In this document: one piece after another, positions 1-64,000 of the stretch
Numbering within the stretch: position 1 is the stretch's first letter
Layout of the letters: each line of letters begins with the position of its first letter
IMG/VR virus record: IMGVR_UViG_3300027816_000051
Span: 1 to 64,000 of that record
DNA length: 64,000 bases
Direction: 5' to 3' (one strand)
Made by a program: the position numbers and the translations under genes
Notes under the pieces: model-generated
Database searches by the model: none
Told to the model about the DNA's origin: nothing
What the model saw: only the letters and a program-made list of their open reading frames with translations

Positions 1-57
1 TCGAACTGGCATCTTCAGATTGGAAGTCTGAAGTAATGACCGTTATACGATATTCGC
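1..57 (-). tRNA. tRNA-Gly(TCC), 3' end cut by window edge
   Basis: Minus strand GCGAATA...TCAGA CTTCCAA TCTGA...GTTCGA; acceptor 3' strand lies outside the window. Confidence 0.9.
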
Positions 58-64
58 TTAAAAG

Positions 65-125
65 GTAGACCCGGGCCCAACAAGCCGTTTTCGTACGCAA
101 CGGAAGGGCCCTTTTTAAGGTCTAC
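65..125 (-). ncRNA. Candidate structured spacer RNA (nested rod hairpin)
   Basis: GTAGACC/GGTCTAC, GGGCCC/GGGCCC and CCGTT/AACGG nested stems. Confidence 0.4.
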
Positions 126-526
126 TTACTTTGATATCTCCATTTCCTACCCTTACCTCTTCGACCAAAAAATTCTGTTAAAGAATGACAGTTAGGACAG
201 AGTAACTCAACATTTGATAAATCATGATTATGTGGGTTACCATCTATATGATTAATTTGGATTGGGACTATCCCTGTATGTTCATTCACTTTATCCCATT
301 CACAAACCATACATTTTTCACCAAATTTTTCTATCAAATATTTTTTTGTTATCTCGTGGATTGTGTCACATCTTGTATATCTTTCAAAATTATTTTCCTC
401 TAAAGATTTGAAAATATTTTTTCTTTGATATTCGAATTGACACTTATTATTACAGTAAAGATTCCTATTAGGAATTTCACAACCACAATTCAAACATTGT
501 TTTTCTTTTTTTTCTCTATTTCTCAT
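122..526 (-). CDS. HNH endonuclease (free-standing, inside tRNA array)
   Basis: CxxC pairs plus C-terminal QINHIDGNPHNHDLSNVELLCPNCHS HNH motif. Confidence 0.9.
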   Translation of the reverse strand: MRNREKKEKQCLNCGCEIPNRNLYCNNKCQFEYQRKNIFKSLEENNFERYTRCDTIHEITKKYLIEKFGEKCMVCEWDKVNEHTGIVPIQINHIDGNPHNHDLSNVELLCPNCHSLTEFFGRRGKGRKWRYQSK

Positions 527-573
527 TGGACAACCATTATGTAATAATAAATATTGGTTGTCCGATAAAAGTG

Positions 574-645
574 AGCGACAGAATGGAATTGAACCATCGT
601 CCCCACCTTGGCAAGGTGGTATAATAACCGTTATACGACTATCGC
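574..645 (-). tRNA. tRNA-Gly(GCC)
   Basis: GCGATAG/CTGTCGC acceptor; CCACC TTGCCAA GGTGG anticodon arm; GTTCAATT T-loop. Confidence 0.93.
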
Positions 646-646
646 G

Positions 647-705
647 TGGAGTGGTCTTCCCATAACGATTTCCTTAACAGGTTTTGGAGTTAAGGGTGCG
701 ACCAC
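647..705 (-). ncRNA. Candidate tRNA-like minihelix / structured spacer ending in T-CCA
   Basis: GTGGTC/GACCAC closing stem followed by TCCA; internal CCTTAAC/GTTAAGG hairpin; too short for a cloverleaf. Confidence 0.35.
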
Positions 706-714
706 ATGATGATA

Positions 715-1167
715 TTATTTTTGATTTTTTTGTTGCCACTCATATGACACCGTATTTTCGGTAATCGGACCACCTTTTGCCCATGTTTTACATGTTCTTG
801 CGGAGTGACATTTAAAGTGATGCATCCAACAGTATCCTAATCTACCACTATCATCAGAAACCGAACCTGGCATACATTCATCCATTCTTGGTGATATATC
901 AAATGCAACACAATTACCACATAGTGATTTTTTAGCGGCTTCAACAGTCGTATTCCAATCGGATGCAACCATTTCCCAATAATCACCGGGTTCATCAATA
1001 TTAAGTGGACCATATTTTATATAATCCGCTTTTATTGATTTGTCTCTATTATTAGTGTTCAACTCTAAATCTTGAGTTGCTTTAGGACACTCCATTTCGG
1101 CTTCAGATAATAATCTTTTGTTTAATCTTTCGATAAGTTGTTTTTTCTTTTTTAATTCAATTCCCAT
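715..1167 (-). CDS. Cys/His-rich hypothetical phage protein
   Basis: Start moved to MGIELKK (1167) because the ORF-track N-terminus abuts tRNA-Ile2 and a TATTTATA motif sits at 1180-1187; CGNC, CWMHHFKC and C motifs suggest metal binding. Confidence 0.8.
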   Translation of the reverse strand: MGIELKKKKQLIERLNKRLLSEAEMECPKATQDLELNTNNRDKSIKADYIKYGPLNIDEPGDYWEMVASDWNTTVEAAKKSLCGNCVAFDISPRMDECMPGSVSDDSGRLGYCWMHHFKCHSARTCKTWAKGGPITENTVSYEWQQKNQK

Positions 1168-1192
1168 GATTTTTTTATATATAAATATCTCG

Positions 1193-1266
1193 TGGTCCCT
1201 CACGGGCTTGAACCGTGGACCTACCGATTATGAGTCGGGTGCTCTAACCAACTGAGCTAAGGGACC
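1193..1266 (-). tRNA. tRNA-Ile2(CAT), lysidine type
   Basis: GGTCCCTTAGCTCAGTTGGTTAGAGCA..GACTCATAATC..GGTC closely follows the bacterial ileX-type pattern; G1-C72. Confidence 0.8.
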
Positions 1267-1268
1267 AA

Positions 1269-1345
1269 TGGTAGTGGTGACGGGATTTGAACCCATAACC
1301 TTGACGGTATAAGCGTCCTGCTCTCACCAATTGAGCTACACCACC
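1269..1345 (-). tRNA. tRNA-Ile(TAT)
   Basis: Cloverleaf with anticodon loop CTTATAC; CCA encoded. Confidence 0.88.
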
Positions 1346-1887
1346 AAATCCAACGAAAACTCTATAATCGTACTCATTAAATGTTCTTCGTCATAGATTT
1401 TTATGTTCTCAAGTTCGATGTTATAAGAACACATATCACAATCCCATAATGCAAATCTTAAACCTTTTTTGAAATCATCCATATCTCGAATGTTCAAAAC
1501 ACCCATGTGACAATAAAGAGGATTGGGTAGGTATTTCCTTTCCAACATTTTATTGTGTTGGTGGTATAAGTCCCATTTTTCTTTATTGCCACTTTCATCC
1601 TTACCATTCCATTCCCCACCATGTTGTGTTGTTACATACCATTCGGTGTCCAATCTTTCATTCTCTAATGAATCTTCTTCAGATACCTCAATGACATTAC
1701 GAGTTTGTAACATATCAGTTGATAGGGTTGGGAGATAATTGTGAACGATTTCCAAACCAACATAATGACCAAGTTGATATTCTGCGGTTAAACTATTTTT
1801 CCACTCGATTCTTTCTTGTTTGAACCTTTCCTCCATTTCAGGAGTGATTGAATCCATCATACTTTTAATAATGTTATTTCTTTCCAT
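1336..1887 (-). CDS. Hypothetical protein (last codons overlap tRNA-Ile(TAT))
   Basis: Start moved to MERNNII (1887); the upstream part of the track ORF is tRNA-Tyr sequence. Confidence 0.75.
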   Translation of the reverse strand: MERNNIIKSMMDSITPEMEERFKQERIEWKNSLTAEYQLGHYVGLEIVHNYLPTLSTDMLQTRNVIEVSEEDSLENERLDTEWYVTTQHGGEWNGKDESGNKEKWDLYHQHNKMLERKYLPNPLYCHMGVLNIRDMDDFKKGLRFALWDCDMCSYNIELENIKIYDEEHLMSTIIEFSLDLVV

Positions 1888-1901
1888 ACTATTACTTTTT
1901 G

Positions 1902-1984
1902 TTGAAAGGGAGGGATTCGAACCCCCGTACCCCGAAGAGAGCAAATTTACAGTCTGCCGGTTTTAACCACTCACCCACCTTTCA
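1902..1984 (-). tRNA. tRNA-Tyr(GTA)
   Basis: GCAGA CTGTAAA TTTGC anticodon arm; long variable arm; GTTCGAAT. Confidence 0.93.
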
Positions 1985-1990
1985 TTGTTG

Positions 1991-2071
1991 TACCGAAGAA
2001 GGGACTCGAACCCCCACGCAATTACGCGCGACATCCTAAGTGTCGTGTGTCTACCATTCCACCACTTCGGC
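1991..2071 (-). tRNA. tRNA-Leu(TAG)
   Basis: GCCGAAG acceptor; CGACA CTTAGGA TGTCG; long variable arm. Confidence 0.93.
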
Positions 2072-2076
2072 AAAGT

Positions 2077-2140
2077 GTAGGACATCGCTTAACCTACGGT
2101 GTTGCTAGCATTACACACCTTCGATGTTTCCATCAGCGAT
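2077..2140 (-). ncRNA. Candidate compact structured RNA with GAAA tetraloop and crossing pairing
   Basis: ATCGCT/AGCGAT, GATG-GAAA-CATC, GGTGT/ACACC, GTAGG/CCTAC. Confidence 0.5.
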
Positions 2141-2147
2141 TTTTTTG

Positions 2148-2219
2148 CTCCCCGACCAAGATTCGAACTTGGGACCCAACGGTTAACAGCCGTTTGCTCT
2201 ACCACTGAGCTATCAAGGA
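2148..2219 (-). tRNA. tRNA-Asn(GTT)
   Basis: AACGG CTGTTAA CCGTT anticodon arm; canonical cloverleaf. Confidence 0.95.
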
Positions 2220-2224
2220 ATTTG

Positions 2225-2298
2225 TAGGGAAAACAGGACTCGAACCTGCGACCCCCTGGTCCCAAACCAGGTGCGCTAACCAACTGCGCTACTTCCCT
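2225..2298 (-). tRNA. tRNA-Pro(TGG)
   Basis: CCTGG TTTGGGA CCAGG anticodon arm. Confidence 0.95.
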
Positions 2299-2305
2299 AT
2301 TAAAA

Positions 2306-2445
2306 AAGATAGTGATGGAGTACCCGTCTCGCTCCAATCTTAACGGCTTCTTCTGAGTTTTATCAGTGCACCGGCCGAGGGTGATGAACACTATGAACCT
2401 TACAACTACTTTGTCGACTTTCATTGTAAGAGTGACCACTATCTT
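2306..2445 (-). ncRNA. Candidate multibranch ncRNA (~140 nt)
   Basis: Perfect 9-bp closing stem AAGATAGTG/CACTATCTT enclosing CTTACAA/TTGTAAG, CGGC/GCCG, CTGA/TCAG and TGGAG/CTCCA stems. Confidence 0.55.
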
Positions 2446-2447
2446 AG

Positions 2448-2519
2448 TAGGCCCACCAAGACTCGAACTTGGAACATCTCATTAGAAGTGAGAAGTTATA
2501 TCCCTTTAACTATGGGCCC
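2448..2519 (-). tRNA. tRNA-Arg(TCT)
   Basis: TCTCA CTTCTAA TGAGA anticodon arm. Confidence 0.95.
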
Positions 2520-2522
2520 ATT

Positions 2523-2724
2523 AAAATGAAAACCTCCTTCTACGCTCACCGTAGTTGTAGATTTGATTGGACATAGTTTACTGTCCACCTGTTGACGTGC
2601 ACATCAGAGCAGGGTCCATCACAGTTCACTTTGGGTCATGTAACTCATTTGGGTAGCTAATCCCAAGAGCCAAAGTTTCTTTCAACGGTGCTAATCCGTC
2701 CTCTGTAAGGAGTTTTTCATTTTT
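2523..2724 (-). ncRNA. Candidate multibranch ncRNA (~200 nt)
   Basis: 16/17-bp terminal stem; several internal hairpins, two with ATTAGC loops. Confidence 0.6.
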
Positions 2725-2725
2725 G

Positions 2726-2810
2726 TACCGAGGATGGGAGTCGAACCCACACGAACATTACTGTCCAAGGGATTTTAAGTCCCTCATGTCTACCATTCCA
2801 TCACCTCGGC
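2726..2810 (-). tRNA. tRNA-Leu(TAA)
   Basis: AGGGA CTTAAAA TCCCT; long variable arm. Confidence 0.95.
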
Positions 2811-2821
2811 ATTTACCAATT

Positions 2822-2840
2822 CCAATATGTCAAAGAACAA
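2822..2840 (-). promoter_or_regulatory. boxA-like antitermination element
   Basis: TTGTTCTTTGACATATTGG, identical to 5482-5500; resembles rrn boxA. Confidence 0.6.
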
Positions 2841-2871
2841 ATCTAATCAAAATATAAACAACAAAATCTTA

Positions 2872-2906
2872 AAAACAAAAAACCCGAACTTTTTTTGAGT
2901 TCGGGT
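2872..2906 (-). terminator. Intrinsic terminator of tRNA leader 1 (attenuator-like)
   Basis: ACCCGAACT-loop-AGTTCGGGT followed by T-rich tract. Confidence 0.8.
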
Positions 2907-2930
2907 CTTCTTATTAGTAGGTTAAGTTCC

Positions 2931-3035
2931 TTACACTTTTAAAAACTCCGAACATGGGTCACATAAATATATACCTCTCCCATTACCACTTAGTGGGTTG
3001 TTCAAGGGTTGTTGTATGTAAACCATTTTCATCAT
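2931..3035 (-). CDS. Putative leader peptide (34 aa, MMKMVYIQQPLNNPLSGNGRGIYLCDPCSEFLKV)
   Basis: Read by hand; lies between a consensus promoter and a terminator; its 3' end contains a strand complementary to the terminator 5' arm. Confidence 0.55.
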   Translation of the reverse strand: MMKMVYIQQPLNNPLSGNGRGIYLCDPCSEFLKV

Positions 3036-3052
3036 TTTGTTTATAACTATCA

Positions 3053-3083
3053 CAAAGATACAAAAAGTTTTTTAATTTCCAAG
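3053..3083 (-). promoter_or_regulatory. Bacteroidota sigma70-type promoter
   Basis: CTTG-N19-TATCTTTG. Confidence 0.8.
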
Positions 3084-3099
3084 TTTTTTTAAAAAAAAA

Positions 3100-3342
3100 T
3101 TAAAATAAATCTTCACACCATATTGGAGTCTTTTCACCAACGTAAGAACCGGAAACATTAAATTCAAAATATTCTACCGCTTCTGTCATATCCATTCCTT
3201 GATTCATAAGTATAGTGATACACTTCTCAACAGAATAGATTAATCTCATTGAAGATGTTTCAATTCCTATTACCGCATCATCAAATCCATCAGCAATTAA
3301 GATTTGTTCATCTTCGTATTGTTCTAAAATTTTTTCTAACAT
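3100..3342 (-). CDS. Hypothetical phage protein
   Basis: Start moved to MLEKIL (3342); ADGFDDAVIG...EYFEFNV..SYVGE.TPI is a protein-like pattern; upstream part of the track ORF is tRNA-Glu. Confidence 0.8.
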   Translation of the reverse strand: MLEKILEQYEDEQILIADGFDDAVIGIETSSMRLIYSVEKCITILMNQGMDMTEAVEYFEFNVSGSYVGEKTPIWCEDLF

Positions 3343-3370
3343 ATTGGTTTTTTTTAATTTAATTTCAGTG

Positions 3371-3442
3371 TAGCCCGACGGGGAATCGAACCCCGCTTTC
3401 ATCCGTGAAAGGGACGTGTCCTAACCGATAGACGACCGGGCC
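3371..3442 (-). tRNA. tRNA-Glu(TTC)
   Basis: CGTCC CTTTCAC GGATG anticodon arm. Confidence 0.93.
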
Positions 3443-3448
3443 AATTTG

Positions 3449-3536
3449 AGGAGAGTGAGGGATTCGAACCCCCGGAACCCTCACGAGTTCTCCTGATTTC
3501 AAGTCAGGTGCAATAAACCAACTCTACCAACTCTCC
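3449..3536 (-). tRNA. tRNA-Ser(TGA)
   Basis: CCTGA CTTGAAA TCAGG; long variable arm; discriminator U. Confidence 0.93.
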
Positions 3537-3540
3537 AATT

Positions 3541-3746
3541 ACCCCACCTGAGATTACGGTGAGTAGTCATTTCGGTTTATTTTCTTTCAAACAACCTGAA
3601 GGGCGTCCCCGTTAAAAAAAGTCAACACTACTGGGAGGAGGTGTGTCGCTCTCCTTTGTTCCCATGAAGTCCCACTCGCGCCGTAGACTTTCTGCGGAAT
3701 CATTCTTAAAGTCTTGATTCGAAGACTCTGAGTATCTCTTACTCAT
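3541..3746 (-). ncRNA. Candidate structured ncRNA (~205 nt)
   Basis: GC-richer non-coding spacer with hairpins TGAGTA/TACTCA, AGTCTT/AAGACT, GGAG/CTCC, AGTAGT/ACTACT, CTCACC/GGTGGG. Confidence 0.45.
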
Positions 3747-3748
3747 TG

Positions 3749-3820
3749 CGGTCCCACCGGGAATCGAACCCGGCACTTCGCCGTGACAGGGCGATATTAT
3801 AGCCGATTAACTATGAGACC
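3749..3820 (-). tRNA. tRNA-Asp(GTC)
   Basis: TCGCC CTGTCAC GGCGA; G73. Confidence 0.95.
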
Positions 3821-3826
3821 AATCGG

Positions 3827-3900
3827 AGCCTCCTGTCGGATTCGAACCAACGACCCGCTGATTACAAATCAGCTGCTCTGGCCAACTGAGCTAAGGAGGC
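3827..3900 (-). tRNA. tRNA-Thr(TGT)
   Basis: GCTGA TTTGTAA TCAGC. Confidence 0.95.
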
Positions 3901-3906
3901 AATAGT

Positions 3907-3990
3907 GGGTCAGAGTAGTCACGGCCACCTCTGTTCCTTCTGACCCTTGTCATAACCGTGGCAAGATGTGGCTCGACCCTAATTATGACC
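3907..3990 (-). ncRNA. Candidate two-hairpin RNA with loop-loop complementarity
   Basis: GTCATAA/TTATGAC and GGGTCAGA/TCTGACCC stems; loops carry GCCAC/GTGGC and CACGG/CCGTG complements. Confidence 0.5.
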
Positions 3991-3995
3991 ATTTG

Positions 3996-4067
3996 TTGCG
4001 GGGGTCGGATTCGAACCGACGACCTTTAGGTTATGAGCCTAACGAGCTACCACTGCTCTACCCCACG
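3996..4067 (-). tRNA. Initiator tRNA-fMet(CAT)
   Basis: C1:A72 mismatch (CGTGGGG/CCCCGCA); TTAGG CTCATAA CCTAA. Confidence 0.88.
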
Positions 4068-4068
4068 A

Positions 4069-4085
4069 TATATTTCAAAGAACAA
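4069..4085 (-). promoter_or_regulatory. boxA-like element (variant)
   Basis: TTGTTCTTTGAAATATA immediately 5' of tRNA-fMet. Confidence 0.5.
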
Positions 4086-4123
4086 ATAAAATATAAGAAG
4101 TAAATTCCATATTTCAAAATGTT

Positions 4124-4201
4124 TGGTTGCGGGACCCGGACTCGAACCGGGAACTTCAGCTTATGAGACTGACGAGATGACCACTTTCTACGCATCCCGC
4201 A
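4124..4201 (-). tRNA. Atypical tRNA(CAT), fMet-like with irregular D-arm
   Basis: TGCGGGA/TCCCGCA acceptor, TCAGT CTCATAA GCTGA, CCA encoded; about 3 extra nt before the D-stem. Confidence 0.7.
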
Positions 4202-4206
4202 ATGTT

Positions 4207-4283
4207 TGGTTGGAATAATAGGAATCGAACCTATAACCTTTCGCGTATCAGACGAATGCTCTAACCAATTGAGCTATATTCCA
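4207..4283 (-). tRNA. tRNA-Ile(GAT)
   Basis: TTCGT CTGATAC GCGAA; CCA encoded. Confidence 0.95.
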
Positions 4284-4286
4284 ATT

Positions 4287-4364
4287 TGGGGTAAATAATC
4301 GGATTCGAACCGACGACCTTCTGGACCACAATCAGACGTTCTAACCAACTGAACTATATCTACC
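4287..4364 (-). tRNA. tRNA-His(GTG)
   Basis: Loop TTGTGGT; encoded G-1 opposite C73; CCA encoded. Confidence 0.93.
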
Positions 4365-4372
4365 ATTTATAA

Positions 4373-4423
4373 ATTATAAGGTTCAAACCTTATAATGAAC
4401 CATTATAAGTCTCACACCTTATA
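4373..4423. repeat. Chain of overlapping short inverted repeats around TTATAA
   Basis: ATTATAAGGTTCAAACCTTATAATGAACCATTATAAGTCTCACACCTTATA. Confidence 0.6.
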
Positions 4424-4426
4424 TTG

Positions 4427-4500
4427 AGGTCCCGAGTGGATTCGAACCACCGAATAAGAGTTTTGCAGACTCCCCCCTTAAGCCACTTGGGTACAGGACC
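4427..4500 (-). tRNA. tRNA-Cys(GCA)
   Basis: GGAGT CTGCAAA ACTCT; U73. Confidence 0.93.
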
Positions 4501-4501
4501 G

Positions 4502-4576
4502 TGGTGATTCCTAAAGGACTCGAACCCTTACTTCAACGTCCGTAGCGTTGCGTGCTATCCATTACACCAAAGAACC
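4502..4576 (-). tRNA. tRNA-Arg(ACG)
   Basis: CAACG CTACGGA CGTTG; CCA encoded. Confidence 0.93.
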
Positions 4577-4577
4577 A

Positions 4578-5006
4578 TTACTTAATTCGTTCATCCCATT
4601 CTTCTTGGGTCCCCAATCTAATTGGAACGAACAATGCAAATCCATCATCATCTTCAAAATGGTTACAATCATCCTCTCTCCAACCAAACTTATATCTCAT
4701 GTGTATAAATTTGTTTGTCTCTTGATTCCATCTTGCGATTGTGGTATTTCTATGTTCACCAATATAAATTTGACCATTTACTAAATCTTTTTTAGGAATC
4801 GCACCTGCGTCAATTAGTTTCGGAACATAGAACTCTCTCCATTCTTTTTCATCCACTCTTGGAAGAGTTGGGACATCTTCGGGATTATTAATCTTTGGTA
4901 AATTCTCCCAATGATTCCTAATCATTCTTTCCCTCTCTTCTTTTAGTTTCATTTTCTCCGCTTCAAATTTCATTTTGACGGCGTTGATGTTATCATTTCT
5001 TTCCAT
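4578..5006 (-). CDS. Hypothetical protein
   Basis: Start moved to MERNDNI (5006); upstream part of the track ORF is tRNA-Trp/Val sequence. Confidence 0.8.
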   Translation of the reverse strand: MERNDNINAVKMKFEAEKMKLKEERERMIRNHWENLPKINNPEDVPTLPRVDEKEWREFYVPKLIDAGAIPKKDLVNGQIYIGEHRNTTIARWNQETNKFIHMRYKFGWREDDCNHFEDDDGFALFVPIRLGTQEEWDERIK

Positions 5007-5028
5007 GTCGTTTATTTTTAAAAGTTTG

Positions 5029-5099
5029 CACAGGTGGAGAGATTCGAACTCCCAACAACGGTTTTGGAGACCGGTATGATACCCTTTCACTACACCTGT
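5029..5099 (-). tRNA. tRNA-Trp(CCA)
   Basis: CGGT CTCCAAA ACCG anticodon arm. Confidence 0.93.
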
Positions 5100-5107
5100 G
5101 TATTGTG

Positions 5108-5180
5108 TAGTCCCTGTCGGATTCGAACCGACGACCCTCTGCATGTAAGGCAGACGCTCTCCCAACTGAGCTAAGGAACT
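5108..5180 (-). tRNA. tRNA-Val(TAC)
   Basis: TCTGC CTTACAT GCAGA. Confidence 0.95.
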
Positions 5181-5190
5181 ATGAAAGGAA

Positions 5191-5313
5191 AGAGGAAGAT
5201 GGTTCAGTGGACATCCTCTTTTACGATTGGCGTTACTTCAGGTGAATATCTGCAAACTCCGAATACATCATCCAATATTCACTCTCGAGATATTGATGTA
5301 TCATTCCCCAATC
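5191..5313 (-). ncRNA. Candidate pseudoknot/switch RNA
   Basis: GATTGG/CCAATC closing stem; crossing TACATCA/TGATGTA and GTGAATAT/ATATTCAC stems; trailing GAGGA/TCCTC hairpin. Confidence 0.5.
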
Positions 5314-5321
5314 AACCTTTG

Positions 5322-5395
5322 TGTCCCCGATGCGACTCGAACGCATAACCCCCACATTAAAAGTGTGGTGCTCTAACCAATTGAGCTACGAAGAC
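5322..5395 (-). tRNA. tRNA-Lys(TTT)
   Basis: CCACA CTTTTAA TGTGG. Confidence 0.95.
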
Positions 5396-5400
5396 AAATG

Positions 5401-5473
5401 TGGTACCGACAGGAATTGAACCTGTGACACCCAGATTTTCAGTCTGGTGCTCTACCAACTGAGCTACGGTACC
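5401..5473 (-). tRNA. tRNA-Phe(GAA)
   Basis: CCAGA CTGAAAA TCTGG. Confidence 0.95.
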
Positions 5474-5481
5474 ATTTTAAA

Positions 5482-5500
5482 CCAATATGTCAAAGAACAA
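5482..5500 (-). promoter_or_regulatory. boxA-like antitermination element
   Basis: TTGTTCTTTGACATATTGG, identical to 2822-2840. Confidence 0.6.
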
Positions 5501-5505
5501 CTTTG

Positions 5506-5575
5506 TGGACACTGTGGGAATCGAACCCAATCGTTCTGATTGCAAATCAGACGGTCTGCCGTTGACATCAGGCCC
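5506..5575 (-). tRNA. Atypical tRNA-Ala(TGC)
   Basis: TCTGA TTTGCAA TCAGA; G3:U70 present; bulged or mismatched acceptor stem; A at position 8. Confidence 0.75.
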
Positions 5576-5582
5576 ATAAAAC

Positions 5583-5610
5583 AAAAAAACCTCGAGATTT
5601 CTCCCGAGGT
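5583..5610 (-). terminator. Intrinsic terminator of tRNA leader 2 (attenuator-like)
   Basis: ACCTCGGGA-GAAA-TCTCGAGGT followed by a T run. Confidence 0.85.
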
Positions 5611-5638
5611 TCCTTTATATCGTTTTAAACTAAACAAC

Positions 5639-5728
5639 TTACAAGACACCTCGGGACATGCAAATATCAGCCACCTCCGCCCATTTTGAACAGATTGTAA
5701 ATGACATTGTATGTGTAAAGCGTCTCAT
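5639..5728 (-). CDS. Putative leader peptide (29 aa, MRRFTHTMSFTICSKWAEVADICMSRGVL)
   Basis: Read by hand; between promoter and terminator; contains TCCCGAGGT, a perfect 9-nt complement of the terminator 5' arm. Confidence 0.6.
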   Translation of the reverse strand: MRRFTHTMSFTICSKWAEVADICMSRGVL

Positions 5729-5758
5729 TGAAGTTTTATTTAATTTTAAAATCTTTTA

Positions 5759-5790
5759 CAAAGATAATAATAAGTATGCTGAAAAACAAG
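5759..5790 (-). promoter_or_regulatory. Bacteroidota sigma70-type promoter heading the tRNA array
   Basis: CTTG-N20-TATCTTTG. Confidence 0.8.
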
Positions 5791-5843
5791 AAAAGTTTGA
5801 AATTTTTTTAAAAAAATATATATAACAATCTCGATTGCCGAGG

Positions 5844-5851
5844 TATTTATA
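5844..5851 (+). promoter_or_regulatory. Putative phage late-promoter motif TATTTATA
   Basis: Same octamer precedes many structural genes on either strand. Confidence 0.6.
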
Positions 5852-5887
5852 GTAAACCAAATAAATAAACTAAACTAAATTACAACT

Positions 5888-6142
5888 ATGAACTTCAAAA
5901 AATGGATTATTGACCTTTTCAAAGATGAAAGAGGGTCAACTTCAATCAAACCGGTAATCGCCCTTTTAGGTGCATTATTCCTTTGCGGAACCATGATGGC
6001 AAATTCTTTTACACATGGTGACATTAAACCATCAGAAGAATTGGTAAACGCGGTGATGGTCATTACCGCTATTGGAATGGGTGCAGATACTTTAGATAAG
6101 TTCTCACATAAAAAGAAATCAGACGACGAAGTTTCTGAGTAA
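5888..6142 (+). CDS. Small 2-TM membrane protein (holin-like)
   Basis: Two hydrophobic segments and a charged C-terminus. Confidence 0.6.
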   Translation: MNFKKWIIDLFKDERGSTSIKPVIALLGALFLCGTMMANSFTHGDIKPSEELVNAVMVITAIGMGADTLDKFSHKKKSDDEVSE

Positions 6143-6147
6143 AAATT

Positions 6148-6172
6148 ATGGGGTTAGATAACCCCATTTTTT
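6148..6172 (+). terminator. Intrinsic terminator
   Basis: ATGGGGTT-AGAT-AACCCCAT plus T run. Confidence 0.7.
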
Positions 6173-6179
6173 CTTTTTT

Positions 6180-6677
6180 GTGATGAAGAGACTGCCCATC
6201 ATATTATTATTATTTCTAATATCATTTGGATTTTCGAATCTGAATGCCCAAACTATTGTTGTTGATACGGTAATCAATAACATTAAAATTGGTCCGTTCA
6301 CCGAAAATAAGAATTTGGCTTTCGGTGTTAAAAATATAATTGAAGAAATCATCAATGAACAGGATAGTTTAATTCTGATTACAGATAAAAATAAAGCAGA
6401 CTACAAAATTAAAGTTGAACTCATATTTTTTGACATTGTAACGACTAACTCGGGGGTTAGTATTTTTCACGAAGACAAAACAACCACCGTCATAAGAATG
6501 AAAGGTGTATTGTACAAAGGTGATAAAAAAATTAAACAGGAATTTTCGGAAGGTAAATCAACCGAAATTTCAACCTCAACCATAATGATTGATGAGGGTG
6601 GTAAATTCAATCAACAATCTGCTAGTTCGGCATTAAAGAAAACAACTCAAAACCTAATAAACAAACTAATACTATGA
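6180..6677 (+). CDS. Exported protein, probable CsgG/TolB-N-like fold
   Basis: Sec signal peptide; C-terminal G.S.....KFNQQSASSALKK parallels the CsgG-like protein at 9477. Confidence 0.6.
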   Translation: MMKRLPIILLLFLISFGFSNLNAQTIVVDTVINNIKIGPFTENKNLAFGVKNIIEEIINEQDSLILITDKNKADYKIKVELIFFDIVTTNSGVSIFHEDKTTTVIRMKGVLYKGDKKIKQEFSEGKSTEISTSTIMIDEGGKFNQQSASSALKKTTQNLINKLIL

Positions 6678-8590
6678 AAAAATTATTATTTATCCTAACC
6701 GCGTTAATTTTTACGACGACCGCGTTTTCTCAAACTACGCCACAGATTGGTAATCCTGTTGCGTATAAAACAATCAAAAGGGGTGACACCCTTGATGTTG
6801 TGTTTAAATACACACCAGCATCTTCTGTTGATGTTAGAACTTTCCAAGTTGATTTTCAATATAGAAAACAACTTTTCACTCACGTATCAACAACTGTCGA
6901 CCCAACTGTGAGTACTATGACACCAGCACTTTCGATTAAGTTCTTTAACAACTACAAATACTCAAGCTACAGTTCGGGAACTGGTTTGTACTCATATTCA
7001 ACGGATACAAATTACACTGTGGCAAGAAACTTTTTGGTTTTGTCAAGTGGTTCTCAAATCACCCAAGACACCTTTTTGATTCACAACAAATTTATCATCA
7101 ACGATGTTGAATCGAACTTCGACGCGGACAGTGTTGAAATAAACTGGGCTCGAATGTTCAAATATGACGGTACTACAATAGGTGATAACATTGCAATCTT
7201 AGATGTTCAAGACATGCATCTTGAACTTTTGGGTAACTTGGTTATCAGTGGTGTTGTTGAATTACCGCCAACAATGAAACTAAATGGTAGAAGACCAACA
7301 GTTATATGTACAAAATACAACACAGGTACATTTGTATCATCAGCACTTTGTGACACTGCGGGTTTCTACTCACTTAACAACGTAGATAAAAATACTAAGT
7401 ATAAATTACTTGTAAGATTCCCCGCGGATAGTATGGAAGTTTTCAGAGATTACGCAGTGACAATATCAGACGCGGTAAAAACATATGATGAATATACAGT
7501 AACTGATGTAAACCAAGGATTTGGTCAACAATATTTGAAAAATGGCTTGGCTTATCTAATAGGTGATATGAACCAAAACGGAAAGTTAGATGGTGGTGAC
7601 CCATACTTGATTTATGCAAACGTTAGTGGTATGAAAAAAATTGACACCACAACCATGATTAGAACATTCCACGCTGATGTTTATGATTCATTAGTGTTAG
7701 GTTCAACACAATGGAATGATTGGCCAAATCATTTAACCGCCACCAATTTTATTACTGATAGTGTTGGATTAACTAATAAGACAGTAAACATTAAGTACTT
7801 TATTCAAGGTGATGTTGACAGAACTTACTCATCGAGAGTATGGAACTCATCAGGTGTATTAGTAGCTAAGGCGGTGTTTAAAGGTAAATTAGATGTTGAG
7901 ATACCTAATACCGCATCATCAGGTAATCAACCAATATACGTACCATTTAATGTAAACACTAATGGTGATAATAATTATGGTCTACAGTTTGAAATGAAAT
8001 ATGATAAAAACAAGGTTAAATTTGAAGAAATCATATCTAATTTTAACGGAGGTCCATGGTTACAGTACGTTACACATGACGCAACTGCTGGTACAATTAG
8101 ATTTGGTGGTATGAATAACCAATTTAAAGATGGTTTAATTGGTCAAGCAACACCATTTAAATTAAAATTTTCACCTATTGGAAATAATGATATTGTGAGT
8201 AATATTTACGTTAGACAATTAATGGACGCATCCGATGAAAGAGGTGACCACTTGAATATTGACTTAGTTAGTAGTGTTGCTGTTATTATGTACAAAATGG
8301 CACCACCTATGAATCAAGACATTGATGAAATTACAGCATCAATTCGTCCAAACCCAACTGGTGGTTGGTTTGAATTAGAAGTAAAATTTCCCAACCCAAA
8401 CATGTCAATGAATGTTTCCATCTATGATAATAGAGGTCAACTAATTAAACAAGTTGGTTCTGTTACCACTAACTATATGGAAACAACTGCCTACAAACAA
8501 ATTGATATGAGTTCTGCATCATCAGGTAATTATTATCTGATTTTGAATAATTATAATAAACAATTAACAAGACAATTTATAAAAGTTTAA
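6674..8590 (+). CDS. T9SS type-A-sorted protein with cohesin-like and dockerin-like modules
   Basis: Signal peptide; GDMNQNGKLDGGDPYLI Ca-loop and later QGDVD; GLQFEMKYDKNKVKFEEI...IRFGG cohesin-like; C-terminal IRPNPT...IYDNRGQLI...GNYYLIL...QFIKV sorting domain. Confidence 0.8.
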   Translation: MKKLLFILTALIFTTTAFSQTTPQIGNPVAYKTIKRGDTLDVVFKYTPASSVDVRTFQVDFQYRKQLFTHVSTTVDPTVSTMTPALSIKFFNNYKYSSYSSGTGLYSYSTDTNYTVARNFLVLSSGSQITQDTFLIHNKFIINDVESNFDADSVEINWARMFKYDGTTIGDNIAILDVQDMHLELLGNLVISGVVELPPTMKLNGRRPTVICTKYNTGTFVSSALCDTAGFYSLNNVDKNTKYKLLVRFPADSMEVFRDYAVTISDAVKTYDEYTVTDVNQGFGQQYLKNGLAYLIGDMNQNGKLDGGDPYLIYANVSGMKKIDTTTMIRTFHADVYDSLVLGSTQWNDWPNHLTATNFITDSVGLTNKTVNIKYFIQGDVDRTYSSRVWNSSGVLVAKAVFKGKLDVEIPNTASSGNQPIYVPFNVNTNGDNNYGLQFEMKYDKNKVKFEEIISNFNGGPWLQYVTHDATAGTIRFGGMNNQFKDGLIGQATPFKLKFSPIGNNDIVSNIYVRQLMDASDERGDHLNIDLVSSVAVIMYKMAPPMNQDIDEITASIRPNPTGGWFELEVKFPNPNMSMNVSIYDNRGQLIKQVGSVTTNYMETTAYKQIDMSSASSGNYYLILNNYNKQLTRQFIKV

Positions 8591-8594
8591 AACT

Positions 8595-8933
8595 ATGAGC
8601 GACGAAACAAACGTACCAGAATCTGACGGAACATGGTCAGGCCTTAAGAAAACATTAATCGGAACTATTTCAACCGCAATTTTAGCTGGTGGTACATGGT
8701 TTACTACTACTCTTATGGGTGGTGGTGAAGAAAAAAATGAACCCACACCAACTCAACAATCGGCACCTGTTATTAATTTAAATGTAGATAATTCTTCTAA
8801 GAACACATCATCAAGTGGTGGGGGAAATACTACAATTATAAAAGAAAGAGTGGTTGAAAAACCATCCAAATCAGAACCTTCTAAACCTAAAAAAGAAGGT
8901 GATGAATTTAAAGAAAAAGAACCACAATGGTAA
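8595..8933 (+). CDS. Membrane-anchored low-complexity protein
   Basis: One N-terminal hydrophobic segment; Ser/Pro/Lys/Glu-rich tail. Confidence 0.75.
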   Translation: MSDETNVPESDGTWSGLKKTLIGTISTAILAGGTWFTTTLMGGGEEKNEPTPTQQSAPVINLNVDNSSKNTSSSGGGNTTIIKERVVEKPSKSEPSKPKKEGDEFKEKEPQW

Positions 8934-9475
8934 ATAATCAACCAACCGGATTTAAAGACCTTCTTAATTCAATGATGAAAAGAAGGTGGTTTATTACCGC
9001 GATTGTTTTAGGTGGATTTATGTTTATTATGGCTGGAATATTTGCCGCCATAATTGGTAAAAATGAAATAGGTGGAGAATGGAAAGAACTTCTTCTTTTA
9101 CTTCTTGGTGCTTTCATTGGTTCTTATGGTAAAATCATTGACTATTGGTTCAGTGATACCGATAAAGATAAAATGTTAGTACAAAAAATGGATGAGGAAG
9201 ATGGTACATCTTTGTCAAACACCGCCGATATGAAAACACCAATCAATCAAAGTTTAGATGAATCTACCCCTCAAGTCACTCCTCAAGTCACCCCCCAAGT
9301 TGGTGTGGAAATAGACGAAGATGGTGATGGTGTAATGGATGGTTTAGATTTTGATAATGATGGTATCATAGATGAATATTTTGAACATCGTCAATGTGAG
9401 CACGTTTGGGGCGACCAAGATAATGACGGTGATTTAGAATGTTTGAAATGTGGTAAGATTAAAGACCCTGAGTAA
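8927..9475 (+). CDS. 2-TM membrane protein with DxDxDG Ca-binding-like repeats and Cys/His motif
   Basis: Two TM segments; DEDGDG, DFDNDG, DQDNDG; CEH...CLKC. Confidence 0.75.
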   Translation: MVNNQPTGFKDLLNSMMKRRWFITAIVLGGFMFIMAGIFAAIIGKNEIGGEWKELLLLLLGAFIGSYGKIIDYWFSDTDKDKMLVQKMDEEDGTSLSNTADMKTPINQSLDESTPQVTPQVTPQVGVEIDEDGDGVMDGLDFDNDGIIDEYFEHRQCEHVWGDQDNDGDLECLKCGKIKDPE

Positions 9476-9476
9476 T

Positions 9477-10235
9477 ATGAAAAATTTCTTATTTAAGAAA
9501 ATTTTATCTCCAATTGTTTTAGTAATACTATGGTTTTTGGCGATGTTACTATTTGCTAATACGGTAAGTGCTCAAGTTGTGGGTAAGACACAAACAGAAC
9601 AATATAAAGCGTCTTTTGAAACAAATGTGTCTATAGATTCTCTTATGGATTATGATGGCCCTCAAATCCCAATACAAATTTTGAAAATTGGTATTAGTGA
9701 TGAGGTGTATGAACAATATCCCGAACTAAAAGAAAAAAAAGTTGGTTTGGGTGTTGCCAATATTACACTTGAATATTTGGAGAATTTAAATAGATTCACA
9801 TTTACCGAAGACAAAACTGAAATCAAAAATCGTATGGTGAAACAATACCAAGCATCTCAAGCCGGTATTAGTTATGACACATTAAATGGTAGAGGTAAGA
9901 TAAGATTGGCACATTATTTTGTGACAATTGAAGTTTATGAATTTTCAGTGAGTGAGGATGAAACCGTAAATCTTAGTAATGGTGTTAAAAATACCGTTGT
10001 AACTAGATTAGGTTTACAGGTTAGATTTACAGACGCAGAAACCGGTCAAATAATCGCCGCAAGTGGTTTAGGTGAAGCGGTAACAGTAAGAGAACTCAGT
10101 CTTTTGAATGATGATAATTTAAGTGAAGTGAAGTTTAATCAATCAACAATAGGTATTAGTACAAAAAAAGCATTAGATATTGCTTGTTCAAGAATTCTAT
10201 TAAGAATGATAAAAAAGGGTGTATTCCCAAAATAA
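9477..10235 (+). CDS. CsgG-family (curli assembly/transport-like) protein
   Basis: Signal peptide; GLGVANITLEYLENLNRFTFTE, VTIEVYEF, LGLQVRFTDAETGQIIAASG pattern typical of the CsgG/TolB-N family; start set at MKNFLFK. Confidence 0.7.
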   Translation: MKNFLFKKILSPIVLVILWFLAMLLFANTVSAQVVGKTQTEQYKASFETNVSIDSLMDYDGPQIPIQILKIGISDEVYEQYPELKEKKVGLGVANITLEYLENLNRFTFTEDKTEIKNRMVKQYQASQAGISYDTLNGRGKIRLAHYFVTIEVYEFSVSEDETVNLSNGVKNTVVTRLGLQVRFTDAETGQIIAASGLGEAVTVRELSLLNDDNLSEVKFNQSTIGISTKKALDIACSRILLRMIKKGVFPK

Positions 10236-10256
10236 CTTCATAATGTTTAAAAGTTA

Positions 10257-10284
10257 ATAAAAGGGGGGTTAAACCCCCTTTTTA
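10257..10284. terminator. Probable bidirectional terminator hairpin
   Basis: A-run, G-run/C-run hairpin, T-run. Confidence 0.6.
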
Positions 10285-10286
10285 AT

Positions 10287-12083
10287 ATGGTTATGAATTT
10301 TAAAACGTTAATATTAAGTTTTTTTCTTATTTTCGTATGTAACATATCGAAAGCACAGGTATCAACATATACCTTTATCGACCCTTGTACAAAAGAGGTA
10401 ACTATGTTTAGTGTACCAATACAGGGTGGTAAAACAATGATTATTTTTTTAGATAATGTTGGTTACTTTGATGCTAATGATTTGTCAAATGGTAATTTTT
10501 CAAATTGGGTAAATCAGGTTTACACAAAATACAGACAGACCAATCCCTGTTCACAACAACAAGGTCAGGTAATTCAAAATCAGATAACCGCACAAATAAT
10601 TGGAGGTACGATTCAGTCAGTTGTTAGTTCTATTTTGTCAAGCAGTCAATCACAATCAACAAGTTTAGAAAGTGGTTCGTCAAGTAGTGATGCTGGTGGA
10701 AAAGACAATAAAAATTCTGAAAAAAAGAAAAATAATAATTCATCCCAAACAAATGGAAATAATTCATCTCAATCAAATACAACGAGTACTACTTCAACTC
10801 AAACTGGAGGACAATCCCAAACGAATTCAGGAACTAATAACTCAAATGGAGGAAGTGGTTCAACATCAGGAAATGGGAATACAACGAATGGTGGAGGGAC
10901 ATCAGGTTCAGGTAACACAACTCAAGGTGGAAATTCAACGACTCAACCGTCTGTAGGAACAAACACGTCTACTAACAACAATTCAGGTTCAACCAATAGT
11001 GGTGGTTCTGGTGGTACTAACAATAGTTCGTCTAATAATACGAACACAACAACCGGTAACAATGGAACATCTACAAATACTTCGGGTGGTTCAACAACTA
11101 ATACAAACGGTTCGGCAACCACAAGTGGTAGTGGTGGTAGTAATACCAACAATTCAAATAGTGGAGGTTCTAATACAAACGGTTCTAATGGTAATACCAC
11201 AGGTGGTTCTACAAATGGTAATAGTGGGGGTTCTAATGGTGGTACCACTAGTGGTACAAATACAACAGGTGGAAGCGGTTCAAGTAATACTAATAACACC
11301 AACACAAATAATCAAAAGGGTGAGGAAGTTGGTGCCACAACACAAATGAATAATGATGCACACAATGATAATAATGCGGGTGGAGGTTCTAATAGTGGTG
11401 GTAAAGGTAAATCAGGGGGTAGTGGTAGTGCGAGGTCAAACCCTATAATAGTTTCTTCTGATATTACCTCAGCACAAAACTTGAATAGAACATTTACACC
11501 TATTGTTAATATAGGTACAAGTAAATCGTCAATGACGGGTTTATCAAGTTATGGTGTTACTGGTATGGTATGGTTAAACTTTAAACAGTTTGCTGTTTCG
11601 GCTAAATACACTAAAATACATTACAGTAAATCAAAAAAATTAAAATTCATACATAATTTAAATTTAACGGGTGTATATACTTACGGAAACTACTTGGGTT
11701 TTGTTGGTTATAGTGGGATTTTAAATGGTGGAAAATACGGTGTAACAGGTTTTAATATAAGTGGTGCAGCCACGATAATATCAGAAGAAAAAAGTGGTTA
11801 TTATTCACCATCAATTACCGCTTTTTATACAAGACCAATTAAGGTTAGTAAAAAAATGATAGTTAGTCCTGAATTATATGTTATTTCTACACCATTGGTT
11901 TATTCAACCAAAGACAAAGTATCAATAAGTGATAGATACGTGAGTGGGTTTATTGGGACGGGTATTGATTATCAAATATCAAAAAGATTTAAGTTAAATG
12001 TCAACTATAAAGCAAATATGAGTACAAATCCGGAATTTCCGATTTTGTCATTCTTTTTAATTGGTAGTAAGATAAATTTATGA
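10287..12083 (+). CDS. Exported protein with long S/T/N/G-rich linker and probable C-terminal beta-barrel
   Basis: Signal peptide; about 260 aa of low complexity; C-terminal alternating amphipathic strands ending GSKINL. Confidence 0.7.
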   Translation: MVMNFKTLILSFFLIFVCNISKAQVSTYTFIDPCTKEVTMFSVPIQGGKTMIIFLDNVGYFDANDLSNGNFSNWVNQVYTKYRQTNPCSQQQGQVIQNQITAQIIGGTIQSVVSSILSSSQSQSTSLESGSSSSDAGGKDNKNSEKKKNNNSSQTNGNNSSQSNTTSTTSTQTGGQSQTNSGTNNSNGGSGSTSGNGNTTNGGGTSGSGNTTQGGNSTTQPSVGTNTSTNNNSGSTNSGGSGGTNNSSSNNTNTTTGNNGTSTNTSGGSTTNTNGSATTSGSGGSNTNNSNSGGSNTNGSNGNTTGGSTNGNSGGSNGGTTSGTNTTGGSGSSNTNNTNTNNQKGEEVGATTQMNNDAHNDNNAGGGSNSGGKGKSGGSGSARSNPIIVSSDITSAQNLNRTFTPIVNIGTSKSSMTGLSSYGVTGMVWLNFKQFAVSAKYTKIHYSKSKKLKFIHNLNLTGVYTYGNYLGFVGYSGILNGGKYGVTGFNISGAATIISEEKSGYYSPSITAFYTRPIKVSKKMIVSPELYVISTPLVYSTKDKVSISDRYVSGFIGTGIDYQISKRFKLNVNYKANMSTNPEFPILSFFLIGSKINL

Positions 12084-14365
12084 GAAATGTACTATTTTTT
12101 ATATTGTTTTTGTTGTTACCTGTCTTAGCTTTTTCACAAGCAACAACAATGTCATTGGGTACAAGTAGTACGGGTGTGGTATCATCTACTTACAATACAT
12201 GGACCAAGGTTGACCCTAATTTAACAATTACAGCAAATGGGACAATAAATGGATTTAGAGTTCAAATATCTCAAACGTACACAAGTGGCGACCAATTGAG
12301 GTCAACATCAACTTTACCAACAGGTGTGAGTGCTTCTTTTAATACTACCACAGGTATATTAGTATTTTCGGGCACAGCAAGTGCAAGTGATTGGCAAACA
12401 GTATTGAGAGGTGTTGAATTTAAATCAACAACATCAACTTGTTACCCACTACAAAGGAGAGTCACATTTGTTGCTGGTTTAGTTTTTTACAACCCATTAA
12501 CTGAACATTTTTATGAATATGTTTCATCATCAGGTTCATGGACAACCGCAAAAACTAATTCTGAGTTAAGGTCTTATTTTGGTAGAGCCGGTTATTTAGC
12601 GACCATGTCTTCTGAAGCTGAAAATAATTTTATTTGGAAATTAATGTCATCAGATGGTTGGTTTGGGGCGTCGGATGAGATGAGTCAGGTTAATACCGCT
12701 AAGGGTTCTACCGTTTATACTTCACAAGCGGCGGTAGAACAAAAATGGCATTGGGTGTCAGGTCCTGAGAAGGGGACACAGTTTTCTAACGGTAGTACCG
12801 CGGTAACGGGTCAATACTCAAAATGGGCTGGTGGTGAACCAAATAATGCGGGTGGTGAACATTATGCACAATTTTATTCCGCGAACAGTGGACAATGGAA
12901 TGATTTACCTAACACTAACTTACCCGGTTATATTTGTGAATATGGAGACATGCCAAACGACCAAACATCAAGTATCACAATATTAACAAGGAATGTTGAA
13001 ATCAGTAACGCTTCAAGTGGTTACATAAGTGGTGGTAACATAAATGTTTGTTCGGGTAGTAACAGCACAACTTTAACGTTAAATGGGTATACAGGTAGTA
13101 TTGTTAGATGGGAATCTTCTTTTGATAACTTTTTTACCGCAGCAACCACAATATCGAGTACATCTTCAAGTATAACAGTAACCAACTTAACTAAAACCAC
13201 ATACTACAGAGCGGTAATAAATTCAACAAGTCCTGTGAGTTGTACAGGTTTAGTAACATCAAGTGTTTATCTGTCTGTAAAACCAACAAAATCAGGTTCA
13301 GTATTTGCGGTAAATAATAGTATATGTGCGGGAGGGCAATCCGAATTAACATTATCTGGTCAACAAGGTAATGTAAATAAATGGCAACGCTCAACTAATG
13401 GAACAACATGGACCGATATATCAAATACAACCACAAGTCTTACCGAAACAATTAGTAGCGCCGGAACTTATTATTATAGGGTAGAAGTTCAAACTCCAAA
13501 TTGTGGTAGTGCGGTCTTTTCTGATTCTAAAATAATCACAGTTACATCGGGAACACCTCCTGTTGGTGGTTCTATATCTTCATCAACACATACTTCTACA
13601 ACAAACTCAGGAACACTTACACTAAGTAGTTACACGGGTACAATTGTTAAATGGCAACGTTCAACAAATGATGGTGTAACATGGACTGACATTGTAAACA
13701 CATCGACAACTTATTCATACACAAATATAACCGTCAAAACATTGTTCAGAGCTCAATTACAAAGTGGTACTTGTGGTTTCGCTTATAGTTCATCAGGTTC
13801 TGTAACGATTATAACTGAAACAATAATCGGTACAATTACGATACCTACAGGTTTATCGGTAAGACCACAAGTAAAATTATATTTGGTTGAAAATGGTGTT
13901 GAGACACTGTTACAAACTGTCACGGTTGGTACAACAGGTACTTACACTTTAAACCCAACAAAATATAACTCAACTTATAAAATAGTTCCTTCGTTTTCAT
14001 CATCATTAACGTCCGCAGATTTTGATAATGTTTTTAATGAGTCACAAAACGAAAATACACCGAGTTTATTACAACCCGGTGTAGTATTGAATAATGGCCC
14101 GAAAATGAAAGCTGGCGATATTAATAAAGATGGTAAGGTAACAATATCGGATGCGTACTTATTAGGTGCTAATTTAACAAGTATGATAACATTTGATGAG
14201 GTTTATTGGTACACCGCGAATGATTTTAATTCGTTAACAATATCAAACTTCAATACAGTCACTCCATCAAATAATTTCTCAATAAATTTTACAAATACAT
14301 CAGTTACTTTTAACATCAAGTATATTGTAAAAGGAGATGCTAACTTATCTTCTTCGTCTTATTGA
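12080..14365 (+). CDS. C-type lectin / Ig-like repeat / dockerin-like adhesin
   Basis: Signal peptide; GYLAT..SEAENNFI..W.G.SD..W.W..G..Y.KWAGGEPNN..E....WND..YICEY C-type lectin; three ICxG..LTLxG..G....WQ repeats; GDINKDGKVTISDAYLL...KGDAN dockerin-like end. Confidence 0.85.
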   Translation: MRNVLFFILFLLLPVLAFSQATTMSLGTSSTGVVSSTYNTWTKVDPNLTITANGTINGFRVQISQTYTSGDQLRSTSTLPTGVSASFNTTTGILVFSGTASASDWQTVLRGVEFKSTTSTCYPLQRRVTFVAGLVFYNPLTEHFYEYVSSSGSWTTAKTNSELRSYFGRAGYLATMSSEAENNFIWKLMSSDGWFGASDEMSQVNTAKGSTVYTSQAAVEQKWHWVSGPEKGTQFSNGSTAVTGQYSKWAGGEPNNAGGEHYAQFYSANSGQWNDLPNTNLPGYICEYGDMPNDQTSSITILTRNVEISNASSGYISGGNINVCSGSNSTTLTLNGYTGSIVRWESSFDNFFTAATTISSTSSSITVTNLTKTTYYRAVINSTSPVSCTGLVTSSVYLSVKPTKSGSVFAVNNSICAGGQSELTLSGQQGNVNKWQRSTNGTTWTDISNTTTSLTETISSAGTYYYRVEVQTPNCGSAVFSDSKIITVTSGTPPVGGSISSSTHTSTTNSGTLTLSSYTGTIVKWQRSTNDGVTWTDIVNTSTTYSYTNITVKTLFRAQLQSGTCGFAYSSSGSVTIITETIIGTITIPTGLSVRPQVKLYLVENGVETLLQTVTVGTTGTYTLNPTKYNSTYKIVPSFSSSLTSADFDNVFNESQNENTPSLLQPGVVLNNGPKMKAGDINKDGKVTISDAYLLGANLTSMITFDEVYWYTANDFNSLTISNFNTVTPSNNFSINFTNTSVTFNIKYIVKGDANLSSSSY

Positions 14366-14703
14366 ATTTGAATTATTTTATTGTAAGTGTCGGTAATCTC
14401 ACCACATGTTTCATAATCTTCATTGGTTTCAAAGAAAGGTAAGATATCTCTAACTAATACTATTGATTCTTGTCTCTTAAATTTTAATTCGGTCTCCCAC
14501 TGTAAACCATTTATCTTAGCGCCCAAGACTAAAGTTACATTGTTTTTATCTTTTCTTTTGAGACTTTTAAATAGATTCGCTAAGGTGCGATAAATAAGTT
14601 CTTTATTGACGTTGTAAAAATCACCAAAACTTTTATAGTCTTGTTTTAGTATTAACTTCTTGATTACGGTGTCATTTGGTTTTTTAGGTAGTTTTGTTGA
14701 CAT
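14359..14703 (-). CDS. Hypothetical protein
   Basis: Clean ORF with an upstream near-consensus host promoter (TTTG-N20-CATATTTG). Confidence 0.7.
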   Translation of the reverse strand: MSTKLPKKPNDTVIKKLILKQDYKSFGDFYNVNKELIYRTLANLFKSLKRKDKNNVTLVLGAKINGLQWETELKFKRQESIVLVRDILPFFETNEDYETCGEITDTYNKIIQIQ

Positions 14704-14786
14704 TGTCGATTTAATTATTGGTTCATCACAAATATGAACAATAAAGTCGACATAAACAAACTTTACCCCAAATTGTTTAAAGTATT

Positions 14787-15197
14787 TTATACAGTATGTT
14801 CAATCTGAACCCGTACACAATTTTGTGGTAATCTATGGATGTGTCTGTAATTGTTGATGTAACCCATCATATTGGCACTACCAATCGCGTTAGCTGAATG
14901 TATAACAACATCAACAACTGGTTTACCATCCAACCATTGTTCCACTAACCACTTGGTACAATCCATACCTGTTTTTTCTTTGATGTTGTTGTAGTCTAAT
15001 TCGTAATTATGATAAACATTACGATGCCATTCAGCCATTGCGGTATCACCTAAATCATGGTCAAGAGAAATTAAACTAATATTCTCCAATCCAATTTCTG
15101 ATACTTTCTCAACAAACTCCTCATATGTTCGAACAATGACCCATTCGTCCTTTAGTACTGGTGTTCTAACGTCATCTAAATAAATTCTTTTTTTCAT
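14787..15197 (-). CDS. Cyclic-phosphate-processing receiver-domain protein
   Basis: IYLDDVRTP, ISLDHDLG, TGMDCTKWL and IHSANAIG motifs; adjacent to RNA ligase and kinase. Confidence 0.8.
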   Translation of the reverse strand: MKKRIYLDDVRTPVLKDEWVIVRTYEEFVEKVSEIGLENISLISLDHDLGDTAMAEWHRNVYHNYELDYNNIKEKTGMDCTKWLVEQWLDGKPVVDVVIHSANAIGSANMMGYINNYRHIHRLPQNCVRVQIEHTV

Positions 15198-15213
15198 TGT
15201 ATGATTTTTCTTA

Positions 15214-16299
15214 CTAATTCTCTTCATCTTTTTTAAATGGTTTTGAATATGGTGGATATAATATTTTCCATATTATATTTTTATATGATTTACCATCCAA
15301 CATATTAAACAGTATTGAAGGGTGGGAATATCTTTTAGCTAATTCAGCAAACTCCGCTCGGGTAAATTCTTTTTGGTATGATTCAAAATAAACGTTACGA
15401 ATTTTGTTGAATATCCATTTATATTCCTTTTCGATATTTTCAAATCGAATCACAAAGTCCTTTACCGTTTCTTTCACCCAACTATTAAATTCATCTGGTA
15501 CCTTCTCAAGTAACTCATCAAATGGTTTATCTTCTTTAAGATATTCCCAAATATCTCTACTTGACACATTAGTTAGTATTCTATGTAAACGAACATACTC
15601 TTCGAATTTTATTTTCATTCTAAAGTTCGATGGGTAGAAACGAATAACAAACCCTTCACTATTTGGGGTGTTTAGTTTTTTATAGTTGTCAAATGTTTCC
15701 TTGTTGAAGGTTACCATAGTGCTATCGACAATATCTTTCTCTTCAATATCCGATGAATGAAAAATTGCTCGAGCGGTGTGCCAGTTTAATTCTCCTATGG
15801 GTGTTGTTACAGATAAAAAGGTAATCTTATCACAACCATAGTTCACTACTATCCTATTTTCGGGATAAATAATTTCACATAAATAGGTAACTTCCTTCAT
15901 GAATTTACTTAAATCATATTTTGATTTAAGAATTTCTAAACCACGAATGGATTGTTCCGAGGTAAAAGAACCTCTTGTTGACATAATCCATTCACCATCA
16001 TAAAAGAAAAGGATTCCAAGAGAACCATCCATTTTATCTTGGATGTGAGTATACTCACTATCCCAAGGAATTAAATTTTTATCAATAACCTCTTCGTAGT
16101 TGAAAAATTTACCAAATGGTTTTGATATTACTTCTCCTGAATGGGTTGTAATAAGACCACGACATTGCATAGTAATATCATCCCACAAAGATTCATATTG
16201 TACTCTTGGTGTGTAATTCCATATGTACAAATCTTTGGTTGGGTGAGTTTGTTTCATTAACAAACCATCCTTATGATATCTCTCTAAAACTTCAATCAC
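15214..16299 (-). CDS. rnlA: T4 Rnl1-like RNA ligase
   Basis: QCRGLI, KPFGKFFNYEE, motif I DKMDGSLG, TYLCEII, EGFVIRF, MKIKFEEY. Confidence 0.92.
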   Translation of the reverse strand: MIEVLERYHKDGLLMKQTHPTKDLYIWNYTPRVQYESLWDDITMQCRGLITTHSGEVISKPFGKFFNYEEVIDKNLIPWDSEYTHIQDKMDGSLGILFFYDGEWIMSTRGSFTSEQSIRGLEILKSKYDLSKFMKEVTYLCEIIYPENRIVVNYGCDKITFLSVTTPIGELNWHTARAIFHSSDIEEKDIVDSTMVTFNKETFDNYKKLNTPNSEGFVIRFYPSNFRMKIKFEEYVRLHRILTNVSSRDIWEYLKEDKPFDELLEKVPDEFNSWVKETVKDFVIRFENIEKEYKWIFNKIRNVYFESYQKEFTRAEFAELAKRYSHPSILFNMLDGKSYKNIIWKILYPPYSKPFKKDEEN

Positions 16300-16709
16300 A
16301 ACTTAATTTCAAAACGATTTTTCATAATCTCTAATTTGTCTTCAGGAACTCCATGTATGTTCTCACCACCGTGTCTGTTTTCAACCACAATAGTGTGAAC
16401 TCTGTAACCATATCTTTTAGCCATTTCAAAATATGGCTCCATTTCCCATTCTTGTGTAAAAGTGTTTGAAACAACAACCCTAACAACACTATTCATCATT
16501 AAATTGGCACATCTTTGTTGACAATCATTATGTGCTTCCCTTAATTTTGTTGGGTCGAAATTATAATTACCCTCTTTATCTGTAAAGTAATCGTCCGCAG
16601 ACAATGGTTTCAACGGGTTATTTGGAGTGTATAAAATTATCTCCCCTAAAGTAGATTTACCCGAACCAGGTAACCCTCTCACTAAAATCAAATCTTTTGT
16701 ATATTCCAT
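16296..16709 (-). CDS. Stand-alone polynucleotide kinase (P-loop, AAA_33-like)
   Basis: LVRGLPGSGKST Walker A; SADDYF; VSNTFTQEWE; HGVP; no HAD phosphatase domain. Confidence 0.85.
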   Translation of the reverse strand: MEYTKDLILVRGLPGSGKSTLGEIILYTPNNPLKPLSADDYFTDKEGNYNFDPTKLREAHNDCQQRCANLMMNSVVRVVVSNTFTQEWEMEPYFEMAKRYGYRVHTIVVENRHGGENIHGVPEDKLEIMKNRFEIKL

Positions 16710-16727
16710 GATAAATTAGATTTATCA

Positions 16728-16759
16728 CAAATATACGTATTAATTTTTAGAATACCAAA
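16728..16759 (-). promoter_or_regulatory. Bacteroidota sigma70-type promoter of the RNA-repair operon
   Basis: TTTG-N20-TATATTTG. Confidence 0.8.
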
Positions 16760-16763
16760 AAAA

Positions 16764-16792
16764 ATAAAAACCCCCAACGGTGAGTCGGGGGT
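16764..16792 (-). terminator. Intrinsic terminator downstream of the clp gene
   Basis: CCCCC...GGGGG hairpin followed by T-rich tract. Confidence 0.7.
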
Positions 16793-16901
16793 TTGCGGTC
16801 ATTTTGTGGATTCAACACCACGGACTATAAAACGAGAGGAAATCGGCAAAGATATCCTGTGTGAATATAAATATATATGTTTTTTTAAAAAGTCTGAATA
16901 T

Positions 16902-18920
16902 TTACCCCTTTTTTTTAAAAATTTTTATTTCTCCGTCTTTAATTTTCAAATTAATTGTTTCGTTTTCTTTGATTTCACCTCTTAAAATTGAATCACTTAA
17001 ATAATCTTCACACATATTTTGGATAATTCTTTTAATAGGTCTCGCACCAAAATCTTCTTGTGTATTCAATTCAGATATCCTTTCTACAATTGTTTTATCA
17101 AAAGAAACTTTAAAATTCTTTTCTTTAAGTCGGATTACTAATTTATTCAATTCAATCTCAATAATCTTTTTAATCACATCTTTATCTAAAGAATTAAAAC
17201 TGATTATATCATCTACTCGATTTAAAAACTCAGGATTAAAATGTTGTTTGAGTGATTTTTGAACAATTGACTTTTTGACTTCATAGTTTTGAGACGTTGA
17301 TGACGACGAACTAAACCCAACACCCTTACCGAATTCGGATACTTTTTTAGCACCGATGTTAGATGTCATAATCACAATAGTGTTGGTAAAATTCACTTTT
17401 CTTCCAAAAGAATCTGTCAAGTGCCCCTCATCCAATATTTGAAGTAGAATGTTGAACACATCTTTATGTGCTTTTTCAACCTCATCAAATAGAACTACTG
17501 AGAATGGATTATTTTTGATTTTTTCAGTGAGTTGTCCACCTTCATCATAACCAACATATCCTGGAGGTGACCCGATTAATTTAGCAACATTGTGTTTTTC
17601 CATGTACTCACTCATGTCAACACGAATTACTTTTTCAGCATCCCCAAAAAGTAGTTCGGCGATACTTTTAGCGAGATACGTTTTACCAACACCTGTTGAA
17701 CCTAAGAAAATAAAAGAACCGATTGGTTTATTGGTATCTTTGATACCAACTCTATTTCTTCTAATGGCTTTAGAGATGATTGATATTGCCTCGTCCTGTC
17801 CAATCACTTTAGATTTTAATTTTTCTTCTAAATTTAATAGATTTGTTGTTTCTCTGTCATCAATTTTAGAAAGAGGTACTCCAGTTATTTGTGATATTAT
17901 CTCGTAAACATCAGCAATTGTTACTGGTGTTTTATTGTCTTTTTGTTTATCTAACCATTTCTTTTTCTCTTCATCTAACTTACTTAATAACTTTCTTTCT
18001 TCATCACGTAACTTAGCTGCCTGTTCGTAGTTTTGACTTTTAACGACTTGTATTTTTTTATCCTTCAAATCATCAGATTCCTTTTTAAGTTTTTCAATAA
18101 TTTCGGGAATCTTTGTGTTGATTTTTTTATCAGAACCTAATTCGTCCATTACGTCAATCGCCTTATCGGGGAACTGACGGTCCGTGATAAATCTAGATGA
18201 GAGACTAACAATAGTTTCAAAAACTTCCGGTTCGTAAAAAACTTTATGGAAGTTTTGATAAGAATCTCTTAGGTTATTTAGAATTTGTACGGTTTCTTCT
18301 TTAGTTGGTTCTTTAAGGATTATCTTTTGGAATCTACGAACCAACGCACCATCTTTTTCGATATGTTTTTTAAATTCGTCAAATGTTGTTGCACCAATAC
18401 ATTGAATTTCACCCCTTGCTAAAGCGGGTTTCATAATATTAGCAGCATCCATTGAACCACTAGCATTACCCGCTCCAACCATAGTGTGAATCTCATCTAT
18501 GAATACAATTACGTTTGGTTCGTTCTGTAATTCATTTAGAATAGCTTTAATCCTTTCTTCAAACTGTCCTCTATATTTCGTGCCAGCAACTAAGGATGTT
18601 AAATCTAACGAGACTATTCTCTTATCTAAAAGATTTGATGGACAATCTCCCTTGACAATCATTTGTGCTAATTTTTCAACCAACGCTGATTTACCAACAC
18701 CCGCATCACCAACTATTACTACGTTGTTTTTCTTTTTTCGAGATAATATCTGTGCAATTCTCTTGACCTCACTATCTCGACCTATAACGGGGTCTACTTT
18801 ACCCTCTTCAACCATTTTATTCAAATCTCTTGAAAAGTTATCAAGGATAGGGGTGGTTGAACCCTTCCTTGTTTTCTTTGGGTTGGTTGTGTTTCCTTCT
18901 TCGAAAAAATCTACTGACAT
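16902..18920 (-). CDS. clpC: ClpC/ClpA-type Hsp100 AAA+ ATPase lacking the N-terminal Clp-repeat domain
   Basis: LDNFSRDL, DPVIGRD, GDAGVGKS, RGQFEER, UVR-like QNYEQAAKLRDEE, GSTGVGKT, GSPPGYVGY, FGARPI. Confidence 0.9.
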   Translation of the reverse strand: MSVDFFEEGNTTNPKKTRKGSTTPILDNFSRDLNKMVEEGKVDPVIGRDSEVKRIAQILSRKKKNNVVIVGDAGVGKSALVEKLAQMIVKGDCPSNLLDKRIVSLDLTSLVAGTKYRGQFEERIKAILNELQNEPNVIVFIDEIHTMVGAGNASGSMDAANIMKPALARGEIQCIGATTFDEFKKHIEKDGALVRRFQKIILKEPTKEETVQILNNLRDSYQNFHKVFYEPEVFETIVSLSSRFITDRQFPDKAIDVMDELGSDKKINTKIPEIIEKLKKESDDLKDKKIQVVKSQNYEQAAKLRDEERKLLSKLDEEKKKWLDKQKDNKTPVTIADVYEIISQITGVPLSKIDDRETTNLLNLEEKLKSKVIGQDEAISIISKAIRRNRVGIKDTNKPIGSFIFLGSTGVGKTYLAKSIAELLFGDAEKVIRVDMSEYMEKHNVAKLIGSPPGYVGYDEGGQLTEKIKNNPFSVVLFDEVEKAHKDVFNILLQILDEGHLTDSFGRKVNFTNTIVIMTSNIGAKKVSEFGKGVGFSSSSSTSQNYEVKKSIVQKSLKQHFNPEFLNRVDDIISFNSLDKDVIKKIIEIELNKLVIRLKEKNFKVSFDKTIVERISELNTQEDFGARPIKRIIQNMCEDYLSDSILRGEIKENETINLKIKDGEIKIFKKKG

Positions 18921-19030
18921 ACGAAATAATTTTCTTTAAGTATACAAAAAGAATCCCGTAAAAACAAATGTTGACTCCGAGAAGTTGTTTTTAGGAATAT
19001 CAGTTTCTACAAACATAAATAAAAAATGAC

Positions 19031-19050
19031 ACCCCTACAAGGGGTTTTTT
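19031..19050 (+). terminator. Hairpin/terminator in divergent intergenic region
   Basis: ACCCC-TACAA-GGGGT plus T run. Confidence 0.5.
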
Positions 19051-19091
19051 ATTTGATATTTATTATGTATACTAATATCTAAAAAAAAATT

Positions 19092-19337
19092 ATGTCAATT
19101 ATTTTAGAAAAAACAGAAGGTAACATTACAGAGGTTGTGGTTTCATCATCAAATCTGAATCGAGCGATTTATAATTCCTCTGAAAACCATTTATCGATTG
19201 AATTTAATAATGGCTCTATTTATGAGTATGAAAATGTGCCGCTAGAGATTTTTGAAAATTTTAAAAAATCGGAATCTCAAGGTAAATTTTTTAATTCGAA
19301 TATATCGAGAACGTACAAATATAAAAAAATCAAATGA
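19092..19337 (+). CDS. KTSC-domain protein
   Basis: SSNL...Y....L.IEFNNGSIYEYENVP...F.....S.GKFFN..I. Confidence 0.9.
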   Translation: MSIILEKTEGNITEVVVSSSNLNRAIYNSSENHLSIEFNNGSIYEYENVPLEIFENFKKSESQGKFFNSNISRTYKYKKIK

Positions 19338-20122
19338 GTGTAATTGATGAAATAATTGAAGATATGGAAAAGGACCAAGAGATTGTAAAGTCTTTTGTTC
19401 CAAAAGAGACATTACCAAAAAATATCTTTGATATTAATAATGGTAAATCTATTTTAAATTCTGAAGTCAGAAAAAAAATGTTAGAAATAACAGAAGAATT
19501 TATTGACTTTGTTGGAGTTAATTTTTTCATTTACGATATTATTTTTATTGGTTCATTAGCAAACTATAATTGGTCTGAATATTCAGACGTTGATATTCAC
19601 ATATTAATCGATTATGACGAATTTGATGAGTCCGAAAACAAAGACTTGGTCGTTTATCATCAAATTGTGCAAGAGTTTTTTGATGTCAAAAGAAGATTGT
19701 GGAATGAAACCACAGACATTAAAATAAAAGGATACGAGGTCGAAATGTACGTTCAAGACGTAGATGACAAATATGTTGCTACGGGTGTTTATTCAATTTT
19801 AAATAACGAATGGATTGTTGAACCTAAAAAAATTGAGTCGGCTTTCGATATAGATGAGAAGAAAATTTTAGAAAAGTCTGAAGAATATGCGAAAGAGGTA
19901 GAACGTTTAGAAGACTTAAACAACAAAGGTCAAGACGTTTCAAAAGAAATAAAAACCCTAAAAGATAAACTTAAAAAATTCAGACAGTCGGGATTAGAAA
20001 AAGGAGGTGAGTATTCTTATGAAAATTTAACCTTCAAATTATTAAGAAGAAATGGGTTTATCGAAAAACTTTTTAATATCAAAAGTTCAATACGAAATAA
20101 AAAATTGTCCTTACCGCAATAG
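19334..20122 (+). CDS. Pol-beta superfamily nucleotidyltransferase
   Basis: IGSLANYNWSEYSDVDIHIL (hGS..DxD) and YEVEMYVQD. Confidence 0.85.
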   Translation: MSVIDEIIEDMEKDQEIVKSFVPKETLPKNIFDINNGKSILNSEVRKKMLEITEEFIDFVGVNFFIYDIIFIGSLANYNWSEYSDVDIHILIDYDEFDESENKDLVVYHQIVQEFFDVKRRLWNETTDIKIKGYEVEMYVQDVDDKYVATGVYSILNNEWIVEPKKIESAFDIDEKKILEKSEEYAKEVERLEDLNNKGQDVSKEIKTLKDKLKKFRQSGLEKGGEYSYENLTFKLLRRNGFIEKLFNIKSSIRNKKLSLPQ

Positions 20123-20196
20123 AAACAATAAATTTTTTATCTATATGCATGTATTTATAGGATACAAGAATAATATAATTATCAACATTTAAAGAA

Positions 20197-21234
20197 ATGG
20201 CAGATTTAAAACCATTAGGAAGCGAAAAACTTAACGGAGACGACAAACTAAGACGTATCCTCGAGTTGACCTATTACGGTAATGATAAAAAATCATCTAC
20301 CCCTAACCAATCACCAGTATCTAAAACTGAATATCTTTCTGAATCCGTAAGTGGTTTCAGATTTGGTATTGTAAGAGAAAAAGATGGATACTACGTAAAA
20401 AAAGGTTTAAACGAAAATTCATTAGACTACATTGGTGGTCTTTTCATGAAAAATAAAAACAGATTTAATTCATATGCTGAAGCACTAAAAAGATTAGAGT
20501 TATTATCGGGAGGTGAATTAAATGAAGCGACTAAGTACGTTTTAAAACAAAAACCAACTTCAGAACCCGCTAACGAAGCTCCTGTTCCATCACCAGAAAT
20601 GGGTGAGGTTCCGCCAGCTCCCGTAGCTCCTGAGGGTGACGTACCACCATCACCCGAAATGGGTGGTGATGTTCCGATGGCACCTGAAGGGGATGTTCCG
20701 ATGTCACCTGAAGGAGATGAAATGGGTGATGATTTACCATCTGATGAATCAGGTAAACCTTCTGATTATATGGCCGAAATCCAAAAATTTGCTGGAAAAT
20801 TGGGTCAAGAATTGAGAGACCAAAAAGATAAAATGGAAAGTGACGATATTAAATACGTACTTAACATGATTATCTCGGCTGTTGATTTAGACAAATTAGA
20901 AGATGATGATATTGAAGAAATTGGTAAAAAATTTGATAGAGACATAGAAGATGATGTTGCGTTATCTGACGAACCTTCTGATGATATGTCTGACGTTCCT
21001 TCTGATGATGAAACAACACCAGCTGAACCAACCGCAGATGATGATTTAGGTGAAATGCACGCAATGGACAAATTGGAAAGTTTTATAAACACACCAATGT
21101 CAACCGATGAAGAAATTGATTTATCTAAATACGCAGATTTGGGTGGTGATGATGTTAAAGAAATTGATTTAGATGAAATAAAAAAAGAAATCAACAAAAC
21201 TATATCTGATACTTTAGGTAAATACTTTAAGTAA
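20197..21234 (+). CDS. Acidic Pro-rich hypothetical late protein
   Basis: TATTTATA at 20152; PEGDVP-type repeats. Confidence 0.8.
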   Translation: MADLKPLGSEKLNGDDKLRRILELTYYGNDKKSSTPNQSPVSKTEYLSESVSGFRFGIVREKDGYYVKKGLNENSLDYIGGLFMKNKNRFNSYAEALKRLELLSGGELNEATKYVLKQKPTSEPANEAPVPSPEMGEVPPAPVAPEGDVPPSPEMGGDVPMAPEGDVPMSPEGDEMGDDLPSDESGKPSDYMAEIQKFAGKLGQELRDQKDKMESDDIKYVLNMIISAVDLDKLEDDDIEEIGKKFDRDIEDDVALSDEPSDDMSDVPSDDETTPAEPTADDDLGEMHAMDKLESFINTPMSTDEEIDLSKYADLGGDDVKEIDLDEIKKEINKTISDTLGKYFK

Positions 21235-21235
21235 A

Positions 21236-21637
21236 ATGCGTCTTATCTATGTCAACGAAATCGGAACCGATTATAAGGGTCAAAAACAGTATGAATTCAT
21301 CTTTAGTGAATCAACTGAAATAGACATGGACGAATGGTTTGACGTACCCGCATCATCGACCTCAACATCTAAATCACCAAACATAGAATATATAGACCAA
21401 GTAGGTCTCCTTCAAGACACCGATATAGTTTTTGAATTAATACAAAATTCAGACTATTTCGGTGTTATTGATGCTGTGGACGGTATAATAGCCATGGCTT
21501 GGGAAAAATCTAATTTTGATTTAGAAGAAGACAGATTGTTTTTTCGATTTGGTGAATCATATGAAAACGTTTCAAAAAAATTAAAAGAAAGGGGAATATC
21601 CCTTGAAAAAAAATCAATAAAATTCAAAGAATCATGA
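21236..21637 (+). CDS. Hypothetical protein
   Basis: Clean ORF in operon. Confidence 0.8.
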   Translation: MRLIYVNEIGTDYKGQKQYEFIFSESTEIDMDEWFDVPASSTSTSKSPNIEYIDQVGLLQDTDIVFELIQNSDYFGVIDAVDGIIAMAWEKSNFDLEEDRLFFRFGESYENVSKKLKERGISLEKKSIKFKES

Positions 21638-22239
21638 ATAGAAAATTAATCATTGAAAAATTAATAATAGAAGGGTTTTCAGAGAGAACTCTTTCTCGTT
21701 TAAATGATAACGAATTATCTACCCTATCAAAAACAGTTCTTAAAGAAGCTGTTATGATTAAAAAAGATAATTTAAAAGATATTGCAGCAGCTAAAGCCGC
21801 TGGTAAAACTATTGAAACTTACGAATCAAAAGTTTGTCCAAAATGTGGTATGAAAAACTGTAAGTGTAAGGATAAGAAACATCAAGACGTTAATGAAATT
21901 GAAGAGTGGGTGTTAGATTTAGCTGAATCAAAATATTCACAATTCACATCTAAAAACGATATCATGAGTATTATTAGTGAGAAAATAGAAACAACGTTCC
22001 AACCTATGCCAAAAACTAAAGCAAAAAAAGGTCACAATGGTGTACCTGAGTTTATGACATATGATTCTATCATGGCCGCAGCGCAACCCGCACCTGTTGA
22101 AACACCTGTTGAAACCCCAACAAAACCAAAAACACCAACAAGACCTCAAGAAGACGAACCATTTGACCCGTTTGAACCACAACCAGGTCCCGATACTAAA
22201 CCAAAGGCGTTAGCCGAAAAGAAAAAAATCAAAAAATGA
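21634..22239 (+). CDS. Hypothetical protein with CPKC..CKC motif
   Basis: Overlapping start/stop coupling with neighbours. Confidence 0.8.
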   Translation: MNRKLIIEKLIIEGFSERTLSRLNDNELSTLSKTVLKEAVMIKKDNLKDIAAAKAAGKTIETYESKVCPKCGMKNCKCKDKKHQDVNEIEEWVLDLAESKYSQFTSKNDIMSIISEKIETTFQPMPKTKAKKGHNGVPEFMTYDSIMAAAQPAPVETPVETPTKPKTPTRPQEDEPFDPFEPQPGPDTKPKALAEKKKIKK

Positions 22240-23675
22240 AATTCAAAAAGAAAGATTTAATATCTTTACTGGAAGATATTAACGAAATGCCAATGGATTT
22301 TGATTCGGAAGATAGACCGAATATAGACATACAAAGGGCACTATCCACAGGTGATACTCCTCTTAAGAAAGTCCCACTACCTCAATCAGGTCAAGAACCT
22401 AATAAAAACTTTCAGGAATTATTAGCCTCCGAAAGATATAGACAAGTTGTTGCGAGATTAAGGGAACTTACAGGTTCTAATGTTAGATTAACAGATGATG
22501 AAGGCGGAATTATGCCGTTGGTTCAGATGATGATGACGGCACATAATGAAATTGTTCAAACAGAACAAAACCATAGACCCGAATTAATCGCATTAGGTGT
22601 TAAATTGGCTGTTGATGAGATACCTGTTTTATCAAGAAAAGAAATTGCAACCTTAAGTGAGGGTGACAATGGAGGAATTGAATTTGATAATGGAATTTAT
22701 AAAGTTTTTTATAGATTACCCGACGGTAGTAAAAAATATAAAATACAATACGACGCCAAACTTGTTAGTCAAGGTCAAGTAAATCCTGAAGGTTTTAACC
22801 GAGAAATGCAAAATCAACCAAACATCGACCCTGTTGATGTTGAGAAGGATTTAGCAACCGATTTGGAAAAAATGGATTTTGAAAAAGCTAAGAGAAGGAT
22901 GATTAACGCGATGATTCAAGGTGTATCAAAAAAAGGTCACTACATGTATTCATACGTCGCGGATAAACTCGCAGAAATTACTGGTTCTAATAATATAGTT
23001 AATAACTATGGTATTTTAATGTCAATAAATGACACATTATATTGGCAATTAAGTGATAATCAAATGAAAGGTATGATGGGGGGTGCTGGTATGGGTGGAA
23101 AAGAACAAGTTAAACGTAGTACAACACCACCAACAGTTTATGTAGAAGCGGTAAATTTTCCAATTTTAGTACATGAATTAATTAAGGGTACTTATGAATT
23201 ATTCGGTATTCAAGGAAGACCAAAAGATGATGAGGGTAAAGAAGACCCAAGATTCGCTGAAATTGAACAATCGGAAGATACTCTTGAAAAAGAGGTTTGG
23301 GATTTAAGATTAGGTCCCGCCATTTATGATAGAATCAGACAACAATTTCCCGATGAAATTTTTAATGAGGAAGAGTCATATTATCTTCAAAACTACCTAA
23401 TCACAAGTATTTTTAGATTACCAGCAAAAGAGTTCTTGGTTTTCACTAAAGAAGTTGTATCGGGTTCTCGTGAAGGTAAAAGATTAATGGGTGTTTTACT
23501 TCAAGGAATTAGTCAAATGTTACAAGACAAAGATTATAACGAAGCAATTAATAGATTTAACCAAGAATTGGAACAAGTTACCGATAAAATAGATGATGAT
23601 GATTTAAGAGATTTCTTAGGAGATATTGGTATACGATTATCGGATGACGATGGTCCACAAGGTCCTACGGTATAA
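22236..23675 (+). CDS. Hypothetical protein (479 aa) upstream of terminase
   Basis: Long ORF; no motif recognised. Confidence 0.85.
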   Translation: MKFKKKDLISLLEDINEMPMDFDSEDRPNIDIQRALSTGDTPLKKVPLPQSGQEPNKNFQELLASERYRQVVARLRELTGSNVRLTDDEGGIMPLVQMMMTAHNEIVQTEQNHRPELIALGVKLAVDEIPVLSRKEIATLSEGDNGGIEFDNGIYKVFYRLPDGSKKYKIQYDAKLVSQGQVNPEGFNREMQNQPNIDPVDVEKDLATDLEKMDFEKAKRRMINAMIQGVSKKGHYMYSYVADKLAEITGSNNIVNNYGILMSINDTLYWQLSDNQMKGMMGGAGMGGKEQVKRSTTPPTVYVEAVNFPILVHELIKGTYELFGIQGRPKDDEGKEDPRFAEIEQSEDTLEKEVWDLRLGPAIYDRIRQQFPDEIFNEEESYYLQNYLITSIFRLPAKEFLVFTKEVVSGSREGKRLMGVLLQGISQMLQDKDYNEAINRFNQELEQVTDKIDDDDLRDFLGDIGIRLSDDDGPQGPTV

Positions 23676-23682
23676 AAGTTTT

Positions 23683-23709
23683 AAGGGTGGTTTTTAACCA
23701 CCCTTTTTC
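23683..23709 (+). terminator. Intrinsic terminator
   Basis: AAGGGTGG-loop-CCACCCTT plus T run. Confidence 0.75.
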
Positions 23710-23721
23710 ATATTTATATAT

Positions 23722-25497
23722 ATGAGTAATCAAAAAATAGAACAATTAAAAGAGTATGCCCGTATTTTAAAAGATACACCATATGCTTTAAGAACATATC
23801 TACAGACTTACGATAACACTCAGAAAAGATACGTCCCGTTAGAACTTTTTCCTGACCAAATTCAATTGTTAAAAGACTACGAATCGTACAATGAAAATAT
23901 CACAAGAAAGTATAGACAGGCAGGTGTAACAACTGTTACCGCGGCTTGGATTTCTAAAAAGTTACAATTAGCAAAACCTGAAAATCCTGAAAGGGTTCTT
24001 GTTATTGCGAACAAAAAAGATACTGCGGTAGAAATGGCTAATAAGATTAGAAATTTCTTAGACCAATGGCCTGATTGGATTAATGTTGGGTTTTCACCCG
24101 ATAAAAACTCAGAAAGTAGATTTAGATTAAACAATGGATGTGAGGTAAAAGCTGTAGCAACTTCTGCGGATGCGTTACGTGGTTATACACCAACTATACT
24201 TGTATTTGACGAAGCTGCGTACATTGAAGCCGGTGAAGACTTTTGGGCTGCATCTATGGCGTCTCTATCTACGGGTGGTAAGATTATTCTTATTTCGACA
24301 CCAAACGGTTTTGACCCAATTTATTACGGTGTTTACGACCAAGCGATTAGAGGTGTAAACGATTTTCATATTACCGATTTAAGATGGTTTAAAGACCCGA
24401 GATACACAAAAGATTTAAGATGGGTTAAGTGTAGTGATATAGTCCATTACATGTTGAATAGAGAGCAATACGATGATGACGAAGTTGTAATGACCGACTT
24501 TGAAATTCAAAACTATAAACAATACGAAGAAGAAGGTTATAAACCTTTATCTTCTTGGTTTGAATCAATGTCAAAAAAATTCAAATTTGATAGAAGAAAA
24601 ATTGCACAGGAATTAGAGTGTGACTTTCTTGGTTCAGGTGATGGTGTAATTCCTTCAGATGTTCAAGACAATATTGTAAAAAATATGTTGAGAGACCCTA
24701 AGGAAAAATACATGCAAGGAACATTTTGGCAATGGAAAGAACCAATTCAAGGACACAAATACATAATGGGTGTTGATGTTTCTCGTGGGGATAGTGAAGA
24801 CTTTTCATCAATAAACATAATTGACTTTGATGAGAGGGAACAAGTGGCTGAATACATTGGTAAAATACCACCTGACGATTTGGCGTCCGTCGCATACAAA
24901 TGGGGTGTTCTTTATGAAGCATTTATTGTTGTTGATATCACTGGTGGAATGGGTGTTGCAACATCAAGAAAACTACAAGAATTGAACTACAAAAATCTCT
25001 ATATTGATGGTATCAACACAAAGAATATTTGGGAATATAATTCCAAAGCGATGGAGAAAATCCCCGGTATTAATTTCAATAATAAGAGGACTCAAATCGT
25101 TGCGGCATTTGAAGAACAATTAAGAAAAGGATTTCAGGTTAGGTCCGCAAGGTTAATGAATGAATTAAACACATTTGTTTACATCAATGGTAGACCAGAC
25201 CACATGAAAGGAGCTCACGATGATGCTATCATGAGTATGTCTATGGCTCTATATGTTGGGGACATTTCTTTCTCTCAACTAAGTAAAAATGAAAACGCAA
25301 ATAAAGCGATGTTAGAATCGTGGACAATATCTGAAAGGACGTATGAACCAAATAAATCTTTTTATTCATATGGTACCGCATTTGACCAAATAGGTTCAAT
25401 GTCTATGGATAATGACCCAAATGTCCCAAGACACAACAACAATGCAACAAAAGAACAATACGCACAGTATTCTTGGTTATTTGGTAAAAAAAGATAA
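23722..25497 (+). CDS. terL: Terminase large subunit (T4 gp17-like)
   Basis: KYRQAGVTT, LVFDEAAYI, LISTPNG, QELECDFLGSG, GVDVSRG..D.S, HDDAIMS. Confidence 0.95.
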   Translation: MSNQKIEQLKEYARILKDTPYALRTYLQTYDNTQKRYVPLELFPDQIQLLKDYESYNENITRKYRQAGVTTVTAAWISKKLQLAKPENPERVLVIANKKDTAVEMANKIRNFLDQWPDWINVGFSPDKNSESRFRLNNGCEVKAVATSADALRGYTPTILVFDEAAYIEAGEDFWAASMASLSTGGKIILISTPNGFDPIYYGVYDQAIRGVNDFHITDLRWFKDPRYTKDLRWVKCSDIVHYMLNREQYDDDEVVMTDFEIQNYKQYEEEGYKPLSSWFESMSKKFKFDRRKIAQELECDFLGSGDGVIPSDVQDNIVKNMLRDPKEKYMQGTFWQWKEPIQGHKYIMGVDVSRGDSEDFSSINIIDFDEREQVAEYIGKIPPDDLASVAYKWGVLYEAFIVVDITGGMGVATSRKLQELNYKNLYIDGINTKNIWEYNSKAMEKIPGINFNNKRTQIVAAFEEQLRKGFQVRSARLMNELNTFVYINGRPDHMKGAHDDAIMSMSMALYVGDISFSQLSKNENANKAMLESWTISERTYEPNKSFYSYGTAFDQIGSMSMDNDPNVPRHNNNATKEQYAQYSWLFGKKR

Positions 25498-25549
25498 TCC
25501 TTTATTATAAAAATAAAATTAATTATATTCTCTTAAACTATTTATATAC

Positions 25550-27358
25550 ATGGCGGAAAGTAATTTGACGGTATTTCAGAGATTGACAAAAATGTTTGGG
25601 TTTCCTGGTAAGGTAACTCCTGAAGAAGCTCCGTCTTTCAATTTTGACAAAGAACAAATTTTAAAAACAAGTAGTAGAGAGGAATACGAAAAGGCGATGT
25701 TACAAGCTCAACAGAGCCAGTACGTTGCGGATAAGTGGACAAAACTTGACCAATCTCTTTATAATCAATCTGTATACTATGAACCAAATAGGATATCAGC
25801 TTACTACGATTATGAATCAATGGAGTTTACTCCTGAAATTTCAGCAGCGTTAGACATTTATGCGGAAGAATCAACAACACTATCAGAAAAGGGTGAAATA
25901 TTAACTATTTTTTCAGAATCGACAAGAATTAAATCCATTCTTGAAGATTTGTTTATGAATAGATTGGATTTGAATACCAATCTACAGATGTGGACAAGAG
26001 GTGTTTGTAAATATGGTGATAATTTTGTTTACCTTAAAATAGACCCCGAAAGAGGTATAATTGGGTGTCAACAATTACCAAATATTGAAATAGAAAGACA
26101 CGAAGGAAAAGAGAGTAAAACTTCTAATCAACAAAACACAATGCAACTTCCTACAAGGGAATTGAGATTCCAATGGAAGAACAAAGATTTAGAATTTCAA
26201 GCTTGGGAAATTGCACATTTTAGGTTATTAGGTGATGATAGAAAACTTCCTTATGGTACATCTATGTTAGATAAAATCAGAAGGATTTGGAAACAGTTAC
26301 TTTTAGCTGAAGACGCTATGTTGATTTACAGAACAACAAGAGCACCTGAAAGAAGAGTCTTTAAAATATTTGTTGGAAACATGGACGATAAAGATATCGA
26401 AGCTTATGTTCAACGTGTGGCAAATAAATTTAAAAGAGACCAAATTGTTGATTCAAGAAACGGCCAGGTTGATATGAGGTATAACCAAATGGCGGTTGAC
26501 CAAGATTATTTTATTCCTGTTCGTGACCCTGCTCAAACAAACCCGATTGAAACATTAGCGGGAGCACAGAACTTAGGTGAGATTGCGGATATTGAATATA
26601 TCCAAAAGAAAATGTTAGCGGCTCTTCGTATACCAAAAGCTTTCTTAGGGTTTGAAGAGGTTGTAGGTGATGGTAAAACTCTCGCGTTAATGGATATACG
26701 TTTTGCGAGAACAATTAATAGAATTCAAAAATCAATTATTCAAGAATTAAATAAAATTGCACTAATACACCTTTATTTACTTGGATTAGAAGATGAGTTG
26801 GATAATTTTACATTGTCTTTAACTAATCCGTCGGCACAGTCTGACTTATTAAGAATTGAACAATGGAAAGAAAAAATTACACTATATAAAGACGCAACTT
26901 CAGACCAATCTCAGATTGGTATTCTTCCTGTTTCACATACTTGGGCTAAGAAAAATATTCTTGGTATGAGTGATAGTGAAGTAATTCTTGATTTACAACA
27001 ACAAAGAATTGAAAGAGCAATTGGATTTGAATTGACAAATACACAAAACGTTATTAAACGAAGTGGTGTATTTGATGATGTTGATTCCAAATATGGTGTT
27101 CCTGAAGAAGAAAGACAAGAGGGTGGTGAAACTGCCGGTGGTGAAGCTGGTGGAATGGATATGGGTGCGGGTGCACCACCACCTCCGCCACCAGCCGGTG
27201 GAGGGGAAGCTCCATTAAGCGAAAACGAAACAAAAAAACATAATATTTTAAGTATGTTGAGTGAAAACAATAAATTGGAAGATTTATTTGATATGAATAG
27301 AGCTCAACAGAATATTTATGAAATAGAAAATAAACTAAAAGACTTCTTAAACGAATAA
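25550..27358 (+). CDS. Portal protein (T4 gp20-like)
   Basis: EISAALDIYAEE, EDAMLIYRTTRAPERRVF, QDYFIPVR, IETLAGAQNLGEIADIEY, LRIPKAFL. Confidence 0.95.
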   Translation: MAESNLTVFQRLTKMFGFPGKVTPEEAPSFNFDKEQILKTSSREEYEKAMLQAQQSQYVADKWTKLDQSLYNQSVYYEPNRISAYYDYESMEFTPEISAALDIYAEESTTLSEKGEILTIFSESTRIKSILEDLFMNRLDLNTNLQMWTRGVCKYGDNFVYLKIDPERGIIGCQQLPNIEIERHEGKESKTSNQQNTMQLPTRELRFQWKNKDLEFQAWEIAHFRLLGDDRKLPYGTSMLDKIRRIWKQLLLAEDAMLIYRTTRAPERRVFKIFVGNMDDKDIEAYVQRVANKFKRDQIVDSRNGQVDMRYNQMAVDQDYFIPVRDPAQTNPIETLAGAQNLGEIADIEYIQKKMLAALRIPKAFLGFEEVVGDGKTLALMDIRFARTINRIQKSIIQELNKIALIHLYLLGLEDELDNFTLSLTNPSAQSDLLRIEQWKEKITLYKDATSDQSQIGILPVSHTWAKKNILGMSDSEVILDLQQQRIERAIGFELTNTQNVIKRSGVFDDVDSKYGVPEEERQEGGETAGGEAGGMDMGAGAPPPPPPAGGGEAPLSENETKKHNILSMLSENNKLEDLFDMNRAQQNIYEIENKLKDFLNE

Positions 27359-27363
27359 TAAAA

Positions 27364-28104
27364 ATGACAAACTTTGGTGAATTAAAAACAAAACTGTTAA
27401 CAAAACTTACCGAATCTTACACCTCAAATAATAAAGGTGAAATTAAAGATTTAGTAAATAAACTAAAATCAAATAAATCTTTATCTGAAATGTATATGTT
27501 TTATGAAAATATTGAAAACTTAAACATTTCATCAAAAGATAAAGCCAAATTATATGTGGAATCTATTGAACCTATTTTGATTGAAAAAACAAAATCTTTG
27601 AAAAAAGAAATGAAGGAGTTTGGTAAATCACTCAAAGACGTTGTGGTGGAATCAAATTCACTTTATAATGATTTGGATGTTCTTTCAGAAGAGACTAATA
27701 TGCACAATATCGCGTCTAAGATTGACGCTAGAGAAAACTTAATGTCTCATTTAATTAAAGAAAAGAAAAAAGAGGTTTTTGAAAAACCTTCAGTTCAAAT
27801 TGAAAACCATTCTTTATTGAATACGGTATTGGTAAATAATTTCAATATTAAGTATGGTGATTTTTTAAATGAGGAACAAAAAGAAACTTTTAATAAGATT
27901 GTATCAATGACTAACGAGGAGTTGATTAGTGAAATGAACTCTGTTAAAAAAGAACTCAATAACAAATTAGATTCACTCTTAAAAGAATCTACTGAAGATT
28001 CTGTAGTTAGTAAACTTACGAATGTAAAATCGGAAGTGGAAAAATCGGAAATTTCAAAATTCAATTACTATAAATTAATTGAATTAAAGAACGGTTTAAT
28101 TTGA
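27364..28104 (+). CDS. Hypothetical head-module protein
   Basis: Charged helical ORF between portal and protease. Confidence 0.8.
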   Translation: MTNFGELKTKLLTKLTESYTSNNKGEIKDLVNKLKSNKSLSEMYMFYENIENLNISSKDKAKLYVESIEPILIEKTKSLKKEMKEFGKSLKDVVVESNSLYNDLDVLSEETNMHNIASKIDARENLMSHLIKEKKKEVFEKPSVQIENHSLLNTVLVNNFNIKYGDFLNEEQKETFNKIVSMTNEELISEMNSVKKELNNKLDSLLKESTEDSVVSKLTNVKSEVEKSEISKFNYYKLIELKNGLI

Positions 28105-28296
28105 TTTTTCTTCGTCGGTAAACAATTGTTGCTTATAAATCGCCTTTAATTTTTTACCCCTTCTTTCAACCGATGGTTTAGTGTATTCTTGTTTTTCTCT
28201 AAGTTTTTCGGTTTGTTTAGTTTTCTGAACCTTGTATTTGTATTTTTTTAATGCAGATTCAAGGTTCTTTTCTTTACTGACGTTTACTATTATCAT
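28096..28296 (-). CDS. rpsU: Ribosomal protein bS21
   Basis: NLESALKKYK.KV.KTK...LRE.QEYTKPSVERR..K.KA.Y.Q matches the Bacteroidota-type S21 pattern. Confidence 0.9.
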   Translation of the reverse strand: MIIVNVSKEKNLESALKKYKYKVQKTKQTEKLREKQEYTKPSVERRGKKLKAIYKQQLFTDEEKSN

Positions 28297-28393
28297 AATC
28301 TTTTTTTGAAATATAAATGAAAAGTTTTGATTTGTTAAGTTTATTTTGTATATTTTAAATACACCATAAAATATATAAGTATGATATTATTAA

Positions 28394-28819
28394 ATGAAAA
28401 AAGGAAAGTTTATTTCAATCGGTGTACACAATAATGTAAAAATTGGATACGGTACGGTTGATTATAAGAACTTAAAAACAATCTACGTCCAATTAAACTC
28501 ATGGACTCAACCACTAATAAATGACCACGATTTTGAAAAATTGATTTCAAAAACAAGAAGACAGATAAAAGAAAAAGTATATTCTTTAAATTCTGATTTA
28601 TTCAAAAAAGAATCAATTGTTGACTTGGATATTAAAACTAGTGGTATAAAGACAAACAAAAGGTCTTTTATGGACCTTGAAATTACCTTGTACGTTGATA
28701 AATTTTTTGATGTGCGTTCTAAAGAGGTTAAAAGTATTATCACCAACTTATCAGAATCTATAGTAGATACCGTTCTGACAGACGAAACTTTATTTAATTT
28801 CTTTGAAAAAAAGAATTAA
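28394..28819 (+). CDS. Hypothetical protein
   Basis: Clean ORF. Confidence 0.8.
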   Translation: MKKGKFISIGVHNNVKIGYGTVDYKNLKTIYVQLNSWTQPLINDHDFEKLISKTRRQIKEKVYSLNSDLFKKESIVDLDIKTSGIKTNKRSFMDLEITLYVDKFFDVRSKEVKSIITNLSESIVDTVLTDETLFNFFEKKN

Positions 28820-28854
28820 TTCAGTATTCGGGGTATTTATTATAAAAAAGTTGG

Positions 28855-29538
28855 ATGAAAATACTCGGCCCAAATGAAACCGGTAAAGGTATATTAATAG
28901 AATACGACGCTGGTTATATATCACCAAAAGAAAATCAGAAAATTATTTCTGAAATGAAAGACGTGGACTACTCTCAGGATGTAGTTCTTTACGCTGTTTT
29001 ACAAAAATACGATACACCGAATAAAAACGGTAGAATCTACCCTGAAAGTATTCTTAAGAGAGAGAATGAAAAATATCAATCTCTTATAAAGAAGGGTAGT
29101 GCGTTAAATGAATTAAATCACCCAACTTCTTCCCTAATAGATTTAGATAGAGTTTCACATTCAATTTTAGAAACTTGGTGGGATGGTAAAATCCTAATGG
29201 GTAAAATCAAATTGTTCACATCTCCCGCTTGGAAAAAAATGGGTATTGTTAGTACTAAAGGCGACCAAGCCGCCATGTTATTAATGAATGGTGCAACACT
29301 TGGTATATCATCAAGAGGTGTTGGTTCCTTAAAAAATATTAAAGGTCAAAACATTGTTCAAGAAGATTTTGAATTAGTTTGTTTTGATTTGGTGTCATCC
29401 CCAAGTACACCAGGTGCCTATGTATTCTCCGATTTAAAAGACAGGGACCAATACCAAGAATCAATTCAAGAAAACCCAACAGACGCAAATAGAATGAAAA
29501 ATCTAATGTCTAAGTTGGATAGTTATTTAGGTAAATAA
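28855..29538 (+). CDS. Prohead core protease (T4 gp21-like)
   Basis: NKNGRIYP, ELNHP, DRVSH, GISSRGVGS, FDLVSSPSTPGA. Confidence 0.95.
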   Translation: MKILGPNETGKGILIEYDAGYISPKENQKIISEMKDVDYSQDVVLYAVLQKYDTPNKNGRIYPESILKRENEKYQSLIKKGSALNELNHPTSSLIDLDRVSHSILETWWDGKILMGKIKLFTSPAWKKMGIVSTKGDQAAMLLMNGATLGISSRGVGSLKNIKGQNIVQEDFELVCFDLVSSPSTPGAYVFSDLKDRDQYQESIQENPTDANRMKNLMSKLDSYLGK

Positions 29539-29618
29539 TAATTTATTATTGGTTATCATACTATAATCAGTATTTTTTTACATTATCAGCATATTTATAG
29601 GTAAATATATTTAATAAA

Positions 29619-30872
29619 ATGAGCGAAAAATCCATTCTAGAACAAGCATTACTTCAAGTACAGACTCTTGAAGAGGCAGTAAAGGCAAACGCAAAAGGTA
29701 TACTTGCTTCAACTATGAAGCAAGAAATCGGCGATTTGTTGAAAGAATCAATGGAAGATGAGGAAGAAGTTGTTAAAGAACAACCTAATCCTGAAGAAGA
29801 CCCCGCAGACGATGTATCAGCTGATGCTGACGATAACACAGGGGATGATAAATCGGACGAAGATGATGATTCATCTGACGAACTATCTAAGGGCATCGAC
29901 TCAAAAGATTCATCTGATGACGACTTTGGCGACATGGGTAACATGAACGACTTTGGCGATATGGGTGATGACGTGGTTGATATGACCAACGCCGATGAAG
30001 ACGAAATTTTAAAGGTTTTCAAAGCAATGAGTCCTGAGGATGGTGTAATCGTTAAGAAAGATGATGACCACATTGAATTGTCTGATGGTGATGATGAGTA
30101 TATCATTAAGTTAGGTGAGGAAGATTTGGATGAAACCATGATGTCTGAAGATGATTACTATGAAGGTCACGACGAAGACCACTCTGATAAAGATTTAGAA
30201 GAGGGTGATGAGTCTGAATATTCAAATGAAGAATTGGAAGAAATGATGGATGACACTGAAGAAACTGTTTACGAAATCGAACTTGATGATGTTGATGAAG
30301 ACATGATGAGTGATGAAGACCCTAATATGGGAGATGAATCACTTGAAGAATATGTCGACGAGACTTACGAAGGTGATGAGCCTGTAGAAGGTGATGTTGA
30401 AGAATCTGCTCGTACTAAAGGTTACGGTTACCATGGAGGTCTTAAAAGTAAAAATGTATTTAAGGCCGGTAATAAAAGAGAAGAAATCAACGAAGAAGTT
30501 AGCAAACTTAGAAAACAAAATGATGAGTATAAGAAAGCTCTTGTATTATTCAAAGAAAAGTTAAATGAGGTTGCTGTATTTAACGCCAACTTAGCTTACG
30601 CTACTCGTTTGTTTACTGAACACTCAACCACCAAACAAGAGAAGTTAAACATCTTAAAAAGATTCGATTCAATTTCAACCTTGAAAGAGTCTAAGAACTT
30701 ATATAGTTCTATAAAAACTGAATTAGATACTAAAAAACCTGTAACTGAATCAGTGGTTGATAAAATAACAACGTCACAAACATCTTCTTCTTCAAAAGTA
30801 TTGTCGGAATCAAAAGCATATGAGAATCCACAATTCAAGAGAATGAAAGATTTAATGACAAAAATAAAATAA
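29619..30872 (+). CDS. Prohead scaffold (gp22-like position), highly acidic
   Basis: Acidic central region and coiled-coil end; lies between protease and capsid. Confidence 0.75.
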   Translation: MSEKSILEQALLQVQTLEEAVKANAKGILASTMKQEIGDLLKESMEDEEEVVKEQPNPEEDPADDVSADADDNTGDDKSDEDDDSSDELSKGIDSKDSSDDDFGDMGNMNDFGDMGDDVVDMTNADEDEILKVFKAMSPEDGVIVKKDDDHIELSDGDDEYIIKLGEEDLDETMMSEDDYYEGHDEDHSDKDLEEGDESEYSNEELEEMMDDTEETVYEIELDDVDEDMMSDEDPNMGDESLEEYVDETYEGDEPVEGDVEESARTKGYGYHGGLKSKNVFKAGNKREEINEEVSKLRKQNDEYKKALVLFKEKLNEVAVFNANLAYATRLFTEHSTTKQEKLNILKRFDSISTLKESKNLYSSIKTELDTKKPVTESVVDKITTSQTSSSSKVLSESKAYENPQFKRMKDLMTKIK

Positions 30873-30899
30873 ACTTAAAAATTAAAAATCAATACTAAA

Positions 30900-32663
30900 A
30901 TGGGAGCATTATTAGAATCTGGTATGGTTGGTAACATTGGTCTTAAGCACCTACGTGTTATCAAAGAAGATACCATCAAAAAATGGGACGACTTAGGATT
31001 CCTTGAGGGTCTTAACGGTCACCAAAAAGACAACATCGCACAATTGTATGAAAACCAAGCTTCATACCTAATCAACGAATCGGCTGTGGCTGATGCTTCA
31101 GGTTCATTTGAAACTGTAGTATTCCCTATCATCCGTCGTGTTTTCTCTAAATTGTTAGCGAACGACATCGTATCTGTACAAGCAATGAACTTACCTATCG
31201 GTAAATTGTTCTACTTCGTACCTAAAATCCAAGACAGAACTGCAGGAGGTGCACACCGTCAACCATACGGTTTCCCTTCTTCTGAAACTGACCCAGCTGC
31301 CGGTTACACTGGTAACAACTTGTATGACCGTTTCTACGAAGCTGATGATTCAGTTGATTCTGGTTTGTTTGACTACTCAAAAGGTGCTTACACAACAATT
31401 ACTGGTGTAACATCTGAATTTGTTACTTTCAGTAACGGTGTTGCTTCAACTCAATCAGCTATCGCTTCAGGTACCTCAGTATCAAGTGTGATTGCTAAAA
31501 TTACAGGTTTCACAACTTACGAAGGTGCTGGTAAACTTGCGGGTCCTAACGGTCATGTTATGGATACTGAAGAGTTCTTAGCATCATTAACTGTTTATAC
31601 CCTATCAGGTCTTGATAGTTCATTGTATAGTCACTTAGGTGCTACAGTAGCTGCTAACATTCCTTTTAACGTAGTAACTCAAAAATACGGTAAAGGTATC
31701 GTTGAGTACGGTTCTAAAGACAGTGGTAGAACAGGTAAATATGCTAACATTTGTGACGCCGAAGGAGTTATCTACTTATCTATCGACTTACAAAAGTATA
31801 ACGGTACAACAACAGGTTTCACAAACTATACAGTTGCCGCTAATACATCATTAGCATCAACTGACATTAAGGTAAGTTGGAGAGAATATAGTTCATTAGA
31901 ATTCGAAGAAGAAATCGGTGAAGTATCTTTCGACCTTGAGTCAGTAACAGTTTCTGTAACTGAAAGAAAGTTGAGAGCTAGCTGGTCTCCTGAATTGGCA
32001 CAAGACGTAAGTGCATTCCACAACATCGATGCTGAAGCCGAATTGACAGCTTTATTGTCTGAGCAAATCGCAGCAGAAATCGACCGTGAAATCCTTCGTG
32101 ACCTTCGTAAAGGTGCGGCTTGGACAGCTAAGTGGGACTACAACGAATGGAGATACGGTAACAACGGTTCATCATTCGCTGGATACACTCAAAAAGATTG
32201 GAACCAAACTTTGGTTACCAAGATTAACCAAATCTCAGCTCAAATCCACAAAACTACCTTAAGAGGTGGAGCTAACTGGATTGTTGTATCTTCTGAGGTA
32301 TCTGCAGTATTTGATGACTTGGAATACTTCCACGTTTCAAACGCAAATCCTGAGCAAGACCAATACAACATGGGTATCGAGAAAATCGGTTCATTAGCAG
32401 GTCGTTACCAAGTGTTCAGAGACCCGTATTTACCAGCAGGTAAAATCATCATTGGACACAAAGGTAAATCATTGTTGGACGCTGGTTACATCTACGCACC
32501 ATACGTTCCATTACAATTGACACCTACAATGTACAATCCATTCAACTTTACACCAATCAAAGGTATCATGACCAGATACGCTAAGAAAATGGTTAACAAC
32601 CGTTACTTTGGTGTGGTAAACGTAAGTGGTTTGTCTACATTCAGTCTTGACACCTTGAGATAA
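30900..32663 (+). CDS. Major capsid protein (T4 gp23-like)
   Basis: PIIRRVF...DIVSVQAMNLP.G..F, RKLRASWSPELAQD..A.H.IDAEAEL, YAPYVPL, GIMTRY. Confidence 0.97.
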   Translation: MGALLESGMVGNIGLKHLRVIKEDTIKKWDDLGFLEGLNGHQKDNIAQLYENQASYLINESAVADASGSFETVVFPIIRRVFSKLLANDIVSVQAMNLPIGKLFYFVPKIQDRTAGGAHRQPYGFPSSETDPAAGYTGNNLYDRFYEADDSVDSGLFDYSKGAYTTITGVTSEFVTFSNGVASTQSAIASGTSVSSVIAKITGFTTYEGAGKLAGPNGHVMDTEEFLASLTVYTLSGLDSSLYSHLGATVAANIPFNVVTQKYGKGIVEYGSKDSGRTGKYANICDAEGVIYLSIDLQKYNGTTTGFTNYTVAANTSLASTDIKVSWREYSSLEFEEEIGEVSFDLESVTVSVTERKLRASWSPELAQDVSAFHNIDAEAELTALLSEQIAAEIDREILRDLRKGAAWTAKWDYNEWRYGNNGSSFAGYTQKDWNQTLVTKINQISAQIHKTTLRGGANWIVVSSEVSAVFDDLEYFHVSNANPEQDQYNMGIEKIGSLAGRYQVFRDPYLPAGKIIIGHKGKSLLDAGYIYAPYVPLQLTPTMYNPFNFTPIKGIMTRYAKKMVNNRYFGVVNVSGLSTFSLDTLR

Positions 32664-32683
32664 TTTTAAAAAATCTCATAATA

Positions 32684-32712
32684 GAAAGGGGGACATTAGT
32701 CCCCCTTTTTTA
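32684..32712 (+). terminator. Intrinsic terminator after capsid gene
   Basis: AAGGGGGAC-loop-GTCCCCCTT plus T run. Confidence 0.85.
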
Positions 32713-32741
32713 TTGCGGTGTTTTTTACGTATATTTGTAAT

Positions 32742-33095
32742 ATGGGAAAAATATCAAAAAAAGATATACAAAAAACCATCAATTCCAACGAACCGTTTGA
32801 TTATGAAAAATTAAGATTGGATGTATTAAAAGGTTTGATAGAAAGTAGGAATATTGAGTGTAAACAAACAAAAGATGAGATGGTTAAACATCTTACCATG
32901 GACGACCAAGGTAAGTACATTAGACCTGTCACATATCAAAAGGCACCTGACGGTAAATTTATTGTTGGTATTGATATTGGTGATTCAGATAATTGTAGAG
33001 AGATGGGTAAATTAGTAGAAAAGGGTCTCGCTGAAAATCTTAGATTATATTACGATAACAGAGTACATTTTATTTCAAACCAAAAATTAATATGA
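32742..33095 (+). CDS. Hypothetical protein (possible SAP/Rho-N-like helical motif)
   Basis: Start set at MGKISK after TATATTTG (32730); LKGLIESRNI...TKDEMVKHL. Confidence 0.7.
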   Translation: MGKISKKDIQKTINSNEPFDYEKLRLDVLKGLIESRNIECKQTKDEMVKHLTMDDQGKYIRPVTYQKAPDGKFIVGIDIGDSDNCREMGKLVEKGLAENLRLYYDNRVHFISNQKLI

Positions 33096-33532
33096 ATTGG
33101 ACAGATTATTTCTTAAACATTGCTGAACAGGTAAAATTAAAATCTAAAGACGAATCCACACAAATAGGTGCGGTAGTTGTTGGATTGGATAATGAGGTAC
33201 TTTCTACGGGTTATAATTCCTTTCCGAGAGGTTTAGATGACACAAAACAAGAACGTCAGGAAAGACCTGAAAAGTACTTTTGGTTTGAACATGCTGAACG
33301 TAACGCGATTTATAATGCAGCGAGAATAGGGGTATCTTTGAAGAATTCGAAAATTTATTTAACTTCAGGAATACCTTGTATGGACTGTGCTAGAGGTATA
33401 GTAAATAGTGGGATTAAAACTGTTTACTGTAAAGAGGTGTGTACCACAAAAAATAAGGAAAAGTGGGAAGAGTCTCAAAAGAAATCACTCCAACTTCTCC
33501 TCGAATGTGGGGTTGTTGTTAATTATTATTAA
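33092..33532 (+). CDS. dCMP deaminase
   Basis: SKD.STQIGA, GYNSFPRG, HAERNAI, PCMDCA. Confidence 0.95.
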   Translation: MNWTDYFLNIAEQVKLKSKDESTQIGAVVVGLDNEVLSTGYNSFPRGLDDTKQERQERPEKYFWFEHAERNAIYNAARIGVSLKNSKIYLTSGIPCMDCARGIVNSGIKTVYCKEVCTTKNKEKWEESQKKSLQLLLECGVVVNYY

Positions 33533-34561
33533 TTACCAAGTTTTACAAGCCCAATATCTCGCTTTCCATCTTGGTCCAGGATTATTACAATTGTGTCTGG
33601 CTCTAAATGATTTTCTTCTTTCGGGATTATTTTTTTTAATTCTCATTACTTTACCCTTAGCGGATTTGCCACCAAATCCAAAGTTTACTTTAACAACCTT
33701 TCCTTTATCGTTTTTAACGTAAACTTTAAATTTCTTTATATCACCTTGCATAATTTTACCAAGTTCTACCTTTCTTCCTTGGTATTCCGCCTCGTTTAAA
33801 ACGTTAATGACTTCATAATTAGTTTCTTCAATTGGACCATATTCGTTTTCGTAAATGAATGTAATTTCTTCATCTGATAAATCTATATAACCACTCAGAT
33901 ATAATTCTTTACATTCTTCTAATAATTGAAAAAAACTATCGGTACCTAATTTGTACACATTTTCTAATAATGATTTTTTTGAAGTAACATGATACTTCAA
34001 AGCGTTTGAAATTTCCACATTTTCAGTAATCAATTTTGGATATTGAATTGATTCTCGTATCAAAGATAAATCCAATTTAATATTGTTTTCCATATTTTCA
34101 TCAAATCTTGTCATTGTCGGTTTATTACCTTTACCAATTTTGGGCTCTTTTTTTTCTGCCCTTCTCTTTTGAGAAGTCATAGATTTTTTTTCTTTTTTAC
34201 TATATGAGGAAGCTATTTTTGGAGTTTCTTTTGAAACCTTTTTTTGTGGCCTACATTTTGGGTAACCCTTTCTACCTTCTTCACCGTTGGCAGATTTTCT
34301 ACCACAAGGTGGATGTTTACCATCAATCTTACGGGAAACATCGACCCATTTTTCTTTGAACCATCTGGATAAATCTTCTTTTATCACCTCACCAGATTCA
34401 ATAGATTCATTTACATAAGATAAATCTTCTTCACTAATATAAATCTTCATTGTGTACTTATCTGTATTATCATGACCACATTTATGACATGTATATGGGT
34501 CATCTCCACCATCAGATAGAGACCAATTCCAACCACATTCACAAACGATTTTTTTATCCAT
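33533..34561 (-). CDS. Multi-module hypothetical phage protein (Zn ribbon plus basic Cys/Trp modules)
   Basis: CECG..CHKC; RWFKEKWVD..CGR..YPKCRP; SFRARHNC..ARYWAC. Confidence 0.85.
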   Translation of the reverse strand: MDKKIVCECGWNWSLSDGGDDPYTCHKCGHDNTDKYTMKIYISEEDLSYVNESIESGEVIKEDLSRWFKEKWVDVSRKIDGKHPPCGRKSANGEEGRKGYPKCRPQKKVSKETPKIASSYSKKEKKSMTSQKRRAEKKEPKIGKGNKPTMTRFDENMENNIKLDLSLIRESIQYPKLITENVEISNALKYHVTSKKSLLENVYKLGTDSFFQLLEECKELYLSGYIDLSDEEITFIYENEYGPIEETNYEVINVLNEAEYQGRKVELGKIMQGDIKKFKVYVKNDKGKVVKVNFGFGGKSAKGKVMRIKKNNPERRKSFRARHNCNNPGPRWKARYWACKTW

Positions 34562-34992
34562 TATTTTTTACCTGAACAATATGAGCCAGAACATTTTTTC
34601 TTTCCGTCGAGACCTTTTATTTTACCTTTACAAACTTGAACAGCGTATCCATTTGCGTATGCACTTGGATAAACTTTAAATTTTGATTTAGCGGCCGATA
34701 CACCTCTTGCACATAATTTGTTTGATTTTGCCTCGTTTATTGATTCTTTGGTTGTGTTCATCATAAAATCAAAAACTTGGTCAATATTTTCTTTTGCAAC
34801 TGCGACATGGTCGTCAGCCCAATCGTGACCATTTTGTATAATAGATTCAACCACAGATGGGTCTAATTCCAACAACATTTGACACTGTCTATGTAATTGT
34901 TTTAAGTTACTGAAAAACATATAGTTTTCAGTGATATTACCATCTTTGAAACTATCAAGTTGGTTTTTGATTAAATTATCTAAATTATCCAT
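34561..34992 (-). CDS. Hypothetical phage protein
   Basis: TATTTATA at 34996; C-terminal KLCARG..KFKVYPSAYANGYA basic module. Confidence 0.85.
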   Translation of the reverse strand: MDNLDNLIKNQLDSFKDGNITENYMFFSNLKQLHRQCQMLLELDPSVVESIIQNGHDWADDHVAVAKENIDQVFDFMMNTTKESINEAKSNKLCARGVSAAKSKFKVYPSAYANGYAVQVCKGKIKGLDGKKKCSGSYCSGKK

Positions 34993-35006
34993 AGTTATAA
35001 ATATTT

Positions 35007-36380
35007 TTAAATCTCTGATAATATTTCAAACTTCACGTAGTCATTGTAAAATATTTCCTCAGTATATGTCTTGGATTTAAACTCCATAAAGTATTCTCTT
35101 GGAATCATGTAGGATGTATCCAAATAGAAAGAGTTTTCGTTTGTCACATCAACCTTTGTCCAATCGTAAACAATTACATTTGTTTTACCTTCTTTTATAA
35201 AGATTCGGTAATAAACTTCATCAAACAATATTGTTTTTGACTGTTCAATAGATTTGAGATAAAGTACAATTTTCTTTAATTCACCTCTTATTATTTTTTC
35301 GTTCTGTTTTATGCCTGAGAACTGAATTTTGTAGTTTTGAGTTTCAGTTGGGTTCGTACCAATACTATATCCTGATGTGTATGGTTTTGGTACAAATTTT
35401 TGAGTAACGTCACTTACGGATATACCGTCAACTGATAGTCCTTTCCATTTATCATAGAAAAATCTTTTACCGTCACATAGTTGTCCTGTCAATCCAAATC
35501 TAACTTTGTATACCCCTTTTCTAACTCTTGTTGTTGTAAGACCTGTGAGACCTGAAATTGGGGTACTACTTGAGTTGAGAATGTCAACGGTTGGGTTGCT
35601 TGTTAAATTGTAATAATTAGAACCTTTTGTTACATACAAATAAAGGTTATTGTACCTCTCTTCTATAAAATTGTGTCGGTTATCATCAATTCTATCATCA
35701 AAAGTTGATTCAACAAATGGTTCAAAAAAAGTTTGTGTATATTTTGAGAAGAATGCAACAGATTGTTGTGTTTCACCAGTCGTGATTGTTTCGTAAGCTG
35801 ATGTAAATGCTAAACCCAATCCGTGGTCGGTGTTTCCTGATACAATAATACCATTTACATAATTCGTGATATCAACGTCAATGTCTTCATTACCATTATT
35901 AAAATGGATTGTACTTAAGACGGTTGCACCTGTATAAATACCCGGATACGTCCATCCTGAAGTGGTTGTCCTGTCGTACCAATTAGATGGTCTTGTATCG
36001 TACAATTTGTTTCCTAAACTATCGTCATATGTTGTGAATTCGTAATCGTATCCAACACCCTCATCCCAAGATTGTGGTATAGAAAATAATATTAAATCAA
36101 AAGAAGTTGCACGGTCTTTTCCGTTAGATTTACTGTCCCCTATTAATTTAGGGTCACCAACGACCGTGTTAGTCATTTTAAGATGATGAGTAGTTCCTGT
36201 GGTGATAACTAAATCACCATTAGATATTTTACTTTGTAAATCTGTAAAATCAACTTTAAATATGAATCTGGAAAACCCATCCCCATAATAAATCTCAGTT
36301 GTTGGATTTTTTGCGGTGTTGACCCTACTATTTTCTATGATAGTATTGTTCTTTGAAAAATATGAGCGATAGTACGACAT
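35007..36380 (-). CDS. Probable virion structural protein (beta-rich)
   Basis: Late motif at 36392; Thr/Gly/Tyr-rich composition. Confidence 0.65.
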   Translation of the reverse strand: MSYYRSYFSKNNTIIENSRVNTAKNPTTEIYYGDGFSRFIFKVDFTDLQSKISNGDLVITTGTTHHLKMTNTVVGDPKLIGDSKSNGKDRATSFDLILFSIPQSWDEGVGYDYEFTTYDDSLGNKLYDTRPSNWYDRTTTSGWTYPGIYTGATVLSTIHFNNGNEDIDVDITNYVNGIIVSGNTDHGLGLAFTSAYETITTGETQQSVAFFSKYTQTFFEPFVESTFDDRIDDNRHNFIEERYNNLYLYVTKGSNYYNLTSNPTVDILNSSSTPISGLTGLTTTRVRKGVYKVRFGLTGQLCDGKRFFYDKWKGLSVDGISVSDVTQKFVPKPYTSGYSIGTNPTETQNYKIQFSGIKQNEKIIRGELKKIVLYLKSIEQSKTILFDEVYYRIFIKEGKTNVIVYDWTKVDVTNENSFYLDTSYMIPREYFMEFKSKTYTEEIFYNDYVKFEILSEI

Positions 36381-36404
36381 TCCTTTTATAGTATAAATAT
36401 CGTT

Positions 36405-37964
36405 TTAGTTGATTTTAATAGATTTATTTGTTAACTCATCCCTTAATTTATTATATAGTATTTCCAATTTTGCGTGGTCAGAGTATCCATTTTTAACATA
36501 CTCTTTATTGATATTGTGAACATGACCAGTTAAAACATTGTAAAGAGCGTCAATAAAATCTAATAGTATTTCACCTCTAACTAAAGAATATGTGTTTGGT
36601 TCTATCTTTTCAATATAATCAGACTGTTCATATTCATAAGTGTTTAAAACAGGGAAATCAATTTTCTTATCAGTAAAATTGGTATCCGTTGAAAGTAAAT
36701 AAATTTTATCCGCGGTTATATTTCCAAAAGTTTGTTCAAAAGACGTGGTATCTGTTTTTAAAACTTTTACCGTTCTGTCTACTGTTCTTGTGTTAGGATT
36801 TACTTTGTCTTTACTATAAACCAAACTAGATTTAGATGTTGAACCCGGTAATTTAATGTTATTAAATAACGTTAATCTATCAGATTGTTCTGTTGTAGTA
36901 ACACTTCGGTTTTCAAATTCACTTGTTGGTCTATAAAAAAACGGATAGATGTTAGAATCTGATTGTGTAACTATTAAATCAGTCAAAATTTTAAATGAAA
37001 CAATACCATTAAATCCATTACTTTGAATTTGAGTTAATTTGTTTCTAATTTCTTGGTAAATTAATTTTATTTTATTTGTTAATGTTGACCCACTATAATC
37101 TGTTATTGTGTTTAACTCACTTCTAAAAGTATATGTGTTACCCGACTCGTATAAAAATACGGATTCACCAGCCAATATTTGTGTTGATTCAGTAAAGTTA
37201 CTTGAATTGTACTTTTTTGTTACATTTGGTTTTATTTGGTACAAATAAAAATTTACATAGTTTGGATTTGAAAGATTATCAACATCGTATTCTATTATGA
37301 ATTTTAAATTTGAATTTTCAGTGATACTTTCTTTTTTTGTCTCTTCTGTTACAAATTGTTTTGGTCCGAATTTTTTTAAATGAAGTTTTGCAACTTTATC
37401 GGAAACAATCGGAAATCCTTTTGTTAGGAGTTCTCTGTTTTGGTCACTGGTAACATCCTTTTGAACTAATTTACCACCTCTTAACACTAATCCGTCTTGT
37501 GTGAATAGAGCATCAGAGCCGTATTTTCCACCAACAGAGTAGTCTTTATATTTTGATAATGCATTTTTACAATTTTCGGGTAGTGTACCTTCTTCATTTT
37601 TTATAATATCCACTTTATCCTCCACAGATACACCATATGATGTTAAAGATATTTGGGTGTTAAATTCTTGAGAATTAAAATCGTACCTTGTTGAGAATGG
37701 TCCAGCGATGTATTCTTGGTTTACTGTTGTTTTATTCGTATCATAACGAATTATTTTTACCGCTTGTTTAAATTCAGGTATAAAATTTATGTTGTTAGGT
37801 AAAAATGGTGCAGCAACAAAAGGGTCATCCTTACTCCAATGTTGTATACCCTCTTTAATGTTTGATTTACCACCAATATAATCATCATAATCAACTACAC
37901 GAATTCTACCTAACCCTTTAGGGTCGTTATTATCTAAACAAACACCAATGTCAACTATTTTCAT
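36405..37964 (-). CDS. Baseplate hub/spike protein (gp5/VgrG-like OB-fold N-terminus)
   Basis: IGVCLDNNDPKGLGRIRV...WS...P..P..F.P N-terminus; HVH near C-terminus. Confidence 0.7.
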   Translation of the reverse strand: MKIVDIGVCLDNNDPKGLGRIRVVDYDDYIGGKSNIKEGIQHWSKDDPFVAAPFLPNNINFIPEFKQAVKIIRYDTNKTTVNQEYIAGPFSTRYDFNSQEFNTQISLTSYGVSVEDKVDIIKNEEGTLPENCKNALSKYKDYSVGGKYGSDALFTQDGLVLRGGKLVQKDVTSDQNRELLTKGFPIVSDKVAKLHLKKFGPKQFVTEETKKESITENSNLKFIIEYDVDNLSNPNYVNFYLYQIKPNVTKKYNSSNFTESTQILAGESVFLYESGNTYTFRSELNTITDYSGSTLTNKIKLIYQEIRNKLTQIQSNGFNGIVSFKILTDLIVTQSDSNIYPFFYRPTSEFENRSVTTTEQSDRLTLFNNIKLPGSTSKSSLVYSKDKVNPNTRTVDRTVKVLKTDTTSFEQTFGNITADKIYLLSTDTNFTDKKIDFPVLNTYEYEQSDYIEKIEPNTYSLVRGEILLDFIDALYNVLTGHVHNINKEYVKNGYSDHAKLEILYNKLRDELTNKSIKIN

Positions 37965-38161
37965 TATATTTTTCTATTTTCAATCTCTGTTGTTATCGTT
38001 TCATGTAGATTCTCAATAAACTCTAATTTTTTTGTCAATTCAACGATGTATAATTTTAATTCCTCGTGTTGTTTAAAAAGAAACTCCTCAGCATCAAATA
38101 AATCTTTATTTGATTTATCTTTAGCATTTTCTACAATGTTTTGTAATTTTTCAATATTCAT
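37964..38161 (-). CDS. Small coiled-coil hypothetical protein
   Basis: Coupled ORF. Confidence 0.7.
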   Translation of the reverse strand: MNIEKLQNIVENAKDKSNKDLFDAEEFLFKQHEELKLYIVELTKKLEFIENLHETITTEIENRKI

Positions 38162-38162
38162 A

Positions 38163-40121
38163 TTATTGTTTTTTACCTACGCCCGTTATAAAACCAGGTG
38201 GTATTACCGCCCCCCCTGCAAGTGGCGGTCCGGGTAACGTCCCACCTTTTAATACAATTTTTACAAATGAATTAGCGTCTTCTTCTTCGGTGTACCCATC
38301 AACAACAGATTTTACCAAATTACCTATGTCATTTGATTCACCATATAGTGGCCCTGTTGGTACTCCCGCAGCTTCTAGTTTATTCATAATGTTCATAAAC
38401 GCCCTGTCTTGACTAAATCCGGGTAATGAATCTGAGAATAATAAAAGAATTGACGGTATTGTTATTGGTGCTTTTTGTGATAACGCAGCTTCAATTGTTG
38501 ACAAAATTGTTTGAAACAAGTCATAACAATTATTAATTTCTGTTTCTAAAGCTTTTCTCAATAACGCAATTAATGATGTAATAATTAGTAGATATCTTTT
38601 ATACTTATTTTTAATAATTCTTTGTACAATACTTTGAATAAAAGCCAATAAATCTACTTTTATCAATCTCCAAAATTCTCTTATAAATAACCAAAATAAA
38701 TCTTTAATTATTGCACCTATAGCTTTGTAGAATTTCTTGGCTAGTTCTTTACTATTTAAATACACATTAGTCAATCCGGTTTTAAATATTTTATACAATA
38801 CTATAATTGGTAAAAATATTTTAGCCGATAAAATTGACATTACCAAAGCCTTCGGTAAACTTATAATAAAATTGTTTAATAGGTTATTTAAAAATGCACT
38901 AATATCAAAAGAAGAATCAGATTGTGATAAAGCGTCTTTGGATAAATTTTCTAAAGTTTTATCAACCGCTTTATCTACACTCTGATTGTTTGTTAAGTAA
39001 ATGAAATCTTCCACGTGCATATCATCCACAGGAATTTCAAAATTATAACAGTCTTTAAACCTTAATACTCTTTTAAATCTATTTTGTTCGTCATCTAAGT
39101 CAATACCTTCTACATCGTCGAAATCAAAATAAAATTCAATATCTTGGTCGTTTTCACTAAACATATCAACCGGTGTCTGATTCTTTAACTCATCTTTTTG
39201 AGTATTTGAACCACACACTTTGAATAATTTATCAATTAGTCTTAGAGATTTATTTAATGATACAGTAAATTTACTTGAGTCACTACAACTTGAACCACCT
39301 TGTATAGTTAACATCATAGCGGTCTTCATAATATCTTCAATATCAGGAAATTCCAAAGACTCATAATAATCTTTGATGAAGTCTTGTACTTTGGTTGTAC
39401 CCGTTGTACCTTGAGTTAATCCTGTGATTAAAAATTGTTGTGTTGAAGCACTCCATTGAGTACTAAATAGGTTTTTACCATTGTTTGATGAGTAAGTGTA
39501 TAAACCTCCTGAAGACATTAAATCATAAAATTTTCTATTCGCCTTTTGTTTGTTTTTATCCGGTGACTTTTTCTCATAAATTAATTGACCACAATCTGAA
39601 TCGGGGTCAATTGTAAAAATATCTAAAAAGTCAAATTCATCGGGTTTTAAAACTATTGAATCTATGTTAAAAACAGACTGACTGCCACAAATTCCATCAC
39701 CCATAAAAAGAGCTTCAGAAAAGTGTTTAATTGCTATTTGTTTTGCAGATTGTAAAGTTGTTTTTGCGGAAGAAACCGCATAACGTTTTATTTTTCCTTT
39801 TACAAGATTCTTATCAACGTTGACAGGTACACTGTCACTTTTTGTTGGTGTAGTATCGGTTTTTGTTTTTTTGTTACTGGTAATAAATTGTTCTGTAATT
39901 TCTAACAATTCTTTAAAGATGTCTTTATTATTTTCTACCTTGGATTTTAATTTGTTTTTTAAGTCCGCACTTTTTTTAGAAAATAACTCGTTTGGGTCCG
40001 GTATGTTTTTTTGATAAGAGTCAGCAACAGAACCCAATGAACCTTTTGGGTCGTCATTAATTTTTTTTATCGCCTCAATCGAAGCTTGAAGTTTTTTTTT
40101 GGGTTCTTTTGAATTAGCCAT
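38163..40121 (-). CDS. Hypothetical protein (652 aa), possibly baseplate-associated
   Basis: Long ORF in late operon. Confidence 0.8.
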   Translation of the reverse strand: MANSKEPKKKLQASIEAIKKINDDPKGSLGSVADSYQKNIPDPNELFSKKSADLKNKLKSKVENNKDIFKELLEITEQFITSNKKTKTDTTPTKSDSVPVNVDKNLVKGKIKRYAVSSAKTTLQSAKQIAIKHFSEALFMGDGICGSQSVFNIDSIVLKPDEFDFLDIFTIDPDSDCGQLIYEKKSPDKNKQKANRKFYDLMSSGGLYTYSSNNGKNLFSTQWSASTQQFLITGLTQGTTGTTKVQDFIKDYYESLEFPDIEDIMKTAMMLTIQGGSSCSDSSKFTVSLNKSLRLIDKLFKVCGSNTQKDELKNQTPVDMFSENDQDIEFYFDFDDVEGIDLDDEQNRFKRVLRFKDCYNFEIPVDDMHVEDFIYLTNNQSVDKAVDKTLENLSKDALSQSDSSFDISAFLNNLLNNFIISLPKALVMSILSAKIFLPIIVLYKIFKTGLTNVYLNSKELAKKFYKAIGAIIKDLFWLFIREFWRLIKVDLLAFIQSIVQRIIKNKYKRYLLIITSLIALLRKALETEINNCYDLFQTILSTIEAALSQKAPITIPSILLLFSDSLPGFSQDRAFMNIMNKLEAAGVPTGPLYGESNDIGNLVKSVVDGYTEEEDANSFVKIVLKGGTLPGPPLAGGAVIPPGFITGVGKKQ

Positions 40122-40495
40122 TAGTCTCTATATGTTCCTGACGACTCTCCCTCAGTATCATTCATCAGTTTTTCCAATATGACCCTATCTTCATCAGTAA
40201 GTTGTAATTTACCTCCACTTGAATTAGGTCCACTTCCTTGAGTTTGTTTTAATAAAGCACCTTGGAGTTTAACTAACGAAATCTTCTTTTCAGTACAATC
40301 GTTTAGTATTTTTTGTTGTTCTTTAATGACGGGACCAATAACACTCATGTCTTCAGCGTCTTTCATAAATGTTAACATTTTTTTAGTTATCATCGACGCG
40401 GTATTTTTCTGTTCAACAATATCATTGTAGATTTCTTGCATTAATGCCAATGCTGAGTCGGTGTCTAATGATATTATGTTTTTCTTTTCCCTCAT
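40121..40495 (-). CDS. Hypothetical protein
   Basis: TATTTATA at 40500. Confidence 0.8.
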   Translation of the reverse strand: MREKKNIISLDTDSALALMQEIYNDIVEQKNTASMITKKMLTFMKDAEDMSVIGPVIKEQQKILNDCTEKKISLVKLQGALLKQTQGSGPNSSGGKLQLTDEDRVILEKLMNDTEGESSGTYRD

Positions 40496-40516
40496 AATAT
40501 ATAAATAGAGAAATAG

Positions 40517-41215
40517 TTAATTTATGAATCCTACCATGATTCCTTCGTAAACTTTTTTATATCTCTTTAAAGAAAGTCTAATTTCTTTTGTGGATAATGA
40601 AGTCATTTCTCTTAGTGACAAAAGAATTAAATTTTTATTGAATTTATTTCCCTCACCCACTTGAAATATTTTTTCAAAGTTGCTAAAAATCTCAATCAAT
40701 GCATATCCTAATTTTTGTTCATTATCATTCAACTCTTCGACCTCCATAAAAGTTTCCAATTCAATTATAAATTTTATTATAACATCTTTATAATCAATAT
40801 GATATTCATCAATTGAGTATGAGTGTTCCGCACTTTCTTCTAAATCAGATGATATGTCATCATATGAGACACTTCGATTCATTTCCTTAGTGTCTTTTTG
40901 AATAGCACCCATCAAATAATTTTTACAGATGGTCCCAAAATAAGAATAAGCTTTATGGTTTTTGGTGTGGTCGAATTTGTTAATTTTTGTCATAAGAAAC
41001 GACATTGTATCTGCGTGTATGTCCACAAATTCAAAGTCTTTTCTATACAATTTATAACGTCGAATTATACTTTCGACCATTATTGTGAGAGGTTCTCTTA
41101 AATATTCGTTGAATATCTTATTCTTTTCTGTATCGGATTCGGATTCTAGGTATCTTACAACCGCTTGTTCTTGCTCCTCCCCAAAATATATTTTTTGGGT
41201 TCGTTTACGCGGCAT
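40517..41215 (-). CDS. Phage sigma factor (T4 gp55-like late sigma)
   Basis: KINKFDHTKNHKAYSYFGTICKNYL parallels the gp55/sigma region-2 NFD..K....AYF pattern. Confidence 0.75.
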   Translation of the reverse strand: MPRKRTQKIYFGEEQEQAVVRYLESESDTEKNKIFNEYLREPLTIMVESIIRRYKLYRKDFEFVDIHADTMSFLMTKINKFDHTKNHKAYSYFGTICKNYLMGAIQKDTKEMNRSVSYDDISSDLEESAEHSYSIDEYHIDYKDVIIKFIIELETFMEVEELNDNEQKLGYALIEIFSNFEKIFQVGEGNKFNKNLILLSLREMTSLSTKEIRLSLKRYKKVYEGIMVGFIN

Positions 41216-41218
41216 ATA

Positions 41219-41998
41219 TTAATTTTCTACATAGTTTATGTCTCTGTTATTTTTAAAGAAAAACTCTTTTTTTGCAGTGTCTAACCAAAATTTAACCTCT
41301 TCTTGTGAGAGTCTCATTTTCTCTGAATTTTTATAATTCCAAAATAAAGAATCCTCTCTAAAGTTTACGTGTTGGTATCCTAATCTTGGAATCGTCATCA
41401 CAATAACATTGTTATGTGTTAATCTTAATAAAAATTCATAACCAAACGTTAGTTTAATATTTGATTTTAATTTACCATACTCCGTTATAACAGAAGTTTT
41501 GTATAGACCACCATTAATTTGAAAGTTTTGATATTCTAATAAGGCTTCATTATCTAAGAATCCCTGTTTATCTGTGAATCCGTAAGCCCAAGTCGATTCA
41601 TTGGTGTAACTTAAAAATTTACCTTCAACATTGATATCTTTTACTAAACTTAAAAAGGCACCGACTTCAGGGTTTTCATTTCTGTATGAGTTTACTAATG
41701 TTAACCAGTTTTTGTGGTACTCATCATCAACTTCCAAAATTGAAAACCACTCTGTGTCACAATTTGTGATACCAAGATTAATTTGTGAACAAAAATCATG
41801 TTCTCCACTGTTTTCGATTATTTTATATTCTAAATTAGATTGTTCAATGTTTATTTTTGAAACGACACTTGATGGTCCAACAATCAACAATTTCACATCG
41901 TTATAAAATTGTTCAACTGAACTGAATGCGTTTTTAAACATTGTTTCATATTCCTCGTCCCATTTATGAATGGGTAAAATTATTGATATGTCTTTCAT
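41219..41998 (-). CDS. Glycosyltransferase family 2
   Basis: ISIILPIH, INLGI, WFSILEVDDEY, YEFLLRL. Confidence 0.85.
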   Translation of the reverse strand: MKDISIILPIHKWDEEYETMFKNAFSSVEQFYNDVKLLIVGPSSVVSKINIEQSNLEYKIIENSGEHDFCSQINLGITNCDTEWFSILEVDDEYHKNWLTLVNSYRNENPEVGAFLSLVKDINVEGKFLSYTNESTWAYGFTDKQGFLDNEALLEYQNFQINGGLYKTSVITEYGKLKSNIKLTFGYEFLLRLTHNNVIVMTIPRLGYQHVNFREDSLFWNYKNSEKMRLSQEEVKFWLDTAKKEFFFKNNRDINYVEN

Positions 41999-43068
41999 GC
42001 TACTTCTTCTTTATTTTCTTCTTTTATTTTATTTAACGCCTTTTCTATTGCGTCAATTCTTTTATTTATGAATGAATCAAAAATATTTAATATGTTACTT
42101 TTTGTAATATCTGATTCATATGGTAACAATGTGTCTTTCATTTTCTTTTTGACATCATCATTAATTTCAACTCCCTCTAACCAAGCGTTGATATATGTTC
42201 CAAGGATTTCAACAATTTTTGAATCGTCATATGTCCACATTCCATTCTCACTTAACCAATCTGGTTCGTTCTTTGGTATTTTACCGATTACAGGTACTCC
42301 TGACTTCATCGATTCTAACGGGAAGGTTCCAAATGTGGAATCTTCATCTACCCATACCGAAACAACACATTCTCTTAGGTTATCGGCGAATTCTTGGTAA
42401 GACATATTAACCATGTCTCTAAAAGTCAACCATCTCAAATGTGGGTATCTAATATAAAATTCAGATATAATTCTCTTATTTGTTGACCTGTCTTTACACA
42501 TTATTGCAATGATTGGTTTTGTGTTTTTATCACTAACCTTAAATTCATCACTAATAATTGGAGGAATAATATGCACTAAAGACTCAGGGAAAACCTCACT
42601 AATGTATTTTTTAGAAAATTCAGTAGTTGTGATTACTCTATCAAATCCGTAGTCAGACCATCTACTACCAATTGGTAATGTTTCAAAAATGTATTCTTTT
42701 TGTTGAACTAACATGACTTTTACACATCTAATATTTGTCATGGACTCCAAAACATTTGAATAGTACTCGGGAACAATAATAACGTCTTCAATTTTAATTT
42801 CAACTCGGTCGTCTTTAATTGTTACGATTTCCAATTCAGAGTATGTATCCCCTAACCAAGAGTTAACCCCTGAATATGTTTTATCTTCAACAAGTAATTT
42901 TGAATTATACCCATTTTGCTTTAAAGTTAAAGCAATGTCGTAAATGTGTTTTACTGACGCTCTTGGGTTGTTTTTGGTATCGTACACCAAAAAATATATG
43001 GTGTTAGTTTTGGTGTTTAGTTTTTCTAAAGCCACCGATAATTTTTCTATGTTTTCTTTGTTATTCAT
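41995..43068 (-). CDS. Glycosyltransferase (GT-B/GT4-like)
   Basis: C-terminal STFGTFPLESMKSGVPVIG motif. Confidence 0.8.
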   Translation of the reverse strand: MNNKENIEKLSVALEKLNTKTNTIYFLVYDTKNNPRASVKHIYDIALTLKQNGYNSKLLVEDKTYSGVNSWLGDTYSELEIVTIKDDRVEIKIEDVIIVPEYYSNVLESMTNIRCVKVMLVQQKEYIFETLPIGSRWSDYGFDRVITTTEFSKKYISEVFPESLVHIIPPIISDEFKVSDKNTKPIIAIMCKDRSTNKRIISEFYIRYPHLRWLTFRDMVNMSYQEFADNLRECVVSVWVDEDSTFGTFPLESMKSGVPVIGKIPKNEPDWLSENGMWTYDDSKIVEILGTYINAWLEGVEINDDVKKKMKDTLLPYESDITKSNILNIFDSFINKRIDAIEKALNKIKEENKEEVA

Positions 43069-43342
43069 CTTCTGATATTAATATGTCATATTTTATTAGT
43101 GTGTTAAAAGCAATTTTAAAAGATATTGATAAACCGTTTTCACCGAATTCACCTAATCCTTCATCCACTTCTTCAAACTCATTTAGTATTCTTTCAATAC
43201 AAGTTTTGATAATCTCATATTTGAATAGGTTTATTTCTAATGTTGTGGTTCCGTCTTCATTTTGGATTTGATTACCCGTTTGACATTTGTTACTGATTCC
43301 ATCAACATCGATATAATAGTTTTTACCGAAAATTTCAACCAT
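43061..43342 (-). CDS. Hypothetical protein
   Basis: Clean ORF; overlapped by 3' end of the upstream gene. Confidence 0.75.
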   Translation of the reverse strand: MVEIFGKNYYIDVDGISNKCQTGNQIQNEDGTTTLEINLFKYEIIKTCIERILNEFEEVDEGLGEFGENGLSISFKIAFNTLIKYDILISEDE

Positions 43343-43917
43343 GTTTTATTTATTTCTGATAATTTATTTATTTGTAGTTTATTTGTAAAGTTATTATTAT
43401 AAAAGGTATTAAATTTTATAACCTTTTTGTGTATTGGACATTGTGAAACAACATTTATATCATCTGTTATCCATAAATCACATTTTTTCCATAATTTTTT
43501 TATCTCATCAGGCGTTGAAAAAACGATATTATCAGCCATAATACCGTTTTTTGAAAGAAAGAAAAGTGTGGCAGGTTTTGCTTTACCTTTTTCACTTAAA
43601 CCAACTAAAGTTATTTTAGCATTTTTGTTTTCAAAAATGAATGTGTTTAATTCAGTGGCGGCTTGATTATAACTTAAACCGGCGTGTCCATATATTTCAA
43701 TTGGGAAATCGAAATATAAAAATTTATTAAATTCATCGATTGATTGAAACTTGTAGGTACTTAACAAATTTTCAATAGATATTGGTACACCATTTACACC
43801 ATAATCAAACTTTTCTTCTTCGTCTGTTTCAGTGTTTAAGAAATAATCTTTATAATGGTAATCAAATTTCTGTATCGTGTTTCTTAAAACACCATCAATA
43901 CTAACAAATATTTCCAT
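43237..43917 (-). CDS. HAD-like 5'(3')-nucleotidase homolog with altered motif I
   Basis: FVSIDGVLRN (DxDGVL with first Asp replaced by Ser); LWITDD motif IV-like. Confidence 0.65.
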   Translation of the reverse strand: MEIFVSIDGVLRNTIQKFDYHYKDYFLNTETDEEEKFDYGVNGVPISIENLLSTYKFQSIDEFNKFLYFDFPIEIYGHAGLSYNQAATELNTFIFENKNAKITLVGLSEKGKAKPATLFFLSKNGIMADNIVFSTPDEIKKLWKKCDLWITDDINVVSQCPIHKKVIKFNTFYNNNFTNKLQINKLSEINKTWLKFSVKTIISMLMESVTNVKRVIKSKMKTEPQH

Positions 43918-43954
43918 ATAGGAAATATAATAGATAAAATATTATAAGTAAAGT

Positions 43955-44671
43955 TTAATCGTACCTTTTTAAGATTTGAGTGATGATTGGATTTCTAACA
44001 ATATCCTCATTACCAAATTCAAATACACCGACATTTTTTAAATCACCAAGTCTTACTTTTGCGTCGTATAATCCGGTTTTTGTTTTGTCTTTAAATTTGT
44101 CTGATTGTTCTAAATCTCCTGAAATAAAAAACTTTGAATTGAACCCAATACGGGTCAATAAAAGTTTCATTTGTGACGGGGTTGTGTTTTGAGCTTCTTC
44201 GAATACTAAAATTGTGTTGTCAACATTCCAACCTCTCATATAAGCCAATGCGGCAATTTCAATAAATCCTTCATCCTTTAATTTTTCTCTAGCATCTTTA
44301 CCAATTATTTTATTTAGTAAATAATATGAAGGATAGATGTATGGGTCAAGTTTTTCTTCTAATCCACCGGGTAGTGAACCTAATTTTTCCTCAGCTTCAA
44401 CCGCTGGTCTAACAATGATAATTTTTTCGTATTTATTACTGTCGTCCCAAAGTAAATCAACAGCCCTTTTCATTGCAATATATGATTTACCAACACCAGC
44501 AGGACCAAAACAAAGTGTTATTTCGTTTTCACCTAAAGTTCTCCAATAGTCTTCTTGATTCTTGGTTAGAAATTTTTCTTTAGGTTGTTTTATTATTTGC
44601 CTAATTCTATCTTTTTTAGGTGTTTTTTTATCTTCTACAAGATTTACGGTTTTTGTTGTTGATTTTCTCAA
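43955..44671 (-). CDS. phoH: PhoH-family ATPase
   Basis: GPAGVGKS, IVRPAVEA.EKLGSLPG, LAYMRG, EEAQNTT..QMK.LLTRIG..SK..ISGD..Q.D. Confidence 0.95.
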   Translation of the reverse strand: MRKSTTKTVNLVEDKKTPKKDRIRQIIKQPKEKFLTKNQEDYWRTLGENEITLCFGPAGVGKSYIAMKRAVDLLWDDSNKYEKIIIVRPAVEAEEKLGSLPGGLEEKLDPYIYPSYYLLNKIIGKDAREKLKDEGFIEIAALAYMRGWNVDNTILVFEEAQNTTPSQMKLLLTRIGFNSKFFISGDLEQSDKFKDKTKTGLYDAKVRLGDLKNVGVFEFGNEDIVRNPIITQILKRYD

Positions 44672-44697
44672 TTGAGTGTTTTTTATTAATATAATTA

Positions 44698-45303
44698 TTA
44701 TGAACCTGTAGAACCAAATCCACCTTCACCCCTATCTGTTTGAGACAATTCGTCCACCTCTACAAAGGTTACAGAAGGATAAGGTATTATCATTATTTGA
44801 GCAATTCTATCACCCACTTTATAATCTAATTCATCTAATCTGACATCGTTTTTACCAAAGACTTTTTTAAATGTTGCTTGGATTTCACCTCTATATCCAC
44901 TGTCAATAACCCCAACACAATTTGTAAGTGATAAATCGGTTTTTCTAATAGAAGAGCGAGGAAAAACTAAACCAACGTATCCTTTTGGTATTTCCATGGC
45001 GATTCCTGTACCATAAGTAACATCAAATGTGGTATTTGAAATTATTTCTGTTGCAACCAAATCCATACCAGCGTCCCCATCTTTTGCGTATTTGGGAATT
45101 ACCGCTTTCGGATGTAATCTTTTAACTTTAACTTCAAAACGATTAACCTGTTCCTCAACTTGATTTTTAATATCATCACCGAGATTAAATAATAAATTAT
45201 TTAAATCTCCCATAATTGATGTGTCGTCAGAATTATCACTAAGGATTTCTTTTTCTAATTCTTGTAGTCGTTTGATATACGACTCAATTTCATTTTTGTC
45301 CAT
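44698..45303 (-). CDS. dut: dUTPase (trimeric type) with N-terminal extension
   Basis: DAGMDL, PRSS, GVIDSGYRGEI, DRIAQ, RGEGGFGSTG. Confidence 0.95.
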   Translation of the reverse strand: MDKNEIESYIKRLQELEKEILSDNSDDTSIMGDLNNLLFNLGDDIKNQVEEQVNRFEVKVKRLHPKAVIPKYAKDGDAGMDLVATEIISNTTFDVTYGTGIAMEIPKGYVGLVFPRSSIRKTDLSLTNCVGVIDSGYRGEIQATFKKVFGKNDVRLDELDYKVGDRIAQIMIIPYPSVTFVEVDELSQTDRGEGGFGSTGS

Positions 45304-45856
45304 TTTTTTCTTCTATGATTGATAGTTCAAAACCGATTCTTATTACGTTGGATAAAGTACCCGAACGATATTTCGCCATTTTATCATCAGATTCTTTATC
45401 TGAATTCATAATTGATTGAAATTCATCTTCTGATAATTTTACTCCATTGTTTACCGCATAATATACTGCTCGTTCTCCTGATTTCATTGAAACTTCTTGT
45501 TCATTGAATTCGTACATTTTACCAAGGTTTTTTCTATGCCATTCACTTGGGTTTGGTTTAAACATAAAAGTTTTACCAATCTGTGATAAAAATATACACT
45601 TCAAAATAGAAGAAGTTTCTACCCTCATTGTTTCAGGGAGTAGTTCATTGGTTTTAACCGAATACTTCGCAGCTTTAAAACAATGACTTAATAGACCACC
45701 CGGAAAACACCCATACATGTCTAAAGATGTGGATGCTGGTGCTAAAAAAAAGTCATTACCCAAAAAGTCTAACAACTCTTCTGTAAAAATTTTATATTTT
45801 GAGTTCGTTTCAAGAAACTTTTTCTTGTTTGACTCTATTTGTTCTGCGGTTAACAT
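45290..45856 (-). CDS. Degenerate HD-domain (YhaM-like) protein
   Basis: APAS...GGLLSH retained, but LHDxGK is LSQIGK. Confidence 0.65.
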   Translation of the reverse strand: MLTAEQIESNKKKFLETNSKYKIFTEELLDFLGNDFFLAPASTSLDMYGCFPGGLLSHCFKAAKYSVKTNELLPETMRVETSSILKCIFLSQIGKTFMFKPNPSEWHRKNLGKMYEFNEQEVSMKSGERAVYYAVNNGVKLSEDEFQSIMNSDKESDDKMAKYRSGTLSNVIRIGFELSIIEEKNGQK

Positions 45857-45861
45857 TTTAA

Positions 45862-46095
45862 TTATTTTTTAAAGTACTCAGGAGTATTTTGTGGGTCAAT
45901 AATACATTCGATTGGCATCTTTACAATCGCCAAACTTTCTGAAGACCTCATGTCTCCGGCTCTGTACTTTGAAACAACCAAAGTCGCTTCTTCAACCGAC
46001 TCAGCTTCTACAATGTACTTAACTTTTTGTAATCTTGGATTACCGTTTCTGTCTAAATTTTCGGTTTCATAACCTACTGTTACTAAATAATGCAT
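45862..46095 (-). CDS. Small protein resembling DUF4494
   Basis: Y.V...YE....NG....K.KYIVEAESVEEA pattern. Confidence 0.55.
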   Translation of the reverse strand: MHYLVTVGYETENLDRNGNPRLQKVKYIVEAESVEEATLVVSKYRAGDMRSSESLAIVKMPIECIIDPQNTPEYFKK

Positions 46096-46107
46096 GGTTT
46101 TTTGTTT

Positions 46108-47328
46108 TTAAATTATTGATTTGAAAAATTCTGTTCTGTTTTTTGAAACTGTTACTAAAGAGTATTTGTCTTTCACTGTTTCGTATAATCTATTACCCAA
46201 GTCTTCAACCATATTTGGATTGTCTATTAATAATTTCATATACTTTGACCACAGTTTATGGTTTTTGTTTTCATGTACTAATAAAGCATTACCGTCATCT
46301 AATAACTTACCTTCTTTGTATGCAGTTTTTAAATCAATTGTATACGGCATTGTTTCACTTGCAATGATAGGTTTTTTATGGAAGCCCGCCTCAATTATTT
46401 TTAATTGTGATTTACAGGAATTGAATTCTGATGGTATGATTGGTGCTAAAGATACATCAAATAAGTTATAATTAGAACCATATCTACCAATTGGTTGTGT
46501 CCAAACTCTTCTATATTTTTTATCACTAACGTCAATTTCTGGTGTTTGTGTAAAATTCATTAAATATGATTTATACTCGGGGTCAACTGTTTTGTAATTG
46601 TCCGTAAATATTTGTTCGTATTTGTACCAAACCGTTTCGGTGGGTTGAATTTGTCTTGTTTTTCTTTCGCCTGTTTGTGGATTTACTTCCGTGATTGAAC
46701 CCCTTAAATCGTAACCACACAAAACAAATTGAATATTATCGTATTGATTAGCAATCATTGAAATTCCACCTCTAATTTGTTCTAAATCATGTAAGTGAGT
46801 TGAACCTCCAAGCCACCCAAATCTAAGTCTATCTGACTCTGTGGGTTTAGGTTGGAATTGACTTTCATTCGGGTCAATTGCATTGGGGAATACTAAAACA
46901 TTTTTTAAATTTAATCTTTTTCTTAAAGTTTCAGCAAAATATTCGGTCGTACACGTAACGTAGTCCGACTCTTTCATCATGTCGGCTTTTTTCTTCGGTA
47001 ACTCGTTTTCTCTAATGTGAAAATACATTGGGTGTCTATGGTCGGGAGACCAATGGTCATCAATATCCATTACGATTTTAATACCTTGGGATTTTAACCA
47101 CTTAATTCTTGAAATATTTTCTTCGTGACTTGTTTGATGGATAAAACTATGGAATACTACAATATCGTAGTTCTTAAAAAAATTATCACTGTTTTCAACA
47201 GATAATGCAATGTCGACATGAAATTCGTCGGCATAATGGTCTCCAATAAATTTATATGGGTCTAATATTCTATATTTACCCACACCATGTGTATCGGGGG
47301 GTATTGCTAAAATTCTAATTTTTGACAT
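46108..47328 (-). CDS. Glycosyltransferase (GT-B/GT4-like)
   Basis: GVGKYRI..P, DIDDHW, VFPNAID, FGWLGGSTH..DL, FN.CKS.LKIIEAG. Confidence 0.88.
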   Translation of the reverse strand: MSKIRILAIPPDTHGVGKYRILDPYKFIGDHYADEFHVDIALSVENSDNFFKNYDIVVFHSFIHQTSHEENISRIKWLKSQGIKIVMDIDDHWSPDHRHPMYFHIRENELPKKKADMMKESDYVTCTTEYFAETLRKRLNLKNVLVFPNAIDPNESQFQPKPTESDRLRFGWLGGSTHLHDLEQIRGGISMIANQYDNIQFVLCGYDLRGSITEVNPQTGERKTRQIQPTETVWYKYEQIFTDNYKTVDPEYKSYLMNFTQTPEIDVSDKKYRRVWTQPIGRYGSNYNLFDVSLAPIIPSEFNSCKSQLKIIEAGFHKKPIIASETMPYTIDLKTAYKEGKLLDDGNALLVHENKNHKLWSKYMKLLIDNPNMVEDLGNRLYETVKDKYSLVTVSKNRTEFFKSII

Positions 47329-47379
47329 TCAAATTTTTCCTTTTTATAAATTATAAGAAAAAAAATTGAAAAGTCAAAC

Positions 47380-47961
47380 TTACTTAGATTTATTTACGCC
47401 AGTAATTTTACCTTTAAAAACAGAATCACCAACCTTTAATACCAAATTTTCATTGATACTCATGGTTTGTTGTGCCGTTAAAATTTGATTGAGTTTGGAA
47501 TCCATAATTTCGACTACAGTCTTTCTTACAATGTTTTCAATTATTGGTGTAAGTTGTTTAACTAAATCTGAACTATCCACTTGTGAACTCCTTTGTTGTG
47601 TAGATTTTTTTGTGGCGACACCTTCAGATTCCATTAGTTTTTTTGTTTTTTCAACAAAGTTTAAATCTAAAGAATCTGATAAACTAATTTGAGGTATCGG
47701 ATTTTCAATCATCGCTCTTTTGATTGCTTCAGGTAATTTGGATTCTTGTATTTTTTGCAAATTAGGTTGTTGTGGTTGTCTAATTTGTGGATTTTGATTT
47801 GATGATGATAATACATCTTCAGGGTTACTTCTTAATATTTCTTCGTTTACATGGCCAGTTTCAAAGTCTCCAGTTTCAACTTTGTTCAATATTTTTTTGG
47901 CTTGTACTAGTCTTTGCATTAGGTCATTTTGTGATATCACCCCTTGTCCTGTTTTTTCCAT
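47380..47961 (-). CDS. Hypothetical protein
   Basis: Clean ORF. Confidence 0.8.
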   Translation of the reverse strand: MEKTGQGVISQNDLMQRLVQAKKILNKVETGDFETGHVNEEILRSNPEDVLSSSNQNPQIRQPQQPNLQKIQESKLPEAIKRAMIENPIPQISLSDSLDLNFVEKTKKLMESEGVATKKSTQQRSSQVDSSDLVKQLTPIIENIVRKTVVEIMDSKLNQILTAQQTMSINENLVLKVGDSVFKGKITGVNKSK

Positions 47962-47988
47962 ATTGATTTTTTTATAAAATAAGTATTT

Positions 47989-48843
47989 TTAAAAGAAAAT
48001 TAAAGTCTTGATTCTTTTTAATTGTTCTTGCAGTTCAACGGGTTCTTCCGATGACGGTTCAATAACTTTAATATTATCTTGTTTTAGTAGTCTATCTAAA
48101 TCTGACTCAGAATCTTTTTCCATTCTTCTTCTTGTTCCCTCACCCGCATTTACATTTCCACCAATTTCTGTTTGTGATTTTTTCCAATCATCCATTTTCT
48201 TTTTGTATAAATCATCAATCGCGGTTTTAAAATCTTCAGGATTAATTTGTTTTATATTGTCAACAACTTTTACTTTAGTTTTTAAATCATTGAAAACTTC
48301 GACTTCTCTTTTTGGTGTTTCAACCGGAGTGACCGTTGGTTTTTCTTTTGGTTTTGGTTGAGGTAGTTCCTGTCTTCTTGGTTCTTCTTTACGTTTTGGT
48401 TCAGGTGATGGTGTTGGTTTTGTTTGTTGGGGTTGTTTCACGGCTCCCCAATCACTTGTTACATATGTTGTGGAAAAACTTTTATCATCACCTTCTTTAT
48501 ATCCGGGTCTTTTTTGTGTGAATTGTTCGTCCTCGTAAACTTGTACTGAACCAGATGATATTCTGTCTAAAATAAATGTTCTCCATCCATGCTCTCTAAA
48601 TCCTTTTTTAGAAACTGACGGTGGTTGTACCCACCCTCTGACAGCTAAATTTCCTTTTTTAGTTAATCCCGATGCAACCAATTCGGCTTTAATTCTTCTA
48701 CCAGGTAAAACTTCACCTTTTGGTCCTCTATAATCAAAAGAAACGGGCATCCTATTTTTAATAGCATATTCAAGAGTTTTTTGGGTACCCCTTGAAGGTG
48801 CCTCAGTAAGAATGTTTGTTAATATTGATTCAAAGTTTATCAT
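47989..48843 (-). CDS. WYL-domain protein (no HTH) with Pro/Glu/Lys-rich tail
   Basis: AIKNRMPVSFDY......R......L...LAVRGW......WRTFILDRI matches the WYL pattern. Confidence 0.7.
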   Translation of the reverse strand: MINFESILTNILTEAPSRGTQKTLEYAIKNRMPVSFDYRGPKGEVLPGRRIKAELVASGLTKKGNLAVRGWVQPPSVSKKGFREHGWRTFILDRISSGSVQVYEDEQFTQKRPGYKEGDDKSFSTTYVTSDWGAVKQPQQTKPTPSPEPKRKEEPRRQELPQPKPKEKPTVTPVETPKREVEVFNDLKTKVKVVDNIKQINPEDFKTAIDDLYKKKMDDWKKSQTEIGGNVNAGEGTRRRMEKDSESDLDRLLKQDNIKVIEPSSEEPVELQEQLKRIKTLIFF

Positions 48844-49508
48844 TAAAAATCAGGATATGTTTTTGTACTACCGTATTTGTTTTTAGCGCCTAAAGTTGTC
48901 CTCTCATTTATGTCGGTAACAGTACCTACACCACCTGTATTATTTTCTCCTCTACCTCTTTCATCACCATCTGATATTGCATTTGGGTTAATGGTTGAGT
49001 ACCCAAAATTATTATTGTAAATATTTTTAGCTAATAGAGTTGTCCTCTCATTTATGTCGGTAACAGTGCCTACACCACCTGTATTATTTTCTCCTCTACC
49101 TCTTTCATCACCATCTGACAAAGCGTTTGGATTACCTGAAGAATATTGAAAAGAGTTATTGTAAATATTTTTAGCTAAAAGACTATTTCTTTCCGCGATG
49201 TCGGTTTTAGAACCAATACTATTATTCAGTTCTCCTTTACCTTTTTCATCACCGTCTGACAGTGCGTTAGGATTACCACTGTTATACTGATTTGTTGGAC
49301 CGTAAGGATTTTTTGCGACTAAAGAAGTTCTTTCCATGATATCAGTTTTAGAACCAATATTTCCGCTTAATTCACCTTTTCCTCTTTCATCACCGTCTGA
49401 TAACGCACCAGTATTATTTGAACTGTACAAATCTCCAAGATTGTATTCGTTCCTTGACATGAGAATGTTTCTCTCTCTATCTCCGATTATTTCTAATTGT
49501 GTTGGCAT
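48843..49508 (-). CDS. Tandem 47/48-aa repeat protein
   Basis: Four repeats of NALSDGDE(R/K)G(K/R)GE...G..TDI.ER..L.AKN.Y. Confidence 0.85.
   Translation of the reverse strand: MPTQLEIIGDRERNILMSRNEYNLGDLYSSNNTGALSDGDERGKGELSGNIGSKTDIMERTSLVAKNPYGPTNQYNSGNPNALSDGDEKGKGELNNSIGSKTDIAERNSLLAKNIYNNSFQYSSGNPNALSDGDERGRGENNTGGVGTVTDINERTTLLAKNIYNNNFGYSTINPNAISDGDERGRGENNTGGVGTVTDINERTTLGAKNKYGSTKTYPDF
48878..49420. repeat. 141/144-bp tandem coding repeat
   Basis: CTCTCATTTATGTCGGTAACAGT at 48901 and 49045 (period 144). Confidence 0.9.
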
Positions 49509-49509
49509 A

Positions 49510-50007
49510 TTAGTAACTAATTAATTTTTTTATTTTATCTATTTCTTCAAATAATTTCATTGATGTAAGTGGAGATACACTCGTCTTATGAGAATTACTC
49601 TTAATCAAATTTGTTGGAATTTTAAAACTAAATCTTTTTTTGTGTGATTTTAAATGACTGTTTTTTCTTTCCCCTGTCATTGACGTAATCTCATCGGCTC
49701 TTTTTTTGGAGTCTTTTCTATTACTTACTAAATCTCTTTCTCCTTGTAAAAATTGTTTAGCCCATTTTTCCATGAGGTCTCCGCCACATAAGTCGTACTT
49801 AGTTTTTTCTTGCATTTTATCCATATTTTGGATGTCATGGATAATTCTTTTAAGTTGACCGTATTTTACTTTTTTATCAATTAAAAGTTTTTTAGCTCTT
49901 TCAATACCTCGCACATTTTCACCGTTTAAACCAACTACAGTGTGGTTTATCTTGTCTAAAATATCTTGCGGGATATCAAAAATTCTACCTTTTAATTCTT
50001 TATTCAT
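49510..50007 (-). CDS. Hypothetical basic protein
   Basis: Clean ORF in late operon. Confidence 0.8.
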   Translation of the reverse strand: MNKELKGRIFDIPQDILDKINHTVVGLNGENVRGIERAKKLLIDKKVKYGQLKRIIHDIQNMDKMQEKTKYDLCGGDLMEKWAKQFLQGERDLVSNRKDSKKRADEITSMTGERKNSHLKSHKKRFSFKIPTNLIKSNSHKTSVSPLTSMKLFEEIDKIKKLISY

Positions 50008-50761
50008 CGGAATCTTCTTCCTTTTTAAGGATATTAATTACATCTTCAACAGATACGTTATTTTTTACTAAAGTATTTTTTAAAGACATAACCTGTCTTT
50101 TAATAATTGGACTTAATTCTGTTTCAATATCTTCTGTTTGGTCTTTTTTTACTAAATCACTACTGTTAGATTTTTTATTAAGAACACTTTCAACATAATC
50201 ATTTACAAATTTTTTAGGATTTTCAATAAGTCTGACCTTGTCTCCTTTTAATTTTTCATCATAACCATAGGAAGATAATCTTTCTTTGCTCTCATCATCA
50301 CTCATACCTAAATCGTCTTCAAAATATTCATAAGCACCTTCAATGTCTTCGTCCTGACCTAAAGTTTTTTCATAACCTAAAGCTTTACTTAAATCAGACT
50401 CCGTCCAATATTTTATGGTTGTATTTGTCCCATGAGCAATACCATGTGTACCCATTTGACCAAAACCTGTTTTGACAACTTTATCGGTTATTGCGTGAGA
50501 ACCACCTTTACTTGCTTTAGAAATTGGAATTTTTCTTCTTGCTACGTTACCTTTTTCATCAACAATTTCATCTACCTCAGTTTCAACCTTTTCTGGAATT
50601 TTCTCAAAGTCGGTATCATCAGAATATTCTTTGGCCCACTTTGACCATTTTTTTCTTTCTTTCTTTGGGATTGACTTATCGTTTGCTTTCGCGTAGAAAT
50701 ATCTTTGTTGTTTTTTGGACGCAAATGTCTCTTCAATTATATTTTTAACATATTTATCCAT
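50000..50761 (-). CDS. Hypothetical protein
   Basis: TATTTATA (minus) at 50778; FASKKQQRYFYAKA motif. Confidence 0.8.
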   Translation of the reverse strand: MDKYVKNIIEETFASKKQQRYFYAKANDKSIPKKERKKWSKWAKEYSDDTDFEKIPEKVETEVDEIVDEKGNVARRKIPISKASKGGSHAITDKVVKTGFGQMGTHGIAHGTNTTIKYWTESDLSKALGYEKTLGQDEDIEGAYEYFEDDLGMSDDESKERLSSYGYDEKLKGDKVRLIENPKKFVNDYVESVLNKKSNSSDLVKKDQTEDIETELSPIIKRQVMSLKNTLVKNNVSVEDVINILKKEEDSDE

Positions 50762-50777
50762 GCAATTATCTTTTTAA

Positions 50778-50810
50778 TATAAATATCAAAAGAAAGGAAA
50801 GATATTTATA
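50778..50810. promoter_or_regulatory. Back-to-back divergent TATTTATA motifs
   Basis: Minus copy 50778-50785 and plus copy 50803-50810 between divergent genes. Confidence 0.7.
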
Positions 50811-50817
50811 GAATATC

Positions 50818-52161
50818 ATGAATAGTCAAAACATACTTAAATTTTGGGGGAGTAAATTAGATTTACAACTCGATTCTTCGGAATATTACGATTACGAAAT
50901 CTCTAAAACTGAATTAGATTACGATGATTTGGTTTTAGATTTAGATAACACTATCGTGTATACCGGATTGACTATTAATACAACGGGTTTATCGGGAACC
51001 GATTGTACAAGAGATACAATATCTTTGGTTGAATATAACAATACAGTCAATGATGCTTCCTATGTGTATTTGGGACTCTCTTGGACTTTACAATATTCTG
51101 CATTTACGGCTACATTAGGTAATTCCGATACTATATTACAAAACGACGTTTATTCTTATACACTGAATAATAACACTCATTATTTAATAAATAGTGGTTA
51201 TAACAACGCTTTATCAAATCCATTTTCTTTACAAACATCGGGATTAGGTTCTTCGTCATATGCGTGTACTGAACAATTAGGAGGAGATGATTGTTGTCCT
51301 CAGGATTTAATATCTGAAGCAAAACCTTGGGCTTATCAAATAAATCATGGTGCGGGGGTTGATAATTGTTCCTACAAAGTCAAAAGAAGAACAGAAAAAG
51401 GATGGACAATTGATTTGGTTTTAAATAGAAATAATTCAGGTTGGTCGAGCGGAAGAACCATTTATTATTTAGGTGTGAGAGGTGAATCTGATTTAAGAAA
51501 CTACGCAGATAATAACCTATCTTTTTCTTTTACAAATGACGGTAGAATTCAATGGAGAGCAATAAGATATTCGGGTATTTGTACAACAAACAGTGGATAC
51601 AGTGAAACTTTTTATACATCTTCAGGTCAAACACCTGTTTTATGTACAAGTGGAACATCTAAAGATTTTAATATCACAATAACTTTTGAAAGAGATAAAT
51701 ATTTTAATGATTGTGAATTAGAAAATGATGGTGGTTGGAATGATTTGATTACAGGTCGAACATTGACCACCCCGATTAGTAGTTGGTTAACGGGAGCGAC
51801 TCCAACATATGAAGACATTGAAATTTTAAATAAAAAATGGGCACTAGAAAGAAATAGAAGAATTGGTACATTAAAAATTTATTTAAATGGAAGAACCATA
51901 TATAAATTAAAAGGATGGGAAGAAGTTATCCCTTCAACAAGGGGTAATCAAATAATGATTCAATCGTGGGCTGGTGGTACACAATATTCTGGTGGCATAC
52001 ATAATATGGGTATTTCTTGTTTTAATTTTAAAAGAGTACAATATTATGAAGAACCATTAAATTTTGTAAGAGTAAGACATCATTATCTTGTTGATACTAA
52101 ACCCAACTATGACATAACGGAATGTGTTGAAAATTGTGTGGATAGTATGATTGGCCTTTAA
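50818..52161 (+). CDS. Probable virion protein (beta-rich, possible LamG-like C-terminus)
   Basis: Late motif upstream; GTLKIYLNG strand pattern. Confidence 0.6.
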   Translation: MNSQNILKFWGSKLDLQLDSSEYYDYEISKTELDYDDLVLDLDNTIVYTGLTINTTGLSGTDCTRDTISLVEYNNTVNDASYVYLGLSWTLQYSAFTATLGNSDTILQNDVYSYTLNNNTHYLINSGYNNALSNPFSLQTSGLGSSSYACTEQLGGDDCCPQDLISEAKPWAYQINHGAGVDNCSYKVKRRTEKGWTIDLVLNRNNSGWSSGRTIYYLGVRGESDLRNYADNNLSFSFTNDGRIQWRAIRYSGICTTNSGYSETFYTSSGQTPVLCTSGTSKDFNITITFERDKYFNDCELENDGGWNDLITGRTLTTPISSWLTGATPTYEDIEILNKKWALERNRRIGTLKIYLNGRTIYKLKGWEEVIPSTRGNQIMIQSWAGGTQYSGGIHNMGISCFNFKRVQYYEEPLNFVRVRHHYLVDTKPNYDITECVENCVDSMIGL

Positions 52162-52193
52162 AAAAATGATACAAATTGATATAATTTAAATAA

Positions 52194-53120
52194 ATGGATA
52201 CTTTAAAAATAGTTTCGACAAATTATACAGGTCAAAGTGCGGTTATTACTTATTATCCAGATACTGGTGGTACTATTAATCTTGGCACCCAAGTATTACC
52301 CTATGATTATGTTGCGTCTTATTTTTATGGAACATATTCTTTATTTTTTCCCGCGTTTGGTAGTACTTGTACACTGTACGTAGAAGATTTATCAGGTAAT
52401 TTTTTACTACAAGAAAACGGTGATTATATTTTCCAAGAAAACTATTATAAAATAAAAATAGAAACAGGTCCATCTCCGACCCCAACAGTGACACCTTCAA
52501 CAAGTGTAACACCATCGATAACACCATCTGTTACACCGTCTATAACCCCAAGTGTAACACCATCTGTTACACCGTCTGTTACACCAAGTAGAACACCTTC
52601 AACAAGTGTAACACCATCAATAACACCAAGTAGAACACCGTCGGTTACCCCAACACCAACACCAACACCATCAAGACCCGCATACACATATTATAGGTGG
52701 CAGATTACTGAAAGTAAAACATCACCACCTAATGCGAATTGCATACAAGCATCCGAATTCGTTTTTCAAATAGGTGGTGTAGACCAAAGTATGGCTGGTG
52801 TTACGGTAACTAACCCAAGTGGTAATAACCCTGTTGGTGAGGAACCTCCAAAGTTAGCGGATGGTAATTTAACAACTAAAGCTTTGGATTTGAATTTTGT
52901 AACAAATGGAAATGTAAGTAATTTTATTTTTCAATTTAGTAGTGCAAAGGCGTTTACGGGTTATAGATGGGGTACCGCAAATGATGAAGAAAGTAGAGAC
53001 CCTAAATCATGGACGATTGCCGGTAGTAATAATGGAACAACTTGGACAACGTTACATACGGTATCAGGATTTAACTCTACCACCACAAGAAATACGTATC
53101 AAACACCTCAAACGTATTAA
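52194..53120 (+). CDS. Protein with (T/S)P-rich linker and discoidin/F5-8-like domain
   Basis: TPSV/TPSI repeats; [11 protein letters not shown]...[19 protein letters not shown]. Confidence 0.75.
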
Positions 53121-53149
53121 AATATAAAAATAGATATTTATAAAATAAG

Positions 53150-53782
53150 ATGAATTTACCAATATCCCAATTACCCGAACTTACAGGTTTAACCGCAAAT
53201 GCGGAGTTTGCTGTTTCTCAAGGTGGAACCACATATAGAGTTAAAAATAGTGTTTTAGCTCCATTTCCAACGGTTTATGGTTTGTTTTCTCAAACAGGAA
53301 ATAGTGTAACTATAAGTGGTACAACATCAGAATTAAGTGTTATTGACGGTGGGGTTGGAACCTTAAGTGTTCCCGCTAATGGATTTAGGGTTGGTGATAG
53401 CTTTAGAGCGGATTTTGGTGGTCTTTTATCCGCAAAAAATGGTGATGATATAAGAATAAAAGTTAAAACTGGTTCGGTAATTTTAGCAGATTCTGGACTT
53501 CAAAATATGACAACATCAGTTGATGACGTTTGGCAACTTTCTATAAATTTCACAATTAGGTCTCTCGGTGTTGCGGGTGTTGCCAGTATAGTTGCTCTTG
53601 GTGTATTTCATACAACAAAACAATCTAATGGTTCACAAGGTGGGTTTGCGTTCAATACGGTTAATAGTACTACGTTTGATACCACCGTTTCAAATACAAT
53701 TGAAGTAACAGCTCAGTTTAGTTCAAGTGACCCCGCAAATAAAATATATAGTGACATTTTTGTATTAAATAAAATATATTAA
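53150..53782 (+). CDS. Probable virion structural/fibre protein
   Basis: TATTTATA at 53135; PISQLPEL N-terminus; beta-rich. Confidence 0.65.
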   Translation: MNLPISQLPELTGLTANAEFAVSQGGTTYRVKNSVLAPFPTVYGLFSQTGNSVTISGTTSELSVIDGGVGTLSVPANGFRVGDSFRADFGGLLSAKNGDDIRIKVKTGSVILADSGLQNMTTSVDDVWQLSINFTIRSLGVAGVASIVALGVFHTTKQSNGSQGGFAFNTVNSTTFDTTVSNTIEVTAQFSSSDPANKIYSDIFVLNKIY

Positions 53783-53787
53783 ATAAG

Positions 53788-54156
53788 ATGGAATTTTTTA
53801 TAAGACAAGGTGCTTCACAACCGATATTAAAAATGAGACTTATTGATGATGGAAAAAATGATAAATCCGGATTCAACGATATGTTGGAAAGTTGTGATAT
53901 TACTTTTGATATGTTTGATGTTGAGACAGGTGAACCTGAAATCCTAAACTCAACTTGTTTAATCACCACAAGAGACAAAAAGTACAATCAAACCACAGAC
54001 GAATATTATATTACCCACCAATTCACAGAATCACAAACCGCAAGAATTGGTAAGTATGAAGGTAAAGTTACAGTTCAATTTTTAGATACCAACTTAAATC
54101 CAACCACAAAACTGATTCTTCCTGTAAAGGAAAAATTATTTATCACCATATTTTGA
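53788..54156 (+). CDS. BppU-like baseplate N-terminal domain protein
   Basis: FFIRQG...P.L...L.D...G.YEG.V.VQF....ILP pattern. Confidence 0.6.
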   Translation: MEFFIRQGASQPILKMRLIDDGKNDKSGFNDMLESCDITFDMFDVETGEPEILNSTCLITTRDKKYNQTTDEYYITHQFTESQTARIGKYEGKVTVQFLDTNLNPTTKLILPVKEKLFITIF

Positions 54157-54182
54157 TATGTGATGATTATTTCGTATAATTG
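54152..54182 (+). promoter_or_regulatory. Near-consensus host-type promoter for DNA polymerase
   Basis: TTTG-N19-TATAATTG. Confidence 0.6.
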
Positions 54183-54243
54183 TTAGCAAGACAAACTACA
54201 ACACGGTGTTGTAAGCAAATGTGTCAAAACAAAAATATACGAT

Positions 54244-57141
54244 ATGTCAGAAGTTATTTCTCAAGAGGTAATCGAAAGTTTTTTAAATGGTTGGGACCCT
54301 GAAGAATACATTGTAGGGGTTGAATACGATTACCAAACCAACAAAATTTACAAAATTATTCAAGACCCTGTAAGGGGTAAGGTAGTAAAACCCGACACTT
54401 TAACTCCATTTCTATGGGTTGGTGATTTAAGTTCTTGTAATTTCTATCAAGGAAGTAAATCCATACAAAAGAAAAAAATGGGGGAATACGGTATTATTAT
54501 TGATAAACTTGAGACCCAAGGTAATGATAGACTTGAAAATGGACAAAATTTTTTAGTAAAAAGTCTAAAGGGTTATCGTGAATTAATTAGTTTTTTCAAA
54601 CAAGGCGGTATTGACCCGTGGGGTGATAATTTTAAACACTTATTTACTATTTTATCACCTGTAGAACAATATCTTATTCAAAAGAAAAAAAGATTATTTA
54701 AAGGTATTGATGATTATTCAGGTGTTCATCGATTTGTATTCGATATCGAGACCACGGGCCTTGAACCTGAGACTAATGAGATAATTCTTATTGGAGTAAA
54801 GGACAACCGTGGTTTACAAAAAACCATACCCGCTTTTGGTCCTGATGGTGAGAAAAAATGTATCGAAGAATTTTTTGAAATAATAAAAGAATTAAAACCA
54901 ACAATTATTGGTGGGTATAATTCAGCGTCATTTGACTTTCCATTCATATTAAAAAGAGCCGAAATTTTAGGTGTTGATATTGTTGAGTGTACATCAATAC
55001 TCACATCGGATGGGATTAAACAAAAAGAAGGTGTATTAAAGTTAGCAAATGAAATTGAACCTTACACTCAACATATCATTTGGGGTCATAATATTGTTGA
55101 TATCGCTCACGCAGTAAGAAGGGCACAAGCAATTAATTCGGAAATTAAATCTTGGGGATTGAAATACATTACCCAATATTTGGAAAAAGAAAAACCAAAT
55201 CGGGTATATGTCGATGGTGCTTTTATTTCAAAAATATATTTGGAAAATGATAGTTATTACGTTAACCCTAAAACAGGTAAATACAAAAAGATTGGTGAAC
55301 CCGGTACTGAAAATTTATTAGACAAATACCCTAATAAATACGAAATATGGCCAGGTCAAAGAATTGTAGAACAGTATCTTGATGATGACTTGTACGAAAC
55401 AATGATTGTGGATGATTCGTTCTCTCAATCTACGTTCTTACTTTCTAAATTGGTACCAACAACTTATGAAAGAATTGCAACGATGGGAACTGCAACACTT
55501 TGGAAAATTATCATGTTAGCTTGGTCATATGAAAACGGTTTGGCAATACCCACCAAAGATGAAAAAAGAGCAATTACAGGAGGTCTTTCAAGATTATTAA
55601 ATGTCGGATACTCCAAGAATATTGTAAAATTTGACTACGCATCTCTTTACCCATCAATCCAATTGGTTTATGATGTATTTCCTGAATGTGATGTTATGGG
55701 TGTTCAGAAGTCTATGTTAAAGTACTTTAGAAACATTCGTATCAAATATAAAAGACTTGCTGGTGAACTTAAAGATAGTGACCCCGTACAAGCAGAAATG
55801 TACGACCGTAAACAATTACCAATCAAGATTTTTATCAACGCTTATTTTGGTTCCTTGTCCGCACCACAGGTATTTCCATGGGGTGATATGAACATGGGTG
55901 AAACCATCACATGTACTGGTCGTCAGTGTCTTCGTATGATGATTATGTTCTTTGAGAAAAAAGGATATAAACCTCTTGTAATGGATACGGACGGTGTTAA
56001 CTTTTCTACTCCCGATGATATTGATACCCACATATACATTGGTAAAGGTTTGAATGAATTAGTAGAAGAAGGGAAAGAATACGTTGGTATCGAAGCAGAT
56101 ACCGCGGAATTCAATGACACTTTTATGAGAAATGAAATGGGTCTTGATATTGATTACACCGCACCTGCGTGTATCAACGTTTCAAGAAAAAATTACATCA
56201 TTAAACTTCTTAAAAAAGGTAAAGAAAAAATCAAACTTACGGGGAATACTATTAAATCAAAAAAACTTCAACAATATGTTGTAGAATTTTTAGATGAAGG
56301 ATTAAAACACCTATTAAATGGCGATGGATTATCTTTTGTTGAGCTTTATTACAGATATGTCCAACAAATTTATGATAAGAAAATCCCATTGTCTAAAATG
56401 GCTAATAAGTCTCGTGTAAAACAATCGGTCGAGGATTACAAAAAACATATTAAAAAAACCACGAAAGCTGGTTCTTTGATGTCTCGACAAGCACATATGG
56501 AGTTGGTTATTCAGAATAACTATCCCGCCAGTCTTGGTGAGACCATTTACTATATTAATAATGGTGAAAAAAAATCAGACGGTGATGTTCAGAAAATAAC
56601 AAAACCAACCAAAAAACAACAAGAGGAGTTTACTAAATTACACGGTAAACCAATGCCAGATAATTACATACAGATTAATTGTTACATGATTTCTGAAAAG
56701 GAGTTAACAAACAATCCCGACATGACTGGTGATTATAACGTGGCGAGATACTTGACTAATTTTAATAAGAGAATAGAACCATTGTTAGTTGTTTTCAACC
56801 CTGAAATACGTCACGATATTTTGGTTGAAAAACCCGAAGACAGACAATATTTTACAAGAGCTCAATGTGAATTAGTAAGTGGGTTTCCTCTTAAGGAAGA
56901 TGGTCAAGATAAGTACGATGAGGTAATGACACTATCTGATAGTGAAGTACTATTTTGGAATAGAGTAAAAAGAGACCCTTTCTTTATGTATGTGGAGGAC
57001 AGTTTGAAGTTAGCAGACCCTTATTGGGTGGATTTGAATAGAAAAGTGGTATCTCTACAAGCTGAAAGTATCAAGAGTAATGAGGATGAGATTATTCAGA
57101 CCAACGGTAATGATTACGCTTATCACGCAACCAATATCTAA
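54244..57141 (+). CDS. Family B DNA polymerase
   Basis: Exo FDIETTG, GYNSASFDFPF; Pol FDYASLYPSI, KIFINAYFG, MDTDG, RKNY. Confidence 0.97.
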   Translation: MSEVISQEVIESFLNGWDPEEYIVGVEYDYQTNKIYKIIQDPVRGKVVKPDTLTPFLWVGDLSSCNFYQGSKSIQKKKMGEYGIIIDKLETQGNDRLENGQNFLVKSLKGYRELISFFKQGGIDPWGDNFKHLFTILSPVEQYLIQKKKRLFKGIDDYSGVHRFVFDIETTGLEPETNEIILIGVKDNRGLQKTIPAFGPDGEKKCIEEFFEIIKELKPTIIGGYNSASFDFPFILKRAEILGVDIVECTSILTSDGIKQKEGVLKLANEIEPYTQHIIWGHNIVDIAHAVRRAQAINSEIKSWGLKYITQYLEKEKPNRVYVDGAFISKIYLENDSYYVNPKTGKYKKIGEPGTENLLDKYPNKYEIWPGQRIVEQYLDDDLYETMIVDDSFSQSTFLLSKLVPTTYERIATMGTATLWKIIMLAWSYENGLAIPTKDEKRAITGGLSRLLNVGYSKNIVKFDYASLYPSIQLVYDVFPECDVMGVQKSMLKYFRNIRIKYKRLAGELKDSDPVQAEMYDRKQLPIKIFINAYFGSLSAPQVFPWGDMNMGETITCTGRQCLRMMIMFFEKKGYKPLVMDTDGVNFSTPDDIDTHIYIGKGLNELVEEGKEYVGIEADTAEFNDTFMRNEMGLDIDYTAPACINVSRKNYIIKLLKKGKEKIKLTGNTIKSKKLQQYVVEFLDEGLKHLLNGDGLSFVELYYRYVQQIYDKKIPLSKMANKSRVKQSVEDYKKHIKKTTKAGSLMSRQAHMELVIQNNYPASLGETIYYINNGEKKSDGDVQKITKPTKKQQEEFTKLHGKPMPDNYIQINCYMISEKELTNNPDMTGDYNVARYLTNFNKRIEPLLVVFNPEIRHDILVEKPEDRQYFTRAQCELVSGFPLKEDGQDKYDEVMTLSDSEVLFWNRVKRDPFFMYVEDSLKLADPYWVDLNRKVVSLQAESIKSNEDEIIQTNGNDYAYHATNI

Positions 57142-58260
57142 TTAGATTACGTTAAATGGTGATTGGAAAGGTCTGTACTTAAGTGCTTTGTTTAGGTTTT
57201 CCGCTTCCGCTCCTTTTCTTTCCATTAACTTATCGGGTCTTAATCTTTCTAAACGATTCATTAATTCCTCAATAAGTTTTAATTTTTCATCTTTACCTTC
57301 TTGTAACAATGTTGAATAATCTAACTTAACAGAACTATCAGGTACTTGTAAATCACCTGAGAATTTACCCCATATTCTACCTAAACCTTCTTTTGAATAT
57401 GCGATAAGATATTTCCTAACCCAGTTTTGTGCTGGTTTATTTAACATGTCCCAAGTAAGTTCTTCGGTTTCAACATCAGAAGGTAATTTTACAATACCAC
57501 TATTTTTGTCTAAACAAGTATCGGGGTCTGTGGTATCATAATACCAATACCACACTTTTTGTCTATTGTTTTGAATCGAACCAAAATCAAATCTACCACC
57601 TGGTACATTGTATAGGTGAACTATTTTTGTTCCGTTTGGTCCTGCCGTAATTCTATATGTTAAGTCACCACCAATTAATCGGTTTTTAATATTTCTATCG
57701 CCCATTCTTAATAATAAATCATAAGCTGGTAATAAGAAATAAGAACCCGAAGCTCCTTGTTGTGCAAATCCACCGACACCACCAAAAGCAACACCCCCAA
57801 GACCACCAAAACCGCCTAAAAATGGGTCAACAATTGAGTCTGTTAATTCCGCTCTTGAGAACCACAATAATTCATTAATCTCTCTACCAGCAGGAATCAC
57901 ATAAGTTTGTGTGTTCGCAGATAATGAAATATAATCTTTTTTTAATTCACTATTACCACCCGTCTGTAGACCTACAATCTTAGAGTAAGAATGGGTGTAT
58001 TGTGTCTCGTAATCTAAACTCCTTGTGGTAAACGCTCTTGTTAATGATTGTGTATCCACATTAAGACCAGCGAGTGCTGACCACTGTGATTCAATCAACC
58101 AATCACTTACATATTGTTCATATTCAGATACTGACAACTCTAAAAAGGTGTCCATTTGTTCTTCTGTGAGTTCAACTCCCCTAACGGGTAAACCCAATAA
58201 ATGAAACACTTGGGTGTACAATTTTTGTTTTTCAGTATTTGAAATGACAGTTGTTGACAT
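57142..58260 (-). CDS. Neck protein (T4 gp13-like)
   Basis: WVRKYLIAYSKEGLGRIWGKF...V.LD...LLQEGKDEK..L.EEL; start set at MSTTVIS. Confidence 0.75.
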   Translation of the reverse strand: MSTTVISNTEKQKLYTQVFHLLGLPVRGVELTEEQMDTFLELSVSEYEQYVSDWLIESQWSALAGLNVDTQSLTRAFTTRSLDYETQYTHSYSKIVGLQTGGNSELKKDYISLSANTQTYVIPAGREINELLWFSRAELTDSIVDPFLGGFGGLGGVAFGGVGGFAQQGASGSYFLLPAYDLLLRMGDRNIKNRLIGGDLTYRITAGPNGTKIVHLYNVPGGRFDFGSIQNNRQKVWYWYYDTTDPDTCLDKNSGIVKLPSDVETEELTWDMLNKPAQNWVRKYLIAYSKEGLGRIWGKFSGDLQVPDSSVKLDYSTLLQEGKDEKLKLIEELMNRLERLRPDKLMERKGAEAENLNKALKYRPFQSPFNVI

Positions 58261-58264
58261 TAAC

Positions 58265-58295
58265 TTTGATTTATCAATAAATATCTGTATATTTG
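58265..58295 (+). promoter_or_regulatory. Bacteroidota sigma70-type promoter
   Basis: TTTG-N19-TATATTTG. Confidence 0.8.
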
Positions 58296-58315
58296 TTTTA
58301 ATATTCCAAATATTA

Positions 58316-59470
58316 ATGTATTCCACCGGAAACTTAAGAAACATAGAAAACCACGTAAAAAAGATTTGCACAATAAAGGGACCTATCAAGGACCTTTTTT
58401 TGAGTGAATGGAGAGAGGTTTTTAAGGAATGCTACTTGAGTAAAAACCAATATGGTTTTTGTCAAAAAAATGGGACATATGGTGTTTTAACCCCAAGGGG
58501 GTCGTGGTCTCCTGTAAATCAGTTTAATACGAACTATATTGTCAACATAAAAATTGTTGAGAAATTAAACGAATGGATTTTTCAAGATTATTTTCTTAAG
58601 GGAATAAACAATCTAAATGGCGTACCATTAAAAGAAATTACTTTTGATGGTAATAGTTCAAGTTATATTGAAGAAGAAATAAAAAACTATTTTAAATGGT
58701 TTCGAGTATACAAAGACAAAATATTGATAGACCATAGGACTGTTGGTCCTAGCGATTTTTTATATGAACTTTTTCATATTGCATCCAAAACGATTGGTAC
58801 GGGTACATATGGTGAATTGTGTATTGAACATTATTTTAAAAAAAATGTAAAAACAGCTAAGATTTACAGGACATCATTGGTGAGGGGTTCTTCGATTGAC
58901 ATGGTTAACGGTTGTGATTTATTCACGGTCAACAACGATGATAATACAAAAGTTAAAAGAATCCAAAGCAAGGTTGTTAAATTTCAAGGTGATAGTTTTA
59001 AAAATATTATAGATGTAAGGGATTACATTGGTAAAAATATTGATTATTTAGTTTTGGTATCATTGAACTATGATTTTAGATTTCATACTGTGAACCCAAC
59101 GAGAATGATTTTTTTACATCTTAAAGAAGATACCATTATAACCGAATTAAATGGTTGGTATACATATAACAAAAATAATATACTAATGGAAGAAAAAATT
59201 GATGATATTTTTAACTCAAAAATTTTCTTTGAGTTTTTCATGTATTGTTCAAAAAACGATGTAGAGTTTTCTCTTGAAGTTTCTGAAGACACAAACTTAA
59301 ATTTTATAAAAGAAGAAAGAAAAGTTTGTGTGAGTTTGCCTTCAAGTAGTGAAAATTTTGATATTGATAAAATCCACGATGTGTGGGTTGAAATAATTCA
59401 GAGTATTTCTCAAAAACAAGAGGACATTGATTTCATGATGAATATCTTAAAGAATCTCTTTAAGAATTGA
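58316..59470 (+). CDS. Hypothetical protein with possible PD-(D/E)XK nuclease motif
   Basis: GTYGE....YF...D...G.DL....IQSK; start set at MYSTGN. Confidence 0.55.
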   Translation: MYSTGNLRNIENHVKKICTIKGPIKDLFLSEWREVFKECYLSKNQYGFCQKNGTYGVLTPRGSWSPVNQFNTNYIVNIKIVEKLNEWIFQDYFLKGINNLNGVPLKEITFDGNSSSYIEEEIKNYFKWFRVYKDKILIDHRTVGPSDFLYELFHIASKTIGTGTYGELCIEHYFKKNVKTAKIYRTSLVRGSSIDMVNGCDLFTVNNDDNTKVKRIQSKVVKFQGDSFKNIIDVRDYIGKNIDYLVLVSLNYDFRFHTVNPTRMIFLHLKEDTIITELNGWYTYNKNNILMEEKIDDIFNSKIFFEFFMYCSKNDVEFSLEVSEDTNLNFIKEERKVCVSLPSSSENFDIDKIHDVWVEIIQSISQKQEDIDFMMNILKNLFKN

Positions 59471-61201
59471 TTGTGCAAAACTTTCTGAGAAATCTCCATC
59501 ACCCATTACTTGGTCGATAATATTCTTTTTCTTTTGAAGCATATTATACACTATCTTTTCAATAGTATTTTCGAAAATCGGATAATACACTAATACATTT
59601 TTCTTTTGTCCGTATCTAAACGCTCTGTCTTCTGCTTGACTGTGATGTGCAGGAACAAATGATAAGTCATTCATAATCACACATTCCGCAGCGGTTAAGG
59701 TGATACCAACTCCACCTGCAATAATATTTGAAATAAACACTTTTACTTTGTCTTCATTTTGAAAACGGTCAACAGATTGTTGTCTTTTTTCTTTAGACAT
59801 TCTACCATCTAAAACCACCGAGTTCTTTTTGTATTTCTCATGTAACATATCTAAAGACATGGTGAAGTTCGTAAACACAATAACCTTTTTACCTTGTTCT
59901 AAACATCTATCAATAATCTCACAAGTATAATCAATTTTTTCCTGAGAGATAATTTGTCTAACTTTCATTAAACGATTAATAGTAACAGATAATGATTCTT
60001 TGTTTTTAGATTCACTTGTAATTCTTAAAAAGTCCTCAAGTTCTTCATCATAGTATGTACTCTTTAAATCTAAGAATATTGGTGTGATAATTTTATCGGG
60101 AAGGTCTAATATGTCAGTTTTCATTCTTCTTAAAACAAGATTTTTAGTTCTCATTCTAAGTTCATCTAAATTTGTTGCACCGTTAGTATTCCATATTTTC
60201 TTTTTGTTTACCGTGAATTGATAACCACCACAATACCTTTTAACATAACCTTGCCAATTTAACGTAACATTTGAATTTACGATTCTTAATAGATTATAAT
60301 AATTGATTGGTTTTGAGGTCATGGGTGTACCTGTAAGTAACCAAACTTTTGGTATATTTTTTAATATATCATTTATTAATTTAGTTCTTTGAGCGGTAGT
60401 ATTTGATATGTAATGAGCTTCATCTACTATTGCCAAATCAAATTTTTCATTGGCAATTAAATTAGTATTTTCTTGACCAATTTCAGGTGTTTCAGTTGAG
60501 TGATAGTTTTTTACAATATCATAATTTATAATATAGTAATTAAATGTTGAACCCCACTTACGACCTTCAACAATTAAAGTTTTCTTATCTGAGTAATTTT
60601 CAATTTCTCTCTGCCAATTAATCTTTAGAGATGCTGGGCATATTATTAAAATCTTTTTTGCTCCACTTTCTAAAGAGGCAATAATCGCTGATGTGGTTTT
60701 ACCCAGTCCCATATCATCAGCGAGAATATATTTGTCGTTGGCCAATAATTTCTCAATAGCTTCTTTTTGGTGAGGTAATGGAGGTCGGTTATCGTAAGAT
60801 GAATAATCAATCTCTCTGTTTAATTTTTTTTCCTCTTGGATGATTGCGGATTTAGGAACCCACATAGCTGAATTTTTTTCAGTTTCAAAAATTTTACCCC
60901 ATATGTGATATGCCATATCACTTTCACATAATAACTTTTCACACCATATTTTTTCGGGTGGTTTTGTTAGATGTTTAGATTCCATTAACTTGTCTGCAAA
61001 TCCATCAACAATACTGATATATTTTTTTGCAACCCGAGGAACTACCTCATGGTATTTTAAAACATACTCAGCTTGGGGTCTTGTTAACTGAAAACCTTTA
61101 ACTTCAGATAACTTTCTTTTCCACTCAATTAGTTGGTTGTTAAAACCTTCGTAAGTGGACAAAATTTCCCTTGCTTCTATCTCAGGAATCTTACTCTGCA
61201 T
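59447..61201 (-). CDS. SNF2-family (SMARCAL1/HARP-like) helicase
   Basis: ILADDMGLGKT, IICPASLK.NW, IVDEAHYI, LTGTP, LRRMK, GGVGITLTAA, QAEDRAFRYGQ. Confidence 0.95.
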   Translation of the reverse strand: MQSKIPEIEAREILSTYEGFNNQLIEWKRKLSEVKGFQLTRPQAEYVLKYHEVVPRVAKKYISIVDGFADKLMESKHLTKPPEKIWCEKLLCESDMAYHIWGKIFETEKNSAMWVPKSAIIQEEKKLNREIDYSSYDNRPPLPHQKEAIEKLLANDKYILADDMGLGKTTSAIIASLESGAKKILIICPASLKINWQREIENYSDKKTLIVEGRKWGSTFNYYIINYDIVKNYHSTETPEIGQENTNLIANEKFDLAIVDEAHYISNTTAQRTKLINDILKNIPKVWLLTGTPMTSKPINYYNLLRIVNSNVTLNWQGYVKRYCGGYQFTVNKKKIWNTNGATNLDELRMRTKNLVLRRMKTDILDLPDKIITPIFLDLKSTYYDEELEDFLRITSESKNKESLSVTINRLMKVRQIISQEKIDYTCEIIDRCLEQGKKVIVFTNFTMSLDMLHEKYKKNSVVLDGRMSKEKRQQSVDRFQNEDKVKVFISNIIAGGVGITLTAAECVIMNDLSFVPAHHSQAEDRAFRYGQKKNVLVYYPIFENTIEKIVYNMLQKKKNIIDQVMGDGDFSESFAQSILKEIL

Positions 61202-61254
61202 ACAATAAGTTAAATATAGTAAAATAGAATCAATAAATGAACTATTTATAGTAA

Positions 61255-61767
61255 ATGAAGAATAAACTACCGATAACCAGATTAAGTAAATTTTTTTCTC
61301 AAACTGATTTTGATTTAAATGTTCAGTTAGGGGAAGAATACTTGCATGGTGATTTAGGTATGAAATTAGTTTTATTTAGAGTAGATAGACAAAAAACCGA
61401 CACTGATGATGTATACGGTGAAGTTGGTAAAGACCAAATTAAATTTTTACCACCTACCGAATTTTTCGGATTGGTTAAAATTGAAGAACCTAAAAACAAT
61501 TCATATACTAAAGGTGTAAATAGATATTTGGAACCCGGTAATATGACCATTTCAGTTTATATAAAACACTTAGAAGAAATGGGTATTGATATTAGATATG
61601 GTGATTTTATTGGGTACCCCGAATCGGAAGAAAGAATTAGATACTATACGGTGGTAAACGATGGAAAAGTTACTTCCGATAATAAACATAATATGTTTGG
61701 TTTTAGACCTCATTATAGAACTATCACCTGTGCAATTGCACAAGAATCTGAATTTAGAGGAATTTAA
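61255..61767 (+). CDS. Head completion/neck protein (gp14-like)
   Basis: TATTTATA at 61243; D..YGE....KF..P; position before the gp15-like gene. Confidence 0.6.
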
Positions 61768-61769
61768 TT

Positions 61770-64000
61770 ATGGGATTACCAAAAAGAAAAAAAGATATTA
61801 AAGTATACGGTGTAAACCAAAACGCGGATGGTCCTGCAATTACCGGTAGAAGAAAAGAATTATTAGAAGAAATAATTAAATCTGATACTTTTCTTCCTGA
61901 TTCGATATTGCACGACGACCTTGATTTGGGTATGTTAGAATTTGTAAAAGAAAATTTTAAAGTAATATCTGACGGGGACCAAATACCAATGATTCCAAAA
62001 ATTCTCACAATTCAAAGATGGGGTGAGTATACCAACAATTGGTCTTTTAGTGATGAAGATGGAAATATTAAGTTACCATTTATTGCTGTTGTAAGAAAAC
62101 CTGAAGTTCAGTTAGGTACAAACCCATCTATTCAAAGAACTATTCCTGATAGAAGAGACTTTTTTTATGCATCGGTTCCGACTTGGGATGGAAATCAAAT
62201 GGGTGCGGACATATACAAAATACCTCAACCAATTGCGGTTGATATTAGTTTTGATGTAACTATTGTTTGTACAAAATTTAGAGATATAAATAAGTTCAAT
62301 CAAAAGGTTTTACAAAAGTTTTCATCTCGTCAAGCATACACTCGAGTAAAAGGTCATTATATCCCAATTGTATTAGATAGAATCGAAGATAATACTCCGA
62401 TGGATACTTTAGATGGTAGAAGATTCTACATTCAAAATTACGGGTTTACAATGTTAGGATTCTTAATTGATGATGAAGAATTTGAAGTTTCTCCTGCAAT
62501 TAACAGAAGTATTACCATGGTGGAACCCGATTTAAGGTCAATTCCATCTATAAAAAAAATTGAAAACTCAATAACAATATCATCAAATTATAGTAGTGGT
62601 TCAATCGTTGCGGACTACACCGCAACCGCAACAAATAAGGTAGATAAGACGGTTGAAATTTCATTTACTGACACTTTATTAACTGTGACTGGTAGTTCAA
62701 TATCAATTCCTGTTAAAATTTTTATTGAACCAAATCAATTAAGTGGTACTACACAATATACTGTCGATGGTACGTTTAGTAATTTAACTTTGGTTAATAA
62801 TTTTAGTTCGGTAGATATTAATACGTCGTCTAAAACAAAATTTAGATATGATTTTACAACACAATCAACTTTTACAATACCAATAACACCGACCCCAACA
62901 CCTTCAATAACACCATCTTCATCTGTAACACCATCAATAACCCCAACATCAACACCTACGGTTACCCCTACTTTAACCTCAACCTCTATTATCACCCCAA
63001 CCATAACTGTAACACCTTCAGTTACCCCCTCAGTAACACCGTCAATTACTCCGTCACTTACATCATCGGTTACACCAACCCCTACTTTAACCTCAACACC
63101 CACAGTTACCCCTTCGGTAACAATTGAGTCTTCACCGACACCATCACCAACTCAATCAGTAACACCATCCATTACTCCCAATAGTTCTGTCACACCATCG
63201 GCCACCCCAACACCATCATTGATGGTGGATGATAAACTATTAATTTCTGGTGGATTCTCATTATACAATGGCACATTATATAATGACATAATTAAATTAA
63301 ACTCAAATGGTTCAGTTGATAGTTCATTTAGCGGTGGAACCGGATTTGATAATTTCTTAGAAAATCACATAATATATAATAACAAAATTTACGGTGCGGG
63401 TTATTTTACAACATACAGTGGTGTATCGTCCAATTATATAATTAGATTAAACTTAGACGGTTCAATCGATAATACATTCAGTATCGGAACGGGATTCAAT
63501 AGTATCACAAAATTTGTTGTACCCCAATCTGATGGAAAACTATTAATCGGTGGATATTTTACATCATATAATGGCACGTCGGCGAATAAAATTATTAGGT
63601 TAAATTCTGACGGAACAATTGATAATACATTTAGTGGTTCAACGTCTACTACTTATGATGCAAACTCAACTGTTCAAGATGTTTCTTTACAATCAGATGG
63701 TAAAATGATTCTTTGTGGTAGTATGACCACAAGAAGAATTGAGAGACTTAATTCCGATAAGAGTCACGATTCTAGTTTTACAACTACAGTCGGTACGGGA
63801 TTTAATGCCTACACATACATGTCATCGGTACAATCAGATGGTAAGATTGTCGTTGGTGGAGATTTTACATCATATAGTGGAGTGACATCTAATAGAATAA
63901 TTAGATTAAATTCCGGAGGAACTATCGATGATACATTTATTATTGGAACCGGATTTAATAATAGTGTTTATTTTGTCTCGACTCTTTCAAGTGGTAAAAT
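61770..64000 (+). CDS. gp15-like tail terminator fused to T/P/S linker and Delta-60 repeat beta-propeller (partial, runs off window)
   Basis: Open frame read by hand from ATG 61770; [25 protein letters not shown] gp15-like; QSDGK(L/I)..GG.FTSY.G...[12 protein letters not shown] repeats. Confidence 0.8.

What the first reader, a model, noticed from the sequence alone, without database searches (positions are those of the whole stretch)
2872..3083. Attenuator-like leader 1: promoter, 34-aa uORF, anti-terminator strand, terminator, then boxA and tRNAs
Seen (minus): consensus promoter (3083-3053); uORF 3035-2931; its last codons carry GTTCGGAGT (2953-2945), complementary with one bulge to the terminator 5' arm ACCCGAAC; terminator 2906-2872 with U-tract; boxA at 2840; tRNA-Leu(TAA) onward. 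Known: this layout matches ribosome-mediated transcription attenuation. Inference: a ribosome reaching the uORF end masks the anti-terminator and transcription stops, while a stalled or absent ribosome lets RNA polymerase read into the tRNAs. I know of no described phage tRNA operon controlled this way.
Basis: partly seen in the sequence, partly recalled or inferred. Interest (0 to 1): 0.8.

Follow-up and report, generated by a model that had tools for sequence, protein, structure and literature searches.

The report
Codon-sampling attenuators controlling phage tRNA genes
A freshwater jumbo phage places, in front of each block of its tRNA genes, a tiny gene whose codons are the very codons those tRNAs read, followed by a stop/go RNA switch, so the phage probably makes tRNAs only when ribosomes run short of them, a control circuit not described before.

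Summary
The attenuation reading is strongly supported by comparison with related sequences, though not yet by experiment.

The window holds two parallel leaders (3083-2822 and 5790-5482, minus strand). Each has:
- a Bacteroidota-type promoter;
- a short ORF;
- an antiterminator strand at the ORF end;
- a strong intrinsic terminator;
- an identical boxA-like 19-mer, followed by tRNA genes.

The new result is that the leader peptides are codon samplers. Codons 2-24 of uORF1 sample all 12 tRNA species downstream of leader 1. I predicted three of these from the uORF, and a 100%-identical contig that runs past the window start carries them. uORF2 samples all 14 species between the two leaders (Fisher p = 2e-8).

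The same module occurs in 39 of 54 distinct contexts of the 19-mer in IMG/VR, forming 28 uORF clusters, and in the published 735-kb phage LR756501. Across clusters:
- uORF codons match their own array (0 of 20,000 permutations; the correct frame is best in 26 of 26).
- Both the antiterminator/terminator pairing and the start-region/antiterminator pairing co-vary (0 of 20,000 each).

This is ribosome-mediated attenuation with a new target and a new sensing logic. I found no paper describing it.

The parts
3053..3083 (-). Promoter P1: CTTG (3083-3080), 19-nt spacer, -7 box TATCTTTG (3060-3053). Predicted transcription start about 3048.
   Evidence: Sequence. Consensus and position of the -7 box from PMC9723704. 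Twin promoter at leader 2. RNA-library contig X17 record 19 starts at 3042.
2931..3035 (-). uORF1, a 34-codon leader peptide MMKMVYIQQPLNNPLSGNGRGIYLCDPCSEFLKV plus TAA.
   Evidence: The frame is conserved in the 81%-identical relative L018 and in more distant L036 and L007.
2964..3020 (-). Sensing codons 6-24 of uORF1 (TAC ATA CAA CAA CCC TTG AAC AAC CCA CTA AGT GGT AAT GGG AGA GGT ATA TAT TTA). Each is read by one of the 12 tRNAs downstream of leader 1, and all 11 non-Met species are sampled.
   Evidence: No 19-codon window among 15,382 in the phage's own long ORFs is as readable by this tRNA set (maximum 16 of 19).
3023..3038 (-). Segment 1: the start-codon region, which pairs with the antiterminator strand once the terminator has formed (anti-antiterminator).
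   Evidence: Minimum-energy and centroid folds. Own versus permuted pairing across 28 leader clusters is -7.97 against -5.39 kcal/mol, reached by 0 of 20,000 permutations.
2941..2953 (-). Segment 2: antiterminator strand GUUCGG-A-GUUUUU in codons 28-32 of uORF1.
   Evidence: It forms 12 bp plus one bulge with 2910-2899, duplex -14.6 kcal/mol. It is present in the minimum-energy fold of the transcript that lacks the 3' arm. Covariation shown.
2870..2911 (-). Segments 3 and 4: intrinsic terminator. 5' arm 2910-2898, loop 2897-2891, 3' arm 2890-2882, T tract 2881-2870.
   Evidence: -18.3 kcal/mol. RNA-library contig X16 record 13 ends at 2878, inside the U tract.
2822..2840 (-). boxA-like 19-mer TTGTTCTTTGACATATTGG, 11 nt before tRNA-Leu(TAA).
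   Evidence: Exact repeat at 5500-5482. Found in 69 IMG/VR loci, mostly directly after a terminator and before tRNAs. The identical 19-mer lies 120 nt before the 23S rRNA in a Balneolaceae rRNA spacer.
1..2810 (-). tRNA block 1, controlled by leader 1: Leu(taa), Arg(tct), Pro(tgg), Asn(gtt), Leu(tag), Tyr(gta), Ile(tat), Met(cat), Gly(gcc) and Gly(tcc) (partial at 1-57). Gln(ttg) and Ser(gct) follow beyond the window start. Small ORFs and structured RNAs are interspersed.
   Evidence: The continuation is seen in L038, which is 100% identical to window 1-8989.
5759..5790 (-). Promoter P2: CTTG (5790-5787), 20-nt spacer, TATCTTTG (5766-5759). Predicted transcription start about 5754.
5639..5728 (-). 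uORF2, a 29-codon leader peptide MRRFTHTMSFTICSKWAEVADICMSRGVL. Codons 2-21 sample all 14 tRNA species between leader 2 and leader 1. Antiterminator strand 5656-5643; segment 1 at 5728-5717.
5578..5617 (-). Terminator 2: 5' arm 5617-5602, loop GAAA, 3' arm 5597-5582, T tract.
   Evidence: -19.9 kcal/mol; antiterminator duplex -18.2. A weak His_leader resemblance (E = 0.78) is treated as chance.
5506..5575 (-). Non-canonical tRNA-Ala(UGC)-like gene between terminator 2 and boxA.
   Evidence: Rfam tRNA, 31.8 bits. ARAGORN calls Ala(tgc) at the same place in relatives L011 and L061. The GCG codon of uORF2 matches it under strict wobble and GCT under relaxed wobble.
5482..5500 (-). Second copy of the boxA-like 19-mer, 8 nt before tRNA-Phe.
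3370..5473 (-). tRNA block 2, controlled by leader 2: Phe, Lys, Val, Trp, Arg(acg), Cys, His, Ile(gat), Met x3, Thr, Asp, Ser(tga), Glu. It contains one ORF, 4578-5006; the 80-aa ORF 3100-3342 lies just downstream of this block, before leader 1. An internal promoter-like site plus boxA variant lies at 4117-4067.

Best explanation
Each leader is a ribosome-mediated transcription attenuator of the classical four-segment kind, placed in front of a block of phage tRNA genes. Its leader peptide is a codon sampler: it contains at least one codon for each tRNA species encoded downstream.

Proposed steps for leader 1:
1. The host sigma-A RNA polymerase starts at about 3048 (inferred).
2. A ribosome starts at AUG 3035 on an A-rich leader without a Shine-Dalgarno sequence, and melts the segment 1:2 helix (inferred).
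3. Codons 6-24 each need one of the 12 tRNAs of the downstream block (shown).
4a. If decoding is fast, the ribosome reaches codons 28-34 or the stop and covers strand 2953-2941. The terminator begins 19 or more nt after the stop, so it folds freely and transcription ends in the U tract (inferred; geometry consistent with PMC4824070).
4b. If any sampled codon is decoded slowly because its tRNA is scarce, uncharged or cleaved, the ribosome lags four or more codons upstream. The 12-bp antiterminator then captures the terminator's 5' arm and the polymerase reads through (inferred).
5. The polymerase next transcribes the boxA-like 19-mer, which probably loads the host NusB/S10 antitermination complex so that the long untranslated tRNA array is transcribed without Rho termination (inferred from sequence and position).
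6. More tRNA speeds up decoding of the uORF and shuts the gate. This is negative feedback, or tRNA on demand (inferred).

Leader 2 does the same for the upstream block. The two attenuators act in series on transcripts from P2.
For: **Anatomy.**

**Codon match in this genome.**
- For codons 2-24 of uORF1 against 2-21 of uORF2, counts of codons read only by block 1 or only by block 2 are [[18,1],[1,17]], Fisher p = 2e-8.
- 12 of 12 and 14 of 14 tRNA species are sampled.
- The match holds at isoacceptor level: ATA/AGA/AGT in uORF1 against ATC,ATT/CGC,CGA/TCA in uORF2.
- A prediction made from the uORF, that Gln(ttg) and Ser(gct) lie beyond the window start and that the partial tRNA at 1-57 is Gly(tcc), was met in a 100%-identical longer contig.

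**Relatives.**
- 39 of 54 distinct contexts of the 19-mer have a terminator, and all 39 have a uORF of at least 15 codons ending 17-39 nt before it.
- Over 26 uORF clusters, the own array gives recall 0.93 and F 0.70, against 0.67 and 0.47 for other arrays; 0 of 20,000 permutations reach this.
- P(cognate codon in uORF | tRNA species in the array) = 0.93, against 0.45 when the species is absent (odds ratio 15).
- The uORF frame beats both other frames in 26 of 26 clusters.
- Matching codons concentrate three to five or more codons upstream of the antiterminator (0.65-0.71 against 0.40-0.44, p = 3e-6). That is the spacing expected from a ribosome footprint of about 10 nt beyond the A site (PMC4824070).

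**RNA switch.**
- uORF end against its own terminator arm: -10.95 kcal/mol, against -7.0 for other leaders' arms; 0 of 20,000 permutations.
- Compensatory changes occur in alignment A2.
- The 1:2 pairing is supported.

**Other.**
- The same rule holds in the published 735-kb phage LR756501.
- RNA-library contigs include one that ends in the U tract (2878) and one that starts at 3042 and reads through into tRNA-Leu.
- Leader-peptide attenuation has been reported as likely in Flavobacterium amino-acid operons (PMC9723704).
Against: - Nothing was tested experimentally. Translation of the uORFs, termination at the hairpin and its dependence on tRNA supply are all inferred.
- Each sampled codon occurs only one to three times, whereas classical attenuators use runs of regulatory codons. 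Sensitivity to loss of a single tRNA may therefore be low.
- A few leaders have weak antiterminator complementarity (L011, L061, L015).
- Precision is only 0.59. This is partly because arrays are cut by locus ends and because the first and last codons serve as RNA segments 1 and 2.
- Leader clusters are not phylogenetically independent, so the permutation p-values overstate the number of independent observations. There are roughly 14-16 distinct families.
- The RNA contigs are of low depth, carry no strand information and could derive from DNA carry-over.
- A -7-like box (TAGATTTG, 2845-2838) between terminator and boxA could in principle give attenuator-independent transcription.
- The host is unknown.
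Confidence: 0.8

Rival explanations
1. The same attenuator reports amino-acid starvation or general translation capacity (charged tRNA, ribosome availability), not tRNA abundance. The codon diversity simply makes it a broad translation-health sensor.
For: Ribosome stalling cannot distinguish an absent tRNA from an uncharged one. One leader samples all 20 amino acids in 31 codons, which looks like a general probe.
Against: A general probe would not need to follow the content of each array. Yet the uORFs differ between the two blocks of one genome at isoacceptor level, and they track gains and losses of tRNAs between relatives: Thr and Val in L036, Phe in L052, only N/D/E/Y/C/I/M in L035 and L045. 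Making more tRNA would not relieve amino-acid starvation.
Confidence: 0.12
2. There is no regulation. The uORF is an independent micro-protein gene with its own promoter and terminator, or the hairpin merely ends the upstream operon, and the tRNAs are made from other promoters or by leaky read-through.
For: A promoter, a short ORF and a terminator together are also the layout of a small gene. A -7-like box lies between terminator and boxA at 2845-2838. RNA-library reads run from the upstream ORF into uORF1.
Against: The peptide sequence is not conserved between leader classes, whereas the codon-to-tRNA match, the frame, the stop-to-terminator spacing and two mutually exclusive pairings are. 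The extra -7-like box is absent from homologous leaders L036, L007 and L051 and has a short 16-nt spacer.
Confidence: 0.04
3. The RNA switch is real, but it is set by something other than the ribosome, for example direct binding of a tRNA or a protein to the leader, as in T-box or protein-mediated attenuation.
For: Alternative terminator and antiterminator pairings are also used by T-box and protein-dependent attenuators that sense tRNA or amino acids.
Against: No T-box or other known leader family matches. The signal is tied to the reading frame (26 of 26 clusters) and to codon position relative to the antiterminator, which only a translating ribosome can read.
Confidence: 0.03
4. It is a chance arrangement.
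For: Short ORFs, TAnnTTTG motifs and 6-9 nt complementarities are common in AT-rich DNA.
Against: No permutation out of 20,000 reached the observed value in any of three independent tests, and a prior prediction was confirmed.
Confidence: 0.01

Closest known systems
Leader-peptide attenuators of amino-acid biosynthesis operons (trpL, hisL, leuL, thrL, ilvL, pheL of Enterobacteria; likely counterparts in Flavobacterium, PMC9723704)
   Same: A promoter-proximal short ORF; four RNA segments forming 1:2, 2:3 (antiterminator) and 3:4 (terminator plus U tract); regulatory codons placed so that a stalled ribosome frees segment 2 and a ribosome at the stop codon masks it.
   Different: The regulated genes are tRNAs, not enzymes. 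The leader holds one to three codons for each of 5-20 different tRNAs instead of a run for one or a few amino acids. The element sits in a phage, and a boxA-like element follows it. There is no sequence or Rfam relationship (His_leader E = 0.78 only).
pheM leader of the E. coli pheST operon (own knowledge)
   Same: Ribosome-mediated attenuation that controls a component of the translation apparatus according to decoding of cognate codons.
   Different: It controls an aminoacyl-tRNA synthetase and senses one amino acid. This comparison rests on memory and was not tested here.
T-box riboswitches
   Same: They sense tRNA status and switch between terminator and antiterminator upstream of translation-related genes.
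   Different: T-boxes bind uncharged tRNA directly and need no ribosome. Here there is no T-box match, and the signal is frame- and codon-dependent.
boxA/Nus antitermination of rRNA operons, phage lambda nut sites and CRISPR arrays
   Same: The element resembles the bacterial boxA consensus (from memory; not confirmed in a paper) and stands at the head of a long untranslated array. The identical 19-mer occurs at the boxA position of a bacterial 16S-23S spacer.
   Different: Binding of NusB/S10 was not tested. Here boxA lies directly after an attenuator terminator, so the go/stop decision precedes loading of the complex. boxA has not, to my knowledge, been reported for phage tRNA arrays.
Phage tRNA arrays of large phages (for example the 735-kb LR756501)
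   Same: A block of 20-30 tRNA genes. LR756501 carries the same uORF-terminator-tRNA module.
   Different: Nine literature searches turned up no description of regulation of such arrays by leader peptides.

Membership tests
Ribosome-mediated (leader-peptide) transcription attenuator | A short translated ORF between the promoter and the regulated genes | tested here: met
   uORF1 3035-2931 and uORF2 5728-5639. All 39 related terminator-bearing leaders have an ATG ORF of at least 15 codons ending 17-39 nt before the terminator. Translation itself was not shown.
Ribosome-mediated (leader-peptide) transcription attenuator | An intrinsic terminator (hairpin plus U tract) before the regulated genes | tested here: met
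   -18.3 and -19.9 kcal/mol in the window; -13 to -21.5 kcal/mol in relatives.
Ribosome-mediated (leader-peptide) transcription attenuator | An antiterminator (2:3) that excludes the terminator, with the segment 2 strand at the end of the leader ORF | tested here: met
   12-bp and 13-bp duplexes of -14.6 and -18.2 kcal/mol, present in the minimum-energy fold when the 3' arm is absent. Own arm against other arms -10.95 against -7.0 kcal/mol, 0 of 20,000 permutations. Two compensatory pairs in alignment A2.
Ribosome-mediated (leader-peptide) transcription attenuator | A segment 1:2 helix (anti-antiterminator or pause hairpin) | tested here: met
   The minimum-energy and centroid folds pair the start-codon region with the antiterminator strand in both leaders. 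Own against permuted -7.97 against -5.39 kcal/mol, 0 of 20,000 permutations. A pausing role was not tested.
Ribosome-mediated (leader-peptide) transcription attenuator | Regulatory codons cognate to what the operon supplies, placed where a stall frees segment 2 | tested here: met
   This is a new form of the feature: the codons are cognate to the downstream tRNAs.
Ribosome-mediated (leader-peptide) transcription attenuator | Read-through changes with translation of the leader | not testable with these tools
   The only data are low-depth metatranscriptome contigs, one compatible with a terminated form and one with a read-through form.
Rfam leader families (His_leader, Thr_leader, Trp_leader and others) | A score at or above the family's gathering threshold | tested here: not met
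   The best is His_leader at 25.4 bits against a threshold of 49 (E = 0.78) on leader 2. Nothing matches leader 1.
boxA (NusB/S10-binding antitermination element) | A match to the boxA consensus, at the head of an untranslated operon | tested here: inconclusive
   Resemblance of the core GUUCUUUGACA to the E. coli and Bacillus boxA is from memory; I could not confirm the consensus in a paper. The position is as expected, and the identical 19-mer lies 120 nt before the 23S rRNA in one bacterial genome. In the other 17 bacterial loci scanned with Rfam there was no rRNA gene nearby (38 bacterial loci carry the 19-mer in all).
boxA (NusB/S10-binding antitermination element) | Binds NusB/S10 and confers resistance to termination | not testable with these tools
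   No data.
T-box riboswitch | A conserved T-box fold with a specifier loop that binds tRNA | tested here: not met
   No Rfam T-box match at E <= 1 in window 1-8000.

The most novel reading that the evidence does not exclude
Phage tRNA arrays are inducible on demand. The leader peptide is a codon-by-codon probe of the cell's tRNA pool, so the phage switches its tRNA genes on when host tRNAs are lost, whether through host shut-off or through tRNA-cleaving anti-phage defences such as anticodon nucleases. That would make these leaders a built-in sensor for a counter-defence. The design is widespread among large phages of Bacteroidota.
Probability: 0.35. Interest if true: 0.95.

Novelty: new variant of a known kind. 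Interest (0 to 1): 0.9.

Why it matters
Why phages carry tRNA genes, and when they use them, is an open question. Explanations on offer include codon-usage compensation, replacement of a decaying host pool and escape from tRNA-targeting defences.

A leader peptide that lists the codons of the downstream tRNAs would give a direct mechanism: the phage measures decoding speed for exactly those codons and transcribes the matching tRNAs when decoding is slow.

Three consequences follow:
- It extends ribosome-mediated attenuation, the textbook trp paradigm, to non-coding genes and to multiplexed OR-gate sensing of up to 20 codon types.
- It shows that phage tRNA arrays borrow a host rRNA-type boxA element.
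- It gives a sequence-only rule, uORF codons equal the downstream anticodons. The rule can be used to delimit tRNA operons, to find unusual tRNAs (it predicted three beyond the window start, and the weak tRNA-Ala-like gene fits it), and to design synthetic sensors of tRNA supply.

Tried and rejected
- The sigma-70 promoter scan did not list P1. I used the Bacteroidota consensus instead. TAnnTTTG alone is not enriched in the window, so it is not used as evidence by itself.
- A megablast of window 1-8000 against cultured and deposited phages found only tRNA-sized hits. Distant searches with leader 1 and a class-B leader gave only chance-level hits. The Tenacibaculum phage PTm1 hit was a promoter-like stretch before a protein gene, not a leader.
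- Rfam has no family for either leader. The His_leader hit at E = 0.78 is treated as chance.
- The scan of bacterial genomes for the 19-mer placed it at a boxA position in only one rRNA operon. No rRNA lay nearby in the other 17 loci scanned with Rfam, and the remaining loci were ambiguous or inside genes, so the boxA assignment stays inferential. The boxA consensus could not be confirmed in PMC3177189.
- A possible second promoter between terminator 1 and boxA (TTTG-N16-TAGATTTG, 2865-2838) is not conserved in homologous leaders and has a short spacer, so I regard it as unlikely but not excluded.
- By eye, the order of codons in the uORF does not follow the order of tRNAs in the array.
- My first terminator finder missed hairpins with mismatches and was replaced by an RNAfold-based one. 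An automatic start-codon rule mis-set one uORF and was corrected. Alignment A1 held one sequence on the wrong strand and was redone as A2. Searches failed because of a wrong ORF start.
- Nine literature searches found no description of leader-peptide control of phage tRNA genes.
Full report
**1. What is there**

On the minus strand, window 1-5600 is a phage tRNA array. ARAGORN finds 23 tRNAs. There is also a partial tRNA at 1-57 and a weak tRNA-like gene at 5506-5575.

The window belongs to a tailed phage. It encodes a large terminase, portal, major head protein, PolB, a helicase and a ClpB-like ATPase. One protein carries a type-IX-secretion sorting domain, which points to a Bacteroidota host. 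The contig it matches is 288 kb long, and its DNA is found in lake and freshwater metagenomes.

Every item of the finding is present:
- CTTG-N19-TATCTTTG at 3083-3053;
- a 34-codon ORF at 3035-2931;
- GTTCGGAGT at 2953-2945;
- a 14-pair hairpin with a T tract at 2911-2870;
- the sequence TTGTTCTTTGACATATTGG at 2840-2822;
- tRNA-Leu(TAA) at 2810.

The promoter is of the Bacteroidota sigma-A type, with the -7 box TAnnTTTG at -12..-5 (PMC9723704). It is not sigma-70-like.

**2. A second, parallel leader**

At 5790-5482 the same parts recur with different sequence:
- CTTG-N20-TATCTTTG;
- a 29-codon ORF at 5728-5639, whose end UCCCGAGGU is complementary to the 5' arm ACCUCGGGA of a second strong terminator;
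- a tRNA-Ala-like gene;
- an exact second copy of the 19-mer;
- tRNA-Phe.

The terminator arms of the two leaders differ, and the uORF ends differ in step with them.

In leader 1 it is 12 bp with one bulge (-14.6 kcal/mol, against -18.3 for the terminator). In leader 2 it is -18.2 against -19.9. When the 3' arm is left out, the minimum-energy fold contains the antiterminator in both leaders.

With the terminator formed, the antiterminator strand pairs instead with the start-codon region. This is a segment 1:2 helix as in trp (z-scores -2.8 and -7.1).

**3. The leader peptides list the codons of the downstream tRNAs**

Codons 6-24 of uORF1 are Tyr, Ile(ATA), Gln, Gln, Pro, Leu(TTG), Asn, Asn, Pro, Leu(CTA), Ser(AGT), Gly(GGT), Asn, Gly(GGG), Arg(AGA), Gly, Ile(ATA), Tyr, Leu(TTA).

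The tRNAs after leader 1 in the window are Leu(taa), Arg(tct), Pro, Asn, Leu(tag), Tyr, Ile(tat), Met and Gly(gcc). Four codons, CAA twice, AGT and GGG, had no tRNA there. I therefore predicted Gln(ttg), Ser(gct) and Gly(tcc) beyond the window start.

The partial tRNA at 1-57 has anticodon TCC. Contig L038 is 100% identical to window 1-8989, and it continues with Gly(tcc), Gln(ttg), Ser(gct) and then a protein gene.

uORF2 uses Arg(CGC, CGA), Phe, Thr, His, Met, Ser(TCA), Ile(ATC, ATT), Cys, Lys, Trp, Ala, Glu, Val and Asp. These are the 14 species between the two leaders.

I counted codons read only by block 1 or only by block 2. In the part of each uORF where a stall would leave the antiterminator free, the table is [[18,1],[1,17]], Fisher p = 2e-8. 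12 of 12 and 14 of 14 species are sampled. No 19-codon window among 15,382 in the phage's own long ORFs is as readable by block 1 (maximum 16 of 19).

**4. Relatives**

The 19-mer occurs in 69 IMG/VR loci. Of 54 distinct contexts, 39 have a strong hairpin with a T tract within 190 nt upstream, mostly abutting the 19-mer. All 39 have an ATG ORF of at least 15 codons ending 17-39 nt before the terminator core. In 18 of them a perfect TAnnTTTG box lies 25-47 nt before the ATG. The uORFs fall into 28 clusters at 70% identity, roughly 14-16 unrelated families.

Examples:
- MKNLHIITLLGADLEAGD.. precedes Leu, Met, Gly, Ala, Glu, Asp.
- MKTLLDILLVSLMAVALLWDDDAEEV.. precedes Asp, Asp, Glu, Val, Leu, Leu, Ala, Trp.
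- Leaders rich in N, I, C, D, E and Y precede arrays made only of Glu, Asp, Asn, Tyr, Cys, Met and Ile tRNAs.
- A relative of leader 1 (L036) has an array that gains Thr and Val, and its uORF gains Thr and Val codons.
- A 31-residue uORF with all 20 amino acids precedes a 21-tRNA array. No 31-residue window among 15,618 in this phage's proteins has all 20.

Formal tests:
- For 26 clusters with at least 5 downstream tRNAs, the own array gives recall 0.93, precision 0.59 and F 0.70. Other arrays give 0.67, 0.39 and 0.47. No permutation out of 20,000 reaches the observed value.
- P(cognate codon | tRNA species in the array) is 0.93, against 0.45 when the species is absent, odds ratio 15.
- The uORF frame beats both other frames in 26 of 26 clusters.
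- Matching codons concentrate three to five or more codons upstream of the antiterminator (0.65-0.71, against 0.40-0.44 inside or after it; p = 3e-6).

The published 735-kb phage LR756501 has the same module: a uORF with ..KHSKHFSSSSKWF.. before Trp, His, His, Phe, Lys, Ser, Lys.

**5. The RNA switch is conserved**

- The uORF end pairs with its own terminator 5' arm at -10.95 kcal/mol, against -7.0 for other leaders' arms. No permutation out of 20,000 reaches this.
- In an alignment of ten class-B leaders, the antiterminator is 95% paired and has two compensatory double changes. The terminator is 98% paired, also with two.
- The start region pairs with its own antiterminator strand better than with others (-7.97 against -5.39 kcal/mol; 0 of 20,000 permutations).
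- The stop-to-terminator gap of 17-39 nt fits published measurements. A ribosome protects about 10 nt beyond the A site. A terminator 28 bp after a stop codon works at about 90%, and one 5 bp after it at under 10% (PMC4824070). A ribosome at the stop would therefore mask segment 2 but not the terminator.

**6. The 19-mer**

By my recollection its core, GUUCUUUGACA, resembles the bacterial boxA. I could not confirm the consensus in a paper.

It always sits at the head of a run of tRNAs. In some loci it stands without an attenuator, including a variant at 4085-4067 in the window. The identical 19-mer lies 120 nt before the 23S rRNA in a Balneolaceae genome, which is a standard boxA position. In the other 17 bacterial loci scanned with Rfam, no rRNA gene lay nearby.

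I infer that it loads the host Nus antitermination complex after the attenuator has made its decision.

**7. RNA data**

The only data available were assembler contigs of metatranscriptomes, at low depth.
- A 193-nt contig covers 2878-3070 with no differences. Its end lies inside the U tract of terminator 1.
- A 248-nt contig covers 2795-3042. It starts 6 nt from the predicted transcription start and reads through the terminator into tRNA-Leu.
- Another contig runs from uORF2 through terminator 2 into tRNA-Phe.

These fit a terminated and a read-through form, but DNA carry-over cannot be excluded.

**8. Mechanism**

The best-supported reading is classical four-segment, ribosome-mediated attenuation in which the regulatory codons are those served by the downstream tRNAs.
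- Slow decoding of any sampled codon leads to the antiterminator, read-through, boxA and tRNA synthesis.
- Fast decoding puts the ribosome at the stop codon and leads to termination.

This is negative feedback on tRNA supply.

What is shown: the anatomy, the codon/anticodon correspondence, the covariation and the geometry. What is inferred: translation of the uORF, termination, the response to tRNA levels and boxA function.

Rivals are judged unlikely, mainly because the signal depends on reading frame, on codon position and on the content of each array. They are a general starvation sensor, an unrelated micro-gene, a ribosome-independent switch and chance.

**9. Novelty**

The mechanism class is known. 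The target (tRNA arrays, in phages) and the sensing logic (a multiplex one-of-each codon sampler) are, as far as nine literature searches show, not described.

I rate it a new variant of a known kind, with confidence 0.8 in the mechanism and interest 0.9.

Noticed in passing
window 2562-2623 (-): A full-length match to the Rfam freshwater-1 RNA (RF02979; 84.7 bits, threshold 72) sits inside the tRNA array, between tRNA-Leu(taa) and tRNA-Arg(tct). An RNA-library contig covers 2533-2754. Its function is unknown. Being co-transcribed with phage tRNAs may be a clue.
   Followed up: partly
window 2299-2446, 3537-3747, 3901-3994, 5181-5320, 2072-2146, 646-714 (-): Gaps between tRNAs hold 60-210 nt stretches with stable predicted folds and no Rfam or tRNA match. 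For example, 2299-2446 is closed by a 12-bp end-to-end stem at -31.5 kcal/mol. A similar element, sharing GTCGACAA and AAAACTCA-GAAG motifs, precedes tRNA-Phe in locus L006. These may be unknown small RNAs processed out of the array.
   Followed up: no
window 5506-5575 (-): A non-canonical tRNA-Ala(UGC)-like gene with a G3:U70-type pair and a bulge in the acceptor stem. ARAGORN misses it here but calls it in relatives L011 and L061. It always lies between the attenuator terminator and boxA.
   Followed up: partly
window 4067-4117 (-): An internal promoter-like site (TTTG-N19-TATATTTT) plus a boxA variant TTGTTCTTTGAAATATAT directly before tRNA-Met(3995-4067), with no uORF or terminator. It could be a constitutive entry point into the second half of block 2.
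   Followed up: no
window 4124-4200 (-): A low-scoring tRNA with a CAT anticodon (Rfam 35 bits; ARAGORN places the anticodon at position 30). It is one of three CAT tRNAs in block 2 and could be an initiator or a lysidine-modified Ile tRNA.
   Followed up: no
window 6674-8590 (+): A 638-aa phage protein with a signal-peptide-like N-terminus and a type-IX-secretion C-terminal sorting domain (Por_Secre_tail, E = 3e-8). This is a Bacteroidota-specific export tag carried by a phage gene.
   Followed up: no
window 3100-3342, 4578-5006, 1336-1887, 715-1167, 122-526 (-): Small protein genes are interspersed among the tRNAs. Two match PHROG families of unknown function (phrog_13182, phrog_18490). ORF 122-526 has a Cys-rich treble-clef/HNH-like motif.
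   Followed up: partly
L109 (LR756501.1, reverse complement of 201188-213248), about 5758-6000: The 735-kb published huge phage has a uORF-antiterminator-terminator module before Trp, His, His, Phe, Lys, Ser, Lys tRNAs, with a variant boxA (GTGTTCATTGAAATATTG) placed after the first tRNA.
   Followed up: partly
L008, L009, L010, L050, L064 and L027, L028, L039: In these IMG/VR loci the 19-mer follows a tRNA with an odd or 4-base anticodon loop and a structured region of about 200 nt, rather than an attenuator. This is a different, unexplained context for the same element.
   Followed up: no
window 16902-18920 (-): A phage-encoded ClpB/ClpA-like double AAA+ ATPase (AAA_2, E = 1.6e-70).
   Followed up: no

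Follow-up and report, generated by a model that had tools for sequence, protein, structure and literature searches.

We analysed the first 64,000 nucleotides (the window) of the 288-kb IMG/VR contig 3300027816_000051, from a giant phage. ARAGORN identified 23 tRNA genes on the minus strand, from position 5473 down to 573, and Rfam models added a partial tRNA at 1-57 and a weak one at 5575-5506. The long genes to the right run on the plus strand from about 5888-6180 onwards, so that 5580-5888 is a divergent intergenic region. Read on the minus strand, this region contains a promoter-like element, a 29-codon open reading frame (ORF), an antiterminator segment and an intrinsic terminator (together, leader 2, or L2). 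A second unit of the same layout, leader 1, lies further down the array (Table 1). Pfam searches of the neighbouring ORFs identified no regulator. A protein in the window with a type-IX-secretion sorting domain, together with the promoter type, points to a Bacteroidota host.

Table 1. Features of the two leader units and associated tRNA genes (all on the minus strand; roles are predicted from sequence).
Feature	Coordinates	Description
Leader 2 promoter-like element	5790-5759	CTTG (-33-like, 5790-5787), 20-nt spacer, TATCTTTG (-7 box, 5766-5759; Bacteroidota TAnnTTTG type)
Leader 2 ORF	5728-5639	ATG, 29 codons plus TAA; peptide MRRFTHTMSFTICSKWAEVADICMSRGVL; codons 3-24 form the proposed sensor part
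Small hairpin inside the ORF	5694-5676	Codons 12-18
Leader 2 antiterminator segment	5656-5648	TCCCGAGGT, codons 25-27; ends 9 nt before the end of the stop codon
Leader 2 terminator	5610-5578	5' arm ACCTCGGGA (5610-5602), loop GAAA (5601-5598), 3' arm TCTCGAGGT (5597-5589), T-rich (U) tract (5588-5578)
tRNA-Ala(UGC)-like gene	5575-5506	G3:U70; one unpaired base in the acceptor stem
boxA-like 19-mer	5500-5482	TTGTTCTTTGACATATTGG, core GTTCTTTGACA; 8 nt before tRNA-Phe
tRNA segment behind leader 2	5473-3370	Phe, Lys, Val, Trp, Arg(acg), Cys, His, Ile(gat), Met, Met, Thr, Asp, Ser(tga), Glu
boxA variant without a leader	4086-4070	TTTGTTCTTTGAAATAT; inside the segment, before a tRNA-Met
Leader 1 unit	3083-2822	Precedes Leu(taa) through Gly(gcc) and beyond
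Leader 1 promoter-like element	3083-3053
Leader 1 ORF	3035-2931	34 codons
Leader 1 antiterminator	2953-2948	GTTCGG
Leader 1 terminator	2911-2877
Leader 1 boxA-like 19-mer	2840-2822	Between the leader 1 terminator and tRNA-Leu

The observation made in the first-pass annotation is confirmed, as each element of the promoter, ORF, antiterminator and GAAA-capped terminator lies where it had been placed. The hairpin lies 29 nt after the stop codon, and the antiterminator 9-mer is the exact reverse complement of the terminator 5' arm and almost a copy of its 3' arm. A simple terminator scan did not list this hairpin, because A-U pairs extend the stem into the U tract, but it is clear from folding. 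The terminator folds at -19.3 kcal/mol (z -5.2 against shuffles), the antiterminator hairpin at -24.6 kcal/mol (z -6.3), a hairpin spanning the ORF, in which the start of the ORF pairs with the antiterminator region, at -31.4 kcal/mol (z -3.4), and the whole 177-nt leader at -59.9 kcal/mol (z -7.0). The first three are the mutually exclusive structures of a classical attenuator. The duplex between antiterminator and 5' arm is -19.0 kcal/mol, against -9.6 +/- 2.2 for shuffles (z -4.2), with 0 of 300 shuffles as good. The terminator is a 9-bp GC-rich stem, and its 22-mer is exact in 10 IMG/VR loci.

Several features were missed in the first-pass annotation. Five nt after the U tract lies a tRNA-Ala-like gene, which scores 31.8 bits against the Rfam tRNA gathering score of 29 but is not called by ARAGORN. 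In two related loci (L011 and L061; L numbers designate the loci retrieved in our searches) ARAGORN calls a normal tRNA-Ala(tgc) at the same place. There is no room for another promoter between the U tract and this gene. Also missed was the boxA-like 19-mer, of which exactly two copies occur in the window, one behind each leader. Its core GTTCTTTGACA matches the published boxA consensus GYTCTTTAANA at 10 of 11 positions (PMC5725501). In a Balneolaceae MAG (L081), the exact 19-mer lies in the 16S-tRNA-tRNA-23S spacer, 120 nt before 23S, and a variant lies about 90 nt before 16S. We therefore read it as an rrn-type boxA, although the genomic support is thin: a primer-site search found rRNA in only 1 of 38 genome loci, and Rfam confirmed it there alone among the 18 loci scanned. 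Assuming equal base frequencies, we estimate that about 4 of the 38 genome hits could be due to chance. Thus, the assignment rests on that one operon and the consensus match.

The third feature is the promoter pattern shared by the two leaders, which occurs nowhere else in the 64 kb (two occurrences against 0.08 expected). An exact TAnnTTTG lies 17-39 nt before the ATG in 14 of 39 related units. However, the generic pattern TTTG-N19-TAnnTTTG is not enriched in the window (2 against 1.0) and TATCTTTG alone is only weakly enriched (9 against 4.2). Promoter function is inferred from the Bacteroidota consensus.

The same unit design recurs in many uncultivated phages, which was also not recognized in the first-pass annotation. 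The exact boxA 19-mer is present in 69 IMG/VR contigs, usually directly after a GC-rich hairpin with a U tract and about 10 nt before a tRNA. Of 60 distinct boxA-linked terminators, 58 have an ATG ORF of 20-60 codons whose stop ends 15-40 nt before the 5' arm, whereas shuffled flanks give 4.0 +/- 1.9. Flanks were annotated automatically, with the ORFs of L011, L036 and L040 assigned by hand, and the stop-to-arm spacing is 17-34 nt in correctly called units. The terminators differ in sequence, but a stretch in or near the last codons of each unit is complementary to that unit's own 5' arm (e.g., 12 nt in L040, 11 in L023, and 10 in L001 and L051). Duplex energies against shuffles give a mean z of -2.44 over 38 units, of which 24 have z < -2. 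The complement most often ends 1-13 nt before the end of the stop codon, although in several units it ends 19-30 nt before. BLAST of the L2 region, leader 1 and an unrelated unit (L015) against cultured phages returned only tRNA hits or nothing, and no cultured relative was identified.

Close relatives of L2 (L068, L070-L073) show synonymous third-position changes and a TAA>TGA stop. L2 homologues keep the frame and retain M[RI][RQ][FS]THTMSFTICSKWA[ED], and the distant relatives L011 and L061 keep the first 18 residues but have a different antiterminator and terminator pair that still matches, with two to three compensatory pairs in the terminator. Thus, the ORF is under coding selection and the switch is under structural selection. 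The small hairpin inside the ORF is kept in 8 of 8 homologues (pairs at alignment columns 60-67/71-78). As these pairs do not vary they cannot be assessed by covariation, and we infer only that it may be an RNA polymerase pause or coupling hairpin. Nearly all units share the peptide header MK(N)xx(H/N)I, and a nearly universal ACAYA motif lies 12-21 nt after the ATG, where conservation is at the nucleotide level in two reading frames. We considered whether ACAYA pairs with UAUGU just 5' of the antiterminator, but it does so in only 6 of 39 units, and this was rejected as a general rule. Pairing between the start of the ORF and the antiterminator (the 1:2 hairpin) is clear in L2 (z -2.95) but weak or absent in many units (mean z -1.35).

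The key result concerns the codons. Codons 3-24 of leader 2 use only the amino acids Arg, Phe, Thr, His, Met, Ser, Ile, Cys, Lys, Trp, Ala, Glu, Val and Asp, which are the 14 species of the tRNA genes between leader 2 and leader 1, counting the Ala-like gene. Under strict wobble rules, 23 of 29 codons are cognate to this segment and 6 of 29 to the next one, and every one of the 14 species has a codon. Codons 6-24 of leader 1 are Tyr, Ile(ATA), Gln, Gln, Pro, Leu, Asn, Asn, Pro, Leu(CTA), Ser(AGT), Gly, Asn, Gly(GGG), Arg(AGA), Gly, Ile(ATA), Tyr and Leu. The tRNAs after leader 1 are Leu(taa), Arg(tct), Pro, Asn, Leu(tag), Tyr, Ile(tat), Met and Gly(gcc), and the near-identical contig L038 continues with Gly(tcc), Gln(ttg) and Ser(gct). 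All 12 are represented, at isoacceptor level.

This idea was formed on the window and then tested on the other loci. In 27 of 28 non-redundant units, each with at least four downstream tRNAs, every amino acid of the downstream tRNAs is in the peptide. Permuting tRNA sets among units gives 6.6 +/- 1.9 (maximum 16; 0 of 20000 as high), and random peptides of phage composition give 3.2 +/- 1.6 (0 of 5000). The exception, L004, covers only 12 of 15 tRNA types. At anticodon level, 243 of 253 anticodons have a strictly cognate codon, against 220.8 +/- 3.8 when synonymous codons are redrawn (0 of 5000), and for the split-box tRNAs (Leu, Arg, Ser, Ile and Gly) the count is 65 of 71 against 50.2 +/- 2.8 (0 of 5000). 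In an independent set of 12 new units anchored on the boxA variant, 8 are fully covered, against 1.9 +/- 1.2 (0 of 20000). The units in these tests fall into about 15 peptide families that share ancestry and so are not fully independent, and the tRNA segments are cut by locus ends. Cognate residues are concentrated in the core (67%, or 83% where the segment is long) rather than in the last six residues (38% and 58%), and the core is where an attenuator needs them.

Peptide and tRNA content also change together within families. L011 has neither Val in the peptide nor a tRNA-Val, and L029 differs from L016 in Asn, Phe, Cys and Lys in both peptide and tRNAs. The L041 and L035 peptides are built almost only of Met, Asn, Cys, Ile, Tyr, Asp and Glu, which is exactly their tRNA set. 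L052 and L136, close relatives in the MKNLHI family, do not show this joint change: their peptides are nearly the same, with a tRNA-Phe downstream in L052 and a tRNA-Arg in L136, but both contain Phe and Arg and so cover their own tRNA sets.

We conclude, with fairly good confidence, that leader 2 is a ribosome-mediated (leader-peptide) transcription attenuator of the trp/his type that gates a block of phage tRNA genes. In this model, transcription starts at a host-type promoter and a ribosome translates the 29-codon ORF. If every codon is decoded promptly, the ribosome would reach the stop codon and cover the antiterminator, the terminator would form, and transcription would end about 5 nt before the first tRNA. 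The gap of about 17-34 nt between stop and terminator would leave the terminator clear of a terminating ribosome. If the ribosome stalls in codons 3-24, the antiterminator would remain free to pair with the 5' arm, and RNA polymerase would read through. It would then transcribe the boxA, which we infer recruits NusB/NusE-type factors that carry polymerase, in a termination-resistant form, through the 2-5 kb of untranslated, hairpin-rich RNA. The sensor would therefore report shortage of any tRNA that the block can supply, so that the phage probably makes these tRNAs only when ribosomes run short of them, and the products would switch off their own synthesis. Leader 1 would do the same for the second block. 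Candidate triggers of shortage are codon-usage mismatch, decay of host tRNAs after host shut-off, and tRNA-cleaving defence. All of the evidence is computational: the analysis establishes the sequence elements, the alternative structures, ORF conservation, covariation and the codon-tRNA correspondence, whereas promoter activity, translation, termination, read-through and its dependence on translation and charged-tRNA supply, and Nus binding are inferred.

The interpretation given in the first-pass annotation is thus only partly supported. The proposed architecture and ribosome-dependent attenuation of tRNA transcription are strongly supported by the comparative data (ORF conservation, covariation and coding-type substitutions). 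However, the annotation took leader 2 to head the whole tRNA array and to sense general translation capacity. Instead, its codons match, species by species, the tRNA genes of the segment it precedes, and it heads a predicted regulon of 15 tRNAs, the first segment of the array. Some observations do not fit the model easily. Most tRNAs are represented by only one to three codons, often single ones, rather than by runs, making the strength of a stall signal uncertain, and the conserved header codons and ACAYA motif are not explained. In some loci (e.g., L002, L034 and L048) the unit is followed by another promoter-like box and the first tRNA lies 700-1400 nt further on, and the boxA variant without a leader at 4086-4070 suggests additional transcription entry points. 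Even so, only 5 nt separate the U tract of leader 2 from the tRNA-Ala-like gene, and the upstream genes run the other way.

The alternatives that we considered are unlikely. The unit could be an autonomous small gene, encoding a 29-aa peptide or a roughly 170-nt sRNA, that lies next to an array transcribed from other promoters. The promoter-ORF-terminator unit is complete, the attenuated transcript is very stable, and the further promoter-like boxes and the leaderless boxA variant are compatible with this view. However, besides the 5-nt spacing, the antiterminator covaries with the terminator, which a simple gene end does not need, the peptide composition tracks the downstream tRNA set within and between genomes, and peptides are unrelated between families apart from the short header. 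Slightly less likely is a nascent-peptide arrest switch of the TnaC/SecM/Erm-leader type, responding to a small molecule or factor. The 18-residue peptide kept in the L2 family, the shared header and a superficial likeness to E. coli TnaC (MNILHICVTSKW...) favour it, but the header is conserved as nucleotides in two frames, peptide bodies differ completely between families yet each matches its own tRNA set, and the stop codon sits where a terminating ribosome would favour termination rather than read-through. A factor- or ligand-controlled RNA switch (riboswitch, T-box-like or protein-mediated) with an incidental ORF is very unlikely. The alternative hairpins alone could act as a switch and there is a weak His_leader-like Rfam score of 25.4 bits, but no known cis-regulatory Rfam family reaches threshold, the ORF is present in 58 of 60 cases against 4 expected, substitutions are of coding type, and codons match anticodons beyond the amino-acid level. 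Short ORFs are common in the window, but a chance origin of the ORF and the complementary 9-mer in an AT-rich spacer is rejected by every test against shuffles and permutations.

How phages regulate their tRNA genes, and why they carry them, is largely unknown. A broader reading, which we consider somewhat more likely than not, is that phage tRNA arrays are divided into regulons, each gated by a leader peptide whose codons enumerate the tRNAs of that regulon. The phage would thereby measure, codon by codon, whether the infected cell can still decode, and switch on exactly the matching tRNA block. This would be demand-driven feedback control of tRNA supply, and a built-in alarm for host tRNA depletion, whether from host shut-off or from anticodon nucleases, coupled to boxA/Nus antitermination. 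It would be the first attenuator known to control tRNA genes; full-text searches, of an incomplete literature collection, found no report of leader-peptide control of tRNA genes or of boxA in phage tRNA arrays. The idea gives a sharp and cheap prediction, that starving any one represented amino acid or tRNA should open one leader and not the other. It also gives an annotation rule, since the peptide predicts the tRNA block and the reverse, and offers natural parts for sensors of tRNA availability. The result further extends boxA/Nus antitermination, by inference, to phage tRNA arrays of Bacteroidota-type phages.

Among known systems, T-box riboswitches also make a terminator/antiterminator decision that reports tRNA charging. 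However, a T-box binds the tRNA directly, has no ORF and controls aminoacyl-tRNA synthetase or amino-acid genes, and no T-box match was found here. The tnaC leader of E. coli is a short leader ORF with a boxA-like element nearby and similar-looking first residues, but it acts through peptide-mediated arrest at the stop codon and Rho-dependent termination, whereas here the terminator is intrinsic and the peptides vary with the tRNA set. From comparison with the E. coli sequence, and without a statistical test, we judge the likeness to be coincidental. As in the rrn-type boxA sites of rRNA leaders and spacers (boxA is also found at suhB and CRISPR arrays), the element here sits at the head of long untranslated stable-RNA genes, but it is carried by a phage in front of tRNA arrays and directly after a predicted regulated intrinsic terminator.

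The leader-peptide attenuators of amino-acid operons (trpL, hisL, leuL, pheL; Rfam Trp_leader, His_leader and Leu_leader; Bacteroid-trp leader) likewise have a short ORF in the 5' leader, mutually exclusive antiterminator and terminator hairpins, an antiterminator placed where a ribosome at the stop codon masks it, and regulatory codons upstream of it, so that stalling gives read-through. The phage element meets the sequence-level criteria of this class, with a 1:2 hairpin that is clear in L2 but not general, and would work like these leaders, but it is a member of none of the Rfam leader families (the best hit, His_leader, is at 25.4 bits against a threshold of 49). It differs in that the regulated genes are tRNAs rather than biosynthetic enzymes, the regulatory codons are not a run of one amino acid but up to 14 different codons, one to three each, that enumerate the downstream tRNA genes, and a boxA follows the terminator. 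In multivalent attenuators (thrL for Thr and Ile; ilvL/ilvBN leaders for Ile, Leu and Val) one leader also responds to shortage of more than one charged tRNA. Those leaders sense two or three amino acids in clustered runs tied to one pathway, whereas here 4-14 species would be sensed, defined by the adjacent tRNA genes down to isoacceptor level (AGA/Arg-tct, ATA/Ile-tat, CTA/Leu-tag and AGT/Ser-gct).

We identified a freshwater-1 RNA (Rfam RF02979, 84.7 bits against a threshold of 72) inside the tRNA array, between tRNA-Leu(taa) and tRNA-Arg(tct) and in the tRNA orientation. It occupies the same place in the related contig L018 (73.8 bits), and this motif of unknown function thus sits in phage tRNA arrays. 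A relatively GC-rich spacer of about 200 nt between tRNA-Asp and tRNA-Ser(tga) has hairpins and a T run, and although it has no Rfam match it may be another structured RNA. A tRNA cut by the contig end is probably Gly(tcc), by comparison with the near-identical contig L038, and a low-scoring tRNA-Met (35.1 bits) was also identified. Related contigs (L036, L018 and L001) carry a GOLLD RNA, tmRNA genes and a group I intron next to their leader-gated tRNA arrays.

Coordinates of additional features in the window and in other loci
Feature	Locus	Position	Strand
freshwater-1 RNA	window	2562-2623	minus
freshwater-1 RNA	L018	557-619	
ACATA/ACACA motif, first 30 nt of the leader ORFs	window	about 5714-5710 and 3019-3015	minus
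Third boxA variant	window	4070-4086	minus
tRNA-Met following this variant	window	4067-3995	
Sigma-70-like match	window	4117-4088	
GC-rich spacer	window	3540-3745	minus
Inverted repeat	window	5828-5844	
Protein with sorting domain	window	6674-8590	plus
Protein ORFs in the tRNA array	window	122-526, 715-1203, 1336-1944, 2089-2439, 3100-3402, about 4578-5000	minus
GOLLD RNA, tmRNA genes and group I intron	L036; L018; L036; L001	3658-4066; 7375-7771; 1378-1774; 6866-7092	
boxA 19-mer at tmRNA gene	L103	4754-4772	
tnaC of E. coli	L208	236-310	
Truncated tRNA, probably Gly(tcc)	window	1-57	minus
Low-scoring tRNA-Met	window	4124-4200	minus

The leader ORFs share a further signal, as 38 of 39 units carry ACATA or ACACA 12-21 nt after the A of the ATG, often as TTTACATA. 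The motif occurs in two different reading frames, so it is a nucleotide signal and not a peptide motif. It resembles the ACATAT of the boxA 19-mer. Pairing with UAUGU was tested and is not general. A third boxA variant (TTTGTTCTTTGAAATAT) lies directly before a tRNA-Met, without a leader ORF or terminator, and a sigma-70-like match lies nearby. It may be an internal entry point for transcription. In a Phycisphaerales MAG (L103) the exact boxA 19-mer abuts the 5' end of the tmRNA gene, which suggests that boxA is used for other stable RNAs. Just upstream of the leader 2 promoter, and outside the predicted transcript, is an inverted repeat (ACCTCGGCAATCGAGAT on the minus strand) whose arms resemble those of the leader 2 terminator.

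Protein ORFs are interspersed in the tRNA array. One has weak HNH-endonuclease and treble-clef hits, whereas the others match no Pfam family. Beyond the array, a 638-aa protein has a C-terminal type-IX-secretion sorting domain (Por_Secre_tail, E 3e-8). This is a Bacteroidota hallmark and supports the host inference drawn from the promoter type.

We also compared the phage leaders with the tnaC leader of E. coli (L208). TnaC (MNILHICVTSKW...) shares LHI and SKW, along with the nucleotide strings TTACATAT and TCAAAATGG, with the phage leader headers and with leader 2, a likeness that is probably coincidental.

What the first reader, a model, noticed from the sequence alone, without database searches (positions are those of the whole stretch)
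5844..14365. Phage-encoded cell-surface assembly cassette (CsgG-like pores, T9SS scaffold, cohesin-dockerin lectin)
Seen: eight co-oriented, tightly coupled genes behind a late-type TATTTATA motif. Five products have Sec signal peptides and three are membrane proteins: two CsgG-like proteins, a cohesin/dockerin protein with a T9SS signal, a dockerin-tipped C-type lectin, and a low-complexity/beta-barrel protein. These are host-envelope proteins, not virion parts. Inference: the phage builds a modular surface complex on the infected Bacteroidota cell (adhesion or aggregation of new hosts, glycan capture, receptor masking or grazer evasion). I know of no described phage system with this architecture.
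Basis: partly seen in the sequence, partly recalled or inferred. Interest (0 to 1): 0.85.

Follow-up and report, generated by a model that had tools for sequence, protein, structure and literature searches.

The report
Phage cassette of host-envelope proteins
A giant freshwater phage of Flavobacterium-like bacteria carries a conserved block of eight genes for exported and membrane proteins (a sugar-binding lectin, a surface-anchored docking protein, an outer-membrane barrel and two curli-pore-like proteins); these most likely re-dress the surface of the infected cell rather than build the virus particle.

Summary
Window 5844-14365 carries eight co-oriented genes behind a promoter-like TATTTATA. 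Five products have Sec signal peptides that obey the Bacteroidetes Q-rule, and three are small inner-membrane proteins.

What profile and structure searches support:
- g3 is a T9SS type-A cargo with a cohesin-like domain.
- g8 is a canonical C-type lectin with an invariant EPN...WND calcium/sugar site.
- g7 ends in a confidently modelled outer-membrane beta-barrel of about 12 strands, behind about 300 low-complexity residues.
- g2 and g6 have the CsgG/LpoB/LptE fold.

What is over-read:
- "Pores": g2 and g6 have no lipobox and no membrane hairpins.
- "Dockerin": only weak, non-canonical matches.

The phage belongs to the bS21-encoding jumbo phages of Bacteroidota. The module is syntenic in more than 100 independent contigs. 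A reduced form sits in the cultured Flavobacterium phage immuto, so this is not an assembly chimera.

Best reading: a late-expressed module that uses the host's Sec, BAM and T9SS pathways to place a glycan-binding complex, plus a barrel with CsgG-fold partners, in the infected cell's envelope. The function (adhesion or host capture, versus receptor masking) is inferred, not shown.

Single pieces have precedents: pelagimyophage CsgGF, Cryophage T9SS cargo, and Q-rule proteins in P. gingivalis phages. I found no description of the combined cassette. Verdict: new variant of a known kind, interest about 0.62.

The parts
5844..5851 (+). TATTTATA promoter-like motif, 36 nt upstream of g1
   Evidence: 12 of its 17 copies in the window lie 4-38 nt before a same-strand start, including terminase and portal. 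It is conserved before the module in relatives.
5888..6142 (+). g1: 84-aa small membrane protein with two hydrophobic stretches and a charged C-tail (holin-like topology)
   Evidence: Only a faint TIGR01598 holin match (E 0.06). In other lineages a g1-like gene sits directly upstream of g6.
6148..6167 (+). Hairpin plus T run (terminator-like) after g1
   Evidence: A hairpin is also present at this position in close relatives.
6180..6677 (+). g2: 165-aa secreted small protein with the LpoB/LptE/CsgG-clan fold; probable start ATG 6183
   Evidence: Signal peptide with Q-rule. hhalign against the g6 family gives probability 81%, E 1.2e-5. The Atlas model of its viral cluster matches LpoB/CsgG/LptE models at TM 0.72-0.78. 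No Pfam hit.
6674..8590 (+). g3: 638-aa secreted T9SS type-A cargo with an internal dockerin-like module (about residues 295-392), a cohesin-like domain (about 405-550) and a C-terminal sorting domain (559-636)
   Evidence: Por_Secre_tail scores 34.2 bits (cut-off 27) and TIGR04183 scores 27.6 bits (cut-off 23). The CTD is found in 19/24 homologues and Cohesin in 9/24 (best E 5e-10). The family profile hits PDB T9SS CTDs 5jvk, 8glk_D and 8glj_D.
8595..8933 (+). g4: 112-aa bitopic inner-membrane protein (N-in) with a periplasmic Q/P/K/E-rich tail ending in an invariant Trp
   Evidence: Alignment A7. It precedes g6 in nearly all relatives, including phage immuto gp016.
8927..9475 (+). g5: 182-aa membrane protein with two spans; its first 100 residues are nearly invariant; variable Pro-rich linker; acidic DxDxDG repeats; Cys/His knuckle
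   Evidence: Alignment A6. The Atlas finds only viral clusters. g5 is absent from immuto and some MAG-binned relatives.
9450..10235 (+). g6: 261-aa secreted divergent CsgG/LpoB-superfamily protein, the most conserved gene of the module; probable start ATG 9477
   Evidence: AlphaFold2 pLDDT 71.5. Foldseek top hits are CsgG 4uv2 (E 3.7e-6), GNA1162, FlgT, PelC and LptE. The family profile reaches proteins that pass the Pfam CsgG cut-off. Atlas score 0.94 to CsgG/LpoB clusters. No lipobox; hairpin tip 67% polar.
10259..10282 (.). Strong G6/C6 hairpin flanked by A and T runs, directly before the g7 start (terminator or attenuator-like)
   Evidence: Conserved in relatives that keep g7 next to g6.
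10287..12083 (+). g7: 598-aa protein with a signal peptide, a conserved N-domain (FxDPC motif), about 300 residues of S/T/N/G low complexity, and a C-terminal outer-membrane beta-barrel
   Evidence: AlphaFold2 of the last 215 residues: pLDDT 86.6, all beta. Foldseek hits PcoB, NanC, KdgM, FapF, intimin and autotransporter beta-domains. Spacer length varies, giving 417-598 aa in homologues. No Pfam, NCBIfam or PDB sequence hit.
12080..14365 (+). g8: 761-aa secreted C-type lectin (CTLD about residues 135-290, EPN/WND site) with three Ig-like repeats, a beta-sandwich and a C-terminal dockerin-like module; no T9SS sorting domain
   Evidence: Lectin_C in 33/37 homologues (best E 9e-7). The family profile hits CEL-I (5e-10), mannose-binding proteins and langerin. 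E253, P254, N255, E260, W273, N274 and D275 are invariant. No CTD in any of 37 homologues and none by a cassette-derived CTD HMM.

Best explanation
This is a conserved phage module, probably expressed late, whose products go into the envelope of the infected Flavobacterium-type cell by the host's own pathways.

Proposed steps:
1. Five proteins cross the inner membrane by Sec and are cut by signal peptidase I at a Gln (the Bacteroidetes Q-rule).
2. g3 is then exported and surface-anchored by the host T9SS through its type-A C-terminal sorting domain. It exposes a cohesin-like domain.
3. g8, a calcium-dependent C-type lectin of the mannose-type (EPN) class, has no sorting domain. It is proposed to ride on or dock to g3 through the dockerin-like module that both proteins carry.
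4. g7 is inserted in the outer membrane as a small barrel with a long S/T/N/G-rich spacer.
5. The two CsgG/LpoB-fold proteins (g6, g2) sit in the periplasm, probably as rings or adaptors under that barrel. The small inner-membrane proteins g4 (and g5, g1 where present) tether or regulate them.

Net effect (my commitment): shortly before and after lysis, the infected cell and its debris become coated with a glycan-binding complex. This complex sticks to mannose-type sugars on neighbouring cells or particles and keeps susceptible hosts near the burst ('host capture').

Shown from sequence: gene order, export signals, domain and fold assignments, conservation, phage origin.
Inferred: timing, localisation, g3-g8 docking, g6/g2/g7 assembly, and the biological effect.

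On the confidence value: I put about 0.8 on the general layer (an exported envelope module, not virion parts) and about 0.4 on the whole statement including adhesion or host capture as the effect. The 0.4 is the value given.
For: Phage context:
- Terminase, portal, capsid, DNA polymerase, RnlA and Lon-like protease; 23 tRNAs.
- A bS21 gene at 28096-28296. This places the phage among the Bacteroidetes-infecting bS21 jumbo phages of PMC9723584.

Not a chimera:
- The same module lies between the same flanking genes in dozens of independent contigs.
- G+C of about 0.34 matches the rest of the window.
- A reduced module (lectin, cohesin+CTD, g4, g6, g7, g2 homologues) is in the cultured Flavobacterium phage immuto.

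Export:
- Signal peptides with the Q-rule are kept across homologues, and in this window they are confined to the cassette. The Q-rule is described in PMC5837995.
- The T9SS CTD is above curated cut-offs.
- g7 is an outer-membrane barrel.

Lectin: invariant EPN...WND site and profile hits to solved C-type lectins.

CsgG-clan fold of g6 and g2.

Coupling of g3 and g8:
- Both carry a homologous dockerin-like module.
- Within-genome identity is 31-40%, against 16-22% between orthologues of the two main clades.
- In immuto the architecture is split into two dockerin-like-tipped proteins plus one cohesin+CTD protein.

Faster divergence of g2, g3 and g8 (40-50% identity) than of g5 and g6 (75-85%) in the same genomes fits adaptation to variable surface glycans.

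Promoter motif shared with structural genes.
Against: - No expression, localisation or binding data exist for any of these proteins.
- The dockerin match is below thresholds and the module is non-canonical, with one clear calcium loop and an insert of about 60 residues.
- The cohesin match of the window protein itself is only 15.5 bits against a cut-off of 24.1.
- g8 has no known route across the outer membrane.
- One lineage (L047/L049) has lost g2, g3, g4, g7 and g8 and keeps only g1, the membrane part of g5, and g6. So g6 has a role that does not need the lectin, the cohesin protein or the barrel.
- Related modules also hold a class-3 lipase and a TonB-dependent-receptor-like protein. This suggests the locus may be a collection point for several envelope functions rather than one machine.
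- 'Late' is not measured.
Confidence: 0.4

Rival explanations
1. The envelope assembly is the same, but its purpose is masking rather than adhesion. The lectin complex binds the infected cell's own surface glycans, which are the phage receptor or its surroundings. This blocks superinfection, or stops progeny from being wasted on debris after lysis.
For: - The export and lectin evidence is the same as for the best explanation.
- PMC9723584 reports many LPS and polysaccharide genes in these phages and reads them as surface remodelling against superinfection.
- Fast divergence of g3 and g8 fits tracking of host-specific glycans.
- Late expression would suit protection of progeny.
Against: - Classical superinfection exclusion genes are expressed early (established for T4 imm/sp; my own knowledge), whereas this module shares its motif with structural genes.
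- A multi-domain lectin held about 500 residues away from its anchor looks built to reach outward rather than to cover its own membrane. This is inference.
Confidence: 0.22
2. The module is a nutrient-capture auxiliary function. It tethers glycans or particles at the surface, like a small cellulosome or Sus accessory, to feed the host during a long jumbo-phage infection.
For: - Related modules contain a SusC-like TonB-dependent receptor and a lipase.
- The only earlier report of phage T9SS cargo involved glycoside hydrolases (PMC7468147).
- Cohesin and dockerin are the cellulosome building blocks (established knowledge).
Against: - No catalytic domain was detected in any of the eight window proteins.
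- The TonB-dependent receptor and the lipase are absent from this window and from immuto.
Confidence: 0.12
3. It is a lysis or lysis-timing device. g1 and g5 act as holin or pinholin, g4 as an inner-membrane spanin-like tether, and g6/g7 as an outer-membrane breach. This parallels the gated-pore idea proposed for the CsgGF of phage Melnitz.
For: - g1 and g5 have holin-like size and topology.
- The minimal variant keeps g1, g5N and g6.
- The Melnitz authors proposed a lysis-timing role for phage CsgG (PMC9004378).
- Late-type motif.
Against: - No endolysin adjoins the module. The immuto endolysin gave no match anywhere in the window, and in immuto it lies about 8 kb from the module.
- There is no lipoprotein o-spanin, because no lipobox is present.
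- A 761-aa lectin and a T9SS-anchored cohesin protein have no place in lysis.
- Immuto has the module without g1 or g5.
- g6 shows no membrane hairpins.
Confidence: 0.1
4. g3, g8 and their partners are virion fibres or decorations, or the block is host DNA joined to the phage by mis-assembly.
For: - Lectin, Ig-like and beta-sandwich domains are common in phage fibres and decorations (PMC7824862).
Against: - Cleavable Sec/Q-rule signal peptides, a T9SS sorting domain and an outer-membrane barrel are incompatible with assembly of virions in the cytoplasm.
- No PHROG structural hits.
- The module lies between a tRNA array and RNA-repair genes, not in the tail block.
- The same junctions recur in more than 100 contigs from many samples and in an isolated phage genome.
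- In 185,579 species genomes it occurs only on six MAG contigs, and each of those carries the phage module.
Confidence: 0.03

Closest known systems
Partial curli (CsgG/CsgF) operon of pelagimyophages (HTVC008M group) and Methylophilales phage Melnitz (PMC7029224, PMC9004378)
   Same: Both are T4-like myophages that carry CsgG-family genes of unknown role in a variable region. The authors speculated about host aggregation ('sibling capture') or lysis timing. Among predicted viral structures, the only significant match to the g6 model is a phage protein annotated as CsgG.
   Different: Those genes are recognisable CsgG and CsgF, close to proteobacterial curli genes. Here g6 and g2 miss the Pfam CsgG model directly and lack a lipobox and membrane hairpins. 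No CsgF was detected in the cassette (no Pfam or NCBIfam hit). They come with a lectin, a T9SS cargo and a separate barrel, and the host is Bacteroidota.
Phage-encoded T9SS cargo of 'Cryophage' (PMC7468147)
   Same: A phage gene product with a type-A T9SS sorting domain, variable between phage variants, presumed to be displayed or secreted by the host's T9SS.
   Different: Cryophage cargos are an endoglucanase, a GH39 glycoside hydrolase and a PA14-domain protein, as single variable genes. Here the cargo is a non-enzymatic cohesin-like protein inside a conserved multi-gene module.
Q-rule signal-peptide proteins of Porphyromonas gingivalis phages (PMC10367356)
   Same: Phage proteins of unknown function adapted to the Bacteroidota Sec/signal peptidase I/glutaminyl cyclase route.
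   Different: Those are scattered genes in temperate phages with no domain assignment. Here five such proteins are clustered and have assignable folds.
Cohesin-dockerin assemblies (cellulosomes and non-cellulosomal cohesin/dockerin-like modules; established knowledge)
   Same: An anchor protein with a cohesin, plus other secreted proteins ending in a calcium-loop module. The immuto split into cohesin+anchor and two module-tipped proteins mirrors the scaffoldin/subunit logic.
   Different: The dockerin-like module is not the canonical duplicated 22-residue segment. Anchoring is by a T9SS CTD rather than by sortase or SLH. No enzymes are present, and binding is untested.
Outer-membrane barrel plus CsgG/LptE-clan partner pairs (LptD/LptE, PelB/PelC, CsgG itself; established knowledge; fold hits)
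   Same: A periplasmic or lipoprotein partner of this fold clan works with, or forms, an outer-membrane channel. PelC and LptE are among the Foldseek hits of g6.
   Different: The g7 barrel is small (about 12 strands). g6 and g2 are not lipoproteins. No substrate or export function is identified.

Membership tests
CsgG curli secretion channel (type VIII secretion; Pfam PF03783) | Sequence or fold membership in the CsgG/LpoB/TolB_N-like superfamily | tested here: met
   g6: Foldseek top hit CsgG 4uv2, E 3.7e-6. The A1 profile retrieves P0076, P0065, P0126 and P0146, which pass the Pfam CsgG cut-off. Atlas score 0.94. g2: hhalign to g6 gives probability 81%, and its cluster model matches LpoB/CsgG/LptE models at TM 0.72-0.78. 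Direct Pfam scans of g2 and g6 give no hit.
CsgG curli secretion channel (type VIII secretion; Pfam PF03783) | N-terminal lipobox Cys (outer-membrane lipoprotein) | tested here: not met
   The signal peptides end in A-Q / S-Q signal peptidase I sites. There is no Cys at or near the cleavage site in any of 18 g6 or 25 g2 homologues.
CsgG curli secretion channel (type VIII secretion; Pfam PF03783) | Two amphipathic beta-hairpins that form the 36-stranded transmembrane barrel | tested here: inconclusive
   The monomer model has three long strands (156-175, 178-195, 201-217). However, the distal hairpin 166-186 is 67% polar or charged, with invariant S168, D170 and E171. No oligomer model could be run.
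CsgG curli secretion channel (type VIII secretion; Pfam PF03783) | Partner genes csgF/csgE and amyloid subunits csgA/csgB | tested here: not met
   No Pfam or NCBIfam curli family hits in any cassette protein.
T9SS type-A cargo | C-terminal sorting domain (PF18962 / TIGR04183) at the extreme C-terminus | tested here: met
   g3 residues 559-636 of 638 score 34.2 bits (cut-off 27) and 27.6 bits (cut-off 23). The domain is found in 19/24 homologues. The family profile hits solved CTDs.
T9SS type-A cargo | N-terminal Sec signal peptide | tested here: met
   Heuristic only, since no SignalP was available: basic n-region, hydrophobic core and S-Q site in 22/24 homologues.
T9SS type-A cargo | T9SS-dependent secretion in a host that has the system | not testable with these tools
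   The host is inferred to be Flavobacterium or another Bacteroidota. That these bacteria have a T9SS is established knowledge.
Cohesin-dockerin pair | Cohesin domain (PF00963) | tested here: inconclusive
   The window g3 scores 15.5 bits against a cut-off of 24.1. 9/24 homologues hit at E<=0.01, best 5e-10. Immuto gp015 is annotated as cohesin. The N-terminal domain of g3 is not detectably cohesin-like (hhalign probability 3.5%).
Cohesin-dockerin pair | Dockerin: duplicated calcium-binding loop-helix segments (PF00404) | tested here: not met
   Only one loop matches, at E 0.016 in g8. 4/37 g8 homologues and 2/24 g3 homologues hit at E<=0.01. The module has an insert of about 60 residues and a second GD(V/A)(D/N) loop. 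It is dockerin-like, not a canonical dockerin.
Cohesin-dockerin pair | Calcium-dependent binding of the two modules | not testable with these tools
   Indirect hints only: the split architecture in immuto and higher within-genome than between-clade identity of the g3 and g8 modules.
C-type lectin domain (PF00059) | Domain-level homology | tested here: met
   The window g8 scores 18.6 bits against a cut-off of 22.6. 33/37 homologues hit, best E 9e-7. The family profile hits CEL-I at 5e-10, plus mannose-binding proteins, SP-D and langerin.
C-type lectin domain (PF00059) | Calcium site 2 / sugar-binding motif (EPN or QPD, plus WND) | tested here: met
   E253-P254-N255, E260 and W273-N274-D275 are invariant in 37 homologues. 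They align to the same motif in CEL-I. That EPN marks the mannose-type class is established knowledge.
Autotransporter / FapF-type 12-stranded secretion barrel | C-terminal outer-membrane beta-barrel of about 12 strands | tested here: met
   Model pLDDT 86.6 with 12-14 strands. Foldseek hits PcoB, NanC, KdgM, FapF, intimin, EspP and BrkA barrels at TM 0.4-0.54.
Autotransporter / FapF-type 12-stranded secretion barrel | Family-specific sequence model, and a helical linker or plug inside the barrel | tested here: not met
   No Pfam, NCBIfam or PDB sequence hit. No helix precedes the first strand in the model. The fold hits do not discriminate among small barrels.
Holin-endolysin-spanin lysis cassette | Adjacent endolysin and a lipoprotein o-spanin | tested here: not met
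   No muramidase or amidase hit in the cassette. The immuto endolysin has no match in the window. No lipobox in any product.

The most novel reading that the evidence does not exclude
The conserved core (g4, g6, g7, with g2) is a previously unknown, phage-borne trans-envelope export and anchoring device. A ring of CsgG-fold subunits without lipid anchors is coupled to a small outer-membrane barrel and tethered to the inner membrane. The device carries the sorting-domain-less lectin g8 (or g7's own 300-residue spacer) to the cell surface, independently of or alongside the host T9SS.
Probability: 0.12. Interest if true: 0.88.

Novelty: new variant of a known kind. Interest (0 to 1): 0.62.

Why it matters
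These bS21 jumbo phages are abundant and transcriptionally active in freshwater lakes, and they infect Bacteroidota that turn over polysaccharides and particles.

A conserved phage module that makes infected cells glycan-sticky, or masks their glycans, would change how we think about phage spread in dilute waters. It would do the same for particle aggregation and carbon flux, and for the still unexplained CsgG genes of marine myophages.

It would also show a phage using three host envelope pathways at once (Sec/Q-rule, BAM and T9SS). It offers a compact cohesin/dockerin-like surface-display system in Bacteroidota.

A reduced version exists in a cultured phage-host pair, Flavobacterium phage immuto on Flavobacterium sp. 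LMO8. The question is therefore directly testable.

Tried and rejected
- Megablast of the cassette against GenBank phages: no match.
- PHROGs on the eight proteins: only two marginal, meaningless hits.
- PDB sequence searches with the g6, g2 and g7-barrel profiles: nothing.
- Atlas search with g5: only viral clusters, no family.
- A word-indexed homologue search with the g7 barrel was saturated by close, unnamed metagenomic relatives and added only the family size of 1109 proteins.
- PHROGs on other genes that carry the TATTTATA motif gave no annotation. The 'late' label therefore rests on terminase, portal and the scaffold-like gene.
- Two cohesins in g3: rejected. hhalign of the N-domain against the cohesin region gives probability 3.5%.
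- Cellular operon analogy: contig L141 carries a kinase, a CsgG-like gene, a putative barrel, a second CsgG-like gene and a small barrel. I could not tie its neighbours to g7 or g2 by hhalign. It stays an unverified resemblance.
- Supplementary tables of PMC9723584 were searched for the cassette's domains and for this contig. Nothing was found, but the stored file is truncated.
- Virion-part and chimera readings were rejected for the reasons given under rival explanations.

Full report
**What is there.** Window 5844-14365 holds eight + strand ORFs: g1 5888-6142 (84 aa), g2 6180-6677 (165 aa), g3 6674-8590 (638 aa), g4 8595-8933 (112 aa), g5 8927-9475 (182 aa), g6 9450-10235 (261 aa), g7 10287-12083 (598 aa) and g8 12080-14365 (761 aa). 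Four junctions overlap and one is 4 nt. Two gaps carry G+C-rich hairpins with T runs, at 6148-6167 and 10259-10282. This suggests three expression sub-blocks: g1; g2-g6; g7-g8. The Atlas records point to probable true starts at 6183 for g2 and 9477 for g6.

**Promoter-like motif.** TATTTATA sits 36 nt before the g1 start. It occurs 17 times in the window, and 12 copies lie 4-38 nt upstream of a same-strand gene start (binomial P about 1e-15). These include terminase, portal and the acidic scaffold-like gene before the capsid gene. The motif is also found before the first gene of the module in diverged relatives, and before g7 where g7 has been moved away. Calling it 'late' is an inference from these structural genes and from its likeness to the T4 late promoter TATAAATA (my own knowledge).

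**Whose DNA it is.**
- The window is the start of a 288-kb IMG/VR contig.
- It encodes T4-like terminase, portal, major capsid protein, DNA polymerase, an RnlA-type RNA ligase and a Lon-like protease.
- It carries 23 tRNAs.
- It has a ribosomal protein bS21 gene on the reverse strand between portal and capsid genes (28096-28296; Pfam E 6e-11).

This matches the bS21-encoding jumbo phages described by Chen et al. (PMC9723584). Those are 293-331 kb, 31-34% G+C, carry 5-25 tRNAs and live in freshwater lakes. Their hosts are predicted to be Bacteroidetes, with one CRISPR spacer from a Flavobacterium. That paper does not mention the cassette. It notes many LPS and polysaccharide genes and reads them as surface remodelling.

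**Not a chimera; widely conserved.** g6 has 551 confirmed relatives in IMG/VR and g8 has 64. tblastn of all cassette and flanking proteins against 136 fetched loci shows the same order, g2-g3-g4-g5-g6-g7-g8, between the tRNA array and the RNA-repair/Lon genes in the close relatives. The module order is kept in more distant ones.

Divergence within the same genomes is uneven. g5 and g6 stay at 75-85% identity where g2, g3 and g8 fall to 40-50%.

Variants:
- g8 moved in front of g4, and g7 displaced by about 6 kb (loci L053-L078).
- A g1-like gene directly upstream of g6 (L066, L071, L075, L079, L055).
- A deletion variant that keeps only g1, the membrane part of g5, and g6 (L047/L049).

Among 185,579 species genomes, only six MAG contigs match. 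All six carry the module, and they are mostly binned with Sediminibacterium, Flavobacterium or 'Bacteroidetes'. G+C across the cassette equals that of the rest of the window.

A cultured relative exists. Flavobacterium phage vB_FspM_immuto (160 kb, host Flavobacterium sp. LMO8) has:
- gp013, 'lectin C-type';
- gp014, the g3 N-part ending in the dockerin-like module;
- gp015, 'cohesin' plus the sorting domain;
- gp016 (g4), gp017 (g6, 57% identity), gp018 (g7) and gp019 (g2).

It has no g1 or g5 there. I found no paper that discusses these genes.

**Export signals.** g2, g3, g6, g7 and g8 start with a basic n-region and a hydrophobic core, followed by a small residue and then Gln (A|Q or S|Q). 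This is the Bacteroidetes 'Q-rule' for signal peptidase I substrates (PMC5837995). The pattern is kept in 20/25, 22/24, 17/18, 42/43 and 37/38 diverse homologues. A six-frame scan of the 64-kb window with the same heuristic returns only cassette genes. No product has a lipobox cysteine.

The three small membrane proteins:
- g1 has two hydrophobic stretches and a charged tail.
- g4 has one N-in span, then a Q/P/K/E-rich tail ending in an invariant Trp.
- g5 has two spans. Its first 100 residues are almost invariant across the family. They are followed by a variable Pro-rich linker, DxDxDG-type acidic repeats and a Cys/His knuckle.

**Domain and fold checks.**

*g3.* The type-A T9SS sorting domain at residues 559-636 of 638 is above the curated cut-offs of Pfam and NCBIfam. 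It is present in 19/24 homologues and aligns to solved sorting domains. A cassette-derived HMM finds no second sorting domain in the window. The cohesin match is weak in the window protein but reaches E 5e-10 in homologues (9/24).

*g8.* The C-type lectin match is sub-threshold in the window protein but present in 33/37 homologues. The family profile hits CEL-I (5e-10), mannose-binding proteins, SP-D and langerin. The calcium/sugar-site residues EPN, E and WND are invariant. By established knowledge this marks the mannose/GlcNAc/fucose-type class. The rest of g8 is three Ig-like repeats (the Ig_7 'CHU_C-associated' family in some homologues), a beta-sandwich and a C-terminal dockerin-like module. 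No sorting domain appears in any of 37 homologues.

*g7.* The last 215 residues fold with pLDDT 86.6 into an all-beta structure of 12-14 strands. Its best PDB matches are small outer-membrane barrels: PcoB, NanC, KdgM, FapF, and intimin and autotransporter beta-domains. Before the barrel come a conserved N-domain and an S/T/N/G-rich spacer of variable length, giving 417-598 aa in homologues.

*g6.* The model (pLDDT 71.5) matches CsgG in its pre-pore form (E 3.7e-6), GNA1162, FlgT, PelC and LptE. Among viral models it matches only a phage protein annotated as CsgG. The g6 profile, run against 1.84 billion representatives, reaches proteins that pass Pfam's CsgG cut-off. Some of these are fused to caspase or kinase domains.

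*g2.* It is a distant paralogue of g6 (hhalign probability 81%). The model of its viral cluster matches LpoB/CsgG/LptE models at TM 0.72-0.78.

The 'CsgG-like' call is therefore right at superfamily level. 'Pore' is not supported. There is no lipid anchor, and the distal hairpin of g6 is two-thirds polar with invariant acidic residues. No CsgF, CsgE, CsgA or CsgB is present.

**Link between g3 and g8.** Both carry a homologous module of about 90 residues. It has a calcium-loop-like G-D-x-N-x-N/D-G segment, an insert of about 60 residues, and a second G-D-V/A-D/N loop. It matches Dockerin_1 only weakly, so it is dockerin-like and not canonical.

Two indirect observations favour a functional link:
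- In immuto the architecture is split into two module-tipped secreted proteins (the lectin gp013 and gp014) and one cohesin+sorting-domain protein (gp015). This is the subunit/scaffoldin logic.
- The g3 and g8 modules are 31-40% identical within a genome. Orthologous modules of the window-type and L100-type clades are only 16-22% identical. This hints at concerted evolution, as expected if both must fit one co-evolving partner.

Neither observation proves binding.

**Most likely mechanism.**
- Shown: a phage-borne, conserved cluster of exported and membrane proteins adapted to Bacteroidota export rules.
- Inferred: g3 is displayed by the host T9SS. The lectin g8 docks to it. g7 is inserted by BAM as a small barrel with a long spacer. 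g6 and g2 act as periplasmic rings or adaptors, tethered by g4 (and g5, g1).

I commit to a glycan-binding coat that makes the infected cell and its debris adhere to neighbouring cells or particles. This is a 'host capture' device, akin to the 'sibling capture' idea raised for pelagimyophage curli genes (PMC7029224). I put about 0.8 on the general layer (an exported envelope module, not virion parts) and about 0.4 on the full statement including this effect.

Rival readings are receptor masking or superinfection exclusion, nutrient capture, and lysis control.
- Nutrient capture is suggested by the lipase and the TonB-dependent-receptor-like genes in the same locus of other lineages.
- Lysis control is suggested by the holin-like g1 and g5, the minimal variant, and the Melnitz proposal.

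The minimal variant shows that g6 has a role of its own. The locus may combine more than one function.

**Comparison and novelty.** Published precedents exist for each ingredient:
- phage CsgG/CsgF (PMC7029224, PMC9004378);
- phage T9SS cargo, described as a 'unique occurrence' in Cryophage (PMC7468147);
- Q-rule proteins in P. gingivalis phages (PMC10367356);
- lectin domains on jumbo-phage virions (PMC7824862).

I found no description of this combined cassette, nor of a cohesin/dockerin-like lectin display encoded by a phage. It is best filed as a new variant of a known kind: phage-encoded remodelling of the host surface through host secretion pathways. A small chance remains that the g4-g6-g7 core is a new export device.

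**Limits.**
- Signal peptides and membrane spans were judged by heuristics.
- No multimer prediction was possible.
- No expression or proteomic data were accessible.
- 'Late' timing, localisation, docking and function remain inference.

Noticed in passing
window 28096-28296 (-): A ribosomal protein bS21 gene lies on the reverse strand between the portal/scaffold and capsid genes (Pfam Ribosomal_S21, E 6e-11). It identifies the phage as one of the bS21-encoding Bacteroidetes jumbo phages of PMC9723584.
   Followed up: yes
window 573-5473 (-): An array of 23 tRNA genes covering 19 amino acids lies directly upstream of the cassette on the opposite strand, with small ORFs interspersed. It includes three tRNA-Met(cat) and a tRNA-Ile(tat).
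   Followed up: partly
window 14787-16709 (-): An RNA-repair cluster is convergent with the cassette: a cREC_REC cyclic-phosphate-processing receiver domain protein (14787-15227), an RnlA-type RNA ligase (15214-16299) and an AAA_33 kinase-like protein (16296-16709). A Lon-like protease follows at 16902-18920. This is probably a tRNA-repair system next to the tRNA array.
   Followed up: partly
L055 10718-16351 (also L053, L057, L060, L062): In one lineage, five extra genes lie between g6 and g7. They include a class-3 lipase (E 4e-31) and an 827-aa TonB-dependent-receptor/SusC-like outer-membrane protein (CarboxypepD_reg + Plug + barrel). This is a phage-encoded TonB-dependent receptor in the same envelope locus.
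   Followed up: partly
L049 8953-10771 (and L047): A deletion variant of the module keeps only g1, an 83-aa membrane part of g5, and an intact g6, with small remnants of g2 and g3. g6 therefore seems to have a function independent of the lectin, the cohesin protein and the barrel.
   Followed up: partly
P0101, P0103, P0110 (loci L138-L140); P0126, P0146: Cellular proteins reached by the g6 profile fuse the CsgG-like domain to a caspase (Peptidase_C14) domain or to a Ser/Thr kinase. On the high-G+C contig L141 a CsgG-like gene sits between a kinase and two putative barrel proteins. These envelope systems had no functional annotation in the tools used here (only Pfam domain hits).
   Followed up: partly
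window 9266-9300: A 12-nt tandem repeat (2.9 copies) encodes the TPQV repeats in the variable Pro-rich linker of g5. Linker length differs widely among homologues.
   Followed up: no
L143, L148: Short contigs carrying the phage module are binned in MAGs labelled Thiobacillus and Micavibrio. This is likely mis-binning of phage DNA and is not evidence about the host.
   Followed up: no
L137 17365-17925 (phage immuto gp236): The immuto endolysin has an N-terminal hydrophobic segment (signal-anchor-like). This suggests holin-independent export. No homologue is present in this 64-kb window.
   Followed up: no
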